Shown in pieces: positions 1 to 64,000 of a stretch of 64,000 nt of DNA. The translations under genes were made by a program, and so were the position numbers. Source of the DNA: Bryobacterales bacterium (GTDB lineage Bacteria > Acidobacteriota > Terriglobia > Bryobacterales > Bryobacteraceae); the NCBI GenBank assembly GCA_963848735.1, contig CAWKEP010000010.1, forward strand, positions 305,083 through 369,082, written 5' to 3'. The stretch's first letter is position 1; the number at the start of each line of letters is the position of its first letter. Under the pieces are notes generated by a model. It did no database searches and was not told the origin of the DNA. It saw nothing but the letters and a program-made list of their open reading frames with translations.

Positions 1-1475
1 TGGATACGGGTGAAGTGGAACTGGTCGCTACCAAGCTTTGGATTTTGAACGAATCGCGCACGCCGCCGTTTCCCATGGAAGAAACGGTGGACGTGAAGGA
101 AGACGCGCGGCTGAAATACCGCTATGTCGATTTGCGCAGGCCGCACATGCAGCGCAATATCATGCTGCGATCGAAGATCAGCTTCGCGGTGCGCGAGTTT
201 TTGTACAGCCAGGGGTTTCTGGAGATCGAAACGCCGTTCATGGGGCGATCGACGCCGGAGGGCGCGCGCGATTATCTGGTCCCCAGCCGCGTGCAACCGG
301 GATCGTTCTATGCGCTGCCGCAATCGCCGCAGATTTATAAGCAGCTTCTGATGATCAGCGGTTACGAGAAATATTTCCAGATCGTGCGCTGTTTCCGCGA
401 TGAGGATTTGCGGGCGGACCGGCAGCCCGAGTTCACGCAAATCGATCTGGAGATGTCGTTTCCGCAGCAGGAGCGCGTCTACGAAGTGATCGAGCCGATG
501 CTCCAGCGCGTGTTTGAGGCAGCGGGCTTCGAAGTTCCGAAACAGTTCCCGAGGCTCACGTATGCGCAAGCCATGCGGTCCTACGGCATCGACAAACCGG
601 ATCTTCGGATGCCGCCATTCTATGTTTTGGACGGAGAATCGTGGCAACTCGGCTTAACATTTCCGCCGATTGCGATCCATATTCCGAAGACCGGCGCACT
701 GAGCCGCAAAGAACGGGACGAATTGAAGGAGTATGGAACTCAGCGCGGATTGCGGGTCTATGACGATCTGAAGAAGTTGGATCCCAAGCTGGTGGAACAG
801 GCGCGAGCGGCGTCGGGCGCGGCCGAGGACGATCTGCTGTTGATCGCCGGATGGCCTGGGCCTCCGCAAGGGCAGCGTCCCGAAGAAACGTTCTACCTGG
901 CTTGCGGGCAGCTTCGCCTGTTTGCCGGCCAGAAATACAACGACCGGCACAAGCTGCTGGATCCGATGAATTTCAAGCCGCTTTGGGTAGTGGATTTTCC
1001 GATGTTCGAATGGGACGCGGAAGAAAATCGTTGGTTCGCGGCGCACCATCCGTTCACTTCGGTGCATGACGAGGACATCGATAAGTTGACCAGCGATCCG
1101 GCGCGCTGCCGCGCTAAATCGTATGACGTAGTGTTGAATGGCACGGAACTGGGGTCCGGGTCCATCCGTATTCATCGCCGCGACGTGCAGGCCAAGGTTT
1201 TCAGCGCGCTTGGATTCTCGGACGAAGAGGCCAAGAAGCGGTTCGGATTTCTCCTGGAAGCGCTGGAGTATGGCGCGCCGCCGCATGGCGGAATCGCGCT
1301 GGGGCTGGACCGTCTGGTGATGATCCTGGCGGGCGAGACTTCGATTCGCGAGGTGATTCCATTCCCGAAAACGGCACGCGCCACGGATCTGATGAGCGAA
1401 GCGCCTTCCACTGTTTCCGATCGGGTGCTGCGGGAACTGGGCATTCGGATCGCGGGGCCCCCGGCGAAACAGTAG
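1..1475 (+). CDS. aspS: aspartyl-tRNA synthetase, 5'-truncated by the window edge
   Basis: The frame is open to position 3. Class IIb aaRS motifs are present: [57 protein letters not shown]. Confidence 0.95.
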
Positions 1476-1481
1476 AGTGGA

Positions 1482-2184
1482 ATGATGCCGGCGGTAACGA
1501 TTGAGGGCGTGTGGAAATATTACGGCGACTATCCGGCGCTGCGCGACATTTCCTTCAGCGTGGATGGGGGCGCGTGTCTCGCGCTGATCGGCCGTAACGG
1601 CGCGGGCAAAACAACGCTGCTGCGTATTCTTGGCGGGCTTTCGAAAGCTGCACGCGGCCGTGTTTCGATTCTTGGCAACGACACGCGCTCCGGCGCCACC
1701 CGGCAGCGGATCGGGATTTTGGGGCATGGCATCGGCGTCTACGAAGAGCTGTCGGCGTTCGAGAATTTGAGCCTGTTCGGCCAGCTTTACGGCTTGGACG
1801 ATCCGCGCCGCACCGCGACAGAATGGCTGGAGCGAACTGGTCTGGATCGCGTCCGTGATGGCCTGGTGCGCGAGTTTTCCCGCGGCATGCGGCAGCGTTT
1901 GGCGATCGCACGGTGTTTCCTGCATCGAGCCGTCGCTGCTGTTGCTGGACGAACCGTTTACGGCGCTGGATGACCGCGCGATCCAGGTTCTGCAGGATCT
2001 GCTGAAATCGGCGCTGGCGGCCGGGCGAACCATCATGATGTCGACGCACCAACTGCGGGAAGCGCTGGAGCTGGCCACCGATGTGGCGCTGATCAATCGC
2101 GGCAAACTGGCTTATCGGGGGCCACGCACCTGGGAAATGTTGGAAGATCCCGGCTGGCTGTATCGTCATTACGGAGAGGCATGA
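1482..2184 (+). pseudogene. ccmA: haem-exporter-type ABC ATPase CcmA, frame broken once near 1925
   Basis: Walker A GRNGAGKTT and signature SRGMRQRLAIA lie in ORF 1482..1973. Walker B LLLLDEP and the rest lie in ORF 1855..2184, in a different frame. ATGA start/stop overlap with the next gene (ccmB). Confidence 0.8.
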
Positions 2185-2889
2185 GGTTTCTGCGCCAGAA
2201 GTTTCTGGGGCAAACATTTCTGCGCCAGACATTGGCGATTGCCGCCAAGGATCTGCGCTCGGAAATTCGCGGCAAGGAGGCCGTGAACGCTTCGGTTTCC
2301 TTCGCGCTGGTGATCCTGCTGCTTTTCAGCTTCGCTTTCGATCTGGAACCGGAGCAGGTTCGAGACATCTCGGGCGGGCTGCTATGGCTGATTTTCGCCT
2401 TCGCCGGCACTCTGATTCTGAATCGCAGTTTTGCGCGTGAATTGGTGAACGATTGCCTGGACGCGCTGCTGGCCTCCCCCGTGGGCGGGGCGCAGTTGTT
2501 CCTGGGAAAATGCATCGCCAACTATGTGTTGATCATGGTGGTGGAATGCATCAGCCTTCCGGTGTTCGCCATTTTCTATAATGTTCGCTTGCCGCAACGC
2601 CTGGCGCTGCTGTTCGTCGTGATGCTTTTGGGCACCTGGGGGATTACCGTGATCGGAACGATGTTCAGCGCCATGACCGTGAATCTGCGGTTGCGCGAGC
2701 TGATGCTGCCGACGCTGATTTATCCGATGTTGATTCCGGCTTTGATCGGCGCCATTGAACTCAGCCGGGTGCTTGATCACGGGCGGGCCGCTGGCCGAGA
2801 ACCTGTTTTGGTTTCGCGTTTTGGCGGCGTTCAACGTCATCTTCACCATTTTGGCTTTAGCTTTGGTAGAAATTGTTCTCGTGGGGTAA
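2181..2889 (+). pseudogene. ccmB: haem exporter membrane protein CcmB, frame broken near 2785
   Basis: Polytopic CcmB-like sequence. After ...IELSRVL the expected C-terminus ITGGPLAENLFWFRVLAAFNVIFTILALALVEIVLVG* reads in the +1 frame and stops at TAA 2887-2889. The track ORF 2181..3575 is an artefactual CcmB-CcmC fusion. Confidence 0.8.
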
Positions 2890-2891
2890 TT

Positions 2892-3575
2892 ATGCGTTTG
2901 AAAATCATCCTGACTCTATCCGTGCTGGCCGGTGCGATTCTGGCTTGGAACCTACATCGCATTTTTCTGCAGGTTCCGGATGAAGCCAACCAGGGCGCCA
3001 TCTTCCGCATCATCTATTTCCACGTGCCGGCCGCGATCACGTCGTTCACGGGATTTTACCTGGCGATGTTTGCGGGCGTCGGCTATCTGATTACCAGAAA
3101 CTTACGCCTGGATTCCATCGCCGCATCCATCAACGAAGTATCGCTGGCCTTCGCCACCATCACGATCTGTACCGGAAGCATTTGGGGCCGGATCATCTGG
3201 GGCATCTGGTGGACCTGGGACGCTCGGCTGACATCGTACTTCGTGTGCCTGCTGATCTACTTCGGTTATTTCATGCTGCGCCGCGCGATTGACGATCCCA
3301 CTGCGCGCGCGCGGCTGTCGGCGGTGTTGTCGATATTCGCGTGCGTGGATATCGTGCTGGTCTGGAAGTCGATTGAGTGGTTCCGGACCCAACATCCTGG
3401 GCCGGTTCTAGAAATCCGCGGTGGCGGCGGCATGGCGCCGGGGATGGAAGCGCCGTTGTGGTGGAATTTTCTGGCGATGCTGATGCTGTCGACGGCTTTG
3501 ATACTGATCCGTACGCGGCAGGAAGCCATGAAACTCGAGATCGATGCGCTGCGGCGTCACGCACACGCTTTCTAA
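2892..3575 (+). CDS. ccmC: haem exporter / haem lyase subunit CcmC
   Basis: Internal ATG at 2892 directly after the ccmB stop. Trp-rich haem-handling motif WGIWWTWDARLTS. Multiple TM helices. Confidence 0.9.
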   Translation: MRLKIILTLSVLAGAILAWNLHRIFLQVPDEANQGAIFRIIYFHVPAAITSFTGFYLAMFAGVGYLITRNLRLDSIAASINEVSLAFATITICTGSIWGRIIWGIWWTWDARLTSYFVCLLIYFGYFMLRRAIDDPTARARLSAVLSIFACVDIVLVWKSIEWFRTQHPGPVLEIRGGGGMAPGMEAPLWWNFLAMLMLSTALILIRTRQEAMKLEIDALRRHAHAF

Positions 3576-3584
3576 GGAACCATC

Positions 3585-3746
3585 ATGAGTTCAGACAACA
3601 ACACGTTCATGTTTCTTGGCTTCACGGTCGCCTGGTTGATCGTGATCATTTACGTGATCTCGATCGCGCTGCGCGAGAAAAAGCTGCGCCAGGAGCTCGA
3701 TCGCGTGAAACGCATGGTGGAGGAAGGCGAAAGTACCCGGCGCTAG
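3585..3746 (+). CDS. ccmD: CcmD-like small membrane protein (53 aa), below the ORF-track length cutoff
   Basis: My translation is MSSDNNTFMFLGFTVAWLIVIIYVISIALREKKLRQELDRVKRMVEEGESTRR*. It has one TM helix and a charged tail. AAGGAA lies 6 nt upstream. It sits directly after ccmC. Confidence 0.6.
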   Translation: MSSDNNTFMFLGFTVAWLIVIIYVISIALREKKLRQELDRVKRMVEEGESTRR

Positions 3747-3768
3747 CTGACTATGCTTAGCTAACCAG

Positions 3769-4588
3769 TCAGCAGGTCACTTCCGGACGGCAATTGATGC
3801 GCACGCCGGCAACGTTTCCGACACCGCGCGTCACGTAGACTTGACGCCCATTCCATTCTTTCAAGCCGGCGATGAAGCGCTTGTCGCGAACCGGCACGAA
3901 GCGCTCACCGACGAATGGCAGCACCACTTGGCCGCCGTGCGTATGGCCGCTCAACATCAGATCCCAAGGGCGATCGGCCAGCACATCTTTGGTATCGGGA
4001 TTGTGCGCCAGAAGGATGGCGGGGGCGTCGGCCGCGACGTCGGTAAACGCGAGATCACCGTCCACGCCTTGGCTCCAAAGATCGCCTACGCCGGCAAATC
4101 GAACGGATTGATCGCGAACTCGAACGAGCTTCCGAGCGATTGTGCAGGAGTGAAACATTGCTGTCGCGCAACAAGTCGCGAATCACCGAACTGTCCGAGA
4201 AGCCGCCGATCTGCTCGGCCCAAGTGCCTCCGTCGTGATTGCCCAGGCTGCCGAATACTGGCGCGGCGCTGGATAGCCGGCGAAGAATACGCGCGTATTC
4301 CGCGTCGTCAAAGGGAGCCGCGTTGGTAACGAAATCGCCAGTCAGGCAAATCACGTCAGGCTTGGCTTCCAGGCCCATCTGGACCGAATTTTCGATCAGC
4401 GAGAACGGGACGGATGACGAAGCGTGAAAGTCGGACAAATGCAGAATCCGAACGCCGGTGGTGAGACGCTGGCGCGGCAATTTTACTCGATGGATGGTGC
4501 GTTCCAGCCAATTGGGCTCAACGCCAAAGGCATACACCGGCGCCGAACCAACCACCGGGAGTAAAGAAAGGAGTTTCCTGCGGGTCAA
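3769..4588 (-). pseudogene. calcineurin-like metallophosphoesterase (YaeI-like) with signal peptide, frame broken near 4145
   Basis: Motifs ILHLSDFH, GDFV and GNHD are in ORF 4055..4588. GHTHGGQV is in ORF 3769..4158. The two halves join at ...DSNVSLLHNRS / ARKLVRV.... Confidence 0.8.
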
Positions 4589-4638
4589 ACTATTCTATTT
4601 TCGCACGCGGAACGTGCTGGCGCATAGTTACTGACGTT

Positions 4639-5572
4639 CTAGTACGCGTTCCCCGCAATTGCGTCGACGAAGGCCCGCGGGATGGGCCATGCCCCATAGA
4701 CCTGGCGATCGTCGCGGCGGAATGTTCCCGCCACCAGAACCCCGCTCAAATCGGCTGGATCGGGCTTGCGATGATCCTTGGAAGATATCTCGCGCAGGGC
4801 GGTGGTAACGCCTTCAAACTGGGTTAACAGTGCGGAGGCCGCCGGCGTGTCTTTGCAAGTCACGTGAACCCCGAGTTGCAGTTGTTGTTTGGCGTCCGCG
4901 CCGATGCTGAACACGATCTGGTCGGCCCCTTGTAGTGCCGGCACGAAAGCCTTGGCGGCCGCGGGCAGGGAATCCATGCGCTGTAGCGCGATGGAGGGAA
5001 TCAGAGCCCATACCGGTTCTTGCGGTGGCGCGAGCGTCAGTTTTACCGACTGACTGCGTCACTTGATACGCCGCGAAATCGTCCGGACTGATGGCCATCG
5101 CGAGCACGTCGTGCTTCAAGGGATAAAACGAAATCCGGCGATTGGGTTGGCTGCCGGCGACCACGCAAAATTCACCGTGACACGATCCGCCTTGCCGCGC
5201 GGCATAGTCCCTCAGATTGTTCCAATGAAAGCGCCCGCGCAGAGCGAAGAAAATCTTGCCGTCCTTGAAGGCAGCGGCGATCGCGTCTAAATCCTGGCGA
5301 TAGTCGAACTTCGTTTCCTTGACGAACTGCAGATAATCGCCGTCTTCCGCGGCCTTGGAACCCGCCACCAGGTTGAGAATGCCGGAGCGCCGCATGGAGT
5401 CCACGTCGATGTACAGCAGTGTTGCGTTCGCGGCGGGCAGCAGGGCCAGCAGATCGCCCGGCTGCGCGGGGCCATGCGTTCGATGAAACCAATACGCGCC
5501 CGCGCTGGCCCCGAGAGCGCCGATGGCCACTATGAGCGCGATAATCTGCCGGGGATGAAGGCGGACGCGCAC
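4639..5572 (-). pseudogene. hypothetical N-terminally anchored protein, frame broken near 5040
   Basis: ORFs 4814..5572 and 4639..4977 join as ...QSVGK / LTLAPPQEPVWALIPSIALQRMDSLP.... The break sits at an A4 run (ggtaaaactgacg). No recognisable domain. Confidence 0.5.
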
Positions 5573-5582
5573 TACGGGCAGG

Positions 5583-6624
5583 TTACACCGCCGCGGCAGT
5601 CTCTGTCACGCGCGATTCTTTCCACAGATCGATGTAGGGGCGAAGCGATCGCATCAGGGCCTGGAATTGCGGCATGTCCAACGATTGCGCGCCATCGCTC
5701 ATGGCTTTTTCGGGCGCCGGATGCACTTCGATAATCAGCCCGTCGGCGCCGATGGCGACGCCAGCGCGTGCCAGCGCAGGAACCAGGCTGCGCTTGCCGG
5801 TGGCATGACTCGGGTCAAGAATCACGGGCAAATGGGTGAGTTCGTTCAGCACAGCCACGGCCACGATGTCGCAGGTGTTGCGCGTCACGGTTTCGAAGGT
5901 CCGGATTCCGCGCTCGCACAGGATCACGTTGGGGTTGCCGTGCGCCACCACGTATTCGGCCGACATCAAGCAGTTCCTTGATGGTGGAGCTCATGCCGCG
6001 CTTCAGCAATACCGGCCGGTTGCACTTGCCGAGCGTTTTGAGCAGCGCGAAATTCTGCATGTTGCGCGCGCCGATCTGCAGCACGTCGGCGTAATCGGCG
6101 ACCAGGTCCACATCGCGATCGCTCATCACTTCGGTGATGATGCTCAAACCGGTGGCGCGCTTGGCTTTGGCCAAAAGCTTCAGCCCTTCCTCTTCCATGC
6201 CCTGGAAATCATAGGGCGAGGTCCGCGGCTTGAAGGCTCCACCGCGCAGCAATTTCGCGCCGGCTCGCGCTACGCCTTCGGCAGCCTGCATGATCTGCTT
6301 TTCGGATTCCACCGAGCAGGGCCCGGCCATGACGATGAACTCGTCGCCGCCGATCTCGCAACCGTCCACGCGGATTCGCGTGCGTTCGGTACGGTACTCC
6401 TTGCTCACGAATTTGTAAGGGGCAGAGATGCGCACCGCCTTCTCTACCTGTGGCATGGCCTCCACGGATTCCAGGCAGGCGGTGGTGTCGCCGGTGCCGA
6501 CCGCGCCGATCACGACGCGCTCTTCGCCCTCGATGGCGTGGATCTTGTAGCCGAAGTCCCGAATCCGTTCACACACTTGCTCGATCTCCTCTTTGCTCGA
6601 GTGGAGTTTCATCGAGATGATCAT
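5583..6624 (-). pseudogene. aroF: 3-deoxy-7-phosphoheptulonate (DAHP) synthase, type I-beta with an N-terminal regulatory domain, frame broken near 5975
   Basis: [29 protein letters not shown] and [11 protein letters not shown] are in ORF 5815..6624. [19 protein letters not shown] and GLIIEVHP are in ORF 5583..5969. An ACT/ferredoxin-like ~70-aa N-terminal extension is present. AGGAGA RBS before ATG 6624. Confidence 0.85.
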
Positions 6625-6639
6625 GGTTCTATCTCCTCT

Positions 6640-6670
6640 AAAAATGAAAAACCCACTCTTTCGAGTGGGT
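6640..6670 (-). terminator. intrinsic terminator hairpin immediately upstream of the aroF RBS (attenuator terminator)
   Basis: Minus strand reads ACCCACUC-GAAA-GAGUGGGU (8-bp stem, GNRA-type loop) followed by UUUUCAUUUUU. Then come AGAGGAGAU (RBS) and ATG 6624. Confidence 0.75.
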
Positions 6671-6717
6671 TGCTTTTTCTAATCAGTATTGCTTAAGCCA
6701 ACGCCACTCGCCCCGAT

Positions 6718-6771
6718 TCAGGCGCTAAACCAGTACCAAAATCGAAACGAGTTGTGGGCGCTACGACGCAT
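6718..6771 (-). CDS. 17-codon aromatic-rich leader peptide MRRSAHNSFRFWYWFSA*
   Basis: atg cgt cgt agc gcc cac aac tcg ttt cga ttt tgg tac tgg ttt agc gcc tga. Six of seven consecutive codons are Phe, Trp or Tyr. It lies 47 nt upstream of the terminator stem and upstream of DAHP synthase. Confidence 0.6.
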   Translation of the reverse strand: MRRSAHNSFRFWYWFSA

Positions 6772-6779
6772 GAAGCCTT

Positions 6780-6809
6780 AGTATATGCAGAAGTCCGGGT
6801 CGGGCGCAA
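6780..6809 (-). promoter_or_regulatory. candidate sigma70-type promoter for the leader/aroF transcript
   Basis: Minus strand TTGCGC (6809-6804), 18-nt spacer, TATACT (6785-6780). Only 8 nt separate the -10 from the leader ATG, so the transcript may be leaderless. Motif match only. Confidence 0.3.
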
Positions 6810-6826
6810 GGGCGGGCGTTCTGGGG

Positions 6827-7108
6827 CTACTTCGAGGCTCTAACCACCTCTACTATCACTGCGGTTGCAAAAAAAGCTCCGCCGAGCACCATCAGCAAGA
6901 ACCAAACGGATGACAGCGCACTATCCGGAAACAGGTCCTCGTAAAGACGCCGAATTTCGGAGAGGTGCATGCGACACTCGATAAGGGGAATCCTCTTGTT
7001 CGCCGGCAGAACTTTATTGAGTTCGATCGCCATGCGAAAGAATAGCCCCCAGCCTGTCAGGGAGACGGCCACGCCAACCAGAAACAGACCGAGCGATATC
7101 TTATTCAT
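6827..7108 (-). CDS. hypothetical small membrane protein (2 TM helices)
   Basis: 93-aa ORF with hydrophobic N- and C-terminal helices. The local region is visibly more AT-rich than its surroundings. Confidence 0.5.
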   Translation of the reverse strand: MNKISLGLFLVGVAVSLTGWGLFFRMAIELNKVLPANKRIPLIECRMHLSEIRRLYEDLFPDSALSSVWFLLMVLGGAFFATAVIVEVVRASK

Positions 7109-7126
7109 GCCCGGACCTCATCGGAA

Positions 7127-7297
7127 CTAACTCTCTTGTTCGAAGATGATGCCGTCCAGAATTGCCATTTCTTCGTCCGTGAAATCCGCGAAGGCCGCCC
7201 TATATGAAGCGAGTTTACTTTCACCGCGGACGGCATCCGCGCTCGGGAAGGCCTTGCCAGAGGTCGCCGCGAGTTCATCTGTCGCCATAGATATCAT
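7127..7297 (-). CDS. hypothetical small acidic protein (56 aa)
   Basis: GGAGG lies 4 nt upstream of ATG 7297 (MISMATDELAAT...FTDEEMAILDGIIFEQES). The longer track ORF start at 7390 has no RBS. No recognised domain. Confidence 0.4.
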   Translation of the reverse strand: MISMATDELAATSGKAFPSADAVRGESKLASYRAAFADFTDEEMAILDGIIFEQES

Positions 7298-7401
7298 CTT
7301 ACCTCCACGATCCAAAATCGCTCCGAGCTTGGTCAACCGTGGACGGCGGCCCTCCAAAGGTGAAAGAATATGCGGTGGCCTAGCTGCCAAAAAGAATCGT
7401 C

Positions 7402-8201
7402 ATGAAAACACTCGTGGCATTGACTATTTTGACGACGGCGTTACTTGCCGGGCAGGCCCCCGTCCAGCCGCCCGCGCCGGCACGGCCTGTTAACAAATTC
7501 CTGATTAGCCGTTCCGTTCCGGATCCCGCGGCGGTGGAGCGCGGACAAAAGATTTTCTCCGCCAACTGCGGCTTTTGCCATGGCGCCAACGCGCAAGGGG
7601 GCGACACTGGGCCGGATCTGGTGCGTTCCCCGCTGGCACTTGACGACGAACGCGGCGATAAGATCGGGCCCGTGATCCTGCAGGGGCGGGCCAGCAAAGG
7701 CATGCCGGCTTTTCATTTGCCTGCTGAACAAATTCAAGATATCGCCGCATTCCTGCGCTCGCGCCAGCAGGCCGCCATCGATCGCAGCGCGTACACGATT
7801 CTCAACGTCGTCACCGGGGATGCTCAAAAGGGCCGGCAATACTTTAACGGTGAAGGGCGCTGCAACACTTGCCATTCGCCCAGCGGAGACCTGGCCGGCG
7901 TTGCCAAGAAATACGATGCCGTTACGTTGCAATCGGTTTTCTTATACCCGCGCTCCGCTCCGGTTCACCCTCAGGTCACCGTCATGCTCGCCCCGGCCAG
8001 ACTTTCTCCGGCACGCTCGATTACTTGGATGATTTCAACGTCTCGCTCCGCGATGGCGCCGGCGAATATCATTCGTTCGCCCGTGATGCGCAGGTCAAGG
8101 TGGAAATCCACGATCCACTGTCCGCTCATGCCGATTTACTCAAGAAGTACACCGATGCCGATATGCACAATTTGCTCGCTTACCTGGTGACGTTGAAATG
8201 A
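7402..8201 (+). pseudogene. dihaem c-type cytochrome with signal peptide, frame broken near 7990
   Basis: Two CxxCH motifs (CGFCH, CNTCH). The C-terminal part (...GQTFSGTLDYLDDFNVSLRDGAGEYH...LLAYLVTLK*) is in ORF 7869..8201. ATGA overlap with the downstream PQQ dehydrogenase. Confidence 0.8.
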
Positions 8202-9769
8202 AGTTCACGCTGACCGCGTTCTCGCTCATCGGACTCTCGCTTTCGGCGCAAGGGCTGGATCCCGGGCTGTTACTGAAACCGCCAACCGACGCTTGGCCCA
8301 CTTACAATGGGGATTACTCGGGACGGCGCTTCAGCCCGCTTGCGCGCATTAATTCATCGAACGTTACTTCGATGACTTTGGCCTGGGAATATCGTCTGGA
8401 TCCTGGCACCGGAACGCTGACCTCGCCGATCAAAGCCACGCCGCTGGAAGTCAACGGCGTCCTTTATTTCACGCTTCCCGATCATGCCTGGGCCGTGGAC
8501 GCGCGCACCGGCCGCCAGCTTTGGCATTACCAATGGACTTCGCATGGCGGCATTCACATCGGCAGCCGCGGTTTCGGAATGTATGGGGACTGGCTCTATT
8601 TCGAAACGCCCGATAACTATCTGGTATCGCTGAATGCCAAGGATGGCTCCGAGCGCTGGCATGTTCAGATCGCCGACGTGAATCAGGAATACTTTTCCAC
8701 GCCAGCGCCCATCGTCATCCGCAATCACATCCTGGTCGGCGTGGGTGGCGATTCGCTGGACGTTCCCGGCTATCTGGAATCGCGCGATCCGGAAACCGGC
8801 CAGGTGCAATGGCGCTGGAACACCACGCCGCGCAAAGGCGAGCCGGGCGCTGAAACATGGCCGAATCCGGAAGCGATGGAACACGGCGGCGGCATGACCT
8901 GGGTGCCCGGCACTTACGATCCGGTTCTTAATCTGTACTATCTCGGCACCGGGAATCCGAATCCGGTGATGGCGGGCCAAGGCCGCAAGGGGATAATTTG
9001 TGGACCTGCTCCATCGTCGCTTTGAATCCGGATACGGGCAAACTGGCCTGGTATTTTCAGGCTTCGCCGCACGATACGCACGATTGGGACGACGCCGAAA
9101 CGCCCATTCTTATTGACGGCCAGATCGATGGACGGCCGCGGAAGCTGCTGGCGCAAGCCAGCCGCAACGGCTACTTTTTCGTGCTGGATCGCACCAACGG
9201 CAAGAACATCCTGTCGAAGCCGTTTATCGATATCAATTGGTCCAAGGGCCTGGACGCGCAAAGGGCAGCCCATCGGCAATCCGGACAAGGAGCCCAAGAC
9301 GGACGGCACGCTGGTGATCCCGGCACAGAACGGCGCCGCGAATTGGCCTTCGCCCAGCTTCGATCCGGAAACCGGCCTGTTCTATGTGAATGCGTCATCG
9401 TCCTATAGCCTGTTCTATCTCACTGACACCGACGATAAGCCGGAAGGCTACGGCGGGCGTGACACGGGTGTTTACGCCACGGTAGCGCTGAAGGCTATCG
9501 ACTACCGCACCGGCCAAATTCGGTGGACGCACGACTATAATCGGGGCGGACCCATTATCGGCATCTTGACTACCGCGGGAAAGCTGCTATTTACCGGCGA
9601 TCCTTCGGGCAATTTCATCGCTTTCGATCCGGCCAACGGAAAAATTTTGTGGCACGCGCATCTCATCAGTACGGTGAGCAACGGCCCGATGACTTACGAG
9701 CTGGATGGCCGCCAGTACGTCGTGGTTGGCGCCGGAGACAGCTTATACGCTTTCACGCTACTGCAGTAG
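8198..9769 (+). pseudogene. PQQ-dependent beta-propeller dehydrogenase (quinoprotein alcohol/sugar dehydrogenase-like), two frame breaks (~8995, ~9262)
   Basis: Three ORFs (8198..9025, 8998..9408, 9113..9769) join into one propeller protein: ...GTGNPNPV..., NLWTCSIVALNPDTGKLAWYFQASPHDTHDWD, SRNGYFFVLDRTNGK, AIDYRTGQIRW. Confidence 0.8.
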
Positions 9770-9966
9770 GAGTAGTAGAGCCAGAACCTTAGTCTTCGTG
9801 TTCATACGACCACACTTCCGTAAAAGTTACACGTATTTTCTACGCAGAAAACAAATCGTTATCACGTAAGTCCCTGTTTCGCATTGCTAATTCATTTGGA
9901 ATCTGTTTTGCTTCTCTAAGATCGTGACCGGATGAGTTTCTCCGGCATGGCTCAAGGAGGATGTTC

Positions 9967-10845
9967 ATGTCCACAAATGATTCTGGCGGTTCGCCGCGCT
10001 CGCACACCGCTGCACTCTGGGTTTTAGGCGCTGGGATGGCTCTTGCGTTGGCGGGAAACGCTTATCAGTTCTCAAAGAGCGCGCACCTGTCGAGCGATAT
10101 GGCAGCGAATGAGCGCAGCACTCAACTCGAAATTCGCAAGCTGGCCGATACCGCCGGCGCGGCGCTGCAACTGGATCAAGAGCGCTTCGATCAGTTGAAA
10201 GATCAACTCAACACGACTGCGGCCGCCACTCTGCGCCAAGCCCGGTCGGAAGTTAAGCGCAGCAATTCGCAACTGACGGAAAGTCTGTCGCAAGCTCATC
10301 AGGACGTGGTCAGCCAACTGTCCGAATTGAAGCAGGAGACCAGCAGCAAGATCAACGACACCAGCGAAAAGCTAAACGATACCAGCGCGAAGCTGAACGA
10401 CACCAGCGCCAAGCTGAATCGAGTGTCGGGCGATCTCGATCAGACCGGTTCCGATGTGCGGCGCGTGGTGGGAGATCTGGGCGTGGTGAGCGGTCAAGTG
10501 GCCACCAACGCCAAAGAGCTTGCGGCTCTGCGGGAACTTGGTGAGCGCAACTATTTCGAATTCAATCTCAGCAAGGCGAATGAGCCCCAAAAGGTGGGCG
10601 ATATTCGGTTGGTGCTGCGAAAATCGGATCCGAAGCACAATCGCTACACGCTGGAAGTGATGGCCGACGATAAGATTGTGGAGAAGCGGGACAAGACCAT
10701 CAACGAGCCGGTGCAGCTCTATGTGTCAGGCAACCGCCAGCCTTATGAAATCGTGGTGAACCAGGTGAAGAAGAACGAAGTGGTGGGTTATCTGTCCACT
10801 CCCAAGGTCAGGATGCAGCTGTCGAGCGCGCATTTGACGCATTAA
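9967..10845 (+). CDS. hypothetical membrane-anchored coiled-coil protein with a C-terminal beta-rich domain
   Basis: AAGGAGG ends at 9960. ATG 9967 has better spacing than ATG 9961. One TM helix, a long heptad region including KxNDTSx repeats, and a C-terminal domain YFEFNLSK...YEIVVNQVKKNEVVGYL. Confidence 0.7.
   Translation: MSTNDSGGSPRSHTAALWVLGAGMALALAGNAYQFSKSAHLSSDMAANERSTQLEIRKLADTAGAALQLDQERFDQLKDQLNTTAAATLRQARSEVKRSNSQLTESLSQAHQDVVSQLSELKQETSSKINDTSEKLNDTSAKLNDTSAKLNRVSGDLDQTGSDVRRVVGDLGVVSGQVATNAKELAALRELGERNYFEFNLSKANEPQKVGDIRLVLRKSDPKHNRYTLEVMADDKIVEKRDKTINEPVQLYVSGNRQPYEIVVNQVKKNEVVGYLSTPKVRMQLSSAHLTH
10348..10431 (+). repeat. 3.5 tandem copies of a 21-nt (7-codon) unit inside the coiled-coil gene
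   Basis: aagatcaacgacaccagcgaa / aagctaaacgataccagcgcg / aagctgaacgacaccagcgcc / aagctgaatcgagtgtcgggc, encoding K(I/L)NDTS(E/A) x3 then KLNRVSG. Confidence 0.85.
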
Positions 10846-11891
10846 CGGCGCGATTGCAGGTCGCTATAGCTGGGTAATCCCGCGATTCCCTGCGCGTTCA
10901 TCACCGCCCGCAACACCGCCCGGGCCATCACATCCGCAGCCAATGCTCCAATGGCGCCGTGATTGGCCCGCGCGGCAATGGAACCTGTAGCGACGGCAAA
11001 AATGGTATCGCCATCGCTCGGCGTGTGGACCGGATAGATGGTCCGCGCCAAACCGTCGTGAGCCATCTGCGCGACTTTGGCGGCCTGCACCTTATCGAGC
11101 GCGACGTTGGTGGCCACCACTCCGATGGTGGTGTTCGCGCTACTGGCAGCCACGCTGTAGCCTTCCCGCATGCGCGCCATCGAATCCATGAACCCGCTGC
11201 CATCCGGCTTGCGGGCGCCCGCGATAATCTTGCCCGTCTTCGGATCCACGACGTCGCCCACGGCGTTCACCGCAACAATCGCCCCGACCACAATCCCTGT
11301 GTTGCCGACGCGAACGCTGGCGCTTCCCAGGCCAGACTTCATGGCCTGCTTCATGCCAAACATTTTTCCGATTACGGCACCTGCGCCCGCGCCAACATTA
11401 CCCTCCGCCACGGGCTGCGTGGTGGCCGCCTGACTGGCCTTGTATCCCGATTCGGCCGTGGGACGGATCTTCGCGTCACCGATCTCCAAGTCATAAAGAA
11501 TCGCCGCCGGGACGATCGGCACCACGACATCTCCGACGGCATAGCCCAATCGATGTTCTTCCAAATACCGGACTACGCCTGACGCGGCGTCTAATCCAAA
11601 CGCGCTTCCGCCCGCGAGCAGAATCGCTTGCACCTGCTGCACGGTGTTGATGGGATTCAAGAGGTCGGTCTCACGCGTACCCGGCGCCGACCCGCGGACA
11701 TCCACGCCAGCGGTCGCGCCCTTTTCGAACAGCAGCACGCTGCAACCAGTGGGCCGGCGCGAATCGGTAAAGTGCCCAACCTTCACGCCCTGCACGTCCG
11801 TGATGCTTCCGGCCGTCTCCGTTTCCGCCGCTTGAATCGCAGGCAAAGCGACCCCCGCGGTTATGGCGGCAAGGAACTCGCGACGTTTCAT
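10842..11891 (-). CDS. P1/S58 family peptidase (DmpA-like aminopeptidase) with TAT-like signal
   Basis: Start trimmed to MKRREFLAAITAG (ATG 11891). GVKVGHFTD, GCSVLL, GSAPGTRETDLL, LLAGGSAFGLDAA and NTTIGVVATN are typical of the DmpA/S58 family. Confidence 0.85.
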   Translation of the reverse strand: MKRREFLAAITAGVALPAIQAAETETAGSITDVQGVKVGHFTDSRRPTGCSVLLFEKGATAGVDVRGSAPGTRETDLLNPINTVQQVQAILLAGGSAFGLDAASGVVRYLEEHRLGYAVGDVVVPIVPAAILYDLEIGDAKIRPTAESGYKASQAATTQPVAEGNVGAGAGAVIGKMFGMKQAMKSGLGSASVRVGNTGIVVGAIVAVNAVGDVVDPKTGKIIAGARKPDGSGFMDSMARMREGYSVAASSANTTIGVVATNVALDKVQAAKVAQMAHDGLARTIYPVHTPSDGDTIFAVATGSIAARANHGAIGALAADVMARAVLRAVMNAQGIAGLPSYSDLQSRR

Positions 11892-11954
11892 CTTTATCCA
11901 GGTTACTCCCGGACCGGTTGCCTCGCTTACGAGACACGCGCTAGAGTCAGCATT

Positions 11955-13010
11955 GTGAGACGCTTTTGCGGGATCCTGTTCGCGACCTTTACGCTGTTGG
12001 CGCAAAATCAACCCGGGCAGACCTGGACGTTCGCCGTGTCGGGCGATTCGCGCAACTGCGGCGACATTGTAATGCCGGCCATTGCCGCGGGCGTACACAA
12101 AAGGAATGCCGTTTTTTACTGGCACTTGGGCGATTTCCGCGCCATTTACAATATCGACGAGGATATGTCGCCACCCGCCCATCTCGGCTTGCACAACGAG
12201 CCTCTCGAAAGGGCCGCCTACCACAAGCTAGCCTGGCCCGATTTCATCGCCCACGAGCTAGAGCCCTTCGGTCCGTTGCCAATTTATTTGCTGATGGGCA
12301 ACCATGAAGTGGCACCGCCCATGACGCGGGAAGCTTGGCTGGTGCAGTTTGCCGATTGGCTGGAAACGCCTGTTCTGCGAACTCAGCGCCTGAAAGACGA
12401 TCCCACCGATCACAAATTGCACGCTTACTACCACTGGATTGTGCAAAATGTCGACTTCATCTCGCTCGACAACTCCGGCATCGATCAGTTCGAACCCGAG
12501 CAAATGAATTGGCTACGCGGAGTGCTGGCACGCGATGAAGCGTCGCCGGAAATCCGGACTATCGTGGCCGGAATGCACGAAGCGCTACCTGGCAGTCTGG
12601 CCAGCCAGCACAGCATGAGCTCAACGCCGATCGGCGACAAGACCGGGCGCGAAACCTATGAAGCACTGTGGCACGCGCACGAAACCGCCGGCAAGCATGT
12701 GTACGTTGTCGCCAGCCACTCGCACTTCTATATGGACAACGTTTTCGACACGGCCGAGTGGAAGGACAAGGTTCTACCTGGCTGGATCATCGGCACGGCC
12801 GGAGCCCAGCGCTACAAGCTGCCGTCCAAAATCACTCCCGCGCAGCATGCGCAGACGAATGTCTACGGCTATATGATCGCCACTGTCACCCCAGACGGCA
12901 CGGTGTCGTTCGTCTTCGACCGTTTGAGCCTGGACGATATCCGCGCGGTTACGGGCGCCAGCTATCCGGAGCAGCTTTTGCGCTGGTGTTACGAAAACAA
13001 TCACCAATAA
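11955..13010 (+). CDS. metallophosphoesterase family protein with signal peptide
   Basis: Start trimmed to GTG 11955 (VRRFCGILFATFTLLAQ). FAVSGDSRNCGD, HLGDF, GNHE, SHSH. The upstream part of track ORF 11628..13010 overlaps the divergent peptidase gene. Confidence 0.75.
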   Translation: MRRFCGILFATFTLLAQNQPGQTWTFAVSGDSRNCGDIVMPAIAAGVHKRNAVFYWHLGDFRAIYNIDEDMSPPAHLGLHNEPLERAAYHKLAWPDFIAHELEPFGPLPIYLLMGNHEVAPPMTREAWLVQFADWLETPVLRTQRLKDDPTDHKLHAYYHWIVQNVDFISLDNSGIDQFEPEQMNWLRGVLARDEASPEIRTIVAGMHEALPGSLASQHSMSSTPIGDKTGRETYEALWHAHETAGKHVYVVASHSHFYMDNVFDTAEWKDKVLPGWIIGTAGAQRYKLPSKITPAQHAQTNVYGYMIATVTPDGTVSFVFDRLSLDDIRAVTGASYPEQLLRWCYENNHQ

Positions 13011-13021
13011 AGAACCCCACG

Positions 13022-13984
13022 CTACTTGCCCGCGCTCTCCCAGCCCGTCTTTGAGTTGTACGGCATCAAGAAGCCCATGGCTTCGATCTCGTGAAACTTG
13101 CCGCCTTGGATTTTGAAGATGTGCGCGGCCGGAAGGTCGAAGGCTTTGAAAGGCATGTCGATTTTGTCCAATCCGGGAACGCCCACGATTTTGACGTAAT
13201 TCTTTTCCATCGGCTGGCGGAACTGCGACAGCCCGAAAACCAAGCCGGTCTCCGGGTCGGCAATCCATACGCGGCGGGGCTCGATTCTGGTGATGTAGTC
13301 GAAGGTATGGGTCTTGATTTGCGCTTCGCAGCCCATGGCGCCCGTGATTCCCATCCCAGGCGTCTTGGAAGGCGGATTGCCGGTGGTCTGCATTCCGTTT
13401 TCGCGGCGCAGGCAATCGTCGGCGAACGGCGCATTGTTGCTGTCGGCGGTAACCAGCGCCGTGTAATAGGATTCGCCGATCTTGAGCATCTTTTCGCGGG
13501 GCATTCTTTCGGAGGGCGGCACGGTGGCAAGCAGCCCCGGCCGGGGCGTCTGCAAATTCTTGAGACTGTTCTCGCTTAGGCCGCGCGCGATTAAATGCTC
13601 GGCTTCGATAATCTTGCCGTCTTTCAGCTTCAGGCGCAGGCCAAACTGGATGGGCTTTTCGCCATCCTTATCATGCTCCTTCATCACGCACAGAAAGCCC
13701 ACCTGCTGGGCCACGGGATCGGGGACATAAATCTTGAATGTTGTTGGACCCTCCGATGCCGTCTTCCACAACCCTTCGCCGGGCTTCAGCTGGTTTGTAT
13801 TTTCGACGAACACAACGCCGGCTGCCAGCGGGGCTTGCGACGGATCGTGGGACACCAGGGCAGCGATGTAGGTGTCCACGGTTTTTTCCAAACATGCTCG
13901 ATCGCACTTGGCTGCGATCGCGTTAACGCTTGTCCCCGCCAAGGCCAAGCCGAAAATCAAACCAGCATTTAAGATTTTGGTCAT
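13022..13984 (-). CDS. hypothetical secreted protein
   Basis: Intact 320-aa ORF with a signal peptide (MTKILNAGLIFGLALAGTSVNAIA). No domain I can name with confidence. Confidence 0.6.
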   Translation of the reverse strand: MTKILNAGLIFGLALAGTSVNAIAAKCDRACLEKTVDTYIAALVSHDPSQAPLAAGVVFVENTNQLKPGEGLWKTASEGPTTFKIYVPDPVAQQVGFLCVMKEHDKDGEKPIQFGLRLKLKDGKIIEAEHLIARGLSENSLKNLQTPRPGLLATVPPSERMPREKMLKIGESYYTALVTADSNNAPFADDCLRRENGMQTTGNPPSKTPGMGITGAMGCEAQIKTHTFDYITRIEPRRVWIADPETGLVFGLSQFRQPMEKNYVKIVGVPGLDKIDMPFKAFDLPAAHIFKIQGGKFHEIEAMGFLMPYNSKTGWESAGK

Positions 13985-14049
13985 CGACCTAAGATCCTAT
14001 CAATTGACACCGTCTCCCGCTCAGGCGTCACAATGGAGAAGGGGGCCAC

Positions 14050-14481
14050 ATGGCATTCGAGCACGACCATCTCGATATTCATCAAAGGGAGCAGGAGGGT
14101 GTTGTCATCCTGGATCTCCATGGACATGTTGTGCTCGGCCGCGGCGACTGCGCGCTGCGGGACGCCGTAGAATCTCTCTTCGATCAGGGGAATCGGCAAC
14201 TGATCCTCAACTTCGCCCAGGTTGCCAACATCGACGTGTCAGGCGCTGGAACCATCCTGGCCTTGGCTGAACAATATCAAGCAGCAGGAGGCAAGCTAGT
14301 GATGCTTCAACTGGCGCATCCACACGAAGAACTGTATGAAAAGGCGCGGCTGGAAGCAATCCTCGAGATGTACGCACTGGAACTGGACGCGGTGAACAGC
14401 TTCTTCCCGGATCGCGCCGTCGCGCACTACGACATTCTGGACTATATCGACCACCGCGATCATCCGGAAAAGAAGATCTGA
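14050..14481 (+). CDS. STAS-domain protein (anti-sigma-factor antagonist-like)
   Basis: VVILDLHGHVVLG..., LILNFAQVANIDVSGAGTILAL and GGKLVMLQL match the SpoIIAA/STAS pattern. Confidence 0.75.
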   Translation: MAFEHDHLDIHQREQEGVVILDLHGHVVLGRGDCALRDAVESLFDQGNRQLILNFAQVANIDVSGAGTILALAEQYQAAGGKLVMLQLAHPHEELYEKARLEAILEMYALELDAVNSFFPDRAVAHYDILDYIDHRDHPEKKI

Positions 14482-14493
14482 TCCGTTACGCTC

Positions 14494-15469
14494 TCAAGTG
14501 GTAAAGAACATCCGCCAGGTGGTGACCACCAGGGCGTGCGTCACCATGCTGGCCTTTACGCTACGCGCCTTGATCAAGGCCAGGCCGCAGAACAGGCCGA
14601 GTACGCCGGCGATGGTCGCGATCCGCCAGTTCGGAAATTTGCGGAACGGAAGGTGCGCCAGGCCGAAAAGCACCGATGCGGCCAGCAATCCCGCCGTTTC
14701 GCTATGCAGACGGCGTATCAGCACTTGTTGCAGGAAGGCTCGAAAGAAGAACTCCTCGGCCAGGGCAACCACCCACAAGATGCCTGCAAATGTCGCAACC
14801 AGCACCAAGAGAAACTTCCACCACTCGAGCTGCTGGGGATGAAATCGCGCGAACCGCTCCCAGTAGCCCAGGGCGGCGCCTACCGGCAGGAAGTAGAAGT
14901 AATGCTGTATTCCGACGCGCCAGTCCTGGGGCGACGGCAGAAATCCGAGGCGGGCGTCATCGAGCGGCCGCAGCGAAAGCACCGCCATCAATCCCACGCG
15001 GATCCACATCAGCTGTCCCAAGATGGCGAGCGGGACGTGAGGCGCCGGATTTCCGTAGATCTGATCGAACGGCTTGCTCAGGTAGACGCCTGCCATGAAT
15101 CCGAGAAAGAGAAGATCGGCAAGAAGGCACCCGGAACCCAGGCGTACCAGAACGCGGCTACCAAAACGATCCCCAGCAACTCGATGAAATGGATCCATTG
15201 GAATGATCCTAGCCGCGAGGTCTCGATTAGATAAGGAAGCATCGCGCTCGCGCTCAACATTGCCGCCCGCAGAGGTTTGGAGCCCAACGAATCGAATTTC
15301 CTGCGTGCCGCCGGGAATCCCGGAGCCAGGTAAAACAAAATCTCGAGCAGAAAGCCGGCACCACCGCTATCGCGATGCTTGACGGGATATGCTGTTGTTG
15401 GGAGTAAACGTAGGCTGCGATGGAAGCTGCTATACAAACCAGGGGCAGCGTCGTCACGAACTGGCGCAT
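14494..15469 (-). pseudogene. CPBP family intramembrane glutamic endopeptidase (CAAX protease-like), two frame breaks (~15355, ~15115)
   Basis: EEFFFRAFL, FGLAHL and a distal H are in ORF 14494..15198. The N-terminal TM helices continue in ORFs 15078..15437 and 15254..15469. Confidence 0.75.
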
Positions 15470-16193
15470 CTGCTACATCCTAGCATCGGCTCTTTCGATC
15501 TCCTGCCTGGCCGCGGCCGCTGACGAACCACCGCCGAATCTAGTTCGTCTGATAGCAGCGCGGGAAACGGAGACCGCCCAAGCGCAAAGCAACTACACGT
15601 ACCGCCAGACGGTGACGCTGGACGAACTCGATCCCAAGGGCTTGGCCGAGGGCACTTATCGCGAAGTTCGCGACATCATCTTTTCACCAGCGCAGGAGCG
15701 CAGCGAGCAGATGGTGGGCAAACCGTATCGCACCTTGACCCATCTCCAAATGACCGACGAAGATTTTCGCGATCTGCGCGACGTGCAGCCTTTTCTGCTC
15801 ACCAAAGATCAGGCTTTTCTTTATCAAACGCAATTTCGCGGCGAGGAGAATATGGACGGCGTGGATTGCTTCGTCGTTCAAATTCGCCCGCGCCAGATCC
15901 TGGATGGCCAGCGCCTGTTCGACGGCATGCTATGGGTCTCGAAGAAGGATTATTCGGTGATCCGCAGTGAAGGCCAGGCGGTTCCCGAGATCCGCACGCT
16001 CAAAACCGAAAACTTGTTTCCGCACTTCACCACCCTCCGTCAAAAGGTGGCAGGTGATTTCTGGTTCCCCATCACGACGTATGGCGACGACACATTGTAT
16101 TTCCGGGGCGGCGCGCAGCGTATCCGGCTGACCATCCGCTGTACCGATTACCGCCGCTTCGGCGCCGACTCTAAGATTACGTTCGACAAATAG
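15420..16193 (+). CDS. secreted protein, LolA-like / outer-membrane lipoprotein-sorting-like fold (tentative)
   Basis: Signal-peptide-like N-terminus. The pattern MDGVDCFVVQIRP...LWVSKKDYSVIRSEG...DFWFPITT resembles LolA-like family proteins. Start codon uncertain. Confidence 0.5.
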   Translation: MEAAIQTRGSVVTNWRICYILASALSISCLAAAADEPPPNLVRLIAARETETAQAQSNYTYRQTVTLDELDPKGLAEGTYREVRDIIFSPAQERSEQMVGKPYRTLTHLQMTDEDFRDLRDVQPFLLTKDQAFLYQTQFRGEENMDGVDCFVVQIRPRQILDGQRLFDGMLWVSKKDYSVIRSEGQAVPEIRTLKTENLFPHFTTLRQKVAGDFWFPITTYGDDTLYFRGGAQRIRLTIRCTDYRRFGADSKITFDK

Positions 16194-16270
16194 AGCCGAA
16201 CCTTCGTGTTAAGCGCTTCGTATAGAGTGTAGAATCTAGATATTCCGATCTGAGACCAACGGGAGGGTGC

Positions 16271-16654
16271 ATGGCGCAACACGTGAAGATCTTGGGGATT
16301 TTGCATATCATTTTCGGAGCCTTGGGCGTACTGGCCGCTATTATAGTGCTCATGATCTTTGGCGGCATCTCAGCCATCGTGGGCTTGTCCGACCATTCTC
16401 CCGACAACGCGGCGGCCGCGCCGATTCTAGGCGTGATTGGCGGCTTCGTGTTCTTCCTTGTTCTGGTGCTTTCGCTGCCCGGCCTGGTGGCGGGCATCGG
16501 GCTAATTCAATACCGGTCGTTGGGCGCGCCTGACGACCATCATCCTTTCCGCGTTCGACCTGCTGAGTATTCCGTTTGGCACTGCGTTGGGTGTGTATGG
16601 CCTGTGGGTGATGCTCAACCCGGAAACCGAACGGTTGTTTGCCGCTCCGCCTGA
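16271..16654 (+). pseudogene. small polytopic membrane protein, frame broken near 16520; 3' end uncertain
   Basis: The TM-rich N-terminal 85 aa are in-frame. The expected continuation WARLTTIILSAFDLLSIPFGTALGVYGLWVMLNPETERLF reads in another frame (ORF 16587..16805). Confidence 0.5.
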
Positions 16655-17671
16655 CGCGCGCCGCTTGAGCCCGGACGGATCGAAGCCGTCGCCAGTGCGC
16701 CGCATCCAATCGCCGAGTAGAGCTTTGAGCTCGTTCCGTTTCAATTCGAGGCCGGGATCTCGCGCACGATTGTCCATTTCATCCGGGTCAATCCCAAGAT
16801 TATAGAGCCCGATGGCATTCTGTTCGCGATCCACTACAAGCTTGTCGAGCCCGCGCACCAGCATGTGCCATTCGCCGGGAGTTCCCAGCCGTCCAACAGA
16901 ATAGACGGATTGAGGCTGCGCGCCGGTGAGATTGCGGCCTTGCATGGACTCTGGCGGACTTAAGCCGCACAGAGTCAGCAGCGTGGGCGCCAGATCCACC
17001 GTGGACGCGAGGACACCAGCGCGATGGCCGGGTTCAAGGCGTCCGGGTGATCGTAACATTAGGGGTATGCGCACCGAGGGCTCCAGCGGACCCGATCCGT
17101 ATCCGTGATCGGACGTGAAGGCGACGACGGTTCCACTCTTGAGCCCTTGGTCGTCGATGGCCGCAAGCAGCCGCCCGGTGTTTTCGTCCATAGCGGCAGC
17201 ATTGGTTGGATGCCAGGCAATCAATGCACAAAACGGATTGCGGCGGTTTTGCTTGATAAAATTGACGACGGCGTCAGTTTCCCCCTCGTTCTTGGGACCG
17301 CCCAAATGCCAGTCGCCCAGTACCGTGGTTTGGTATCCGGCGTCCTTAAGAATTCGGGCGAGGGTGGTTTGATCCGCAGGCAAGGGCATGCCATCCCGCG
17401 GAACGCCGCACGCGAAGGGAAAGCGGCCCGTGATCAAAGATGCCTGCGACGGTCCGGTCTCCGGGCAAGCGACATAGGCCCGTTCGAATTGGAGGCTTTC
17501 CTGGGCGAAGCGGGTGAGATTTGGAAGGCGAAGAGCGGGATCGAGCGCGAAATCGGGCACACCGCTGGCGAGCATGACGACCAAATTGGGGAGGCGGGTT
17601 TGAGCCCAGCCGAGGCTGCCTGAAACCGCCACCAGGCCGGCGGATTGCAGAAAATCCCGGCGGCTCGGCAT
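16502..17671 (-). CDS. sulfatase-fold protein with TAT signal and degenerate active site
   Basis: MPSRRDFLQSAG (twin-Arg). Sulfatase blocks FTSDHGYG, VRIPLML, DLAPTLL. The C/S-x-P-x-R motif reads TGPSQASLITGR and the DD metal site reads SG. The 3' end overlaps the convergent gene and may be wrong. Confidence 0.7.
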   Translation of the reverse strand: MPSRRDFLQSAGLVAVSGSLGWAQTRLPNLVVMLASGVPDFALDPALRLPNLTRFAQESLQFERAYVACPETGPSQASLITGRFPFACGVPRDGMPLPADQTTLARILKDAGYQTTVLGDWHLGGPKNEGETDAVVNFIKQNRRNPFCALIAWHPTNAAAMDENTGRLLAAIDDQGLKSGTVVAFTSDHGYGSGPLEPSVRIPLMLRSPGRLEPGHRAGVLASTVDLAPTLLTLCGLSPPESMQGRNLTGAQPQSVYSVGRLGTPGEWHMLVRGLDKLVVDREQNAIGLYNLGIDPDEMDNRARDPGLELKRNELKALLGDWMRRTGDGFDPSGLKRRASGGAANNRSVSGLSITHRPYTPNAVPNGILSRSNAERMMVVRRAQRPVLN

Positions 17672-17809
17672 GCTTGCTTCCCTTGGCAAGACACCTTAGT
17701 AACACACTAACGAGCGCCCCCGTATCGGCCGATAGCTGATTGGATCCTCCGGCGTTTCTGGTCAATCCGGGCGTCGATTTGGAAATGCCGGCTTGACGGT
17801 AGCTTAACT

Positions 17810-18181
17810 GTGGCGAAAATTATGCGGAGACTGCGCGTACGAAATCAATCCCGGGGAACGATGCTGGCCGATCGCGCCGAGGTTGCCGATACCAGTAAGA
17901 CACGAAAAATCGGTCTGTTGAAGCATGATCGCCTGGACAGCGGCGAGGGTCTCTGGATCAAGCCTTGCGAAGGCGTGCATACGGTGGGGATGAAGTTTCC
18001 CATCGACGTTCTGTTCTTAAACAAGAAGCGCCAGGTAGTAAAGATTCGCGCCGCGATGCCGCGCTGGCGGATGTCGCTTTGTCTGTGGGCGCATTCAGTG
18101 CTGGAGCTGCCCAGCGGGATGGCGGCGGAAACACAGACTGCGACGGGGGATCAGTTGGAATTGGAAACGTTCGAAGCCTAG
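17810..18181 (+). CDS. DUF192 domain protein
   Basis: GLWIKPCEGVHTVGMKFPIDVLFLNKKRQVV...VLELPSG matches the DUF192 (COG1430) pattern. GTG start. Confidence 0.75.
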   Translation: MAKIMRRLRVRNQSRGTMLADRAEVADTSKTRKIGLLKHDRLDSGEGLWIKPCEGVHTVGMKFPIDVLFLNKKRQVVKIRAAMPRWRMSLCLWAHSVLELPSGMAAETQTATGDQLELETFEA

Positions 18182-18480
18182 CGGCTGTCTTTGGGTGGCG
18201 TCTGCACGGTGATGGTGACAGCGACCAGGAATTTCAACATCTCCTGCCGGGCTTGAATGCTGACCTGATCGCCGGACATGATGTCCTCGATCTTAATTTC
18301 GTTCTTCCCGCGCATCACTTTCGTCTTGCGGTTGATCTCGAAGTCGAGAAGATTGCCTTCCTGGTTTTCGAGTGTGAGCTGCTTCTTTGAAATGCCGTGG
18401 ACCGTACCGGCGAAGTTCGCCAGCGGTATTTGCGCGGTGGCGAGGACAGCGATCAACAGCAATGTGGTCAATCGCGCCAA
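18178..18480 (-). CDS. hypothetical small secreted protein
   Basis: 100-aa ORF with a signal peptide (MARLTTLLLIAVLATAQ). Beta-rich. No named domain. Confidence 0.55.
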   Translation of the reverse strand: MARLTTLLLIAVLATAQIPLANFAGTVHGISKKQLTLENQEGNLLDFEINRKTKVMRGKNEIKIEDIMSGDQVSIQARQEMLKFLVAVTITVQTPPKDSR

Positions 18481-18554
18481 CGGAAAAACCTCCGGCGGTT
18501 CAAAAAATCGGGTTTCGCCATTTGTCCAACAGATTGAGGCAAATGCCCGCCGGA

Positions 18555-18583
18555 GTCAATCCCGTTTTTCACTCTTGTATAAT
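18555..18583 (+). promoter_or_regulatory. candidate promoter with TG-TATAAT 7 nt upstream of the M28 peptidase ATG
   Basis: tTGTATAAT at 18576-18583, weak -35 GTCAAT at 18555-18560 (17-nt spacer), then ccgagct and ATG 18591. No Shine-Dalgarno in between. Motif match only. Confidence 0.3.
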
Positions 18584-18590
18584 CCGAGCT

Positions 18591-20876
18591 ATGAAACGTC
18601 TCCCGGCTGCGTTGCTTTGCTGCTTGCTCTGCGCGTCTTTGGCGACCCCGGCGGATCCGCCCGTTTTGCGAGGATTTTCGGCGGAATCCGAGCGATCGGA
18701 GCGCGATTGGGAAAGCAAATTCCTCGCCATTCCCGATCCTGCTAACTTGCGCGAGTACATGCAGCGGCTCAGCGCGCGCCCGCATCATGTCGGGTCCCCT
18801 TACGACAAGGACAACGCCGAATGGATCCTCTCCAAATTTAAGGAATGGGGACTGGACGCGAAAATCGAATCCTACGACGTACTTTTTCCCACGCCCAAGG
18901 AGCGCGTTCTTGAGCTGGTAGCGCCCGGCAGGTTCACGGCCAAGCTTCAGGAGCCGACGGTGGCCGGCGACTCCACTTCCTCACAGCACGACGAGCAACT
19001 CCCGTCGTACAACGCGTATTCCATCGATGGAGACGTGACCGCGCCGCTAGTCTACGTGAATTACGGAGCGCCGGCGGATTATGAAGAACTCGACCGCTTA
19101 GGCGTTTCCGTAAAGGGCGCAATTGTAATTGCCCGTTATGGGGCCACCTGGCGCGGTATCAAACCCAAAGTAGCCGCCGAGCACGGAGCGCTGGGCTGCC
19201 TTATTTACTCGGACCCGCGCGACGACGGATTTTATCAAGGCAGCGTTTACCCGGCGGGCCCATTTCGTCCCAGCGACGGCGTGCAGCGCGGAAGCGTAAT
19301 GGATATGCCGGTTTATCCAGGCGATCCGCTGACGCCTGGGATCGCGGCCACCAAAGACGCAAAGCGCTTGAAGCTTAGCGAGGTGACGACTTTCACCAAG
19401 ATCCCAACGCTGCCCATCTCTTATGGAGACGCACAACCGCTTCTCGCCGCTCTGGCCGGCCGCGTGGCGCCGGAACGCTGGCGCGGCGCTCTTCCGATCA
19501 CCTATTTCATCGGGCCTGGGCCAGCCAAGGTGCATCTCAAAGTCAGTTTCAACTGGGATATCAAACCTATTTACGACGTGATTGCAAAGATTCCCGGATC
19601 CACTTATCCGGACGAGTGGATCATTCGAGGTAATCACCACGATGCCTGGGTGAACGGTGCATCAGATCCGGTTTCAGGCGCAAGCGCTCTTATGGAAGAG
19701 GCCCGCGCATTCGGGATGCTGCTGCGCCAAGGCTGGAAACCGAAACGCACCATCATCTACTGCGTTTGGGACGGCGAAGAAGAGGGTTTGTTAGGTTCCA
19801 CGGAATGGGCGGAGGACCACGCCGCGGAGTTGCGCGCCAAAGCTGCCGCGTACATCAATTCGGACGGCAACGGACGAGGTTTCCTAAACGTATCGGGTTC
19901 CCACACGCTGGAGAAGTTCATTAATGGCGTGGCGCGCGACGTCAAGGATCCGGAAACCAATTTGACTGTGTGGAAGCGTCTGCAGTTGCGCCGCTTGGCG
20001 GCCGAACAAACGGAAGGGGCCGCGACCCCGGTCGATCGCCAAGAGCTGCGCCAGCGCGCGGATTTGCGGATCAGCGCCTTGGGTTCGGGCTCGGACTACA
20101 CGGCGTTCATCGATCATTTGGGAATTGCTTCTCTCAACCTTGGTTACGGGGGCGAAGACGAGGGCGGGATCTATCATTCGGTTTACGACGATTTCAATTG
20201 GTACACACATTTCTCAGATACGGATTTCAGTTATGGCAAGGCGCTAGCGCAGACCGCCGGTTTGGCCGTCCTCCGGCTGGCGGGCTCCGAGATTCTGCCT
20301 TTCGATTTCGCCAACTTCACGGACACCATCCAGCGTTATATCGACGAAATTCAGAGGCTCGCCCAGACTCAACGCGCTGGCATTGTGGAGCGGAATCGCC
20401 AAATCGACGAAGGCGCTTTCGCGGCTACCGAAGATCCCCGGCGGAAGACCGTATTGCCGATGCCCGAGGCTGTGCCTCCGTACCTGGACATGTCACCTTT
20501 GCAAAACGGCCTGGCCGCGCTCCAGAGCGCCAGTGGGCGTTACGACAAGGCATTCGAGCACGCCAGGGATACCGATGGATCGATCCCGGCTCGCGTATCG
20601 CTTCGCGCCTTGAATTCGGATCTGATCGCGGTGGAGCGCGCCCTCACATTGAGCGACGGGCTCCCGGGACGCAGTTGGTTCCAGAACCAGATTTACGCGC
20701 CGGGTTTTTACACCGGATATGGAGTGAAAACGTTGCCCGGAGTTCGGGAAAGCATTGAGCAGAAGGAGTGGAAATTGGCTCAGGAGCAGATCATTCGCGT
20801 AGGCAGGGTCTTGGAAAACACGGGCGAACGGATTCAATCGGCCGCCGCGGAACTCGATCCGCGGTCGCGTCCATAG
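18591..20876 (+). CDS. M28 family metallopeptidase, glutamate carboxypeptidase II / transferrin-receptor-like (PA + M28 + dimerisation domains)
   Basis: Start trimmed to MKRLPAALLCCLLCASLA. RPHHVGSPYDKDNAEW, IIRGNHHDAWVNGASDPVSG, WDGEEEGLLGSTEWAE, SGSDYTAFIDHLGIAS, YHSVYD. Confidence 0.85.
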   Translation: MKRLPAALLCCLLCASLATPADPPVLRGFSAESERSERDWESKFLAIPDPANLREYMQRLSARPHHVGSPYDKDNAEWILSKFKEWGLDAKIESYDVLFPTPKERVLELVAPGRFTAKLQEPTVAGDSTSSQHDEQLPSYNAYSIDGDVTAPLVYVNYGAPADYEELDRLGVSVKGAIVIARYGATWRGIKPKVAAEHGALGCLIYSDPRDDGFYQGSVYPAGPFRPSDGVQRGSVMDMPVYPGDPLTPGIAATKDAKRLKLSEVTTFTKIPTLPISYGDAQPLLAALAGRVAPERWRGALPITYFIGPGPAKVHLKVSFNWDIKPIYDVIAKIPGSTYPDEWIIRGNHHDAWVNGASDPVSGASALMEEARAFGMLLRQGWKPKRTIIYCVWDGEEEGLLGSTEWAEDHAAELRAKAAAYINSDGNGRGFLNVSGSHTLEKFINGVARDVKDPETNLTVWKRLQLRRLAAEQTEGAATPVDRQELRQRADLRISALGSGSDYTAFIDHLGIASLNLGYGGEDEGGIYHSVYDDFNWYTHFSDTDFSYGKALAQTAGLAVLRLAGSEILPFDFANFTDTIQRYIDEIQRLAQTQRAGIVERNRQIDEGAFAATEDPRRKTVLPMPEAVPPYLDMSPLQNGLAALQSASGRYDKAFEHARDTDGSIPARVSLRALNSDLIAVERALTLSDGLPGRSWFQNQIYAPGFYTGYGVKTLPGVRESIEQKEWKLAQEQIIRVGRVLENTGERIQSAAAELDPRSRP

Positions 20877-20885
20877 CGATTGCGG

Positions 20886-22894
20886 CTACTGCATCAGTTG
20901 CACCACGTGCTGTCCGCGCGGGAGGGTGAGGACGAAGCTGGCGCCCGATTCGATCAGTTTTTCGGCGGTGACGGCGCCATCGATTTCGATCTTGACGGGC
21001 CGGGCATTTAGAATTGCCACCGCGCGCGCGTTGCTTTGGTAGGAGAACTGCAGGCCCAGGGGCGAAGCATTCGCGGACTGGAGGTTTCCATTAAAGTCGA
21101 CAACTCGCAGGCCGGAGTCCTTCCCAGCGGGCTCAATTATGCTGGTTCCTGCGGGAATCCATAGCGTGGTGTCGCTGCGAATGGGCCAGAGATGGCCGTT
21201 CACAAGTGCCGGACCTTGCCAGGGAACTCCCACGCCGTAGCGCGAATCGACGACGAGGCGGGCGCCATTTTGTTCCACTCGGTCCACGGTCGCGGCGGCA
21301 GCGGCGAGCAAAGGCAGGTCGGGCGTGAGTATGGAATTCTCGAAGTACAGCGCGACTTGGGGGAAAGCTTGCGCGGCCACGTGGACGAGCTGGAACAATT
21401 CCGTTCCAGTCTGTTGTTTGGTGGGGTAGACGTCCTGGTAGCGCTCCACAATATTGATATCGATGGCCAGGTGGTCGGTATGCTTTGTGATCGGTTGGTA
21501 GCGCGAGGCGATCTGGGGATAACGTTTCGGGCCCAGGTTCCAGATGGTGGCGGGATCCTCGATCAGAAACGTGAAGTCGTGCTGATCGAGCAAAGGGAGC
21601 ACGCGGGCGGCGTCGGCGCCGATGAGATCGCGCATGCGCGTGTCGAAGCGGTCGTCAACGTGGGTCAGCACGAAATCGAGATCGGGCTTGGCGGCGCGGA
21701 GCGATTCGATTTGACCGATCCATTGCTCCTGCTGGCGGCGCGCGAGATCGGCCCGGTAGTCGAGAAAAGTCCGCAGACGCGCGGCATCGGGACTGGCGGA
21801 TTGAAACAGCTCGATAGGATCGAAACCGTTGAGGCCGTAAAACTCGTCGCGCACATCCTGATTCATGGGCGTGAAGCGGGCTGGGTTGGCGGCGCCTTCC
21901 AGCGATTCGAAATAGAGTTCGGCGAGATTCACGCCATCCCAGTCAAAGCGGCTGATCAGTTGTTTCACGCCTGTGGCGACAGCGGCTGAACACTCAGGAT
22001 TGCTCAGGTTCATCAGCTTGCGCCAATCCAGCTGGGCGTCTTGCAGAATCGCTGTTTTTTCGCGCCATTCGGGATGATCGTCCCAGAACTTCTCGCTGAC
22101 GTGCGGGAGTTCCAGCCAGACGTACACCAGGATCGCCTTGCGGTGGCAGGCTTCGATGAGGCGTCGCAAATATTCGTCGGATTCCGCGTTCTGTTCGTAA
22201 TAGTGCCAACCGGCCACGTGAAGCGCGCTGATGCCGGCTTTGCGCCAGCGTTCGGCGAAATAATCAAGATCGACGCGGGAGCGATAGGATCCGTCGAAGA
22301 ACGCCCACAGGCGCTGGCTACGGAACGGGGGCTTCACTCCCAGATCGTTTAGGGCTTGGAGCAGGTACGGGAAGCGTTCGTAGCCTTCTTTGCCCGGCGG
22401 GGCGGCGATCCAGAGAACGGCGCCGGAGCCGCGACGCAGCGCCACCATCACGGGAGCGTGATCCCAACGCTCGGCAGCCAGGACCAACGAGTCCTTGGGA
22501 ACATCGAAGATCGGAATTTCGAGCGGCGTCTCCCATACGATGGAGAGCTTGGGTGCGCGTTGATCGACGATGCTGCGCACAACCACGCGCTTTTCTTGTC
22601 GGCTTGAAGCCCAGCGCAGAGGCGAGATCGCTTTGGCCTTCGAGAACCACAACACCGCCTTGTTCCACTCGCTGGATCCACTGCGGTATCGACCCCGGGG
22701 CAACGTTGCGAACGACAAAAAGACTTGCCGGGCCGCCGACTGCCGCGCGTCAGTCCGATGGCGGAAAAGATTTGTGGCCAAGGCCCCGGATCGTCGCCGG
22801 CAATGTAGTAATTGAAAGTAGCGGCCTGGAGAGAGGCCGCCAGGCCGATCGATATAAACACGAACTTAGCGCGTGAAAGCATACCAGAATCCAA
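20886..22894 (-). pseudogene. secreted protein with a glycoside-hydrolase-like TIM-barrel region (GHL10/DUF187-like, tentative), two frame breaks (~22745, ~22590)
   Basis: Signal peptide in ORF 22448..22894. Middle segment AAVGGPASLFVVRNVAPGSIPQWIQRVEQGGVVVLEG in a third frame. Main body in ORF 20886..22781, with DDHPEWREKT...LSNPE...RFDWDGVNLAELYFES. Confidence 0.55.
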
Positions 22895-24884
22895 CTCGCA
22901 GATCGAAGAAATTGGGACGGTGAGGGTTATCCAGATTGATCAAGTAAGCGCCGCGCAGGAAGTTGACGGAGAACAGCAGGGACTTGGGCAGATTCCGGAA
23001 ACGGAAGCGAAAGCCGGGGCCAGTTTCGGCGTAATTTGCCCAGTACTGGCGCAGGCGATCGGTGGTGGCATTGACGTTCCAGTAGAGCTGCGACTGAAAA
23101 CCGCCGAAGCCCTCCAGAGCGGCGAAAGTATACCCCCCACGATTTTGCGAGTAAAATAGCAGATCGTTTTGAAAGCGGCTGACGAAAACCATGTCATCGT
23201 TGGTTTCGAAATAGAGACCTTTGGAGCTGTTCATGAGATGACCGAAGCCCTTGGCGGAGGAGATGCCGCCGCGATAATCGGGGATCATCGCGCCGATGTC
23301 AGCTCGGCTGGGAAGGTATTTGATGGCTTCGCCCGCTTCAAACCACCCGGTAACGCCGCGCCAGGGAAGGGTGGCGATACCGGCTCCGACGATGAAGGAG
23401 CTTTCGGACAGATACTGCGGGTTAGGATTCCCGACAGTTGGTCCGATCGTCCCGCGGGCATCGCCGTCGAATCGAATGGAGAGGTAGGCGTGAATGGGCA
23501 GCCGGCCAAGTCTTAACTCCGTCTTGATTTGGCCGTATCCGAAGGCATCATGCCAGCGGGTTGAGAAGAACGGATAGATCCAAACGGTAGTGTGGAAGAG
23601 CGCGAACTGAGCCGCGAGGTTACGGTAGGCTTTGCTGGCTTCATCGGACACCGATGGATCGGGGCTTTGGGTTGCAAGATTGAACCATTTCATCGCCTCT
23701 GTGTCGTCATGCAGGATGTTGTAGGCCCAGCCGAGTTTCAGCATTACCGAGAAATCGACCGGGTCGTTTTCGTGAGCGATGGTTAAGTATTTGAGGGCGT
23801 CTTTGAGGTAGCCCGCTTGCATGCTCTTCTCGCCGAGCGCCTTGGCTTCCTGAGAAGTTTGTTGCGCTGAACCGGCGCGGTTACGCAGAGTTTGGGGAAG
23901 CTGGAGCGCCACCCGGGCGCGGTCGGCCAGTTCTTCGTCATCGCCTTTGAGAACTTCATCGAGCAGAGGCTGTGCGGCGACGGGATCTTGACGATTCAGG
24001 TGCAGGAATCCGAGCTGGGCAGAGGTTAGGAGATCCGTCGGTGCGGCTTCGTGGAGCGTCTGGAACTCGCGTTCCGCTTCCTCCTTTTTCCCCATCGTGA
24101 GGAGCAGATAAGCGTACTCACGGCGCAGTTCGAGATTGTTTGGATCCATCTCCAGAGCCTTTTCGAACTCGTACACGTAGGGGTAGCGATCGGGCAGAAG
24201 CTCGCGCGCCCGCTCGGCCACGCGAGGCTGGCCGCCACGTGAAGCAGCCAGCAGGATGAAGTTGGCCTCTTCGACGCGGCCTAGCATTTTCCAAACGCGG
24301 CCGAGGTCGAGCATCAGGGAGCGCTCGCCGGGCCGGAGCTTCCAGGCTTTTTCGTAGTGTTCAGCGGCAAGACCGAGTTCATCGCGCTGCTCGGCCAGTA
24401 CCGCTAATTCCTGGTGCGCACTGAAATTGTCGGGAGAGATTTCCAGTGCCTTGAGCCAGCGCGCGATGCCTGTGGCGAGGGGTTGATCAATATTTTGAAA
24501 AGCTCGCTCGGCGGTGACGTCTCCGCTTTTGCGAATGCGATCGAAAATACGCCGTGCTTCAGCTTGCTGCTTGGTTTCATAACACAGGAAGGCATATTCG
24601 AGCGCTACATGTTGATCGGCCGGATCTAGCCTCATAGCTTCCCCAAACTGATCGCGGGCCGCCTCATTTTCGCCGATTTTTAGAAGGGTGTATGCGAGGT
24701 CTTTACGGATGGCAGCGCGGTAGGGCGAGAGCGCTATGGCGCGAGTAAAGTTGTCGACGGCTCGATCATAGTCCTTGTCACGCAGGGCTTGGTAGGCATG
24801 CTCCAGCGCAGGGTAAGCCGGATCGGTGGTCTGGGCCGAGATCGAGCTCAAAGCCAGGGTAAGCAAAAATGTCGTTCGTAGCAC
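22866..24884 (-). CDS. TPR-repeat protein fused to a C-terminal beta-barrel-like domain (PgaA/PelB/BcsC-like architecture)
   Basis: Signal peptide, then about 430 aa of TPR-like helical repeats. The last ~230 aa have alternating-hydrophobic strands rich in G/Y/F/W (…FFDLRVGFWYAFTR*). Overlaps the downstream gene by 29 nt. Confidence 0.65.
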   Translation of the reverse strand: MLRTTFLLTLALSSISAQTTDPAYPALEHAYQALRDKDYDRAVDNFTRAIALSPYRAAIRKDLAYTLLKIGENEAARDQFGEAMRLDPADQHVALEYAFLCYETKQQAEARRIFDRIRKSGDVTAERAFQNIDQPLATGIARWLKALEISPDNFSAHQELAVLAEQRDELGLAAEHYEKAWKLRPGERSLMLDLGRVWKMLGRVEEANFILLAASRGGQPRVAERARELLPDRYPYVYEFEKALEMDPNNLELRREYAYLLLTMGKKEEAEREFQTLHEAAPTDLLTSAQLGFLHLNRQDPVAAQPLLDEVLKGDDEELADRARVALQLPQTLRNRAGSAQQTSQEAKALGEKSMQAGYLKDALKYLTIAHENDPVDFSVMLKLGWAYNILHDDTEAMKWFNLATQSPDPSVSDEASKAYRNLAAQFALFHTTVWIYPFFSTRWHDAFGYGQIKTELRLGRLPIHAYLSIRFDGDARGTIGPTVGNPNPQYLSESSFIVGAGIATLPWRGVTGWFEAGEAIKYLPSRADIGAMIPDYRGGISSAKGFGHLMNSSKGLYFETNDDMVFVSRFQNDLLFYSQNRGGYTFAALEGFGGFQSQLYWNVNATTDRLRQYWANYAETGPGFRFRFRNLPKSLLFSVNFLRGAYLINLDNPHRPNFFDLRVGFWYAFTR

Positions 24885-24941
24885 TCCGTACCCTCTTGGG
24901 ACATAGGGCTAGTGCCTGGGATGCTAAACTCCTCTCACTTT

Positions 24942-25490
24942 TCAGTCAGGAAATCCGATCCGGCGCTTGTTGGGGTTCGTCTTCGGTTCGAGCAGTGCGC
25001 GAATAGCTTCGAAGACCTCTTGGATTTGAGCATCGTGCTGCTGGAATCTATCCTCCAGTTCGTCGAGGCGCTGAGCGAGTTCGTGATGCGTATCCAGAAT
25101 TTCGCGGATCTTGACGAAGGCCCGCATGATGGCGATGTTCACCTTGACCGCGCGCGTGCTTTTGAGAACGCTAGAGAGCATCGCCACACCCTGCTCGGTA
25201 AAGGCGTAAGGCCGATTGCGCCGGCCGCCCCACGAACTTGGTATCGCATTTTGCGATATCAAGAGCGAAGCCTCTTCCGGCGTGAGTTGGATCATGAAGT
25301 CCTTTGGAAAGCGGCTACGGTTGCGCTTGACTTGCTCGTTGAGGCGGGAGGTAGGTACACGGTAGAGTCGTGCAAGATCGGTGTCTAGAATCACCTTCAG
25401 GCCGCGGATGAAGTGGATGGTCCGTTCAATGGAGGCGATCCGCGGCGCTGGAGGCCTGCGGACGAGGACTCGGGTTTTATTGGTTGCCAT
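24942..25490 (-). CDS. ORF6N/KilA-N-like DNA-binding domain protein with a C-terminal coiled coil
   Basis: IHFIRGLKVILDTDLARLYRVPTSRLNEQVKRNRSRFPKDFMIQLT...RRNRPYAFTEQGVAMLSSVL matches the ORF6N pattern. Confidence 0.75.
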   Translation of the reverse strand: MATNKTRVLVRRPPAPRIASIERTIHFIRGLKVILDTDLARLYRVPTSRLNEQVKRNRSRFPKDFMIQLTPEEASLLISQNAIPSSWGGRRNRPYAFTEQGVAMLSSVLKSTRAVKVNIAIMRAFVKIREILDTHHELAQRLDELEDRFQQHDAQIQEVFEAIRALLEPKTNPNKRRIGFPD

Positions 25491-25553
25491 ACAAGGGAAG
25501 TAGTCCGAGGGCAGAGGTTATCTCACTAGACGTGACGGCGCCGCGGAGGCCCG

Positions 25554-25932
25554 TTAAGATTCCAGGATTACAATTGCCAACGCCTGAACGGAGGTGTGCG
25601 TAATCGATAGCGAAATGTTGCGGACACCCAGGTCGCCTGCGACGCGCGCTGCCACGCCATACAGTTTGAGAGTCGGACGGCCTGAAGGCAGGTTGGCCGA
25701 CCTCGAAGTCCCGCCAGCGAACTCCGCGCCTCCAGCCTGTGCCGATGGCCTTCATCCCGGCTTCCTTGGCGGCGAATCGAGCGGCAAAACGCTCGTATCG
25801 GTTGAACTTGCGTTCGACATAGGCGATCTCACCAGGCGTGTAAATGCGCTCGATGAAACGCCGCCCATGGCGCTCTATCGCTGCGCGAATGCGGTGGACT
25901 TCTGCGAGATCGGTGCCAATGCCAACGATCAC
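25554..25932 (-). pseudogene. acpS: holo-ACP synthase, frame broken by one extra base near 25697
   Basis: MIVGIGTDLAEV...FAAKEAGMKA... is in-frame. After ...RDFEV the true tail ANLPSGRPTLKLYGVAARVAGDLGVRNISLSITHTSVQALAIVILES* reads in the adjacent frame and stops at 25554-25556. Confidence 0.85.
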
Positions 25933-25940
25933 AGCGGGGG

Positions 25941-26210
25941 TTATTCGGATTTACCACCGTTGGACTTGCGGTACGCGGCCCAACGTTTCTTCTGCGCAGC
26001 GGCAATTCGTTTGCGAGCCGCGGAGCTCAGCCGGCCACTAGCGCGCTTGACCCCGGAGCCAGGCGGGCGTCCCCGGCGAGCGGGCGACTTCCCTAAAAGT
26101 GCACGCACCTCGCGAATCTGCTCGTCGATCCTCTGCTTCTGCAGCTCGAGACCCTCCAGAGCCGCCGTCAACAAGGAATGATTTTGAATTGTATTTCCTG
26201 AACGAGCCAT
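25941..26210 (-). CDS. small basic protein: N-terminal coiled coil plus RGRP (AT-hook-like) basic tail
   Basis: 89 aa: LLTAALEGLELQKQRIDEQIREVRALL, then SPARRGRPPGSGVKR...AARKRIAAAQKKRWAAYRK. Confidence 0.6.
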   Translation of the reverse strand: MARSGNTIQNHSLLTAALEGLELQKQRIDEQIREVRALLGKSPARRGRPPGSGVKRASGRLSSAARKRIAAAQKKRWAAYRKSNGGKSE

Positions 26211-26240
26211 TTGCGTTCCTATTTGAGATCATACCCGACC

Positions 26241-26678
26241 TTAGGAATCAAGAATGAATGTAACGGGACCATCGTTGACAAGAGAGACTTGCATCTCGGC
26301 CTGAAAGATTCCAGTGGATACTTCGACGTTGCTCAATTTCACGCGTTGCACGAAGTATTCGTACAGTTCGCGGGCGTGCTCCGGAGCAGCTGCCTGGTCA
26401 AAACTGGGACGGCGGCCTTTTCTGCAATCGCCATACAGAGTGAATTGGGAGACAACTAACAGCGCGCCTCCGGCGTCCAGCAGACTACGATTCATGCGGC
26501 CCGCATCGTCGGGGAAAATCCGGAGTTGGACGACTTTCGACGCGAGATGATCTGCGTCTTCGCGAGTATCGTCGTGAGTGACGCCGAGCAGGATTAGCAA
26601 TCCACGGCCGATGGCACCCACGGTTTCGCCGGCAACCTCCACGTGTGCGCGGGTGACGCGCTGTAGGACGATTCTCAT
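26241..26678 (-). CDS. dtd: D-aminoacyl-tRNA deacylase
   Basis: Start trimmed to [33 protein letters not shown] and [11 protein letters not shown] are characteristic. Confidence 0.9.
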
Positions 26679-26830
26679 CGGATGGATTTGACTTGCAAAC
26701 GACCAGTATGGCACTGGCTCGCTTAGTCGGAGGCCCCGCTTCTGAGCCAACGCTTAGGGTGCCACGCAGTGCAGCGCTAAGGCGATTACCCGATCTGCAA
26801 ATGGAACGAAGGTCCTGATAATAGAGTTGC

Positions 26831-27130
26831 ATGATCCATCAAGGCATCTTCAAGCGACGGCGAGTACACAGCAAGATTCCGGGTGGCTTCTTCAGCTTTG
26901 AAGAAGAGGGTGCCAACACACGTCTTTATGGATTCGGCCACGGCGATCACCTTCGGTTGCGCGATGAGTTTGGCAACATTTGGCGCGGCACGGCTGAAAA
27001 AGTAAGTGAGGAGTCGGTACGATACACGTTTCGCGACGCCAACGGCCGCACCATCACCGGGGTTTCGGATAGCTTCGGCATCGTGCTTCGCGATGGGCGC
27101 GGCAAAACCTGGCGCGGCTTCATCGAATAG
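26831..27130 (+). CDS. hypothetical small protein with an internal repeated LRD-x-xG-x-x-WRG motif
   Basis: 99-aa ORF with GC-rich third positions. [15 protein letters not shown] and [15 protein letters not shown]. It competes with antisense ORF 26786..27172, so the strand choice is tentative. Confidence 0.4.
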
Positions 27131-27197
27131 TTTCTCTTCGGCCTGATTGCAGCCCCAGCCCGTACGCATCAATCACGTATCATGGTGATTCGCTGCA

Positions 27198-28273
27198 ATG
27201 GCGTTGCAAAAAACAATCACTTATAAGGACGCGGGAGTCAGTATTGACGAAGCCGACCGCGCCGTATCACTCATTCGTAAACATGCGCGCGGCACCTTCA
27301 CGCGCGGCGGTGCTGACCGATATCGGCAGCTTCGGCGGCGGCTATTTGTTGGCGGGTTGGAAGAATCCAGTGCTGGTCAGTTCCGCCGACGGCGTGGGGA
27401 CCAAGGTGAAGATCGCGTTTCTTACCGGCCGCCACAACACCATCGGCGAGGATTTGGTGAATCACTGCGTCAACGATATCGCGGTGCAAGGGGCCGTTCC
27501 GTTGTTTTTCCTGGACTATTTCGCTGTCGGAAAATTGGACGCGAATGTCGCCGGGCAAGTGATCGAAGGCATCGCGCGCGGCTGCCGTAACAATGGATGC
27601 GCTCTGATCGGTGGTGAAACTGCCGAGATGCCTGGGTTGTATCAAATGGGCGAATACGATCTGGCGGGATTTATCGTGGGCGCCGTGGAGCGCAAGCGAA
27701 TGCTGACCGGCGTCCGGAATACGGCCGGGCGATGTGCTATTGGGGTTGCCATCGAACGGGCTGCATACCAATGGCTATTCGCTGGCGCGCAAACTACTGT
27801 TTGAAACCGCGCGGCGCCCCTCACCAAGTCGCTGGCGGACGAACTGCTGAAGGTACACCGCAGTTATCTGAAACCGATCCGCGCATTGATTGACGCGCGA
27901 TTATTAAAGGGCGCGGCTCACATCACCGGCGGCGGAATCACCGACAACACTCCTCGCATACTGCCGGCGGGGCTGGCCGCGCGGGTGGATATTTCCAGCT
28001 GGACAATCCCGCCCTTTTTCGAGGAGCTGCGCGCCATCGGAAAACTTGACCTGGCCGACTACCGGCGAACTTTCAACCTGGGCATTGGCATGATTCTGGT
28101 GCATGGCGAAGCGGAATCTGGGCAAAGCTCTGGCGATCCTGGGTGGCATGGGCGAAGCGCATTTCCAAATCGGCGACGTCGTGGAGTCGCGAGGACCCCG
28201 CGTCGTTTATACCGCCGGTGGCGAGGTTGAAGCGGCTGGGCATTTTGCTCTCCGGACGCGGCTCAAATTTTGA
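27198..28273 (+). pseudogene. purM: phosphoribosylformylglycinamidine cyclo-ligase (AIR synthetase), at least 4 frame breaks (~27305, ~27715, ~27808, ~28105); 3' end uncertain
   Basis: The pieces read in order: [12 protein letters not shown]; DIGSFGGGY...SADGVGTKV...[10 protein letters not shown]...GGETAEMPG; [26 protein letters not shown]; HITGGGITDN...FNLGIGMILV; HFQIGDVVE. Confidence 0.85.
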
Positions 28274-28819
28274 AGCGATCGCAGACAACGTGAAGCAGGG
28301 ACACCTGGACGCCGAGATCGCAGTGGTGATTTCGAATCGTCCCGATGCTCGCGGCATAGAGACCGCGCGGTCGCAGGGGATTGCCCGCCGTGGTGCTGCC
28401 TTCGCATGGCGTTCCGCGCGAAGAGTACGATCGGCGCGTGGTAGCCGAACTGCAAAATTGCGCCGTGGATCTGGTCTGCCTGGCAGGATTCATGCGGCTG
28501 TTGACGGCCGAATTTTGCCGGGCTTTCCCGTTGCGAGCACTGAACATTCACCCTCGCTGCTGCCCTGCTTTTCCGGGGTTGGACGCGCAGAAACAAGCGC
28601 TGGAACACGGCGCGAAAATCAGCGGCTGCACGGTGCATTTCGTGGACCAGCGTTTGGATGCGGGCCCGATCGTCCTGCAGTCCGCTGTGCCGGTACTGGA
28701 TGACGACACCGAAGATACGCTGTCGGCGCCGGATTCTGGTTGAGGAGCATCGCATCTATAGCCAGGCCATTGCGATTATTTTGTCCGGACGCTGGAAGCA
28801 TCGCAGGGCCGGCGCGTGA
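28218..28819 (+). pseudogene. purN: phosphoribosylglycinamide formyltransferase, frame breaks at ~28385 and ~28735 plus a compensated pair at 28549-28569
   Basis: KRLGILLSGRGSNFEAI, VVISNRPDA, LVCLAGFMRLL, NIHP(RCC)PAFPGLDAQ, GCTVHFVDQRLDAGPIVLQ, RILVEEHRIY in successive frames. GTG 28218 or TTG 28227 is the start. Confidence 0.85.
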
Positions 28820-28846
28820 TCGAGCTCGGCGTGTAGAACTAGCACG

Positions 28847-29672
28847 ATGAGAAGACTGGTTCGCGCGTTCCTTCCGACCATCCATTACTTGATGCAGACC
28901 GAGGTGCATGTCTTTGCGTTTTCGGTTTCGGCCGGTTTGTTGCTCTCGTTCTTTCCGTTTCTCACCGTCATGCTGTCGATCTGCCGATATGTCTTGAAAT
29001 GGCAGGGAGGCGTGAGCGCCGTTTACTTCGCGTTGAACGACTATTTTCCGGATACCATGGGCCAATTCATCCGGCGCAATTTCGAAGTAACCGTGGCGTC
29101 CCGCGGACCTGTGCAGGTGATTTCATTGATCCTGCTGTTCTTTACAGCCAGCGGCATTTTTGAACCCTTGGAAGTGGCTTTGAACCGCGTCTGGAATTGC
29201 CCCCAAAACCGGAATTACTTTAAAAACCAGCTGGTCAGCCTGGGGCTGATCTTTGCCTGTGGAGCTTTAATGCTGTTTTCCACCACCCTGACCGCCTTAA
29301 ACAATGAGTATTTCAGTGGGATCTCGATCAGGCAGACCGCGCCCTTACGAATCTTCTAAGGCTGCTGCTGTTCAAGGCTGCGGCTATTCCGATGTCGATG
29401 TTGGTGTTGTTTCTTATTTACTGGCTGTTGCCGAACTGCAAGATTAAACCTGCGCGGATTGTCCCGCAGCGATCATAGTGGGATTCCTGCTCGAGTTGCT
29501 TAAATACGTGAACTTATGGACATGGCCGTATCTAAGGGCCAAGCTGCAGTCCGAGTACGGACCCTTTTACTACACTGTGACCATCATCCTGTGGGGTTTC
29601 CTTGCCGCGCTGGTGGTTCTCGCCGGAGCGGAATGGACGGCGCGCGGATCACGAGCTGAGGCAGACGGCTAG
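28847..29672 (+). pseudogene. YihY/BrkB family membrane protein, frame breaks at ~29345 and ~29468
   Basis: FFPFLTVML, FTASGIFEPLEVALNRVW, then LLLFKAAAIPMSMLVLFLIYWLLPNCKIKPARIV and AAIIVGFLLELLKY...ILWGFLAALVVLAGAEW in other frames. Confidence 0.75.
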
Positions 29673-29796
29673 GGTCGGGGCTAGAGAAGCAGCTACGCCC
29701 CGGCTTGTCAACCCCGGAATTCAACCTAACGAAAAAAGGACCAAGTTCCTATTGCGGCCCAGCACTGTGCGGTCGCACACTTGGTTTTTCATCATC

Positions 29797-31224
29797 ATGT
29801 CGCCTACATCCGTGTTGCCCACACCAGCCCGATCCGCGTCCACCCAAGAAGAATCGAAGCACGGCGGGGCAGCAAGCGTGCTGGAGCGACTTTCCAAGTC
29901 GCTGAGCGCTCCACCGCAGGAGCAGCCCCAGATCCAGAGCGAACCCGGCTCTGTGGTTCCGCCGACGCCTGAAACCCTGGACGACACTGGCTTGGCGCCA
30001 TCCGTCCTGCACCAGCTCATTTTGAAGATGTTTTATTCGCAGGGCGACATGCTGGGCCGTGAACTGTCTGAAAAGATGGGGCTCAAGTTCAGCCTGATCG
30101 AAGGGATCATCGATCTCTTCAAGCATCAGCGTTTTCTGGAAGCCAAGAAGTCGCTCGGCATGGGCAACAGCACTGTGCAATTCGCGCTGACCGATACCGG
30201 CCGGATTCAGGCGCGCGAGTGCATGGACAGCAACCAGTACATCGGCCCGGCGCCCGTCCCGTTGTCTCAATACACGGAAATGGTGCGCAGGCAAAAACGA
30301 GCGGATGGCTGGCTCACGCCCCAGGCTTTGCAACAAACCTACCGCCGAATGGTGGTAACCGAACGGATCCTGTCTCAGATTGGTCCAGCGGTGAGCTCCG
30401 GAAATTCGTTCCTGATCTATGGCCAGCCCGGGAATGGGAAGACTTTCCTGGCTGAAGCCCTGATGAATGTGGACGAATCGTGCGTGTACGTGCCGTATGC
30501 GCTGGATTGCCAGGGCACCATTGTTCAAGTCTACGACCCGCTGTATCATCAGCCCGTGCCGGAAGCCGAACAGAATTCGGTATTCTCCACCGGGCCGCAG
30601 CACGACCGCCGTTGGGTGAAATGCCGGCGTCCGTTTATCGTGACCGGTGGCGAACTGACGCTCGAGATGCTGGATCTCAACTACAACGGCACGTCCAAGG
30701 TATACGATGCGCCTTACCAATTGAAAGCCAACAACGGCATCTACTTGATCGACGATTTCGGCCGGCAGCAGTGTACGCCCGCCGAAGTGCTGAACCGCTG
30801 GATTGTTCCCATGGAACGCCGCGTGGACTATCTAAAATTCAACAGCGGTGGCAAGATCACGGTTCCCTTTGAAGCGTTCCTGATCTTTTCGACCAATCTA
30901 AATCCAGAACAGTTGGGTGACGAAGCGTTTCTGCGCCGCATTCAGTACAAAATGCTGCTGCGCAGCCCGGACGAACACGAGTTCACCACCATCTTCCACC
31001 GCTTCTGCGAATCGAAAAGCCTGCCGCACCAGGACGGCTTGATCGCGCGGTTCATCGAAAAGCACTACCGCAACGTAAAGCGCCCTTTCCGCCGCTGCCA
31101 TCCCCGCGACGTGCTGTCCCATGCCATCGACCTGATTCACTTCGAGAAGCTGCCGTTCCATCTGACCGACGATCTAATCGACCGGGCTTTTGAAAGCTGC
31201 TTCCTCGAGGAAACCGGCGACTAA
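29797..31224 (+). CDS. uncharacterised AAA+ ATPase with an N-terminal winged-helix-like domain
   Basis: Start trimmed to MSPTSV (ATG 29797). Low-complexity N-terminus. LGRELSEKMGLKFSLIEGIIDLFKHQRFLE (wHTH-like). Walker A GQPGNGKT, Walker B IYLIDDFGRQ. NRWIVPMERRVDYL, LIFSTNLNPEQLGDEAFLRRIQYK. Confidence 0.75.
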   Translation: MSPTSVLPTPARSASTQEESKHGGAASVLERLSKSLSAPPQEQPQIQSEPGSVVPPTPETLDDTGLAPSVLHQLILKMFYSQGDMLGRELSEKMGLKFSLIEGIIDLFKHQRFLEAKKSLGMGNSTVQFALTDTGRIQARECMDSNQYIGPAPVPLSQYTEMVRRQKRADGWLTPQALQQTYRRMVVTERILSQIGPAVSSGNSFLIYGQPGNGKTFLAEALMNVDESCVYVPYALDCQGTIVQVYDPLYHQPVPEAEQNSVFSTGPQHDRRWVKCRRPFIVTGGELTLEMLDLNYNGTSKVYDAPYQLKANNGIYLIDDFGRQQCTPAEVLNRWIVPMERRVDYLKFNSGGKITVPFEAFLIFSTNLNPEQLGDEAFLRRIQYKMLLRSPDEHEFTTIFHRFCESKSLPHQDGLIARFIEKHYRNVKRPFRRCHPRDVLSHAIDLIHFEKLPFHLTDDLIDRAFESCFLEETGD

Positions 31225-32171
31225 AGAGCCTGCAGGTATTCCAGATCCACATTGCCGCCCGAAAGGATTACGCCGATTCTCCGGACGCCTTGCGGGACCT
31301 TTCCATGCATCACAGCGGCCGCCGATGCAGCACCGCTCGGTTCCACCAGGATCTTGATTCGCATAAGCAGAAACTTCATCGCGGCGCGGATTTCAGAATC
31401 GCTCACCAGCAGAACATCCTCGACGTGCTTCTGAACGATCGGGAACGTCAGGGCGCCCGGCTTGGTTGCACGCAGGCCATCGGCGATGCTCTCAGGTAGC
31501 GGAATTTCCACTCGCGAGCCCGCGCGGAACGAGAGCAGCATGTCGTTGCCGTGCTCAGGTTCTACGCCGAAAACGCGAATTCCAGCACGACTCGCGTGCG
31601 CGGCGATGGAGCTTCCGGAAATCAAGCCGCCTCCGCCAACCGGAACCACCAGCGCATCCAGATCGGGCACTTCATCCAACAGCTCCAAGACAGCAGTGCC
31701 TTGGCCAGCAATGGTCAAGGCGTGATCGTAAGGAGGGACCAGCGTTGCGCCGGATTCTCGCGCGATCCGCTGACCGATCGCCTCCCGATCATCGGCGGCG
31801 CGATCGTAGGTGACGACACTGGCTCCATGCGCGCGGGTGGCCGCCATCTTCAACGCAGGCGCGTCGGCGGGCATGACAATAGTGGCGGGAATTCCGAGCG
31901 ATTCGGCGGCTATCGCGACCGCCTGTCCATGATTACCCGACGAAAACGTTACCACACCGCGCGCGATCTGATCCTTGGGGATCGACAAGATGAAATTAGC
32001 CGCGCCTCGAATTTTGAAAGCGCCGCCGCGTTGGAAGTTTTCACACTTGAAATGGACGCTGGCCCCGCAGAGCGCATCGAAGGTACGCGACGTGAAGACC
32101 GGTGTACGGCGTACGATGTTGCGCGTGCGCTCGGCCGCCGTTTGAATGTCTGAGAGCTGGATGCCGTCCAT
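31221..32171 (-). CDS. PLP-dependent threonine/serine dehydratase family enzyme (no ACT domain)
   Basis: FKCENFQRGGAFKIRGA (PLP-Lys), SSGNHGQAVA and PVGGGGLISG are typical of the fold-type II dehydratase/racemase family. Confidence 0.85.
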   Translation of the reverse strand: MDGIQLSDIQTAAERTRNIVRRTPVFTSRTFDALCGASVHFKCENFQRGGAFKIRGAANFILSIPKDQIARGVVTFSSGNHGQAVAIAAESLGIPATIVMPADAPALKMAATRAHGASVVTYDRAADDREAIGQRIARESGATLVPPYDHALTIAGQGTAVLELLDEVPDLDALVVPVGGGGLISGSSIAAHASRAGIRVFGVEPEHGNDMLLSFRAGSRVEIPLPESIADGLRATKPGALTFPIVQKHVEDVLLVSDSEIRAAMKFLLMRIKILVEPSGAASAAAVMHGKVPQGVRRIGVILSGGNVDLEYLQAL

Positions 32172-33140
32172 TCAGTATCCGGAGGTCTTGTCAACGACGA
32201 AATCCAGCGGCTGACCGCTCCGAAAGCGCTCAAAATTTGCCATGAACTGCCGCACCGCGAGCTCCATCCAGCCGGTGGTGTGGTCGGCGCAATGGGGCGA
32301 GAGCAGCACGTTTTCCATCTTATGGAACGGATGATCGGCGGGCAGCGGCTCCTGTTCGAAGACATCCAGAGCCGCTCCGCGAATGATCCTTTGATTCAGA
32401 GCGGAAATCAGATCGGACTCGATCACCACAGCGCCGCGGCCCACGTTGATGAAAACGGCAGAGTGCTTCATGAAGTGAAATTCTCCTCCACCTAGCATTC
32501 CTTGCGTTTCGGGCGTCAATGGCGTTGCGGCCAGCACATAGTCGCACAGGCTGAGCATCTCGTGCAGTTGCTCGCGCGTAAACGATCGCTCCAAAACTGG
32601 ATCGTTCTCCGGCGGCGGGACGCGCCTTCGAAGGGCCACAACCTTCATGCCAAGGGCGTGCGCGAGCCTCGCCGCTTCTCGTCCGATGCCGCCATAACCG
32701 ATCACGCCCAGCGTCTGATCGCGAAGGAACGCAACGTCGAATTGCTCCCAGCGCGCTGCTGCCTGCTGGCGAATCAAGCGACGCAGATCTTTGGCAAAGT
32801 AGAACATGGCGGCTACAACAAATTCGGCCAGCGCGGGGCCGAACACACCCTGGCCGTTGGTGAGCGGGACCGGGCTTTCGACCAGTTCCGGCGACAAGAC
32901 TTTCTCCACCCCGGCCGAGAGCGCGTGGACCCATCGTAATCGTGGCGCGAGCGGCAAAATGGCGCGGAGCGCCGAGCCATCGTGGAATCCGTTGAGGATC
33001 ACGTCGGCCTCTGGAGCATGTTGCTTCAGAAATTCAAGATCGTCGCTGGTAAGGACTGTCACCGGCTGCGGCAGGTCGTCGAGGAAGCGCAGGAACGGGT
33101 ACTTAGGGCTCGAAATGACAAGAAGTGTAATAGCGTCCAT
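32172..33140 (-). CDS. D-isomer-specific 2-hydroxyacid dehydrogenase family, NAD-binding
   Basis: GVIGYGGIGREAARLAHALGMKVVALRR (Rossmann), FINVGRGAVV, AALDVFEQEPLP, SPHCA. ATG 33140 is preferred over TTG 33191. Confidence 0.85.
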   Translation of the reverse strand: MDAITLLVISSPKYPFLRFLDDLPQPVTVLTSDDLEFLKQHAPEADVILNGFHDGSALRAILPLAPRLRWVHALSAGVEKVLSPELVESPVPLTNGQGVFGPALAEFVVAAMFYFAKDLRRLIRQQAAARWEQFDVAFLRDQTLGVIGYGGIGREAARLAHALGMKVVALRRRVPPPENDPVLERSFTREQLHEMLSLCDYVLAATPLTPETQGMLGGGEFHFMKHSAVFINVGRGAVVIESDLISALNQRIIRGAALDVFEQEPLPADHPFHKMENVLLSPHCADHTTGWMELAVRQFMANFERFRSGQPLDFVVDKTSGY

Positions 33141-33179
33141 GAAACCAGGAAGATAGCACAAGCCTGTTAATATCGTGGC

Positions 33180-34508
33180 GTGACGCCTCAAGAGCAGCTG
33201 CGCGATTTACCGGCTGTGGACCAGGTACTTCGCGCATTAGGGCATCTGGAAGGGCGCTTTCCACGATCGTTGATCGCAGAAGAAGTGCGTCGCGTGCTGG
33301 AAACAACCCGCCAGGAAATTCGCGGGGGGCGACACGAAAATTCCGTTTCTATCGAGCACCGCGTGGAGCGCAATCTGGCCAAGCTGGAAGAGCCTTCGCT
33401 TCGCGGCGTGATCAATGCGACCGGCGTCGTTTTGCACACCAATCTTGGCCGCGCGCCGTTGGCGCCGTTTCAGCCGCTGACCGGGTACTCGAATCTGGAA
33501 TACGATCTCACCGCGGGCCGGCGCGGCAAGCGCGATGTGCACGTGGCTCACTTGATCGAGCGACTGGTGGGCGCGCGTGGAATTGTGGTCAATAACAACG
33601 CCGCTGCCATCTTTCTGGCGTTGAACGAGCTGGCCGCGGGATTCGAAGTGATCGTGTCGCGGGGCGAACTGATCGAGATCGGCGACGGCTTTCGTATCCC
33701 CGAGATCATGCAGCGCTCGGGCGCGATACTGCGCGAAGTTGGGACGACGAACCGGACCAGCATCGACGACTATCGCGACGCGATCAACGAACGAACGCGG
33801 CTTCTGCTGCGGGTTCATCCAAGTAACTTCCGCATCGAAGGTTTTACCGCCAGGCCCGCACTGCGCGAGCTGACAGCCCTCGCCACTGAACGCGGCATTC
33901 CGCTCTACGAAGACCTGGGCAGCGGCTGTGTCACCGATTTGCGCGCGTTTGGCGTGGACGAGCCGCTGGTTGGGGATAGCATTCGCGGCGGAGTCAACCT
34001 AGTGTCCTTCAGCGGGGACAAATTGCTGGGAGGTCCACAAGCCGGAATTCTCGCAGGCGATGCCGAACTCGTCACCCGGCTTCGGCGGAATCCGCTGTTT
34101 CGAGCCCTTCGTCTGGATAAGTTGATTTACCAGGCGCTCGAAACCACGCTGCGAAATCTGATCTTGGAACACTGGGATCAAATTCCAATGCTTCGAATGA
34201 TCTCGCAATCGAGCGAGCTGCTACGCGCCCGATCGGAACACCTGCTTAATCGACTCGATGGCATGCGAGCCGAGTTAATCGAAGGCGATTCGATGATTGG
34301 CGGCGGATCGACGCCGCAACAACCGCTCAAAGGCTGGTTGATCGCCATTGATTGCGCGGATGTGGTCGAAACGGAGCGACGGTGCCGTTTGAACGCGGAT
34401 CCCGTGATCGTACGAATACAAAATGGCCGGCTGCTGCTGGACCTGCGGACCGTAGAATCGGGGGAAGAAGACCGTCTGGTCCGCGTGATTCGCGCGGCCT
34501 GTGCCTAA
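33180..34508 (+). CDS. selA: L-seryl-tRNA(Sec) selenium transferase
   Basis: VINATGVVLHTNLGRAPL, NLEYDL..G.RG.R, VNNNAAA, SRGELIEIGDGFRIPEIM, RVHPSNF, FSGDKLLGGPQAG (PLP-Lys). Confidence 0.9.
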   Translation: MTPQEQLRDLPAVDQVLRALGHLEGRFPRSLIAEEVRRVLETTRQEIRGGRHENSVSIEHRVERNLAKLEEPSLRGVINATGVVLHTNLGRAPLAPFQPLTGYSNLEYDLTAGRRGKRDVHVAHLIERLVGARGIVVNNNAAAIFLALNELAAGFEVIVSRGELIEIGDGFRIPEIMQRSGAILREVGTTNRTSIDDYRDAINERTRLLLRVHPSNFRIEGFTARPALRELTALATERGIPLYEDLGSGCVTDLRAFGVDEPLVGDSIRGGVNLVSFSGDKLLGGPQAGILAGDAELVTRLRRNPLFRALRLDKLIYQALETTLRNLILEHWDQIPMLRMISQSSELLRARSEHLLNRLDGMRAELIEGDSMIGGGSTPQQPLKGWLIAIDCADVVETERRCRLNADPVIVRIQNGRLLLDLRTVESGEEDRLVRVIRAACA

Positions 34509-35647
34509 AGCTTCGAAAGCAACATCGCCAGCAGCGCCGTCCGATCCGCGACGCGGTCCAGGAGAATGCTCTCGTTCTCCGCGTGCGCGCCTTCCCCAAC
34601 GCCACCTAGTCCATCCAGCGTTGGAACGCCGAGCGCGGCCGTGAAATTGCCGTCCGAACCTCCGCCCGTGGAGGATTCCTGGAGCGCAACGCCGAGTTCC
34701 TTGGCACAGGCCCGCGCCGTTCGAAATAACTGTTGAATGGCCGGCGTTCGTTCCATGGGGGGACGGTTGAGGCCGCCCTCGACATGGATCGAGCAGCGCT
34801 TGTCGAACGGGCGCAACGCGCGGAACTTCTTGTCCAGGGCGTCGGCGTCTTTCATCTTCGCGATGCGGATGTCCACTTCAACGCGCGCTTCCGCGGCGAC
34901 CACATTGGTGCGCGTGCCGCCGGAAATTACGCCCGGGTTAGCCGTGATGCCGCGCCCCAGGTTAGTGAATGCCGCGATTTTGGGGATTTGGCGGGCTAAC
35001 TCCAGCACGGCGCTCGCCCCCGATTCGAAGTCCACACCCGCGTGCGACGCCCGTCCTTTTACCGTGACGGCGTAGTCACCCACACCTTTGCGCTCCGTCT
35101 TGAGTTTGCCCTTCAGTCCGGTTCCTGGCTCCAACAGAAGGGTGACAGCGCTCTGGCGCGCAGCCTCTTCGGTGAACTGCCGCGAAGTCTCGCTGCCCAC
35201 TTCCTCATCCGAATTGACTTGCAACAAAATAGTCCGGCGCACCGGGATCTCGAGCATTTGAAGCGTATGTATAGCGTAAATAAAAAACGCGATACCGGAT
35301 TTCATGTCCAGTACGCCCGGCCCCCACAGGCGGCCGCGCTCCTCGCGAACCGGCATTTGCGCGAGCGTTCCAAGCGGCCAAACGGTGTCGGAATGCGCCA
35401 GCACCAGGATTCGGCCCGCGTCCGCCTTCGCGCCCGGGAATTTGAATTCGCAGCGCAGGTGATGGCCAAAGCGTCCGCCCGGCAAAGTCTTAACGCTGGT
35501 GGCGCCGTCAATTCGGCTACCTAGAAGATTCACGAAGCGGTTCACGGCCTGCGGCTGATCGCTCGGAGACTCGCATCTGGCCAACTCGCTGATTAGCGCG
35601 ACGATGGCGGACTGCTTCGCTTCCGCAAAAGCAAGGAACGGATGCAC
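34505..35647 (-). CDS. M20 family metallopeptidase (carboxypeptidase G2-like)
   Basis: LAHSDTV, GPGVLDMKSG, NSDEEVGS, GRASHAG, GGSDGN. Confidence 0.85.
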   Translation of the reverse strand: MHPFLAFAEAKQSAIVALISELARCESPSDQPQAVNRFVNLLGSRIDGATSVKTLPGGRFGHHLRCEFKFPGAKADAGRILVLAHSDTVWPLGTLAQMPVREERGRLWGPGVLDMKSGIAFFIYAIHTLQMLEIPVRRTILLQVNSDEEVGSETSRQFTEEAARQSAVTLLLEPGTGLKGKLKTERKGVGDYAVTVKGRASHAGVDFESGASAVLELARQIPKIAAFTNLGRGITANPGVISGGTRTNVVAAEARVEVDIRIAKMKDADALDKKFRALRPFDKRCSIHVEGGLNRPPMERTPAIQQLFRTARACAKELGVALQESSTGGGSDGNFTAALGVPTLDGLGGVGEGAHAENESILLDRVADRTALLAMLLSKL

Positions 35648-35671
35648 TGCCTGTTATAATAGCCAGTTTGC

Positions 35672-36121
35672 ATGCCCCTTCTCGACATCCAGGAAATTCG
35701 TGATATTTTGCCGCACCGCTATCCCATGCTGCTGGTGGATGCGATTCTCGAGCTGGAAGAAGAGCGCATCGTCGGAATCAAGAACGTCACGGTGAATGAA
35801 CCCTTCTTTGTGGGCCATTTTCCCGACTTTCCGGTCATGCCAGGCGTTCTGGTGGTGGAAGCCATGGCGCAGGTGGCGGGCGTTCTGGTGCTGAAGTCGA
35901 TCCCGGATCGCAAGAATAAATTGGTGCTGCTCGCGTCTATCGAGCAGGCCAAATTCCGCCGTCCCGTGCGGCCGGGCGACCAGCTTCGCATCGAGATGAA
36001 GCTCACACGGCGCAAAGCCAATATCGCAAAAATGCACGGGCAGGCCACGGTGAACGGCGTCGTCGTGGCCGAAGCCGAGTTGATGTGCGTCCTGCAGGAT
36101 CGCGTGCCCCAGGTGGCCTAA
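35672..36121 (+). CDS. fabZ: 3-hydroxyacyl-ACP dehydratase
   Basis: [34 protein letters not shown]. Confidence 0.95.
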
Positions 36122-36130
36122 GCCGCGCGC

Positions 36131-36907
36131 ATGGCGATTCATCCGTCTGCCATCGTCGATCCACAGGCTCGTATCTCACCAAGCGCTGAAATCGGGCCCT
36201 ATTGCATCATCGGCGCCGATGTCGAAATCGGAGCGCGCACCCGGTTGATGGCTCACATCTTCGTGGAGGGCGTCACCCACATAGGTGAAGACAACGTCTT
36301 TTATCCGTATTCCACCGTTGGAGTGGCTTCGCAGGATCTGAAATACAAAGGCGAGCGCGCCGAGACACGCATCGGAAGCCGCAATAAAATCCGCGAGTTT
36401 GTCAGCATCCACCGCGGTACCGAAGGTGGCGGATTGGTCACCGCGATCGGCGACGACAACTTGCTGATGGCCTACGCGCACGTGGCGCACGATGTGCGGG
36501 TCGGCGACCACACACAACTGGGAAACGCGGTTACTTTCGCCGGACACGTCATCGTGGAAGACTGGGCGGTGATTGAGGCTTTTAGCGGCGTGCATCAGTT
36601 CTGCCGGATTGGAAAACACGCGTTTGTCGGCGGCTACAGTGTGGTGACGAAAGATGTGCTGCCGTTCTCGATGACCGTGAGTCCGCGGGAATCCAAGGTG
36701 TTTGGCGAGAACAAAGTAGGACTCGAGCGGCGCGGTTTCACCAAGGGAGCCATTGAAAGCCTGCATAAAGCATTTCGGCTCTTGACTAAGTCCGGCCTCA
36801 ACACGACACAAGCCGTGGAGCGCATTCGCGCCGAGGTGCCGGAGTGCGCGGAGGTCAACGATCTGCTCACGTTCATGGAAAGGTCCGAGCGCGGTTTCGT
36901 GAAATGA
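36131..36907 (+). CDS. lpxA: acyl-ACP--UDP-N-acetylglucosamine O-acyltransferase
   Basis: IHPSAIVDP.A.I, left-handed beta-helix hexapeptide repeats, NLLMAYAHVAHD, C-terminal helical domain. Confidence 0.95.
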   Translation: MAIHPSAIVDPQARISPSAEIGPYCIIGADVEIGARTRLMAHIFVEGVTHIGEDNVFYPYSTVGVASQDLKYKGERAETRIGSRNKIREFVSIHRGTEGGGLVTAIGDDNLLMAYAHVAHDVRVGDHTQLGNAVTFAGHVIVEDWAVIEAFSGVHQFCRIGKHAFVGGYSVVTKDVLPFSMTVSPRESKVFGENKVGLERRGFTKGAIESLHKAFRLLTKSGLNTTQAVERIRAEVPECAEVNDLLTFMERSERGFVK

Positions 36908-36917
36908 GTTTTGTGAA

Positions 36918-37738
36918 ATGAGCCGCCGCTACGGAATGATCGCGGGTAATGGCCGCTTCCCGTTGCTGGCACTGGAAACGGCGCGCCAGGCCGGCGATCA
37001 GGTGGTGGTGCTGGCCATCAAGGAAGAGGCCTCGCCCGAGATCGAACAATTGGCGGACCGCTGTCACTGGATTTCGCTGGGCCAACTCTCTCGCCTGATC
37101 GAGATCCTCAAGGAAGAAGGCATCACTGAAGTGATGATGGCCGGGCAAGTGAAGCACGCGAAGATTTTTTCGTCTATCCGGCCAGACTGGAAACTGGTGA
37201 AGTTGTTGGCCGGACTCAAACAGAAAAACACCGACGCCTTGATCGGCGGCGTGGTGGGAGTTCTAGCCGAGGAAGGCATCCAGCTGGTCGATTCGACGCT
37301 GCTGCTGAAGCCGCTACTCGCTGAAACGGGTGTGTTGAGCAAGCGCAAGCCGTCGTCAGACGAGGAACGCGACATTGCATATGGGCGAAGGATCGCCAAT
37401 ACGCTGGCCGGCATGGATGTGGGCCAGAGCGTCGCGATTTCGGACGGCGCCTGCGTGGCAGTGGAGGCAATGGAGGGCACCGATGCCATGCTGGAACGCG
37501 CGGCGTCTCTGGTCAACGGCCAGCCGTTAACGTCTGGTGAAAGTCTCCCGGCGTCGCGGGCATCTTGCTGTTCGACGTTCCAGTGGCCGGTCCAGGCACC
37601 ATCGAGGCGATGCAAAAGGCGGGTGCTACCGCGCTGGCTGTAGATGCGGGCCGAACGCTGTTGCTGGATCGTGAAGCGATGCTGGCCAGAGCGAATGAAT
37701 GCAAGATTGCGATTCTCGGCTGCGAGCCCGAGCCGTAG
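36918..37738 (+). pseudogene. lpxI: UDP-2,3-diacylglucosamine hydrolase LpxI (DUF1009), two +1 breaks (~37535, ~37562)
   Basis: GMIAGNGRFP, MAGQVKH, DVGQSVAISDGACVAVEAMEGTDAML are in-frame. The tail LVKVSRRRGH / LLFDVPVAGPGTIEAMQKAGATALAVDAGRTLLLDREAM...ILGCEPEP* reads in the next two frames and stops at 37736-37738. Confidence 0.85.
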
Positions 37739-37744
37739 CCCTGA

Positions 37745-38233
37745 TTATTCGCGTTTGTTACCGATCAGGAGCGAGAGCAGGTATTCGTTGGCGGTTGGAT
37801 GCGCCCGAACGGTGGTCCAATTTGCGAATGCATCCTGGGCGTCTCCAACCAAGACTCGCGCGTCTACCGAAGACCACGTTTTTGTATTGTCGTAATCCGC
37901 CTGGAGCCGCGCCTCCTGCAGTACGACAAAGGCTGCCGCAACAGCTTCTAGATCAATAGGAACTGCAAGTGAGGGTGTGCTCCACCCGCGCCAATTTCCC
38001 CGCAGGATCGAATTCGAGACGTCTTTCATCGTCCTATGTTCAAACCTGCGTTCCAGCCCTGATCGGGCCGAGGATGAACCGTTCCAACTTTGAACGGCCT
38101 CCTGAACGAGAAGATGAAACAGCGCGTAATATGCCGTCGATATAGCGCGGCGAAACGATGCCTGTTGTGGCTCGCCTGCGATTGGCTGAGCAAGACGGTC
38201 AGCAATAGCCAGCAGGTCGGCCGCTATTCCCAT
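37745..38233 (-). CDS. UPF0332/HEPN-like helical protein (candidate toxin/effector)
   Basis: FRRAISTAYYALFHLLVQEA and LQEARLQADYD match the SR.YYA.FH ... R..ADY signature of UPF0332 (COG1895) HEPN proteins as I recall it. Overlaps the upstream gene by 10 nt. Lower GC than the flanks. Confidence 0.55.
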   Translation of the reverse strand: MGIAADLLAIADRLAQPIAGEPQQASFRRAISTAYYALFHLLVQEAVQSWNGSSSARSGLERRFEHRTMKDVSNSILRGNWRGWSTPSLAVPIDLEAVAAAFVVLQEARLQADYDNTKTWSSVDARVLVGDAQDAFANWTTVRAHPTANEYLLSLLIGNKRE

Positions 38234-38550
38234 GCGGGGTCCTTCAGTTGTTTCTGCTCAGCCTCCGTTCTGAAATTGAAATACGGAATATAGATCGCAT
38301 ACTCAGACTGATAGAAGGCGAGATCCTTGATCAGGGCGTTCTTAATAGCCCCCGTCAGCTGAGTTAGGTGGTGATGGCTTAGCGCCTGATCCGTCAGCAT
38401 GATTCGAAAATATATTGCGGGATCGCCATCCCAGTCGTGGCTAAAGGAGTGCCGGATACGAACCACTTCGTCGGGAAACTTCTTGGCAACTTCTTCAACC
38501 CGTTGCGCGAAATCCTTCAATTTCTGCGGGCTTAGGTAAGTTGTCGCCAT
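38224..38550 (-). CDS. hypothetical 108-aa partner protein of the HEPN-like gene
   Basis: Intact ORF MATTYLSPQKLKDFAQRVEEVAKKF...SHDWDGDPAIYFRIML.... No GS...DxD nucleotidyltransferase motif, no HTH or RHH that I recognise. AT-richer codon usage. Confidence 0.55.
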   Translation of the reverse strand: MATTYLSPQKLKDFAQRVEEVAKKFPDEVVRIRHSFSHDWDGDPAIYFRIMLTDQALSHHHLTQLTGAIKNALIKDLAFYQSEYAIYIPYFNFRTEAEQKQLKDPAWE

Positions 38551-38599
38551 GCTGCACCTGCACCTAGAATAGCGCGCTAGCTAAATGATAAGTTAGGTC

Positions 38600-39556
38600 T
38601 TGAACAAGATTCGAGTTGCCGTCATTGGCGCGGGTGTGTTCGGCCGCCATCACCTGCGGGTGTTGAGTCAATCCTTAAACGCCACGCTGGTGGGTGTAGT
38701 GGATGCCGACCCGGAGCGCGCTGCGATGGCTGCGGCTGAGCACAATTGCCTGACATTCGCAACGCTTGGCGAGTTGAAAGACAACATCGACGCGGCCGTG
38801 GTCGCGACGCCGACCTCTCTCCACGCCGAAGTCGGCTGCGAGCTGCTGAAATCCGGCATCGACGTGCTGGTGGAAAAGCCGATCGCGGCCGATTTAGCGT
38901 CTGCCAGGCGATTGGTGGATACCGCGGCCGAGCACCAACGCATCCTGCAAATCGGCCACCTGGAGCGCTTTAATCCCGCCGTGGCAGCCCTCAAGAAAAT
39001 CACGAAATTGCCGCTGTTCTTCGAGATACACCGGCTCAGCTTGTTCAGCCCGCGCAGCCTGGACGTGGACGTCGTGCTGGATCTGATGATTCACGACTTG
39101 GACATCGTGCTCCACCTGGCCGGCAGCATCCCCGAGGAGATTCGCGCGGCCGGAATTTCTATTTTGTCCGACAAGGTGGATATCGCGAATGTGCGCCTGG
39201 CGTTCCCGGGCGGGTGCATCGCCAATTTGACCGCCAGCCGTGTCTCCACCGAGCGCGTGCGAAAGTTGCGCCTGTTCCAGCCGCATCAGTACATTTCGCT
39301 CGACTACCAGAAGCAGGAGGCCGTTGCCTTCACCGTCAGCGGAAACCAGCAAATCGGCTTTCAGCCGCTGGCGATCATCAAGGAGGAGCCGCTGCGGCTC
39401 GAGGTGGAATCGTTCCTGGAAGCAGTGGCGACCCGCCGGCGTCCCGAAGTCTCGGGCGAGGACGGATTGCACGCTTTGGAATTAGCGCGTGCGATACTTG
39501 ATAAAATTGAGGAGCATTCGAAAATAGTCACGCAACGGCTTCCATCACTTAGCTAG
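38600..39556 (+). CDS. Gfo/Idh/MocA family oxidoreductase
   Basis: IRVAVIGAGVFGRHH (Rossmann), VLVEKP, QIGHLERFNP. TTG start. Confidence 0.85.
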   Translation: MNKIRVAVIGAGVFGRHHLRVLSQSLNATLVGVVDADPERAAMAAAEHNCLTFATLGELKDNIDAAVVATPTSLHAEVGCELLKSGIDVLVEKPIAADLASARRLVDTAAEHQRILQIGHLERFNPAVAALKKITKLPLFFEIHRLSLFSPRSLDVDVVLDLMIHDLDIVLHLAGSIPEEIRAAGISILSDKVDIANVRLAFPGGCIANLTASRVSTERVRKLRLFQPHQYISLDYQKQEAVAFTVSGNQQIGFQPLAIIKEEPLRLEVESFLEAVATRRRPEVSGEDGLHALELARAILDKIEEHSKIVTQRLPSLS

Positions 39557-39607
39557 CGACTACTAGGCAACGGCGGACGCGCGATCTACGTCTTTCATTC
39601 GGCCATC

Positions 39608-40633
39608 ATGAGCTTACATGCGGATTTCGGTCCGAATTTCGTGTTGGATTGGAGCACGCCCGATGACTCGCGCAGATACTGGCGCGCCGGAATCGGAACG
39701 CTCGTGGTGCATTGCGGGATATTCGCGCTGGTACTCGTGCTGGATACTTTGAGCGGCCCCCCACTAAGGCGAGGCACCGAGATTATTCCAGATTTTCATA
39801 AAGCAGTTCACTTGGCATTGCCAAGCGACCTCACCCAGAAAGCGCCCAACAAAGGCAAGGTGTCCAAGGAAGTGAATGTCGAGGATCTGAAGCCTCGCCC
39901 TCCCACCCCGAAGCGTCTGCCTCCTGCTCCCGCCATACGGGCGTTTAGACCGCCGAACCCGGCGCCTCCAGGGCCACCACCACCTGCCACTACCCCTCGC
40001 ATTACCGAGCCTCCAAAGATCGAAACTCCGGTCACCGCGCAGAATGCGCCGCCTGCTCTGCCAGCCATGTCCGGAACGCCAAAAGCGCCCCCACCGCCCC
40101 AAATTCAGCCCGTGGAGCAGCCGAAGCTTGCGTTTGAAACGCCGGGGCAGAACGGCCCCAGCGAAAACAAAGGCCAAGCCAAACTGACTCCGCCCAAAAC
40201 GAGCGTCCAGGATGCGATCAACGATATCGCCCACGGTGCTGGTGGGCAGGGTAGTAGCGCGGGCGACCTGGCACGGCCTTTACCCGGCCAGATCGGTGTC
40301 AGTCCCGAGCTGCCGGAGCTGATGAGTGACCCGATGGGTGTCGATTTTCGGCCCTATCTGCTCCAGATTCTCGCGCTGGTTCGGAAGAATTGGTTTGCCA
40401 TTATCCCGGAGAGTGCCCGCATGGGTAACCGCGGGGTGGTGGAGTTGCAATTCGTGGTCGATCGCAACGGAGACGTCCCGAAACTGGTGATCGCGACGCC
40501 CTCCGGATCTGAGGCTCTGGATAGAGCGGCAGTGGCCGCCGTTAGCGCTTCGGTGAGGTTTCCGCCCTTGCCGAACCAGTTTAAAGGGCAGCAAATCCGG
40601 CTGCAATTCGCCTTTAAATATAATTCTAAGTAG
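39608..40633 (+). CDS. TonB family energy transducer
   Basis: N-terminal TM helix, long Pro-rich spacer (PPTPKRLPPAPA...PPGPPPPATTP...APPPPQIQP), C-terminal TonB_C-like domain (VVELQFVVDRNGDV...SGSEALDRAAVAAV...FPPLP). Confidence 0.8.
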   Translation: MSLHADFGPNFVLDWSTPDDSRRYWRAGIGTLVVHCGIFALVLVLDTLSGPPLRRGTEIIPDFHKAVHLALPSDLTQKAPNKGKVSKEVNVEDLKPRPPTPKRLPPAPAIRAFRPPNPAPPGPPPPATTPRITEPPKIETPVTAQNAPPALPAMSGTPKAPPPPQIQPVEQPKLAFETPGQNGPSENKGQAKLTPPKTSVQDAINDIAHGAGGQGSSAGDLARPLPGQIGVSPELPELMSDPMGVDFRPYLLQILALVRKNWFAIIPESARMGNRGVVELQFVVDRNGDVPKLVIATPSGSEALDRAAVAAVSASVRFPPLPNQFKGQQIRLQFAFKYNSK

Positions 40634-40635
40634 GT

Positions 40636-42723
40636 TTACTGCAACACTACAAGAGGCGCGCGCGCGAACCCGAACTTACGCGCCTGTTCGTCGATCACGC
40701 TGACCTGGCAAATATATTGGCCCGGCGGAATGTTGGCCAGCGGCATCTCAAACTGGAACGCCAATGCGTTCGGATGTCCCGATTTCGCTTTGGTGACACG
40801 CACGGGAGCCGATTCGAACGACTTCGATTTACCCCGGAACATCGTCAGTTCCGCCGACACGCTGGGCGACGCCACCGTCCCCGGATCGTAAACCTCAAAA
40901 TACACATACAGCTTCTGGTTCTTGCGGAACACGCGCGTAATATCGGGGATCAGCTTCTGGCCATTCTCCACAAGTGGATGCGCCTCCAGCAGCTTCTTGT
41001 TGCTGCCGCCGGCCGTTCCAATGCTGGCCGCGAGCGGCTCACGCTGATTGCTCCACACCACCGAGCTCATGCGCACTCCTGCCGCCTGCTTACTCAGATC
41101 AGGAACGTTGAACTTCATTTCGAAGGTCCCCATCTTGCCGTTTAGATTTTCGCGCGCCAGGAACCGGAGATTGTAATCGCCGGGCGGAAGCGTGACGCCC
41201 GTATCGTACTCGACGTGCTTCTGGGCAAGCTGGGCCGCATTTTCTTCCGTAAGCTTCAGCTTGATTTCGTCGCGGATGCCGCCCAGCATCTTTCCTTTCG
41301 GGTCGCGAATCTGGCCGATGAAATCGAGATCCGTGGTGGATTTGGGCGAAAGTCCCAGCGCGGATCCTGCGATCCGGACGGTAATTGGCACGAAGTATTT
41401 GTCTTTCCCGGTTTGGAAGTAATCCACTTCCATCGCGAGCGGCAGTTCGGTGAACGGATCGTCTAGCGTCAGCGCATCTTCCAACTGCCGTTCCTTGTCG
41501 CTGGCGTTCATCTTGCCCCACACTTTGGCGGCGTAGTAACCGCGCCGGTAATCGAGCTTGGCCGACTCGGGCAGCGACGCAATCTTTATGGTGACGTGGC
41601 GATACTTGCCATCCTGCGCAGGATTCGCGCTGTAGTAACCGAGCACGTAATAGCTGTTGATGTCGGCCTGCACCGCCTTGATGCCAAGCGTCAGATCGTT
41701 GCTGTCGAGCAATGCTTTCCCACCGGTGTCGGCGGCCAGCGTATAGATGGTGTCCTGCGTGTCGTGGAACGATGTGCGGGCGCTGGTTTGCGCGCTGCCC
41801 GTAAAAACGCCCGTGCCTTTGGGCGAAGCCTGCGTCGCATCGCCGGCCGGCGCGAAAGCCACCAGACCGCGCGCGTCAATCGGATAGAAAGCCACGTTCG
41901 CGCGCACCGCCGCGTTCACCGTGGCGCGAAGCTGCGATTGATTGTCCACGCCCGTCTTGCCTACGCCGCTCGAAAAATAAACCAGCGCTTTCTTCTCCGG
42001 GAACGGCGCCAGCTTGCGCGTGGCGTCTTCCAGCGCGCTCAGTTTGTTATCGGTATTGAAAATATTGAACTCCGTGTCATCCGCCGTAAATTCCCCGCTG
42101 TCATCGGTAGAGTCTGCGCCGGTTGCCGCCAGACCTGCCAGTTCGCTGGAATCGCCGATCCGAAGCGACTGAATCACGGTCACCAGCGTCTCGCGATCGT
42201 TGGTAAAGTCCTGCACCACGCGCAGTTCGTTGGTGAGCGTCATGATGGACACCACGTCGGACGCGGTCATTTGCGTGTCGATGAATTTGATGGCGGCGTC
42301 GCGCGCGCGAATTTGCTCCGGGGGTTGCATGGACGAAAGATCGAAGAACATCGCGATCAGCCGCCGGTCCTTGAGTTGGTCCGCTTTGATCGGGGGCGGG
42401 GGTTCCTTTGCCGGAGTCGGCGCGGCCGGTCCGCGAGTTTTCAGCGTTGGAGCCGGCGCTTCGATGGATGGCAATGTCTCGCCATTCAGCCGCTGTAGTT
42501 CGAACACGGCGATCTGCTGCGGCTTGCCGTCTTCCAGCAGCGTAAACTGGTCCTTTTTCAAATCTTCCAGGGCCTTGCCGCTCTTGTCACGCACGGTGAC
42601 GTTCACGATCACAAGATTTGTATTGGTCTTGAAGGTGGGTGAGGTGTCGTCTTGCGCCACCAGCCCGGCGCAAAGCATCGCCGCGGCAACCACCCGAAGT
42701 GCGCAAGTAGTCATGCTGGCCAT
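40636..42723 (-). CDS. VWA domain protein of the acidobacterial VWFA-related type (TIGR03436-like)
   Basis: Signal peptide, TNLVIVNVTVRDKSGK..L.KDQFTLLEDGKPQQI N-terminal module, FFDLSSM (MIDAS-like DxSxS), long C-terminal beta-rich region. Intact over 2.1 kb. Confidence 0.75.
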   Translation of the reverse strand: MASMTTCALRVVAAAMLCAGLVAQDDTSPTFKTNTNLVIVNVTVRDKSGKALEDLKKDQFTLLEDGKPQQIAVFELQRLNGETLPSIEAPAPTLKTRGPAAPTPAKEPPPPIKADQLKDRRLIAMFFDLSSMQPPEQIRARDAAIKFIDTQMTASDVVSIMTLTNELRVVQDFTNDRETLVTVIQSLRIGDSSELAGLAATGADSTDDSGEFTADDTEFNIFNTDNKLSALEDATRKLAPFPEKKALVYFSSGVGKTGVDNQSQLRATVNAAVRANVAFYPIDARGLVAFAPAGDATQASPKGTGVFTGSAQTSARTSFHDTQDTIYTLAADTGGKALLDSNDLTLGIKAVQADINSYYVLGYYSANPAQDGKYRHVTIKIASLPESAKLDYRRGYYAAKVWGKMNASDKERQLEDALTLDDPFTELPLAMEVDYFQTGKDKYFVPITVRIAGSALGLSPKSTTDLDFIGQIRDPKGKMLGGIRDEIKLKLTEENAAQLAQKHVEYDTGVTLPPGDYNLRFLARENLNGKMGTFEMKFNVPDLSKQAAGVRMSSVVWSNQREPLAASIGTAGGSNKKLLEAHPLVENGQKLIPDITRVFRKNQKLYVYFEVYDPGTVASPSVSAELTMFRGKSKSFESAPVRVTKAKSGHPNALAFQFEMPLANIPPGQYICQVSVIDEQARKFGFARAPLVVLQ

Positions 42724-42726
42724 CTC

Positions 42727-45700
42727 CTAAAAGCGGAACCTGATGTTGATGTCGGCCGTTCGCATCGCGCCTGCGGTGGTGGGCAGCCCGTACAGGGTGG
42801 AACCTACCACTGTGTTCACGTTGGTGATGTTCACGTGATTCAAGGTGTTGTTTGTTTCCAGCCGCAGCTCGATGCGTTTGCGGCTGCCCTCTCCGCCCAG
42901 CGTGAAATAGCGGCCAAAAGCGGTATTGAGCGACCACGACCACGGCCCCGGAATCGTGTTCCGCCCGGCGTCGCCAAGTTCGCCAGGCGCGGGCGCCGTA
43001 AAAGCATCCAAATTGAAATATCCGCTCCCGTCCGTGACTGGCAAGCCGGTGGCTGATGCGCGTCCGCTGCCCACCACTCCCGTCCCCGCGACGTTCGATT
43101 GATTGCCCAGAATCCGCGCCGTCAGCGGTGTTCCGCTTTCCAGCAGCGCCGATCCGCTCAGCGTCCAATTGCGTTTCCACCAACTGGCCTGCGTGGGCGT
43201 GCTGAGGACGTAATTAAGATTCAACACGTGACGCCGGTCAAAGCTCGATAATCCACGCTCGGCGCTCAAGTCGAACGCGTTCTGCGCCACCACGTTGCCG
43301 ACGCCCCCGAACGTCGAGCTATCGTCAATCGACTTGGAATAGGTGTAAATGATATTGAACGACATGTTGCGCGCGAACCGCCGCATCAGCCGTACTTGCC
43401 CCGCCTCGTAGATCGAGTTCCCCCAGGCACTGTCGTAAATGAATTGCTGGGCGTTCGCGATCGGCAACCTCCCTTGCGAGGTCAGCGGCGAGCCCGGTTC
43501 CGCGCGATTCGGCACCGTCTCGGTATCCAGGTCCGTGCCTTTGGTTCCTATGTAGCCGAGCTCAACGAAAAACGACCGGCTAAAATTCTGCTGCACTGTC
43601 ACATTCCAGCTCTGCGCGTAACCGATCTTGTAATTCTTTTGGACTGCGTACGAATTCAAAATGGTCGCGTTGGTCGGCGCCGTGGCCAGGCCGTTCTGGA
43701 GCGTCAGCACGTTCCCGATGCTGGTGGTGAGGGTCTGCGTTTCGGCGAACGGCGGCTGCTCCGACAGCTCAGTAGCCAAGCGATTCAGCGCCGTTGGATT
43801 GTAGTAAATGCCGTAGCCCACACGCACCACCATGGAGTGCTTCGCGCTGGGTTTCCAGGCCAGGCCGCCGCGGGGGGCGAAATTGTTGCGATCCGGCTCG
43901 ATCAAGCTGAGGGGATATGCCCCAGAGTACGGTCCGATCGCTCCAGGCAAAACCGGCGCCACCGCCGTGAAGCCCGGCGCGATATCCAGGTTCACCAGAT
44001 GCCCGTATTTCTCCGAAAGCGGCGAATAGTATTCGTATCGCAGCCCAAACATCAGCGTTAGATTCGGATTCACGCGCCAATCGTCATTGGCGTACACGTC
44101 CCAGGCGTTCTGGCGAAAATACGTACTATCATCTCCGAATTGAACCGAGCTCGACTGTGGCAGGCCCAGCAGATAGTCCGCGAAATCAAAACCGGTATTG
44201 GGCAAAGGCTGGCCGCTCGAATTGAACGCACTAGTGGCAATTCCGCTGAACGAGAACGTGCCGCGCGCGTTCTGGTCGGTGGTGATATTACGATCCTGCC
44301 GCTTGAAATCCCCTCCAAATGTCATCGAGTGATTCTTCTTCACGCAGGTGTAGGAATCGCCCTCCGCAAACTTTGCACCACCGAATGCGACGGCAGCGAG
44401 TCGGTGAGGCTGGCGAAGTTGGTGAAGGAGAAGCGTGGGCGGACCATAATTGATCGGCTCCTGCGAAGTCCCTTGGATGCCGAGCTCGGCCGCAACATTC
44501 GTGCCCGTACGAGAAGTACGAATCCTGCGTGGTGCGATTGCGGTTGAAGATCAAGTGGGCGGTGTTGATGCCGTTCGGTCCGAAGTTGTGCGTCCAGCTC
44601 AGGTCCGTATTATTGCCGAAGCCGTTGCCCGGATCTATATATCCGAAGAGTTGCGCGTTCTCGCTCTGGCGCCGCTGGAAGCTTTCGTTCAGCGCCAGCC
44701 GGTCGTTCTTGCTGAGATTCTGGTTAAGACGCAGACTGACGTTATCGGTGTCTGCCGGAACTACGGTGACAAAGTCGTAGTTCTGTACCGTGCCCGGAAG
44801 ATTCGGTAACGGGATGAAATTCAGACGAGCGCCACTGCGGCCGGGATTGAGAAGGGCTGCTCGGAATCGATATTGTTTTGAAACGGCGCGCGCGTCGATG
44901 GATCGTAAATCGTAGGGAGCGCGCCATTGACGAAGGCGTGCGAAAAATCGCCCGACCGTTCCGCGCTGTCGGCACCGTGCCGACGTTATAGAACACGCTC
45001 TGCCCGCGCGTGCCGAAATAGCTCAGCGTGAAGAACGTGGAGTTCGCCTTTGAGCAGATGCGGGAATCCGCAATGGCCCGCCTACCACGCCGCTCCAGCG
45101 ATAATTGTTGAAATCGGGCTGCGGAGTCGGGCTGTCCGCTGAGCGAGAATGCCTTGGCGTCGGTGTCGGAGCCTTGCCACTGGAACGACACGTTTCCGTG
45201 AATGCCCTGGCGTCCGCGATTGGCGCGATTGCCAATCAGCCGGCCGTTGCCGTTTCCAGGCCGGACGCGACCCTGACCTCCCGGTCCGCCGAACCCGCCG
45301 CCGCGCCCGCCGCCGAACCCGCCACCACCTCCACCGAACCTGCCGCCACCGGGGCCACCGGGACCGCCGCCTGGGCCTCCAGGAGCGCCTGGAACCCCGC
45401 CGGGCTGGCCTTCGACACCCGCTCCCGCTAGACCGCCAGGAGGGCCCTGCATGCCCATCACGGGTCCTCGCAATCCGAAATCATCCTGTCCGTTCTGCAA
45501 GCCCGTGCTCAAAGTTCCATTCACCAGGAAGGCTTCGTTGGCGTTGGCTGAGTTCTGCGGCGATTGTGTCCGGGGGTGGAGCGGCTGCAATTTGATCGAC
45601 TTCGTTCTCCGCGGTGGCGCGAAAACCAGTCTGTGGCCGCTGCGGACGTTCTGCCATTTCTCTCGGACGCGGCTGCAAATCGAGACTCCACTGCGTGGCC

Positions 45701-45970
45701 GGCGATCCTGCGACCAATTTGCAATTCTTTGTGGGCCGTCTGGAACCCGAACATCTGGACTTCCACGCTGTAGGTTCCCGGCGCAAGATCGGGCAGTTCG
45801 TACTTGCCGGACTCGTCGGTGGTGGTTACGGCGCGATGCTCGCCTTGTGTCGCGATCACGGTGGCGCCCGGCAGCGGCTGCCCGCCGAACTTGACGGTGC
45901 CTGTGGGTGTCACGCTGGTTTGTGCGTATAACGACGCACCAAGGGCGGCCAGCAAGAAAAATCGGAACAC
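42727..45970 (-). pseudogene. TonB-dependent receptor with an N-terminal carboxypeptidase-regulatory-like domain, many frame breaks between ~44340 and ~45600
   Basis: Signal peptide plus GATVIATQGEHRAVTTTDESGKYELPDLAPGTYSVEVQMFGFQ (CarboxypepD_reg-like), then a Gly-rich linker. Barrel pieces are scattered over at least 5 ORFs/frames. The intact 538-aa C-terminal barrel part ends ...INIRFRF*. Confidence 0.8.
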
Positions 45971-46041
45971 TAAATAAAGGATCGCATTTCCAAGCCCTTC
46001 CGTTACCGGAATCGGTGTAAAAGAGGGTAAATGGACGGAGC

Positions 46042-46746
46042 CTAGCGGGCTCTCAACAGCACCACGGTGATATTATCCGGACCGCCCGCTTTCTTGGCGG
46101 CATCAATCAAGCGTTCACACTTGGCCTGCAGCGAACCGTTGCCCGACAACGCGTCGGCAATCACTCCCGGCTCCAACACTCCGTGCAGACCGTCGCTCGA
46201 AATCATGATCAACTCGCCGGGATGAGGCAGGACCGTGTAGGAATGCACGCGCAACTCCGCGCTGACGCCAATCGCCATCGTCAATACGTGGCGCATGGGG
46301 TGTGTTTTCAGGCTGGCCTCGTCGATCCCCAGACGCCGGCCCACCTCGTTCACCCAGGTTTGATCCTCCGTGATGCCCGTGAGCTCGCCGTCGTACACGT
46401 AAACCCGACTATCGCCCACGCTGGCAATCAGCAATTCTGGTCCGGACTCGATGGCCGCCACTAAAGTGGTGCCCATGCCTTCCAGAGTAGGATCGCTCGC
46501 GGCCGCGCTCATCACTCGGAGGTTCGCTTCCCGAAAGGCCTGAAAGAGAATTTCGGCATCCGGTTTGCCGGCATTCTGAATGAAGGAAGCTACTGTTTCC
46601 ACGGCCAGTTTGGACGCGTGCTCGCCCGCCTGCGCGCCCCCCATCCCATCCGCCACGATATAAGCGCCCGTGGGGGAGATCAGGTAGAAATCTTCGTTAT
46701 TTTGGCGGACGCAGCCAGGATCGGAAAGACCGAACGCTTCCAGCAT
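46042..46746 (-). CDS. PP2C-family Ser/Thr protein phosphatase
   Basis: GCVRQNNEDF, VADGMGGAQAGE, GTTLV, VGDSRVY, SSDGL, DNITVVL. Confidence 0.9.
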   Translation of the reverse strand: MLEAFGLSDPGCVRQNNEDFYLISPTGAYIVADGMGGAQAGEHASKLAVETVASFIQNAGKPDAEILFQAFREANLRVMSAAASDPTLEGMGTTLVAAIESGPELLIASVGDSRVYVYDGELTGITEDQTWVNEVGRRLGIDEASLKTHPMRHVLTMAIGVSAELRVHSYTVLPHPGELIMISSDGLHGVLEPGVIADALSGNGSLQAKCERLIDAAKKAGGPDNITVVLLRAR

Positions 46747-46790
46747 GAGCTTTTTGGATTATACCCGTTCCCGAAATCACGCTGCGGAAG

Positions 46791-48010
46791 TCATGGCTTG
46801 TCGGAGGGCTTGTCAGGCTGCAGCACTGCTTTCAACTGCCAGTAAGCGCTCTCTTGATAGTTGGTTTTCAGGCGTTCTAAACCCTCGGTCTGCGAATCTC
46901 CGGGCCGCGGGCCGCTCTGTTTTTCGCAGCGGGCCAGCAGCAGCGCGGCTTGCGCGTCCGCCGGATCGTGATCCAGAGCCGCATGGAAACGTTCCGCGGC
47001 GGCGGCGAAGCTCCCAGCGCGCCACAGCGCGTAGCCCAAATTGAATTGGTAAACCGGATCGCTGCGGTCGCCTTCCAACGCTTTGCGGAAATCATCCACC
47101 GATGGCGGCAAGCCGATTGGCGCGCGACTCGGCGGCCGCCAGGTTGTTGTATACCTCGCTCAGTGGGACCACCTTCGCCACCGCTTGGAACGCTGCCGCG
47201 GCGCCCGCAAAGTCGCCGCTGTTGTAGCGGCACAGTCCTAGGAAGAAACTCGCCTCGCGATAATGCACATCGCCCGGCGCCACTTTTTGGAACCATTCCG
47301 CGGCCGACTTGTATTCTTTCTTGCTCCACAGCAGCCGGCCCAACTGAAAGTCGGGCAGCGAATAATGGCTGTCCAATCTTGCGGCTTGGGTGAAGAAGCG
47401 GTGCTTTTCATCTGCGCTGGCCGCCAGTAGACCGCGTGTGTAGTTTTCCACCGCGTCCACGCGCACGGCCGGGTGGCGCTGCTGGAACTCGGCCTCGGAT
47501 GGCGCGCCCAGTGGTTTCAAAAACCGTAAGGTTTGCCACGCCAGGTGTTCTTGTAACGCCGCGAGATCTTCCAGCGCCCCCAGCTCGCGAAATTCCGGGC
47601 CCTCCTTCACGCGCTTCAGATCCAGCACGCGCGCCGTGATCAGCAGGGAAGCCCGGTTCTTTGCGACGCCTTTGGCGGCTGCATCCGGCGCGGGCTTGAC
47701 GTCGTATTGCCCGAAAATCACCTGCTCGGCGTCCAGTTCTTCGTCCGATCTTTACCACCGATGCCTTGGTGAGCAGCGAGTAGGGACGCAGGGACAAGCG
47801 GCTGTAGGCCTCCAGGCGGTCGTCCCGATCCAGCGCCATCAAACCTTCCGAGGAAAGCGCCTCGCGAACCGATTCAGCCAGGCTCTCGCCCATCCAATCC
47901 AGATTAGGATCCTTCGAAAGGTTGAAGAAGGGCAGAACCAGATACGTGGCGGCCTGCGCCGCTGGAAGGATCAGACAAAAACAAACCGAGGCCCATAGAA
48001 AACGGCGCAC
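46791..48010 (-). pseudogene. secreted TPR protein with a TolB-N-like N-terminal domain, frame breaks at ~47745 and ~47105
   Basis: Three ORFs (47408..48010, 47092..47721, 46791..47111) join into one protein: signal peptide, LVLPFFNLSKDPNLDWMGESLAE..., then TPR-like repeats. The PP2C gene lies directly downstream on the same strand. Confidence 0.65.
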
Positions 48011-48065
48011 GTGTTTAGTTTACCGCGCGCCGGTACCGGGCCCCGGAACCAAGCTTAGTTGACGC

Positions 48066-48392
48066 TCAATTGGTAGCGTTGCTGGGCTTCTCGAACACTA
48101 CGCGCGTGCTGGTGCCGCCCAGGCGGATTTCTTCCACCTGCTCGCCGTTCATCCGCACCGCGTTGCGCGAAAACTTCTGGCTGTCGTTTTCCACTTTCAC
48201 GCTGGCCTCGGTCACTGACTTGCCCTGCTTGAGGACCACCGTGTTGTTGTCCTTCAACTCCAGTTTGTAGTCGCCCGCCTTGAGCTGCGAGCCGTTGACC
48301 GTGACAGGGGTGTAGAACGTCACGTTATAGCTGGCAGCGCTGGCCACCGCCAACGCGACGGACGCAAATCCGAGTAGAACATTCTTAACCAT
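48066..48392 (-). CDS. hypothetical small secreted beta-rich protein
   Basis: 108-aa ORF with a signal peptide (MVKNVLLGFASVALAVASA). No named domain. Confidence 0.55.
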   Translation of the reverse strand: MVKNVLLGFASVALAVASAASYNVTFYTPVTVNGSQLKAGDYKLELKDNNTVVLKQGKSVTEASVKVENDSQKFSRNAVRMNGEQVEEIRLGGTSTRVVFEKPSNATN

Positions 48393-48495
48393 GATTGTAA
48401 CTCCTCAACCTAACTTGTCTGACTTCACGTATTTATACGCAGGCGCCGCTGATACGTTCCGAAGATTTCGAAAAATATTCAGTGACTAAGTAATT

Positions 48496-49469
48496 TCAAG
48501 AGGTGTTACGTAAACCTTCGCGTTCCAGGATCGCGAGCGCCTCGGTCTGTACTCGCAGGTCATCACCGAAGCCGGCCAGCCAGTGTACTCCTTGTTCTTT
48601 TCGAAACCAGGTTAGCTGGCGCTTAGCGTACTGCCTGGTTTCAACCTGCGTGGATTCCAGCGCCTGCTCGGACGTGAGCTTCTCTTCCACCAGCTGCAAG
48701 GCTTGCTTATAACCAAGGGACTCGAAGGGCTTCGCTTCGCGCGAAACTCCACGTGCCAGCAGATTCCGTACTTCGTCCAACAAACCGCGCTCAAACATGG
48801 AACGCGTGCGAGCATTCAAGCGCGAGTGCAGCAGGTCGCGTGGCGGATCCAGCCCAAGCTTGATCGCTCGAAAGCCGGCTTAGCGGGGCGCGTCCCCGCT
48901 CAAACAATGAGGACAGAGACTGACCCGCAATCAACCGAACCTCCAGCGCCCGCATGGTTTTGTTCTTGTCGTTGGGATGAATGCGTGCGCCCGCCGTCAG
49001 GATCAAGACGAGCTAGTATCCGATGTAAACTTCCCGAGCGGCGTTCCTCGCGACGCTGCAGCCGCGAGCGAAGCGCTTCGTCGCGCGACGGCCCCGGGAA
49101 CAATCCGTCCAGCAGCGCGCGCAGATAAAAGCCGGTGCCGCCGGCCATCACGGGAACGCGTCCGCGGCCAGTAATCTCTCTCAGGGTCTGCTCGGCCAGT
49201 CGCGCGTAGTCACCAGCGGTGAACAACTGGTCGGGATCAGTCACATCGATCAAATGATGCGGTATACCCTGCCGTTCCGCGGCCGGGACTTTGGCCGTAC
49301 CAATGTCAAAGCCGCGATAAACTTGCAACGAATCGCAGTTGACGATCTCGCCGCCCAGCGCCAATGCCAGCCGCATCGCCAACTCGCTCTTGCCCGAGCC
49401 GGTGGGCCCCACTATGACCGGAAGGGCGATGAGCTTCTCTATCGCGTTCATGCGCACGTTCGTCAGCAT
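48496..49469 (-). pseudogene. miaA: tRNA dimethylallyltransferase, frame breaks at ~49005 and ~48835
   Basis: VIVGPTGSGKS, NCDSLQVYRGFDIGTAK, HHLID and AGGTGFYLRALL are in ORF 48900..50102. IHPND..R..RALEV is in ORF 48791..49006. YAKRQ.TWFR is in ORF 48496..48819. Start is ATG 49469 or 49451. Confidence 0.85.
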
Positions 49470-49589
49470 GATAACGCGGCTTTGCGACCCATTCCGCGAC
49501 CTGGTCCGGACTTCGGGGTTATACTGTAAACGAGTCCGTCTGTCCTTGGACGAAGCGTCGCCCAAGGTAAGGAAAGAGAGCCTTTTTCG

Positions 49590-51635
49590 ATGATCCCAAC
49601 TCGCCGGTTGGCAAGCCTCCCCTGTCTTCTTTTGGCGGTCTCGGCTGCCTTCGCGCAAAATACCCCTCCGGCTCCCCAACCCGCCGCGCAGGGCGACAAA
49701 GCAGCAGCGTACTACGACTATGCGCTGGGACATCTGTATTCGGAATTGGCGGCGGCCTACGGCAATCGCGGCGAATACTTCAACAAGGCGGCAGAGAGTT
49801 ATCGCGCAGCGCTGAAGGCCGATCCGGGCGCCACCTTCATCGCCGAGGAACTTTCCGATTTGTACATCCAATCCGGCCGGCTGCGTGAAGCCGTGCTGGA
49901 TGCTGAAGAAGCTCTGAAGCAAAACCCCAACGATCTGAATTCGCGCCGCCTGCTCGCGCGCATCTACACCCACCTGATCGGCGATTCGCAAAACAATCAG
50001 ATCGATCCCGACATGGTGAAGAAGGCCATCGAGCAATATCAGAAAATCGCCGAAACCGATCCCAAGGATGTCGATAGCTGGATCATGCTGGGCCGCCTGC
50101 AAAAAGCGCTGCAGAACTCCACCGAAGCCCTGGCCGCATACAAAAAAGCGCTGGAGCTGGACGCAGGCAACGAAGACGCGATGACCGGTTTGGCCACCGT
50201 GTACGCGGACCTGGGCGACAACAAAGCAGCCGCCGAAATGCTACGGAAAGTGGCCGAAAAGGACCCCAATCCGCGCAGTTTAACGAGCCTGGCCGGCGTT
50301 TACGAGCAGTTGAAAGACTATCCCCTGGCCGCGGAGATGCTGCGCCGCGCTCTCGATCAACAGCCCGGCAATACCGACCTGAAGCACGCCCTGGCTGAAG
50401 ATTTGCTGCTCTCCGAACAGCTGGACGAGGCCCTGAAGCTGTACCAGGAGTCGGTGGCCGAAGATCCCAAGGACGAACACTCGCTGCTGAGAATTTCGCA
50501 GATCTACCGGCAAAAGCACGACTTCGCCAAGGCCCGGGAAGCCGCCGACAAAGCCAAGGAAATCGCGCCCGACGATTTGGAACTGCAGTTCAACGACGTC
50601 AATTTATTGGAAGCCGAAGGCAAGATTCCGGAAGCCATCAAGACCCTGAAAGGCATTCTGGAGGCCACCACCAAAAAGACCTACAGCGCCTCGGAAAAGA
50701 GCAGCCGCAGCTACCTGCTGCAAAGCCTGGCGGAATTGCAACGTACCATCGAGCAATACAATGCCGCTGTCGACGTATTCCATCAGCTCGCCGAGCTCGA
50801 TCCAGATTCCGGCGCACGCATTGCGGCGGAGATCATCGAAACTTACCGCGAGGCCAAGGAATATCCGAAAGCAGAGGCCGAAGGCGAGGCGGCTGCCAAG
50901 AAATACCCCAATGACCGCTTCGTTGTAAGCGCGCGCGCCTCCGTGCTTTCCGACTTGGGAAAGAACGACCAGGCGATAGCGGAAACCCGCAAGCTGCTCG
51001 GCGGCAAGAATGATCGCGAAGTTTATCTGAGCTTGGCCGACATCTATGAAAAGTCCAAGAACTTCGCCGAAATGGGCAAGGCTCTCGACGCCGCCGAGAA
51101 CCTCTCGCAATCCAGTGACGAGAAACAGACCTTGGCCTTCCGGCGCGGCGCCATGTATGAGCGCATGAAGAACTTTCCCGCCGCGGAAGCCGAATTTCGA
51201 AAAGTACTGGCAATCAATCCTGAGAACGACGCGGCGCTGAATTATCTGGGCTTTATGCTGGCGGACCGCAACGTCCGCCTGGACGAAGCTCGCGACATGA
51301 TCGTCAAGGCGCTGTCGCGCGAGCCCAACAGTGGCGCCTATTTGGACAGTTTGGGATGGGTGTACTTCCGCCAGAACAAACTGCCCGAAGCCGAGGACAA
51401 GCTGCGGGAGGCGTTGCAGTACATGTCGCGCGACCCTACCGTGCATGATCATCTGGCCGAGGTGTACTTCCGCGAGGGTAAAGTCCGCGAAGCCATCGCG
51501 CAATGGCAGAACTCGCTGCGAGAGTGGCAGTCCGGGCCGCCCAGTGACATGGATCACGCCGAGATAGCGAAAGTGCAAAAGAAGCTCGAAGACGCCAAAG
51601 TTCGCCTGGCTCGCGAAACGGGCGGCAAGCAGTAA
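49590..51635 (+). CDS. secreted tetratricopeptide-repeat protein (681 aa)
   Basis: Signal peptide, then TPR-type repeats throughout (e.g. AYKKALELDAGNEDAMTGLATVY, FRKVLAINPENDAALNYLGFML). Intact. Confidence 0.8.
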   Translation: MIPTRRLASLPCLLLAVSAAFAQNTPPAPQPAAQGDKAAAYYDYALGHLYSELAAAYGNRGEYFNKAAESYRAALKADPGATFIAEELSDLYIQSGRLREAVLDAEEALKQNPNDLNSRRLLARIYTHLIGDSQNNQIDPDMVKKAIEQYQKIAETDPKDVDSWIMLGRLQKALQNSTEALAAYKKALELDAGNEDAMTGLATVYADLGDNKAAAEMLRKVAEKDPNPRSLTSLAGVYEQLKDYPLAAEMLRRALDQQPGNTDLKHALAEDLLLSEQLDEALKLYQESVAEDPKDEHSLLRISQIYRQKHDFAKAREAADKAKEIAPDDLELQFNDVNLLEAEGKIPEAIKTLKGILEATTKKTYSASEKSSRSYLLQSLAELQRTIEQYNAAVDVFHQLAELDPDSGARIAAEIIETYREAKEYPKAEAEGEAAAKKYPNDRFVVSARASVLSDLGKNDQAIAETRKLLGGKNDREVYLSLADIYEKSKNFAEMGKALDAAENLSQSSDEKQTLAFRRGAMYERMKNFPAAEAEFRKVLAINPENDAALNYLGFMLADRNVRLDEARDMIVKALSREPNSGAYLDSLGWVYFRQNKLPEAEDKLREALQYMSRDPTVHDHLAEVYFREGKVREAIAQWQNSLREWQSGPPSDMDHAEIAKVQKKLEDAKVRLARETGGKQ

Positions 51636-51646
51636 GCTCGCAACGA

Positions 51647-52438
51647 ATGCGCTGGATCGCCCTCTTTCTGTTGGCCCCAATGGTGGCGCCCGCGCAAACC
51701 ACGGCCAATTCGCCTGAGCGTCTGAAGGCTTTCACCAGCCTGCCGGATTGGTCAGGCATCTGGCGAAACCGCAGCGCGGCATTGCTTGAAACCGAGGGGC
51801 CGGTGCAGTTGTTCAAGCCCGGCAATCGCGACCACCCGCCCTACAATCCCGAGTGGGAAGCCACTTACCAAACTAATCTGGTTCGCGCCGAACATCAGGG
51901 AGACCTGAACTTTCCTAATCCTCTGGTGGATTCTCATACGCTCTACTGCGCCGCCGGTATGCCTCGGCTGGTGGCCACGCCGTTCGATTACGAGTTCATC
52001 GTCACGCCAGAGAAAACCTGGATCGTCGTCGAAAAGGAAACGCGGCACATCTACACGGACGGACGTAAATTCCCTCCCGAGGACGAATTGTGGGGAACTC
52101 TGCTCGGGCGGTCCATTGGCCGCTGGGAAGGGCAGACGCTTGTGATCGAAACCATCTCGGTGAAAACCGGCCTGTGGGGCGACACCACGCCGGTCATGTT
52201 TAGCGACCAGGCGCGGTTCACCGAGCGCATCCGCCAGATCGACCCCAACACGCTTGAGAATCAGGTAACCGTCACCGATCCCATCGCGTTGACCAAGCCA
52301 TGGACTTTTGTGAAGCACTACACGCGAATGCGCGACCCGCGGGCCTGGGCGGCGGAACCGGAAATTTGCGGCGGCCCGGAGGATCGCAACCCGGTGGTGA
52401 ACGGCCGCGTCACGGTGGTTCTGCCCAAACCCAAGTAG
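51647..52438 (+). CDS. hypothetical secreted protein
   Basis: Intact 263-aa ORF with a signal peptide (MRWIALFLLAPMVAPAQ). No domain I can name. Confidence 0.6.
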   Translation: MRWIALFLLAPMVAPAQTTANSPERLKAFTSLPDWSGIWRNRSAALLETEGPVQLFKPGNRDHPPYNPEWEATYQTNLVRAEHQGDLNFPNPLVDSHTLYCAAGMPRLVATPFDYEFIVTPEKTWIVVEKETRHIYTDGRKFPPEDELWGTLLGRSIGRWEGQTLVIETISVKTGLWGDTTPVMFSDQARFTERIRQIDPNTLENQVTVTDPIALTKPWTFVKHYTRMRDPRAWAAEPEICGGPEDRNPVVNGRVTVVLPKPK

Positions 52439-52446
52439 ACTGTACA

Positions 52447-52818
52447 ATGGTTCTCGCGATGGAACATTTGGCTTGGGAATCCGTGCCGCTGGAAGTTTTG
52501 AGCGATCTCGTCTCGCGAAAAATCATTACCGGCGAAAAGGCCATGCTCGCGCAGATCTTCTTGAAAAAAGACGCTGTCGTGCCGGAGCATCACCACGAAA
52601 GTGAACAGCTAAGCTATGTGCTGGATGGCGCGATCAAGTTCGAGCTGGAAGGCCAGACGGTGGTGGTTCGGAAGGGCGAGGTGCTATGTATTCCGTCCCA
52701 TGTCCCGCATCGCGTGATCGCGCTTGAAGATAGCGTGGGTCTCGACATCTTTTCGCCCATCCGTAAAGACTGGCTGGCGAAGGACGATTCCTATCTGCGG
52801 CGCGGCGATCGCGTCTAG
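52447..52818 (+). CDS. cupin domain protein
   Basis: Start trimmed to MVLAMEHLAW. PEHHHESEQLSYVLDG......G..L.IPS.VPH is the two-motif cupin signature. Confidence 0.8.
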   Translation: MVLAMEHLAWESVPLEVLSDLVSRKIITGEKAMLAQIFLKKDAVVPEHHHESEQLSYVLDGAIKFELEGQTVVVRKGEVLCIPSHVPHRVIALEDSVGLDIFSPIRKDWLAKDDSYLRRGDRV

Positions 52819-52870
52819 CGCAAGCACGCTGGTTTCAAGTATGATAAATTTCCACGAATAGGAGACATTC

Positions 52871-53998
52871 ATGAAAAGTTACGTTGCGGGCCTGGCCTTG
52901 TTGATCCTCCCTGGTGTTTGGTCGTTGACTGCCCAGGAAAAGCAGAACTTTGTGATCAATGTAGGCACGCCCGAAGGGCAAATACTGCAGTCGCTTGGCC
53001 AGGAGACCGACGACGCCAGGAAGGTTTCCTTGGCTGAAGAGTTTCTCGCGAAATATCCCAAGAACGAGGCCGCCGGCTGGGTTGCCGCACAATTGGAGGC
53101 CGCCCTGCTGACGCAAAAGGATAACGATAAAGCGCTGCAGGTGGCCGAAGCCGCCTACGCCAACGGACCCGATATGGACGCCGCATACTTTGCTTTGAAA
53201 GCTGCGGTTGCTAAAGGGGATGCGGCCGAGGCGAAGAAGTGGTCGGCCCGGACATCGGAAGCCGCGCGCAAAATTGTCGCATCGACAAAGCCCACCGATG
53301 ATGAGGAAAAACATCAACTGGAATATGCCAAGGAGGTGGACGAGTATGCCGAATACGCTCTCTACGTGCTGGCGCTAAAGGCCCAGCCCAAGGAAGAAGT
53401 GGATCTGGTGGACACGCTGATCAAGCAGAATCCCAAGAGCCAGTATCTTCCGGAAGTCGCCAGCAGCTACTTCGCCGCGTTGGGCAAGGCCGGCGAAGCC
53501 TCGAAAGTGTGTCCCGCGGCCGACAAGATGGCCGTGGATAAGAATGCGGAAGCGATGCTTCAGGCCGCCGATTGCGCCTGGCGCGGTAACCGCGCAAGCA
53601 GCGTCATCAGCTATGCCGCCAAAGCTGCGGAAGCCGTCAACACGCGGGCCAAACGCGAAGGCGTCAGCGACTCCGATTGGGCCACCCAAAAATCCGTGCT
53701 GCTTGGGACCGCCAATTTTTACACCGGCGTCGGCAACGCCATGGAGATGAGATTCGGCCCCGCGAATAGGGCTCTGCGCGCCGCTCTGCCGGCCATCAAG
53801 GGGAACCCGCAGCTCTACTCGATCGCTCTGTTCGACCTTGGTCTGGCGAATTACAGCCTCGGCAAACCGCTGGGGGACAAAGCGCAAATGCGTGAGGGTT
53901 TGAAATTCTTCCAGCAATCCGCCGAAATGAGCGGCCCAATGCAGGATCAAGCTTCGCGCAACGCCAAGCTGGTGCTGGCCGAATTGGGCGGGAAGTAG
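52871..53998 (+). CDS. hypothetical secreted all-helical (TPR-like) protein
   Basis: 375-aa ORF with a signal peptide. Ala/Lys/Glu-rich helical repeats. GGAGA RBS upstream. Confidence 0.6.
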   Translation: MKSYVAGLALLILPGVWSLTAQEKQNFVINVGTPEGQILQSLGQETDDARKVSLAEEFLAKYPKNEAAGWVAAQLEAALLTQKDNDKALQVAEAAYANGPDMDAAYFALKAAVAKGDAAEAKKWSARTSEAARKIVASTKPTDDEEKHQLEYAKEVDEYAEYALYVLALKAQPKEEVDLVDTLIKQNPKSQYLPEVASSYFAALGKAGEASKVCPAADKMAVDKNAEAMLQAADCAWRGNRASSVISYAAKAAEAVNTRAKREGVSDSDWATQKSVLLGTANFYTGVGNAMEMRFGPANRALRAALPAIKGNPQLYSIALFDLGLANYSLGKPLGDKAQMREGLKFFQQSAEMSGPMQDQASRNAKLVLAELGGK

Positions 53999-54007
53999 CG
54001 CGACCAC

Positions 54008-54470
54008 CTATCCGCGCCGGTCGCGAATGACGATCGTTTCCGCCATCCGATCGTGAACCGTTCGCCGGTTCGGATGAATGAAGTACTGCACGAATCCGAA
54101 CCCGAATTCGAGCGCTGAAGCGCCATATCCAAGCGCGCGCTCGATGGAATGCCAAAGCGACATCTTGTGATGGACCAATGAAACCACGCGGATGCCCATC
54201 ACCCGCTTCCCTATCGTGCTGCCGTTGCCAAAGTAGACCGACAGCCCGAAGAAAAGCACCAGATAGACGACGCTGTACCAGTTCTCGAAGAAGTTCAGTT
54301 CAATGTTGAGATGCTCGATTGTTCTGCCCGAGACTGGTGTAGCGGTTGGCAAGCTTGAAAAAGGACAAGAGAACGCCCAGGAAGAGCGCTCCGGCGATTA
54401 CGAAATCGATGGCGAACGCGACGGCTCTTGACGTGAACGAAGCCAGTTCGCGGCCATCGAGCTCCTGCAT
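54008..54470 (-). pseudogene. RDD family membrane protein, frame broken near 54325
   Basis: ASFTSRAVAFAIDFVIAG is in ORF 54300..54557 (start trimmed to MQELDGR, ATG 54470). IEHLNIELNFFENW...STIGKRVMGIRVV...RRTVHDRMAETIV is in ORF 54008..54352. Confidence 0.7.
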
Positions 54471-54504
54471 CCGCTCGGTCTCGTGGGCGTGATAGAGGCG
54501 CGGG

Positions 54505-56228
54505 CTATCCGGCAATGCCTTTCCAGTTCTTTGACTAAGTGCTCGGCTGTCCTCCACGCCAGCGCTTGCATCGTTAGCGTGGGATTACGCGCGCCGCTGG
54601 TTCCAAACACCGAACCGCCCAGCATTCCCAGATTCGGCGCTTCGTGCGAAAAGCCCCACTTGTCCACGACGTTGGTCTCGGGATTGTCGCCCATGCGCGT
54701 CCCGCCGTAGGTGTGCGTCGATAACCCGGGCCCAACTGGCTGCCCCTTCACCACTTCGATGGCGCCGGCCGCGCGGTACCATTCTTCCATTTTGTTCTGC
54801 GCATAAATCGCCGCACGCGTCTCGTTTTCCTTGGGACCGCTGGTAACGCGGCACACCGGATCGCCCAGAGGATCCTTCACCTCCGGATCAAGATCCAGAT
54901 ACGTGTTCTCGTAAGGAAAACTGTTGGTCTGCAGATAAGACGCCGGTAAAGCGGCCTGCATTTTCGTGCACGAACTGCTTCCACTTCGATCCCCACCCGG
55001 GCGCGCGCCCGAACGTCAGCATGCTCGCCGCCGCAATGGGATGCTTTTCCATGTACGTGCACAGGCTCGCGCCGCCGATGAACCCAAGCCCGGAATGATC
55101 GAATGTATCGTCGGCCCATTCATCGATCACCACGCCTTGCGAAAGCATCGCGCCGTACCAGGTGTTGACGTCCATCGGAAACAGCGCCGTCACGCCCACG
55201 CCCGCCTGCGCGTCCCAGTGCCCGAAGTAGTGCTTGCCCACTTGGCCGTGATTGTTCGAAAGTCCGTTCGGATACGCTTTCGATTTCGAAAGCAGCAGCA
55301 GCCGCGTGTTCTCGTACGTGTAGGAGGCCACCAGCACCACTTTCGCCGGCTGAAAATATTCTTTGCCCTCGCGAATGTACAGGACGCCCGTCACTTTGCC
55401 GTTGCCGTCCGCCACAATCCGCGTCACCTGCGCCTTGTCGAAAATCGTCAGGTTCTTGGTCTTCTGCGCTTCGGGAATGGTGGTGAAGCAGGTCGAATTC
55501 TTGGCGCGGACGTGGCATCCGCCGCGATCGCAATAGCCGTGATACGCGCAGGCCGCCCGTCCGCGATAGGGCTGCGAATTGATCGCCGAAGGCGCGTGAA
55601 ACGGCTTCCACCCCAGCGATTTCGCGGCCTTGTGCATGTGATCCAGAAAATCGCATGGTCCGCAGCGGCGGCATCGGATACTCGCGCTGCCGCGGACCTT
55701 CGTAAACATTGCCCGCCGGATCCAGCGTGCCCTGAATATTGCCCGCCTTGCCCGAAACGCCGACTTCATGCTCGACGATGTCGTAGTACGGCTCCAGTTC
55801 GTCGTAGCTGACCGGCCAATCCTCGAGCGTCGATCCCTTCGGGAAGCAGACTCGCGCCATAGCGCTTGATGGTTTCCGAGCGCGTCTTGAAATCCCAAGG
55901 CTTCAGCCGCCAGCTTTGCGCATGATAGTGAATCGACGTGCCGCCGACGGCGTTCATCATCGGATGCGTTGCGCCTTGCCGTGCCTGTGACATCTGGGCT
56001 GGTGCGAAACGTCGGGATTTCGCTCTTGGCCTTGGGCACGGTGGTCACCAGGCCGCGCACGTTGTTGTGAATTTCGTCCGGCTTGAAATCCTTGGCCGGA
56101 TCCATCCACGTGCCGGCTTCGATCCCGGCCACTTTCAATCCCGCGCGCGCCAGCGGCAGCACCGCCACGCCACCCGCCGCGCCCAATCCCACCACGGCCA
56201 CATCCACCGGCTTGAGATTAATGGCCAT
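54505..56228 (-). pseudogene. GMC-family FAD oxidoreductase (large subunit of a gluconate-2-dehydrogenase-type enzyme), about 5 frame breaks
   Basis: VDVAVVGLGAAGG (FAD fold) at the N-terminus. Pieces lie in ORFs 54888..56228, 55766..55993, 55120..55860 and 54398..54961. The true tail ...AEHLVKNWKGIAG* stops at 54505-54507 in yet another frame. Confidence 0.8.
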
Positions 56229-56812
56229 GGCCTTCTCCCGACGCGCCGTACGCGGAATGATGATACGGCTTGATCTCCACGCCCATCTTCTGATCGTCCG
56301 GCGAGGTGGCCAGGCGCGGGCCAGGATACTTGATCAAATCCCAACCGGCGAAATTCTTGTTGCCGCCGTAGTATGGATCGCCGAACATCCCTTCCAGCGT
56401 CGAGCCGCCGCGCCCGATTGAAGAACGCCCGCGCGGTTGGAAACCCTTCGGCCGAGCCCTCGTCCATCGACATCAGCAGCGCGTCTTGCTGAACCGGCGT
56501 TAGATCCACGAACGAGGCTTTCTGCGTACGGCGCGCCAGCGCGTCGGTGGCTTCCAAGCCTTCGATGAACGCGGCTCTTTCGCCCGCCAGATAACCGCCC
56601 AGCGAACGACTGATATACACCGGGACGTCTGATTCCGACGCGCTCGGCCCAAGTTCATCCTTGGGAATAATACGATCGACGAACGCCGCCAGAATCCGAA
56701 GCTGTGAGGCAGAAAGGGCCGATTCGGGCTGAGCCGTAGCTGTAAGCGCAGCGACCGGAATGATCGCCGCGCTGATAATTACCGCACGCCGGGAGATTTC
56801 GTCGGGAGGCAT
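56218..56812 (-). pseudogene. gluconate 2-dehydrogenase subunit-3-like small subunit with TAT signal, frame broken near 56425
   Basis: MPPDEISRRAVIISAAIIPVAALTATA...LAAFVDRIIP. After ...FFNRARRL the tail TLEGMFGDPYYGGNKNFAGWDLIKYPGPR...GEGHGH* reads in the adjacent frame. Its stop overlaps the GMC start (ATGGCCATTAA). Confidence 0.75.
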
Positions 56813-57378
56813 TAGCGATGGAACAGGCCGTTGTAAACGCCGCTCGCGAGAATATGTCCGCCCAGCGCCTTTTCCAAATCCGCGCGCCCGGCCGTCGCCG
56901 GAAGATCCAGCTTCGAATCCAGAGCATAAACCTCCAGCGTGTAGTGATGCGGCAGTCCCGGCGGCGGGCAAGGACCCATGTAGGCATTTCCGCGCGCAAT
57001 ATTGGCGCCTTGTTTCGTACCGTCAGCCAGATCGCCAGCTGCCACGCCTGCCGGTAAGCCCGTAGCAGTGGCGGGAATGTTCCAAGCAATCCAGTGCGTC
57101 ACGTCAGCGAACGTTTTTCCCGGATGCACATCGCCATCGTGAAAAATCAAGGCATACGACATGGTCCCGGCCGGCGCTCCGCTCCAATCGATTTGCGGAG
57201 AACCTCCCGGAGGCTTCACCGCGCAGGTGAACTTCTCTGGAATATCGCCGCCGTCGCTATAGCCGGATACGGTGATCTTCAACGGCGAAGGGATCCCGCC
57301 TCCAGGTCCCCTGTTCTGTGCAAAAGCAGCGCTGGCGCAGATAGCCATAGACGCCGCGAAAATGGTCAAAGATCGCAT
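56812..57378 (-). CDS. YbhB/YbcL (PEBP / Raf-kinase-inhibitor-like) family protein with signal peptide
   Basis: SPQIDWSG.P.GT.SYALIFHD.D, HW.AWNIP, GPCPPPG.PHHY.LEVYALD. TAATG overlap with the downstream small-subunit gene. Confidence 0.85.
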   Translation of the reverse strand: MRSLTIFAASMAICASAAFAQNRGPGGGIPSPLKITVSGYSDGGDIPEKFTCAVKPPGGSPQIDWSGAPAGTMSYALIFHDGDVHPGKTFADVTHWIAWNIPATATGLPAGVAAGDLADGTKQGANIARGNAYMGPCPPPGLPHHYTLEVYALDSKLDLPATAGRADLEKALGGHILASGVYNGLFHR

Positions 57379-57390
57379 TCGATTGTTCTC

Positions 57391-58708
57391 CTATTTACCT
57401 ATGTAACTTACGCGCCAAATGGCCTTGTAGCCATCGTCGGTGAAATACAGCGAGCCATCCTTCGCCACCATCGTCGCCACAGGCCGGCCCCAAGCATTGC
57501 CGTCCGGCGTGACGAATCCGGTGATGAAATCCTCGTACACTCCGCTGGCATGCCCGTTTTCCAGGGGAACGCGTACGACTTCGTAGCCCGCCCGCGTGGA
57601 TCGGTTCCATGATCCGTGCTCCGCGCCAAACAGATCGCCGCGATATTCCTTCGGGAATTGTGTACCCTCGTAAAACGTGATGCCGAGCGACGCGTTGTGT
57701 GGTTGCATCAACACGTCCGGAACGATCACCTTATCCTTCAGTTCCGGATGTGTCCCTTCCAGCCGCGGATCCTGATGCGCGCCCATGTAGAACCAAGGCC
57801 AGCCATAGAAGCCGCCCTCTTGTACGTGTGTGATGTAGTCGGGCACCAGGTTATCGCCCAGTTGATCGCGCTCGTTCACCGAGCACCACACTTCGCCCGT
57901 CGCCGGATTCACCGCCAGTCCCACCGGATTGCGAATGCCCGCGGCATAAATCTGAACGAACTTGCCTTCGGGCGTGTATTCAAGAATATTGGCGCGATGG
58001 AGTTCCTTCGGATGCGTAGTCCGGATCGTCCACGTTCGAGGCCGAACCCACCGCGACGAACATGCGCTTGCCGTCTTTTGAAAACACCACGTCGCGCGTC
58101 CAATGGCCTCCTCCCTCCGGAAGTTCAGGAATGATCGTCTCGGCTGCTCCCATCGCCTTCAAATCGCCATTGTGATACGGGAAGCGTACCAATGAATTCG
58201 TGTTGCCAATATAGATCCACTGCGGATTGGCGCCCAAAGGGTAAAATGCGATCCCGAACGGCCGCTTCAATCCGGTGGCGAATGTGGAAACCTGCTCCGG
58301 CTTGCCAGCCGCGGTCCGGCCCCGGAAGATCTTGATCTCTCCCGGCGTGCTGTCCGCGACAAAGAAATCCCCATTCGGCGCCATTCGCATCTGCCGCGGC
58401 TCGGTAAGCCCTTCATGGACGTACAGCTCCACCTTAAACCCGGCAGGCGCCTGAGGCCACATGTTGTCCGGCTTCGGAACGACCTTTGGAAAATTCGCGC
58501 TCGACTTGGTGTCGTACGGCTTCGGAAGATCGGCGGCCATAATCTTATGGAACAGCCCGGGCTTTTGCTTTTGATAATCGGAGAAAGCCTGCTGGCCGGT
58601 GAGAAGATCCTTGCTGTCGAACTTGTCGCTCTTCCCTCCGGCGGCTTGTAACATCCAAGCGGCGACCACAAAGAGCCCGGCGGAGACTATCCAGTGCAGC
58701 TTCATCAT
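57391..58708 (-). pseudogene. PQQ-dependent sugar dehydrogenase (sGDH / sorbosone dehydrogenase-like beta-propeller), frame broken near 58018
   Basis: RMAPNGDFFVADS, RPFGIAFYP, GGGHWTRDVVFS.DGK.MFVAVGSASN are in ORF 57980..58708. THPKELHRANILEYTPEGK..., GIRNPVGLAVNP.TGE.W...ERD.LGD..PDY, GGFYGWPW are in the adjacent frame. Confidence 0.8.
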
Positions 58709-58850
58709 CTTGCCTCCAGCGACCGCCTATTATATCAGTGGTTTCTGGGCCGCTCTAAGCAAGGGAGTCCGGCATCTACAGTACCCTCCCGCCTCTGCCG
58801 ATCAATAAAGGGCAAGCTAAGCAACTTTAGGTCCCAGGAGAACTCGGCAC

Positions 58851-59732
58851 GTGTTTCCCATCATCGGCATTTTCGTAGTTCTCGGCTGTATCGCCGGCGG
58901 CTATATGATGGAAAAAGGGAACTTTATGGTTCTCATGCAGCCCGCCGAGCTGATCATCATTCTCGGCGCCGCGCTCGGAACGGTCCTCATCGGGAACCCG
59001 CTTTATATCCTGAAGTCGATCGTCTCCAGTTTGATCCAAGTACTTAAGGGTAGCCGTTATACTTCCGCCATCTATCTGGATACACTGCGCTTCCTGAACG
59101 ACTTTTTCAGCACCTCGCGAAAAAACGGCATCACCGCGCTCGAGCAAGATTTGGACGAGCCGGAAAAGAGCGCCCTGTTCAAACGCCACCCCAACTTCGC
59201 CTCCGACAAAGAAGCGCTGCACTTCTTCTGCGATACCATGCGAACCCTGCTCGCGGGCGGCGTGGAAGTCCACGATCTGGATCAGATCATGGAAACCGAT
59301 CTGGAAGTCCTGCACAAGCAGGCTCTCCTTCCCGCGGCCGCTATCAACACCATGGCCGACAGTCTTCCTGGCCTCGGCATCGTGGCCGCTGTCTTGGGCG
59401 TTGTGATCACCATGAGCGCCTTGGGTGGTCCGCCCGAAGAAATCGGACACAAAGTGGCCTCCGCGTTGGTGGGAACGTTTCTCGGAATTCTCCTGTGCTA
59501 CGGCTTTCTAGGGCCGATTGCCGCCAACATCAAGAAAATCGTCAACGCCGAGAGCGAGTATTTCCTGGCGCTGCGCATGGGACTGCTGGCCTTCATGAAA
59601 GGCGTGCCGCCCATCCTGGCTCTGGAGGCGGCACGGCGCGCTATCCCTCACCACGTCAGACCGTCCTTCCAGGAAATGGACAAGGCGTGCCGGAAGCCCG
59701 CCGGAGCTCCCGCGTCCGAGGCGGCGGCTTGA
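58851..59732 (+). CDS. motA: MotA-type stator / proton-channel protein
   Basis: 293 aa (MotA length). Two N-terminal and two C-terminal TM helices with a large cytoplasmic loop. SLPGLGIVAAVLGVV and ALVGTFLGILLCYGF. GTG start with AGGAG upstream. TTGA overlap with motB. Confidence 0.8.
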   Translation: MFPIIGIFVVLGCIAGGYMMEKGNFMVLMQPAELIIILGAALGTVLIGNPLYILKSIVSSLIQVLKGSRYTSAIYLDTLRFLNDFFSTSRKNGITALEQDLDEPEKSALFKRHPNFASDKEALHFFCDTMRTLLAGGVEVHDLDQIMETDLEVLHKQALLPAAAINTMADSLPGLGIVAAVLGVVITMSALGGPPEEIGHKVASALVGTFLGILLCYGFLGPIAANIKKIVNAESEYFLALRMGLLAFMKGVPPILALEAARRAIPHHVRPSFQEMDKACRKPAGAPASEAAA

Positions 59733-60568
59733 GCGGTAAGAAGGGCGTTCAGCCCATCATCATTGTTCACAAGAAGATCGCCCATCACGATGATGAGCAC
59801 GGCGGAGCTTGGAAAGTCGCCTATGCCGATTTCGTCACCGCCATGATGGCCCTTTTCATCGTTCTCTGGCTGCTCAGCGCCAGCGAAAAAGTCCAGAAGG
59901 CCGTCGGAGGCTATTTTCAGGATCCTACCGGCCAGGGTAAGCAGACCGGGTCCACCAGCGCCGGCGTCGGCGAAACGTTGACGCTGACCAAGGATCAACT
60001 GCAGCAGATCAAGGAAAAGATCCAGGAGGCCATGAAGCAGATTCCCGCCTTCAAGGAGATGCAGAATCAGATCAAGATGACGGTCACGGCCGAGGGCCTG
60101 CGGATCGATTTGCTGGAGACCAAGCGCGGGCTGTTCTTTGACACCGGCAATCCCAAGCCCACCGAAGCCGGAGGCGAAATACTGAAAGTTCTGGCCGCGG
60201 AGCTGGCGAAACTCCCGAACAAAATCGTAATCGAAGGCCACACCGATTCCACCCCCTACGGCCGCCCCGACTATTCCAACTGGGAGCTTTCATCGGATCG
60301 CGCCAACGCGGCCCGGCGAATTCTGACCGAGTCCGGCCTGGACGACGGCCGCATCAGCCAGGTGCGTGGATTCGCCGACCAGCGCCTGCTTCTGAAAGAC
60401 GATCCCACCAATCCGTCCAACCGGCGCATTTCGATTATTGTGCGCAATCAGGGATTGGACGAGCACGAAGAAACGATCGCCAGCAAACCGCCAGCAGCGG
60501 CGCAGAAACCTGCGGCGCCGGAAAAGCCGTCCGCGGTAATGCTTCCTCCACCGGCCGCCAAGAAGTAA
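59729..60568 (+). CDS. motB: MotB-type stator protein with an OmpA-like peptidoglycan-binding domain
   Basis: Start trimmed to TTG 59729. AWKVAYADFVTAMMALFIVLWLL (conserved Asp before the TM helix). IEGHTDSTPY...NWELSSDRANAARRIL...NRRISIIV. Confidence 0.8.
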   Translation: MSGKKGVQPIIIVHKKIAHHDDEHGGAWKVAYADFVTAMMALFIVLWLLSASEKVQKAVGGYFQDPTGQGKQTGSTSAGVGETLTLTKDQLQQIKEKIQEAMKQIPAFKEMQNQIKMTVTAEGLRIDLLETKRGLFFDTGNPKPTEAGGEILKVLAAELAKLPNKIVIEGHTDSTPYGRPDYSNWELSSDRANAARRILTESGLDDGRISQVRGFADQRLLLKDDPTNPSNRRISIIVRNQGLDEHEETIASKPPAAAQKPAAPEKPSAVMLPPPAAKK

Positions 60569-60628
60569 ATCCCTGGTAGTCTCCTGTTGTATACTTCGGC
60601 TTGAAATCCAATTGTCCAAGGAGACCCT

Positions 60629-61150
60629 GTGAACCGCATTTCTACACTGACCCTGATGGGAGCTTTGCTGGGCGCTGCAGCCCTCAATGCTCAAAATCCT
60701 CTGTCGTCTGACGTCAAGAACTTCTACAACGGAATCAAAGGCACCGTTACCAAGGCCGCCGACGAGATGCCCGACGCCGATTACGCATTCAAAGCCAGCC
60801 CGATGGAGCGCACCTACGGCGAGATCGTCGGACACATTGCCGATGTGCAGCTTGCTCTTTGCGGAAACGCTAACGGCGAAACGAAGAAGGGCGACGCCGC
60901 CACGAAAACCACCAAGGCCGACCTGGTCGCCGCTCTCAAAGCGTCGTTCGATTACTGCGACGGCGTGTACAACGGGCTAACCGACGCCGATGCCGCCACG
61001 AAAGTGACGATGTTTGGACCAAACAAGGCCACCAAGCTTGCGGTGCTCAATTTCAATATCAGCCACAACAATGAAATGTACGGCCAAATGGTTGTGTACC
61101 TTCGGATCAAGGGCTTGGTGCCTCCGTCCAGCCAGCGCCGTCAGCCTTAA
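60629..61150 (+). CDS. DinB family protein with signal peptide
   Basis: Four-helix DinB pattern (GEIVGHIADV...ISHNNEMYGQMVVYLR). GTG start with GGAGA upstream. Confidence 0.7.
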   Translation: MNRISTLTLMGALLGAAALNAQNPLSSDVKNFYNGIKGTVTKAADEMPDADYAFKASPMERTYGEIVGHIADVQLALCGNANGETKKGDAATKTTKADLVAALKASFDYCDGVYNGLTDADAATKVTMFGPNKATKLAVLNFNISHNNEMYGQMVVYLRIKGLVPPSSQRRQP

Positions 61151-61968
61151 CGCTTAAACAGACTCACGTGCAGATGCGCCGGCATCTGCGCGTGGGCTAG
61201 ATCTAGATCGTCGTGGACGATGGGAACCGTGAGCGCCACCGTCGCGGGCGCCGATGGATAGTTCTGGCTGATCGAAATCTTCAGCGCTCGTGCCGGCGTT
61301 TCCACCAGCGTCATGGCCCGACTGGCATCCGCAAAGGAACGTAGCGCTTCCGCTTGTTTCGGATCGTCGCTGGTGATCGCAGCCTCCCGCAACGCATGTT
61401 CTGCCGACGCGTAGGTTAATACTGCAATTATGTGCGGGTCCTGCCGGAATGCATTCTCAGGAACCTCCAGTCCCGCGTAGCGCATCGTCTGGATATCTCG
61501 CCGGATGGAAAATCCAACCAGCGGCACGTACGTATCGAACAGCCGCTCGCCCGTTCCCAGCTTGTAAACCGACCACCATTCCGTATCTTCCAGGCCACGC
61601 AATACCGTCAGCAGGGCTCCGTCCACGGTTTTGCAATCGACACCCGCCACCTTCAGCGCATACAGGGGTTTTTGCTTCGGATCCACGCCCAGAGGCCAGG
61701 CTTCCACCGTCGTGGAAGCTTCCATTCCTATTTCGTCGATCACCTGCTTGGTATGCGTAGTGGTACGCAACAACAACCGCTCTTTCTGCGGCCGACCCGG
61801 GACGGCGGTGCCGGTCACTTCATACGCGACATTCGTGATTTCAAACGTCTCTTGCCCGTCTTTGTTTAGGCCAAAGGTCACACTGGCGGGTGTCTGCGAT
61901 TGAAATGGCTTATGCGTCTGCGCGGACGACAGCCCTGCCACGAAAAGGACTACAGCGTAACGCCGCAT
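61147..61968 (-). CDS. hypothetical secreted protein
   Basis: Start trimmed to MRRYAVVLFVAGLSSAQ (ATG 61968). No named domain. Sits 5 nt downstream of the MBL hydrolase gene on the same strand. Confidence 0.55.
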   Translation of the reverse strand: MRRYAVVLFVAGLSSAQTHKPFQSQTPASVTFGLNKDGQETFEITNVAYEVTGTAVPGRPQKERLLLRTTTHTKQVIDEIGMEASTTVEAWPLGVDPKQKPLYALKVAGVDCKTVDGALLTVLRGLEDTEWWSVYKLGTGERLFDTYVPLVGFSIRRDIQTMRYAGLEVPENAFRQDPHIIAVLTYASAEHALREAAITSDDPKQAEALRSFADASRAMTLVETPARALKISISQNYPSAPATVALTVPIVHDDLDLAHAQMPAHLHVSLFKR

Positions 61969-61973
61969 GCTCT

Positions 61974-62822
61974 CTATTCGTAAAATTGCGGAGCTTTCTT
62001 TAGCTTGGCGTTCGCGGCGTAATCGTGCTGGATCCAAAGCTGAGCGCCGCTTTGCTTGAGAAACGCCTCGATTTTCGCGCGCGTCTCCACCGTCTGCTGC
62101 TGATCGGTCTCAAACGTCGGCACGCGTCCCAATTTGCGTTCCTCCGGGTAGTGATACAGATCGCCGCTCAGCACAATCGGACCCGTTTTTTTGAGCTTCA
62201 GGAACAACACCTGATGCCCCGGCGTGTGCCCGGGCGCCAACTTCATCACCACCGTGCCATCGCCGAACACATCGTAATCATCGGTCGGAATAATAATCGT
62301 CTTGGCGTTCCTGAGCACCGTGTAGTTCTCGGGCTTTACGCGATCGGGAGGCTTTGCCGCAAACATCGCGTCACGCTCTACGCCGCGCACCAGCCAGGTC
62401 GCGCCCGTAAATTCGTTCGTATTCGCAATGTGATCGTAGTGATAGTGCGAGAAGGCCAGGTACTCAATGGTCGACGGCGGATACCCGATCTGTTCCATCT
62501 GTGACTTTAGAGTTTGCGTGATGGTCGCGTAGCCTTCCAGCGCCGATTTCTCGCCTGGCTTTAATACTTGGTCTGGCACCGCGCCAACATCCCACATCAG
62601 CGTTCCCTTGGGATGCACAATCAGGTAGCAACCCACTGACAAATTCGTCGTCGCCAGCTCATCTTTCTTGAAGCGGAACCGCTCGGGATCGGAAATGTCC
62701 AGACTCCCGCAGTTAAACACGTACAACCGCACCGATTTCGGCGGCGCAGGCGGTTTGTGCTGTGCAAAAGCCCCGAGCGGCGCCATCAAAATGCTGATAA
62801 CAAAAGCTAGTTTCTTGAACAT
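61974..62822 (-). CDS. secreted metallo-beta-lactamase-fold hydrolase, N-acyl-homoserine-lactonase-like
   Basis: Signal peptide, SHYHYDH (HxHxDH), later GHTPGH and SGDLYH. The size and motif spacing resemble AiiA-type lactonases. Substrate not determinable from sequence. Confidence 0.65.
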   Translation of the reverse strand: MFKKLAFVISILMAPLGAFAQHKPPAPPKSVRLYVFNCGSLDISDPERFRFKKDELATTNLSVGCYLIVHPKGTLMWDVGAVPDQVLKPGEKSALEGYATITQTLKSQMEQIGYPPSTIEYLAFSHYHYDHIANTNEFTGATWLVRGVERDAMFAAKPPDRVKPENYTVLRNAKTIIIPTDDYDVFGDGTVVMKLAPGHTPGHQVLFLKLKKTGPIVLSGDLYHYPEERKLGRVPTFETDQQQTVETRAKIEAFLKQSGAQLWIQHDYAANAKLKKAPQFYE

Positions 62823-62847
62823 GTGTCTCGGTCAATCATACTTCAAA

Positions 62848-62882
62848 GTGTTCCCTGTATTCCTCGTGTTCCCCGTATTCCT
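62848..62882. repeat. two tandem 17-nt direct repeats (18-nt period) in the divergent MBL/tatA intergenic region
   Basis: gtgttccctgtattcct c gtgttccccgtattcct (16/17 identical), followed by a pyrimidine-rich tract tgtcttcctcatatcctccc. Confidence 0.8.
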
Positions 62883-62939
62883 TGTCTTCCTCATATCCTC
62901 CCTAGAAGCTCCCTGCTATCATGAAAGCGGAGGTTTTGC

Positions 62940-63410
62940 ATGGGTCCCGTGGGTATGCAGGAAATGGTCGTTATACTCCTGGTCGCCCTTGTTCTGTTCG
63001 GCCCGAAAAAGCTCCCCGAACTCGGCAAGACGATCGGAAAAGCGATCACGGAGTTTCGCCGCGCACAAAGCGAACTCAAAGCCACGTTTGAAAGCCACAT
63101 GCGAGAGTTGGAGAAGGAAGGCGAGTCGATCAAGGAAGTAACTCGCAGCTACACCAACGAGATTTACAACCACTACACCGCATACGACTCCCCCTCTTTT
63201 AGCGATTCGCTCACCTATCACGGCGCCGAACCGCAATCCATCGAAGCTAATCCATCCACCGTAAGCGTACCCGCACCTCAGGGCGCCGAATCCAGCGTGT
63301 CTCCGAACGAGGCGCCCGTGAGTGGAACCGTAGCGCGGACCAATAGCCCGGCCCATCCAGCCGAGCACAGCGTCCCTGAACCAGCCGCGCCGGAATCCAT
63401 CAATACCTAA
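62940..63410 (+). CDS. tatA: TatA/TatE/TatB-family twin-arginine translocase subunit with a long C-terminal tail
   Basis: MVVILLVALVLFGPKKLPELGKTIGKAITEFRRA (TM helix plus amphipathic helix). GGAGG RBS upstream. Confidence 0.85.
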   Translation: MGPVGMQEMVVILLVALVLFGPKKLPELGKTIGKAITEFRRAQSELKATFESHMRELEKEGESIKEVTRSYTNEIYNHYTAYDSPSFSDSLTYHGAEPQSIEANPSTVSVPAPQGAESSVSPNEAPVSGTVARTNSPAHPAEHSVPEPAAPESINT

Positions 63411-63414
63411 CAAC

Positions 63415-63436
63415 GAAACGTAAAGAAACGTAAAGA
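63415..63436. repeat. perfect tandem duplication of a 10-nt unit between tatA and tatC
   Basis: gaaacgtaaa gaaacgtaaa ga, ending 3 nt before the tatC ATG. Confidence 0.8.
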
Positions 63437-63439
63437 CGC

Positions 63440-64000
63440 ATGGCAGACGATACGCAGGGAGTTCCTCCTCCCGAAGGTGAAGGATCGCCCGAGCCAGGGC
63501 ATCCTGGCTCCCATGCTGAAGTTGTACCTACACCGCACGTCGAGGTGGTGTCCCAAACCGGTCTCACCCGCCGCCCGCCCAATCTTCCGCCTGCTCCACC
63601 GGCCGTAGACCCGGAAGACGAAGAAGAAGACAGCATGCTGCGCATGTCTTTCATGGAACACCTGGAAGAGCTGCGCAGCCGTATCATCAACGCTCTTTAT
63701 GGTCTGGGCCTGGCGTTTGTCTTCGCGCTCGTTTTTGCCGGCAAACTCTGGGATATCATCAGCGACCCTGCCGTCGAAGCATTGAAGCACCTGCACGTCG
63801 AACCGCCGCAATTGGCGCAGCTCACGCCCATGGAGGCCTTCTCCGTCATCTGGGTGCAGCTTCCCCTGCTGTGCTCCGTGTTTATTGCCTCGCCCTGGAT
63901 CGTCTATCAGGTCTGGGCATTTATCGCCCCTGGCCTCTACAAAAAAGAAAAGCGTTTGGCGTTGCCCTTCGTGCTGCTCACCGCGGGCCTCTTCATCGGT
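63440..64000 (+). CDS. tatC: twin-arginine translocase subunit TatC, 3'-truncated by the window edge (not in the ORF track)
   Basis: My translation is MADDTQGVPPPEGE...MSFMEHLEELRSRIINALYGLGLAFVFALVF...LTPMEAFSVIWVQLPLLCSVFIASPWIVYQVWAFIAPGLYKKEKR.... This is the TatC signature. The frame is open to the end of the window. Confidence 0.85.
   Translation, partial: MADDTQGVPPPEGEGSPEPGHPGSHAEVVPTPHVEVVSQTGLTRRPPNLPPAPPAVDPEDEEEDSMLRMSFMEHLEELRSRIINALYGLGLAFVFALVFAGKLWDIISDPAVEALKHLHVEPPQLAQLTPMEAFSVIWVQLPLLCSVFIASPWIVYQVWAFIAPGLYKKEKRLALPFVLLTAGLFIG

Follow-up and report, generated by a model that had tools for sequence, protein, structure and literature searches.

The closest described counterpart of the element analysed here is the aroR-aroF attenuator of Corynebacterium glutamicum, in which a leader peptide precedes a DAHP synthase gene (Mentz et al. 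2013, PMC4046766); the same attenuator is treated by Neshat et al. 2014, as summarised in PMC11802643 and PMC7356990. The aromatic residues of the aroR peptide are confined to a Phe-Tyr-Phe stretch, and the response reported, as far as these accounts describe it, is to Phe and not to Tyr (PMC4046766; PMC11802643; PMC7356990). A search of the Actinobacteria survey for DAHPS leaders turned up none. An earlier, sequence-only reading of the DNA analysed here knew of no leader-peptide attenuator described on a DAHP synthase gene in Acidobacteriota. A literature search for DAHP synthase leader attenuators in this phylum agrees, and the C. glutamicum example has to be set beside that statement.

The ilv and thr leaders are known cases of a single leader that senses several amino acids. 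In soil, Acidobacteriota rank among the most abundant bacteria, and to our knowledge almost nothing is known of gene regulation in them. The window, i.e. the whole stretch of DNA analysed, covers 64,000 nucleotides of a Bryobacterales bacterium (assembly GCA_963848735.1, contig CAWKEP010000010.1, positions 305,083 to 369,082), and all coordinates below refer to it. Its aroF gene is preceded by what is very probably a classical ribosome-mediated leader-peptide transcription attenuator, through which expression of DAHP synthase would follow the availability of charged tRNA-Phe, tRNA-Tyr and tRNA-Trp.

The aroF gene and its aromatic leader ORF

The aroF gene (5583-6624, minus strand, ATG at 6624) follows a Shine-Dalgarno sequence, GAGGAG (6638-6633), and encodes a type I-beta DAHP synthase. 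The product combines PF00793 with PF18152, an N-terminal ferredoxin-like regulatory domain, and matches the Thermotoga maritima enzyme (1RZM/3PG9) over its full length, bearing out the N-terminal allosteric domain that had been read from the sequence. Attenuation would most likely act at the level of transcription, in addition to the allosteric feedback exerted via this ferredoxin-like domain. A point against the attenuator reading in the window is that an extra T at 5968/5969 interrupts the aroF frame, yielding ORFs 6624-5815 and 5969-5583; relative to the orthologue L017, this is a one-nucleotide insertion.

Upstream of aroF and on the same strand lies a leader ORF (6771-6718) of 17 codons plus a stop, with its ATG at 6771, its TGA at 6720-6718, and the predicted peptide MRRSAHNSFRFWYWFSA. 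Codons 9-15 (6747-6727) form the putative regulatory run F-R-F-W-Y-W-F (TTT CGA TTT TGG TAC TGG TTT). Both the ORF and the six Phe, Trp or Tyr codons among seven stand as first reported, and this run is the single case with at least six F/W/Y residues among the 127,960 seven-residue windows of the six-frame translation: the aromatic leader ORF is not a chance observation. The 166-nt leader folds with a z-score of -3.16 against shuffles.

Homologous leaders, 90 of which were compared, share this composition. Of the codons in the leader frame, 35.4% are aromatic, and the share drops to 6.9% and 5.5% when the two alternative frames are read; F is present in 90/90 leaders, Y in 87/90 and W in 85/90, with mean contents per leader of 3.5, 2.0 and 1.4, respectively. 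The family peptide core reads F-S-[F/Y]-R-F-W. The rare Phe codon TTT accounts for 45 of 57 leader Phe codons, as compared to 32% in the long ORFs of the window, and the rare codon CGA is enriched in leaders as well.

Promoter and predicted start of translation

A -10 box, TATACT (6780-6785, minus strand), ends 8 nt before the leader ATG and follows by 18 nt a -35-like box, TTGCGC (6804-6809, minus strand). This promoter, first read from the sequence, draws its support from conservation across loci. In 84 of 89 loci, a TAnnnT motif is found with its end 5-12 nt upstream of the leader start codon (mode 8-9), versus 5-8 of 89 in control windows, and it is exactly TATACT in 45 of these loci; 16-18 nt further upstream, TTGnnn (mostly TTGC) is found in 70 of 84 related loci. 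TTGCGC agrees with TTGACA in just 3 of 6 positions, and a scan with the strict consensus accordingly returned no promoter at the leader.

In 76/84 loci, the end of the -10 box lies 7-10 nt from the leader start codon, a distance that fits a 5' UTR of 0-3 nt, and a Shine-Dalgarno-like motif precedes the leader ORF in a single locus out of 89, which is not that of the window. The conserved spacing therefore suggests that the leader mRNA is probably leaderless, or carries a 5' UTR of 0-3 nt at most.

Three mutually exclusive helices

The intrinsic terminator (6671-6640, minus strand) consists of the hairpin AACCCACUC-GAAA-GAGUGGGUU (6671-6650) followed by UUUCAUUUUU (6649-6640), i.e. 9 bp, one more than originally counted, and a U-run. 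The hairpin follows the leader stop after a 47-nt spacer, as described earlier, and lies 25 nt before aroF, directly in front of its Shine-Dalgarno sequence and ATG. It has no second copy in the window, and it ranks first among the terminator-like sites of the first 20 kb.

Two further helices can form. CGAGUGG (6710-6704), 7 nt past the leader stop, is complementary to CCACUCG (6668-6662) in the 5' arm of the terminator, as the sequence-only reading had proposed, and the resulting antiterminator extends further than described there, to about 14 bp: segment 2 (6719-6696, minus strand) pairs through 6710-6696 (CGAGUGGCGUUGGCU) with segment 3 (AGCAACCCACUCG, 6674-6662, minus strand), which is common to the antiterminator and the terminator. 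The second helix, absent from that reading, is a 13-bp hairpin pairing the F-R-F codons (6751-6739) with 6719-6707 of segment 2. Its 5' strand, segment 1 (CUCGUUUCGAUUUU, 6751-6738, minus strand), is paired in both the minimum-free-energy and the centroid folds.

Taken in isolation, the protector 1:2, the antiterminator 2:3 and the terminator 3:4 have energies of -21.2, -16.4 and -15.3 kcal/mol, respectively. The three helices are mutually exclusive, and their stability order is that of the trp attenuator. Equilibrium folding with a masked ribosome favours the terminator in every ribosome state; the model therefore depends on co-transcriptional kinetics. Equilibrium folding being non-discriminating, nascent RNA truncated before segment 4 was folded instead: it forms 1:2 without a ribosome and 2:3 once segment 1 is masked.

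A ribosome stalled on the aromatic codons thus leaves segment 2 free in these folds, as first suggested, whereas the claim that a ribosome at the stop codon covers it stands only in part. Since the segment 2 core is located at +8 after the stop, the terminating ribosome masks it partly, with a residual 2:3 pairing of -10.5 to -2.2 kcal/mol versus -15.3 kcal/mol for the terminator. At the window locus, the 1:2 protector hairpin probably contributes to termination as well.

Conservation in orthologous loci and metagenomes

Two collections of loci were assembled. The first, seeded by the protein and unbiased as to RNA, comprises 80 DAHP synthase loci: 22 close orthologues (72-96% identity, from Bryobacterales, Acidoferrum and other Terriglobia MAGs) and 58 distant ones. 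An F/W/Y-rich small ORF precedes the gene in 19 of the 22 close orthologues; with the degenerate ORF of L014, the element is retained in 20/22. The same terminator is found in all 22 and in the more divergent L042, which is alone in this among the 58 distant loci. In 23 of the 80 loci, the core CCC[A/G]CUC...GAG[U/C]GGG is found, each time between 24 and 175 nt upstream of aroF, and these loci contain it at no other position. In two close orthologues, L016 and L018, the hairpin is retained although no leader can be recognised. The ORF and its stems are thus conserved at orthologous loci; their absence there would have spoken against an attenuator.

The second collection stems from a gene-independent scan of metagenome DNA with a pattern containing segment 2 and the hairpin, so that base conservation within these two parts is set by construction. 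It returned at least 80 matches, so that the element counts as abundant in metagenomes. Among the 80 matches listed, 68 have an aromatic leader before the hairpin and a DAHP synthase starting 21-155 nt after it; three further ones have the leader at a contig end, bringing homologous leader ORFs to 71 of the 80 listed. Four listed matches, with neither leader nor DAHP synthase, look like chance.

The search pattern does not set the position classes of segment 2, the spacing between promoter and ATG, the absence of a Shine-Dalgarno motif, or the gap between hairpin and aroF, the family median of which is 28 nt. Measured from the last base of the stop codon, the segment 2 core of all 90 leaders falls in one of three classes: -2 to 0 (49 leaders), +4 to +8 (30) and -17 to -23 (11). 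In most leaders, therefore, the stop codon overlaps segment 2 (49/90) or segment 2 lies inside the ORF (11/90). A protector of the 1:2 type is predicted in 39 of the 90 family members, leaving 51 without.

Folding with a ribosome placed on the aromatic codons pairs 6-7 of the 7 terminator-arm bases with the segment around the stop codon in each of 20 loci, as compared to 2.2/20 expected from shuffled spacers. When the ribosome is moved to the stop codon in the same 20 loci, this pairing is abolished or shortened.

The 2:3 helix is 89.4% paired in register, versus 29-46% when slid. Its column-based covariation is not significant (column shuffles are 88.7% paired, and 27 of 500 reach as high a value), as its bases are conserved and do not covary. 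Support for the antiterminator at the sequence level thus comes from conservation and register and not from compensatory change. RNAalifold applied to 79 elements recovers the terminator alone, and the pair flanking the terminator covaries (AU 58, GC 9, GU 9, CG 1). The ORF-internal 1:2 hairpin displays modest covariation, with 62% of cells paired and its score reached by 1 of 500 shuffles; this test is not relied on, as MAFFT sets the window subfamily in a register other than that of the majority.

Compensatory changes in the stems, which the sequence-only reading had proposed to look for, are found as single matched cases, and statistical covariation of 2:3 is not. In L010, segments 2, 3 and 4 have changed together, to GAGCGG, CCGCUC and GAGCGG. 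In L028 and L032, a homologous leader (FRYWFSA) is combined with a different terminator stem, GCCGCGAU, and GCGGC is the predicted segment 2.

Proposed mechanism

The folding energetics, the folding as a function of ribosome position, and the conservation of ORF, stems and geometry support the reading of this element as a ribosome-mediated attenuator. Transcription from the TTGCnn-17/18-TATACT promoter would start on the leader AUG or a few bases away from it, as judged from the position of the -10 box, and a ribosome would translate the 17-codon leader. Scarcity of any of the aromatic aminoacyl-tRNAs would stall it within F-R-F-W-Y-W-F, where it occupies segment 1. The free segment 2 would then pair with segment 3 as soon as the latter is transcribed; this antiterminator (2:3) would block the terminator, and RNA polymerase would read on into aroF, a short distance downstream. 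With an ample supply, the ribosome would reach the stop codon and partly occlude segment 2. After its release, segment 1 would re-pair with segment 2, segment 3 with segment 4, and transcription would end at the U-run.

Alternative explanations

It is unlikely, but worth weighing, that the element does more than this. It would then be a phylum-characteristic, leaderless and trivalent (Phe, Tyr, Trp) sensor whose peptide core F-S-[F/Y]-R-F-W, with its central Arg, has a function of its own, such as a nascent-chain arrest or pacing that tunes stalling, or whose terminated leader RNA or peptide acts in trans. A role of this kind for the leader RNA or peptide could explain the two orthologues that keep a hairpin without a leader. 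Action in trans is reported for a trp attenuator of rhizobia, both for its RNA (rnTrpL) and for its peptide (peTrpL; PMC7968998).

In a second scenario, a translated leader also controls the terminator, and the signal resides at the peptide level: the core motif would be a nascent arrest peptide sensing a free aromatic amino acid in the exit tunnel, in the manner of TnaC, or translation through Arg and aromatic residues would be intrinsically slow. This is a rather improbable account, although the core is conserved beyond what codon content alone requires. In particular, 77 of 90 leaders have an Arg flanked on both sides by aromatic residues, despite varied codons (CGA 55, CGC 20, CGG 15, CGT 2, AGA 2 and AGG 1 for the conserved Arg), which looks like conservation at the amino-acid level and which simple codon sensing does not explain. 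However, W, C, P or G replaces this Arg in the other 13 leaders, and the CG of the Arg codon joins the ORF-internal hairpin, for which there is some covariation, so that a constraint on the RNA could account for it. The order and number of the aromatic residues vary freely over leader lengths of 10 to 27 amino acids, as expected under selection for codon content, and the architecture is explicable without free-ligand sensing.

It is very doubtful that the ORF is incidental and the terminator switched by a trans-acting factor, be it a TRAP-like RNA-binding protein, an uncharged tRNA (T-box) or a small-molecule riboswitch ligand. The hairpins without leader of L016 and L018 would suit such a factor, as would the terminator stem (CCCACUCG...CGAGUGGG), unusually conserved for enzymes that are only 72-83% identical; yet mutual constraint among three segments can account for the slow drift of the stem. 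The 25-50 nt between segments 2 and 3 are conserved neither in sequence nor in length and therefore hold no aptamer-sized conserved structure. No specifier loop, T-box motif or (G/U)AG repeats were found in the element, and an Rfam scan of the whole window returned no family at the gathering score. Furthermore, the start codon, the frame, the position of the in-frame stop and the frame-specific aromatic codons are conserved, all of which an untranslated RNA could do without.

That the hairpin is the ordinary terminator of the upstream gene (6827-7108), with a coincidental aromatic ORF and with aroF transcribed by read-through or from an unrecognised promoter, is hardly credible and already contradicted by the comparative sequence data: the 93-amino-acid upstream ORF does share the strand of aroF and stops 155 nt short of the hairpin, which is terminator-like on the plus strand too, but hairpin, leader and promoter travel with aroF across differing neighbours (divergent in 40 of 71 loci), most of the gene-independent matches listed precede a DAHP synthase, the conserved promoter immediately precedes the leader ATG, the aromatic run is unique in the window and frame-specific, and the median gap of 28 nt leaves no room for a promoter between hairpin and aroF. 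A dispersed repeat was rejected, as the hairpin has a single copy in the window and, in the fetched loci, lies upstream of aroF only.

Significance and comparison with known systems

The attenuator reading would provide Acidobacteriota with a well-supported cis-regulatory RNA family that places entry into the shikimate pathway under feedback by all three aromatic amino acids. By-products are a conserved promoter architecture, TTGCnn-17/18-TATACT, an indication of leaderless translation in these organisms, and evidence that they put canonical intrinsic termination to regulatory use. The element could be proposed as a new Rfam family and taken up in annotation pipelines, and it offers a natural switch that would respond to aromatic amino acids. 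The understanding of the attenuation mechanism itself is unchanged.

With C. glutamicum aroR-aroF, the element shares a short leader ORF of aromatic codons directly upstream of a DAHP synthase gene, at the entry step of the shikimate pathway, and stalling at these codons raises operon expression there, as is proposed here. The two differ in phylum, Actinomycetota versus Acidobacteriota, and in the peptide, which is Phe-Tyr-Phe only in aroR whereas most leaders here contain W. An independent origin seems likely, and the two systems are likened through the published description of function only.

E. coli pheL-pheA (RF01859; PMC3082878) similarly has a leader with a run of Phe codons, the 1:2/2:3/3:4 arrangement and a terminator just before the biosynthetic gene. 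In contrast, pheL senses Phe only, controls a terminal-branch enzyme, is led by a Shine-Dalgarno sequence and belongs to Gammaproteobacteria. The Rfam model Phe_leader (RF01859) aligns with the window element over its full length but weakly (23.4 bits versus a gathering threshold of 55 bits, E = 0.37), with the terminator hairpin contributing a large part of the score; membership was rejected. The other Rfam amino-acid leaders (Trp, His, Leu, Thr and similar) give no match over 6000-7400 at E-values up to 10.

As in E. coli trpL-trpEDCBA (Yanofsky model, PMC11802643), the position of the ribosome would select the helix, among helices of comparable stability order. The amino acids and the target gene are different, segment 2 is mostly located at or in the leader ORF, and over half of the Acidobacteriota family is without a predicted 1:2 protector. 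The leaderless short-ORF attenuators of mycobacteria that encode polycysteine (bioRxiv 10.1101/834739) resemble the element in the lack of a Shine-Dalgarno sequence and, as predicted for the element, in a transcript starting at or next to the start codon and in codon-specific stalling that signals amino-acid supply to the genes downstream. They differ from it in amino acid and phylum; here, a terminator/antiterminator switch is present, and the leaderless status is deduced from the spacing of the -10 box. Set against these systems, the aroF element represents an undescribed, widely conserved family of Acidobacteriota outside Rfam, with a mechanism that is itself known from aroR-aroF, pheL and trpL.

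Anatomy of the aroF leader region

The minus-strand region upstream of aroF, the DAHP synthase gene, very probably carries a ribosome-mediated attenuator, a reading that had been proposed from the sequence alone and is now supported by anatomy, energetics, conservation and geometry. From its promoter-proximal to its distal end, it comprises a -35-like box TTGCGC (6809-6804), a -10 box TATACT (6785-6780) 18 nt further on and 8 nt before the leader ATG, a 17-codon leader ORF MRRSAHNSFRFWYWFSA (ATG at 6771, stop TGA 6720-6718), a terminator hairpin AACCCACUC-GAAA-GAGUGGGUU (6671-6650) located 47 nt past the leader stop and followed by UUUCAUUUUU, and finally the aroF Shine-Dalgarno GAGGAG (6638-6633) and start ATG (6624). 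Re-reading of the sequence found the coordinates first proposed for promoter, leader, hairpin and aroF to be correct in every case. The leader run is the sole stretch with at least 6 Phe, Trp or Tyr (F/W/Y) per 7 residues in 127,960 six-frame windows, and the fold stability of the 166-nt leader RNA against shuffles gives z = -3.16. The hairpin occurs once in the whole window and is the top terminator-like site of the first 20 kb.

In positions 1-20000, 32 terminator-like sites were counted, the majority weak, where shuffles give 22 +/- 5; the source genome seems poor in canonical intrinsic terminators. On the plus strand, too, the aroF hairpin resembles a terminator (6650-6679, AACCCACTCTTTCGAGTGGGTT then GCTTTTTCTA), owing to an A-rich tract that lies ahead of it on the aroF strand; this tract (AAAACC/AAAGC) is common to many family members.

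With a 1-nt frameshift corrected, the aroF product matches PF00793 and PF18152 and aligns over its full length with the Thermotoga maritima enzyme; it is a type I-beta DAHP synthase with an N-terminal ferredoxin-like regulatory domain. In the window, aroF is split into two minus-strand ORFs (6624..5815 and 5969..5583) by an extra T at 5968-5969 (CTGCTTGATG versus CTGCTGATG in the 96%-identical locus L017). The extra base is a sequencing error at a homopolymer or else a true pseudogenising mutation in the gene under attenuator control. The next gene (4639-5572, minus) is apparently frameshifted too: a 252-aa ORF (5572..4814), its terminal part low-complexity and Arg/Gly/Thr-rich, overlaps a 112-aa ORF (4977..4639) that resembles the true C-terminus. 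Assembly indel errors, not biology, would fit this second case.

Alternative RNA structures

Four RNA segments may form three competing helices: 1:2 (protector), 2:3 (antiterminator) and 3:4 (terminator). The sequence-only reading had described the terminator and the competing antiterminator; it had missed the long 1:2 hairpin, present in both the minimum-free-energy and centroid folds, in which the F-R-F codons (6751-6739) pair with 6719-6707, a stretch that also contains CGAGUGG. Folded as isolated helices, the protector reaches -21.2 kcal/mol, the antiterminator (CGAGUGG-C-GUUG-G-CU with AGCAACCCACUCG, about 14 bp) -16.4 kcal/mol and the terminator -15.3 kcal/mol. When the nascent RNA ends before segment 4, folding yields 1:2 without a ribosome and 2:3 with segment 1 masked. 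The full leader at equilibrium contains the terminator in every fold, as classical attenuators likewise do, and the switch must therefore be kinetic.

A ribosome at the stop codon had been expected to cover segment 2. In the window locus this masking is partial, as the leftover 2:3 helix amounts to -10.5, -6.1 and -2.2 kcal/mol at footprints of 9, 11 and 13 nt past the stop; termination at ample supply would thus probably rely on 2:3 weakening plus 1:2 re-forming.

Conservation of the element

A protein-seeded scan, with one genome per species and unbiased as to RNA, gathered 80 DAHP synthase loci. Twenty-two are close orthologues (72-96% identity), every one from a Terriglobia MAG labelled Bryobacterales, Acidoferrum/Acidoferrales, Solibacteraceae or Sulfopaludibacter. 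Of these 22, 19 have a small ORF upstream in which F/W/Y fill at least 4 of 7 positions; L014 has a degenerate leader ORF, and no aromatic leader was found in L016 and L018. The terminator core CCC[A/G]CUC...GAG[U/C]GGG with its U-run lies 24-175 nt before aroF in all 22 and in the more divergent L042, and occurs neither elsewhere in these 23 loci nor in the other 57. With a ribosome on the aromatic codons, 6-7 of 7 terminator-arm bases can pair with the stop-codon segment in 20/20 leader-bearing loci (2.2/20 expected from dinucleotide-shuffled spacers), a figure reflecting conservation and not 20 independent events, since the loci are related by descent. With the ribosome at the stop, this pairing is lost or shortened in 20/20.

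The two orthologues without an aromatic leader retain the hairpin and U-run before aroF (L016:780-914, L018:2870-3001). In L018 just 12 nt separate a good promoter, TTGCCA-18-TATACT, from the hairpin; L016 has an ORF, MPTPGEWVFSFATDERFFFQGNRP, whose ATG start falls right on the hairpin 5' arm.

Metagenome contigs were scanned independently of the gene with the DNA pattern GAGTGG-N20-50-CCCACTC-N3-9-GAGTGGG-NN-TTT, yielding at least 120 stretches. Among the 80 loci of the matches listed, 68 have an aromatic leader before the hairpin and a DAHP synthase start 21-155 nt after it; three have a leader on a contig that ends ahead of the gene, two a DAHP synthase with no leader found, and two lie at contig ends and have no leader. 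One, L144, was misassigned in orientation and has its DAHP synthase on the other strand, and four, with neither DAHP synthase nor leader, look like chance matches. These classes show the element to be specific to aroF. Segment 2 and the hairpin-core bases are conserved by construction in this set because the pattern fixes them; segment 2/stop geometry, promoter, Shine-Dalgarno absence, hairpin-aroF gap, upstream orientation and peptide composition are free of that constraint.

Relative to the leader stop end, the segment 2 core begins at -2..0 in 49/90 leaders, the stop thus overlapping it, at +4..+8 in 30/90 (+8 in the window) and, within the ORF, at -17..-23 in 11/90. The promoter, at first only a possible one, recurs: 84/89 loci have a TAnnnT box that stops 5-12 nt (mode 8-9) short of the start codon, versus 5-8/89 in control windows; it is exactly TATACT in 45, and TTGnnn lies 16-18 nt upstream of it in 70/84. 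A Shine-Dalgarno-like motif before the leader was seen in only 1/89 loci. Transcription from sigma-70-type promoters usually starts about 7 nt past the -10 box; with the observed spacing, this suggests that the leader mRNA is probably leaderless or has a 5' UTR of 0-3 nt. The hairpin-to-aroF gap is short (median 28 nt; 45 nt or less in 72/91 loci), and in 40/71 assessable loci the closest ORF upstream runs divergently. Taken together, this excludes that aroF has its own, separate promoter or that the hairpin serves as the upstream gene's terminator.

Compensatory changes in the stems, to which the sequence-only reading had looked, are seen in the terminator flanking pair (AU 58, GC 9, GU 9, CG 1; 2 broken) and in L010, where segments 2, 3 and 4 are altered in concert. 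Across the family the antiterminator gives no such statistical signal: it pairs at 89.4% in register versus 29-46% when slid, column shuffles reach 88.7% (27/500 as high), and its covariation score is unremarkable. Its support is conservation, not covariation. The ORF-internal hairpin gives a modest signal (score 0.196 versus 0.163 +/- 0.010, 1/500; only 62% of cells paired).

The leader peptide family

Ninety non-redundant leaders, ranging from 10 to 27 aa, make up the family, whose core motif is F-S-[F/Y]-R-F-W. Phe is present in 90, Tyr in 87 and Trp in 85, all three in 82, with means of 3.5 F, 2.0 Y and 1.4 W per leader. Aromatic codons account for 35.4% of those in frame against 6.9% and 5.5% for the two alternative frames, with the caveat that the ORFs were chosen by aromatic content. 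Leader Phe codons are the rarer TTT in 45/57 cases, versus 32% in the window's long ORFs, and Arg codons are CGA in 22/54, versus 9%. A central Arg flanked by two aromatic residues (window codon 6742-6744) is found in 77/90 leaders, the residue being kept while its codons vary (CGA 55, CGC 20, CGG 15, CGT 2, AGA 2, AGG 1). Aromatic-codon sensing does not account for this conservation; the ORF-internal hairpin, or some function of the peptide, may be responsible.

A second subfamily (L028:2800-3000 and L032:2815-3000, from MAGs labelled Terriglobales and 'Aquilonibacter') has homologous leaders (...FRYWFSA...), MTRFTSRTRFSAYCWYPAIAAAPFLGQG and MTRFTSFTVQFRYWFSAVAAAAALAKRSSET, and a different terminator, GCCGCGAU...AUCGCGGC plus U-run, which lies 37-44 nt before DAHP synthase. 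Its predicted segment 2, GCGGC, falls within the ORF's poly-Ala tail; as a GC-rich 5-mer it is weak evidence for a matched change. L032 and the homologous L028 stretch have a co-directional upstream ORF with a hydrophobic end (...AEYAVMLAVILVLVVGTIRLIGSNANNVF...) that, judged by eye, looks like a Flp-type pilin. A 43-aa ORF in a Bacteroidota MAG (L079:2640-2770) ends in ...WANWFYSYYYFPLRGK (6/7 aromatic); it is located about 230 nt ahead of DAHP synthase, and its stop codon coincides with a hairpin, UUUCCCC-UCC-GGGGAAA. A second phylum may here have an independent aromatic leader.

Comparison with known systems

No Rfam family reaches threshold within the window; Phe_leader (RF01859) scores 23.4 bits, below the 55 needed. 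The literature search found no such attenuator described for Acidobacteriota, in agreement with the sequence-only reading; the target gene has a precedent in another phylum. Published reports describe an established leader-peptide attenuator on a DAHP synthase gene, Corynebacterium glutamicum aroR-aroF, in which aroR contains Phe-Tyr-Phe and the reported response is to Phe, not Tyr (PMC4046766; PMC11802643; PMC7356990). Leaderless regulatory short ORFs are known from mycobacteria (bioRxiv 10.1101/834739). The mechanism is textbook; what is new is the family itself, widespread in Terriglobia, with its antiterminator at the stop codon, a predicted sensing of all three aromatic amino acids and a probably leaderless mRNA.
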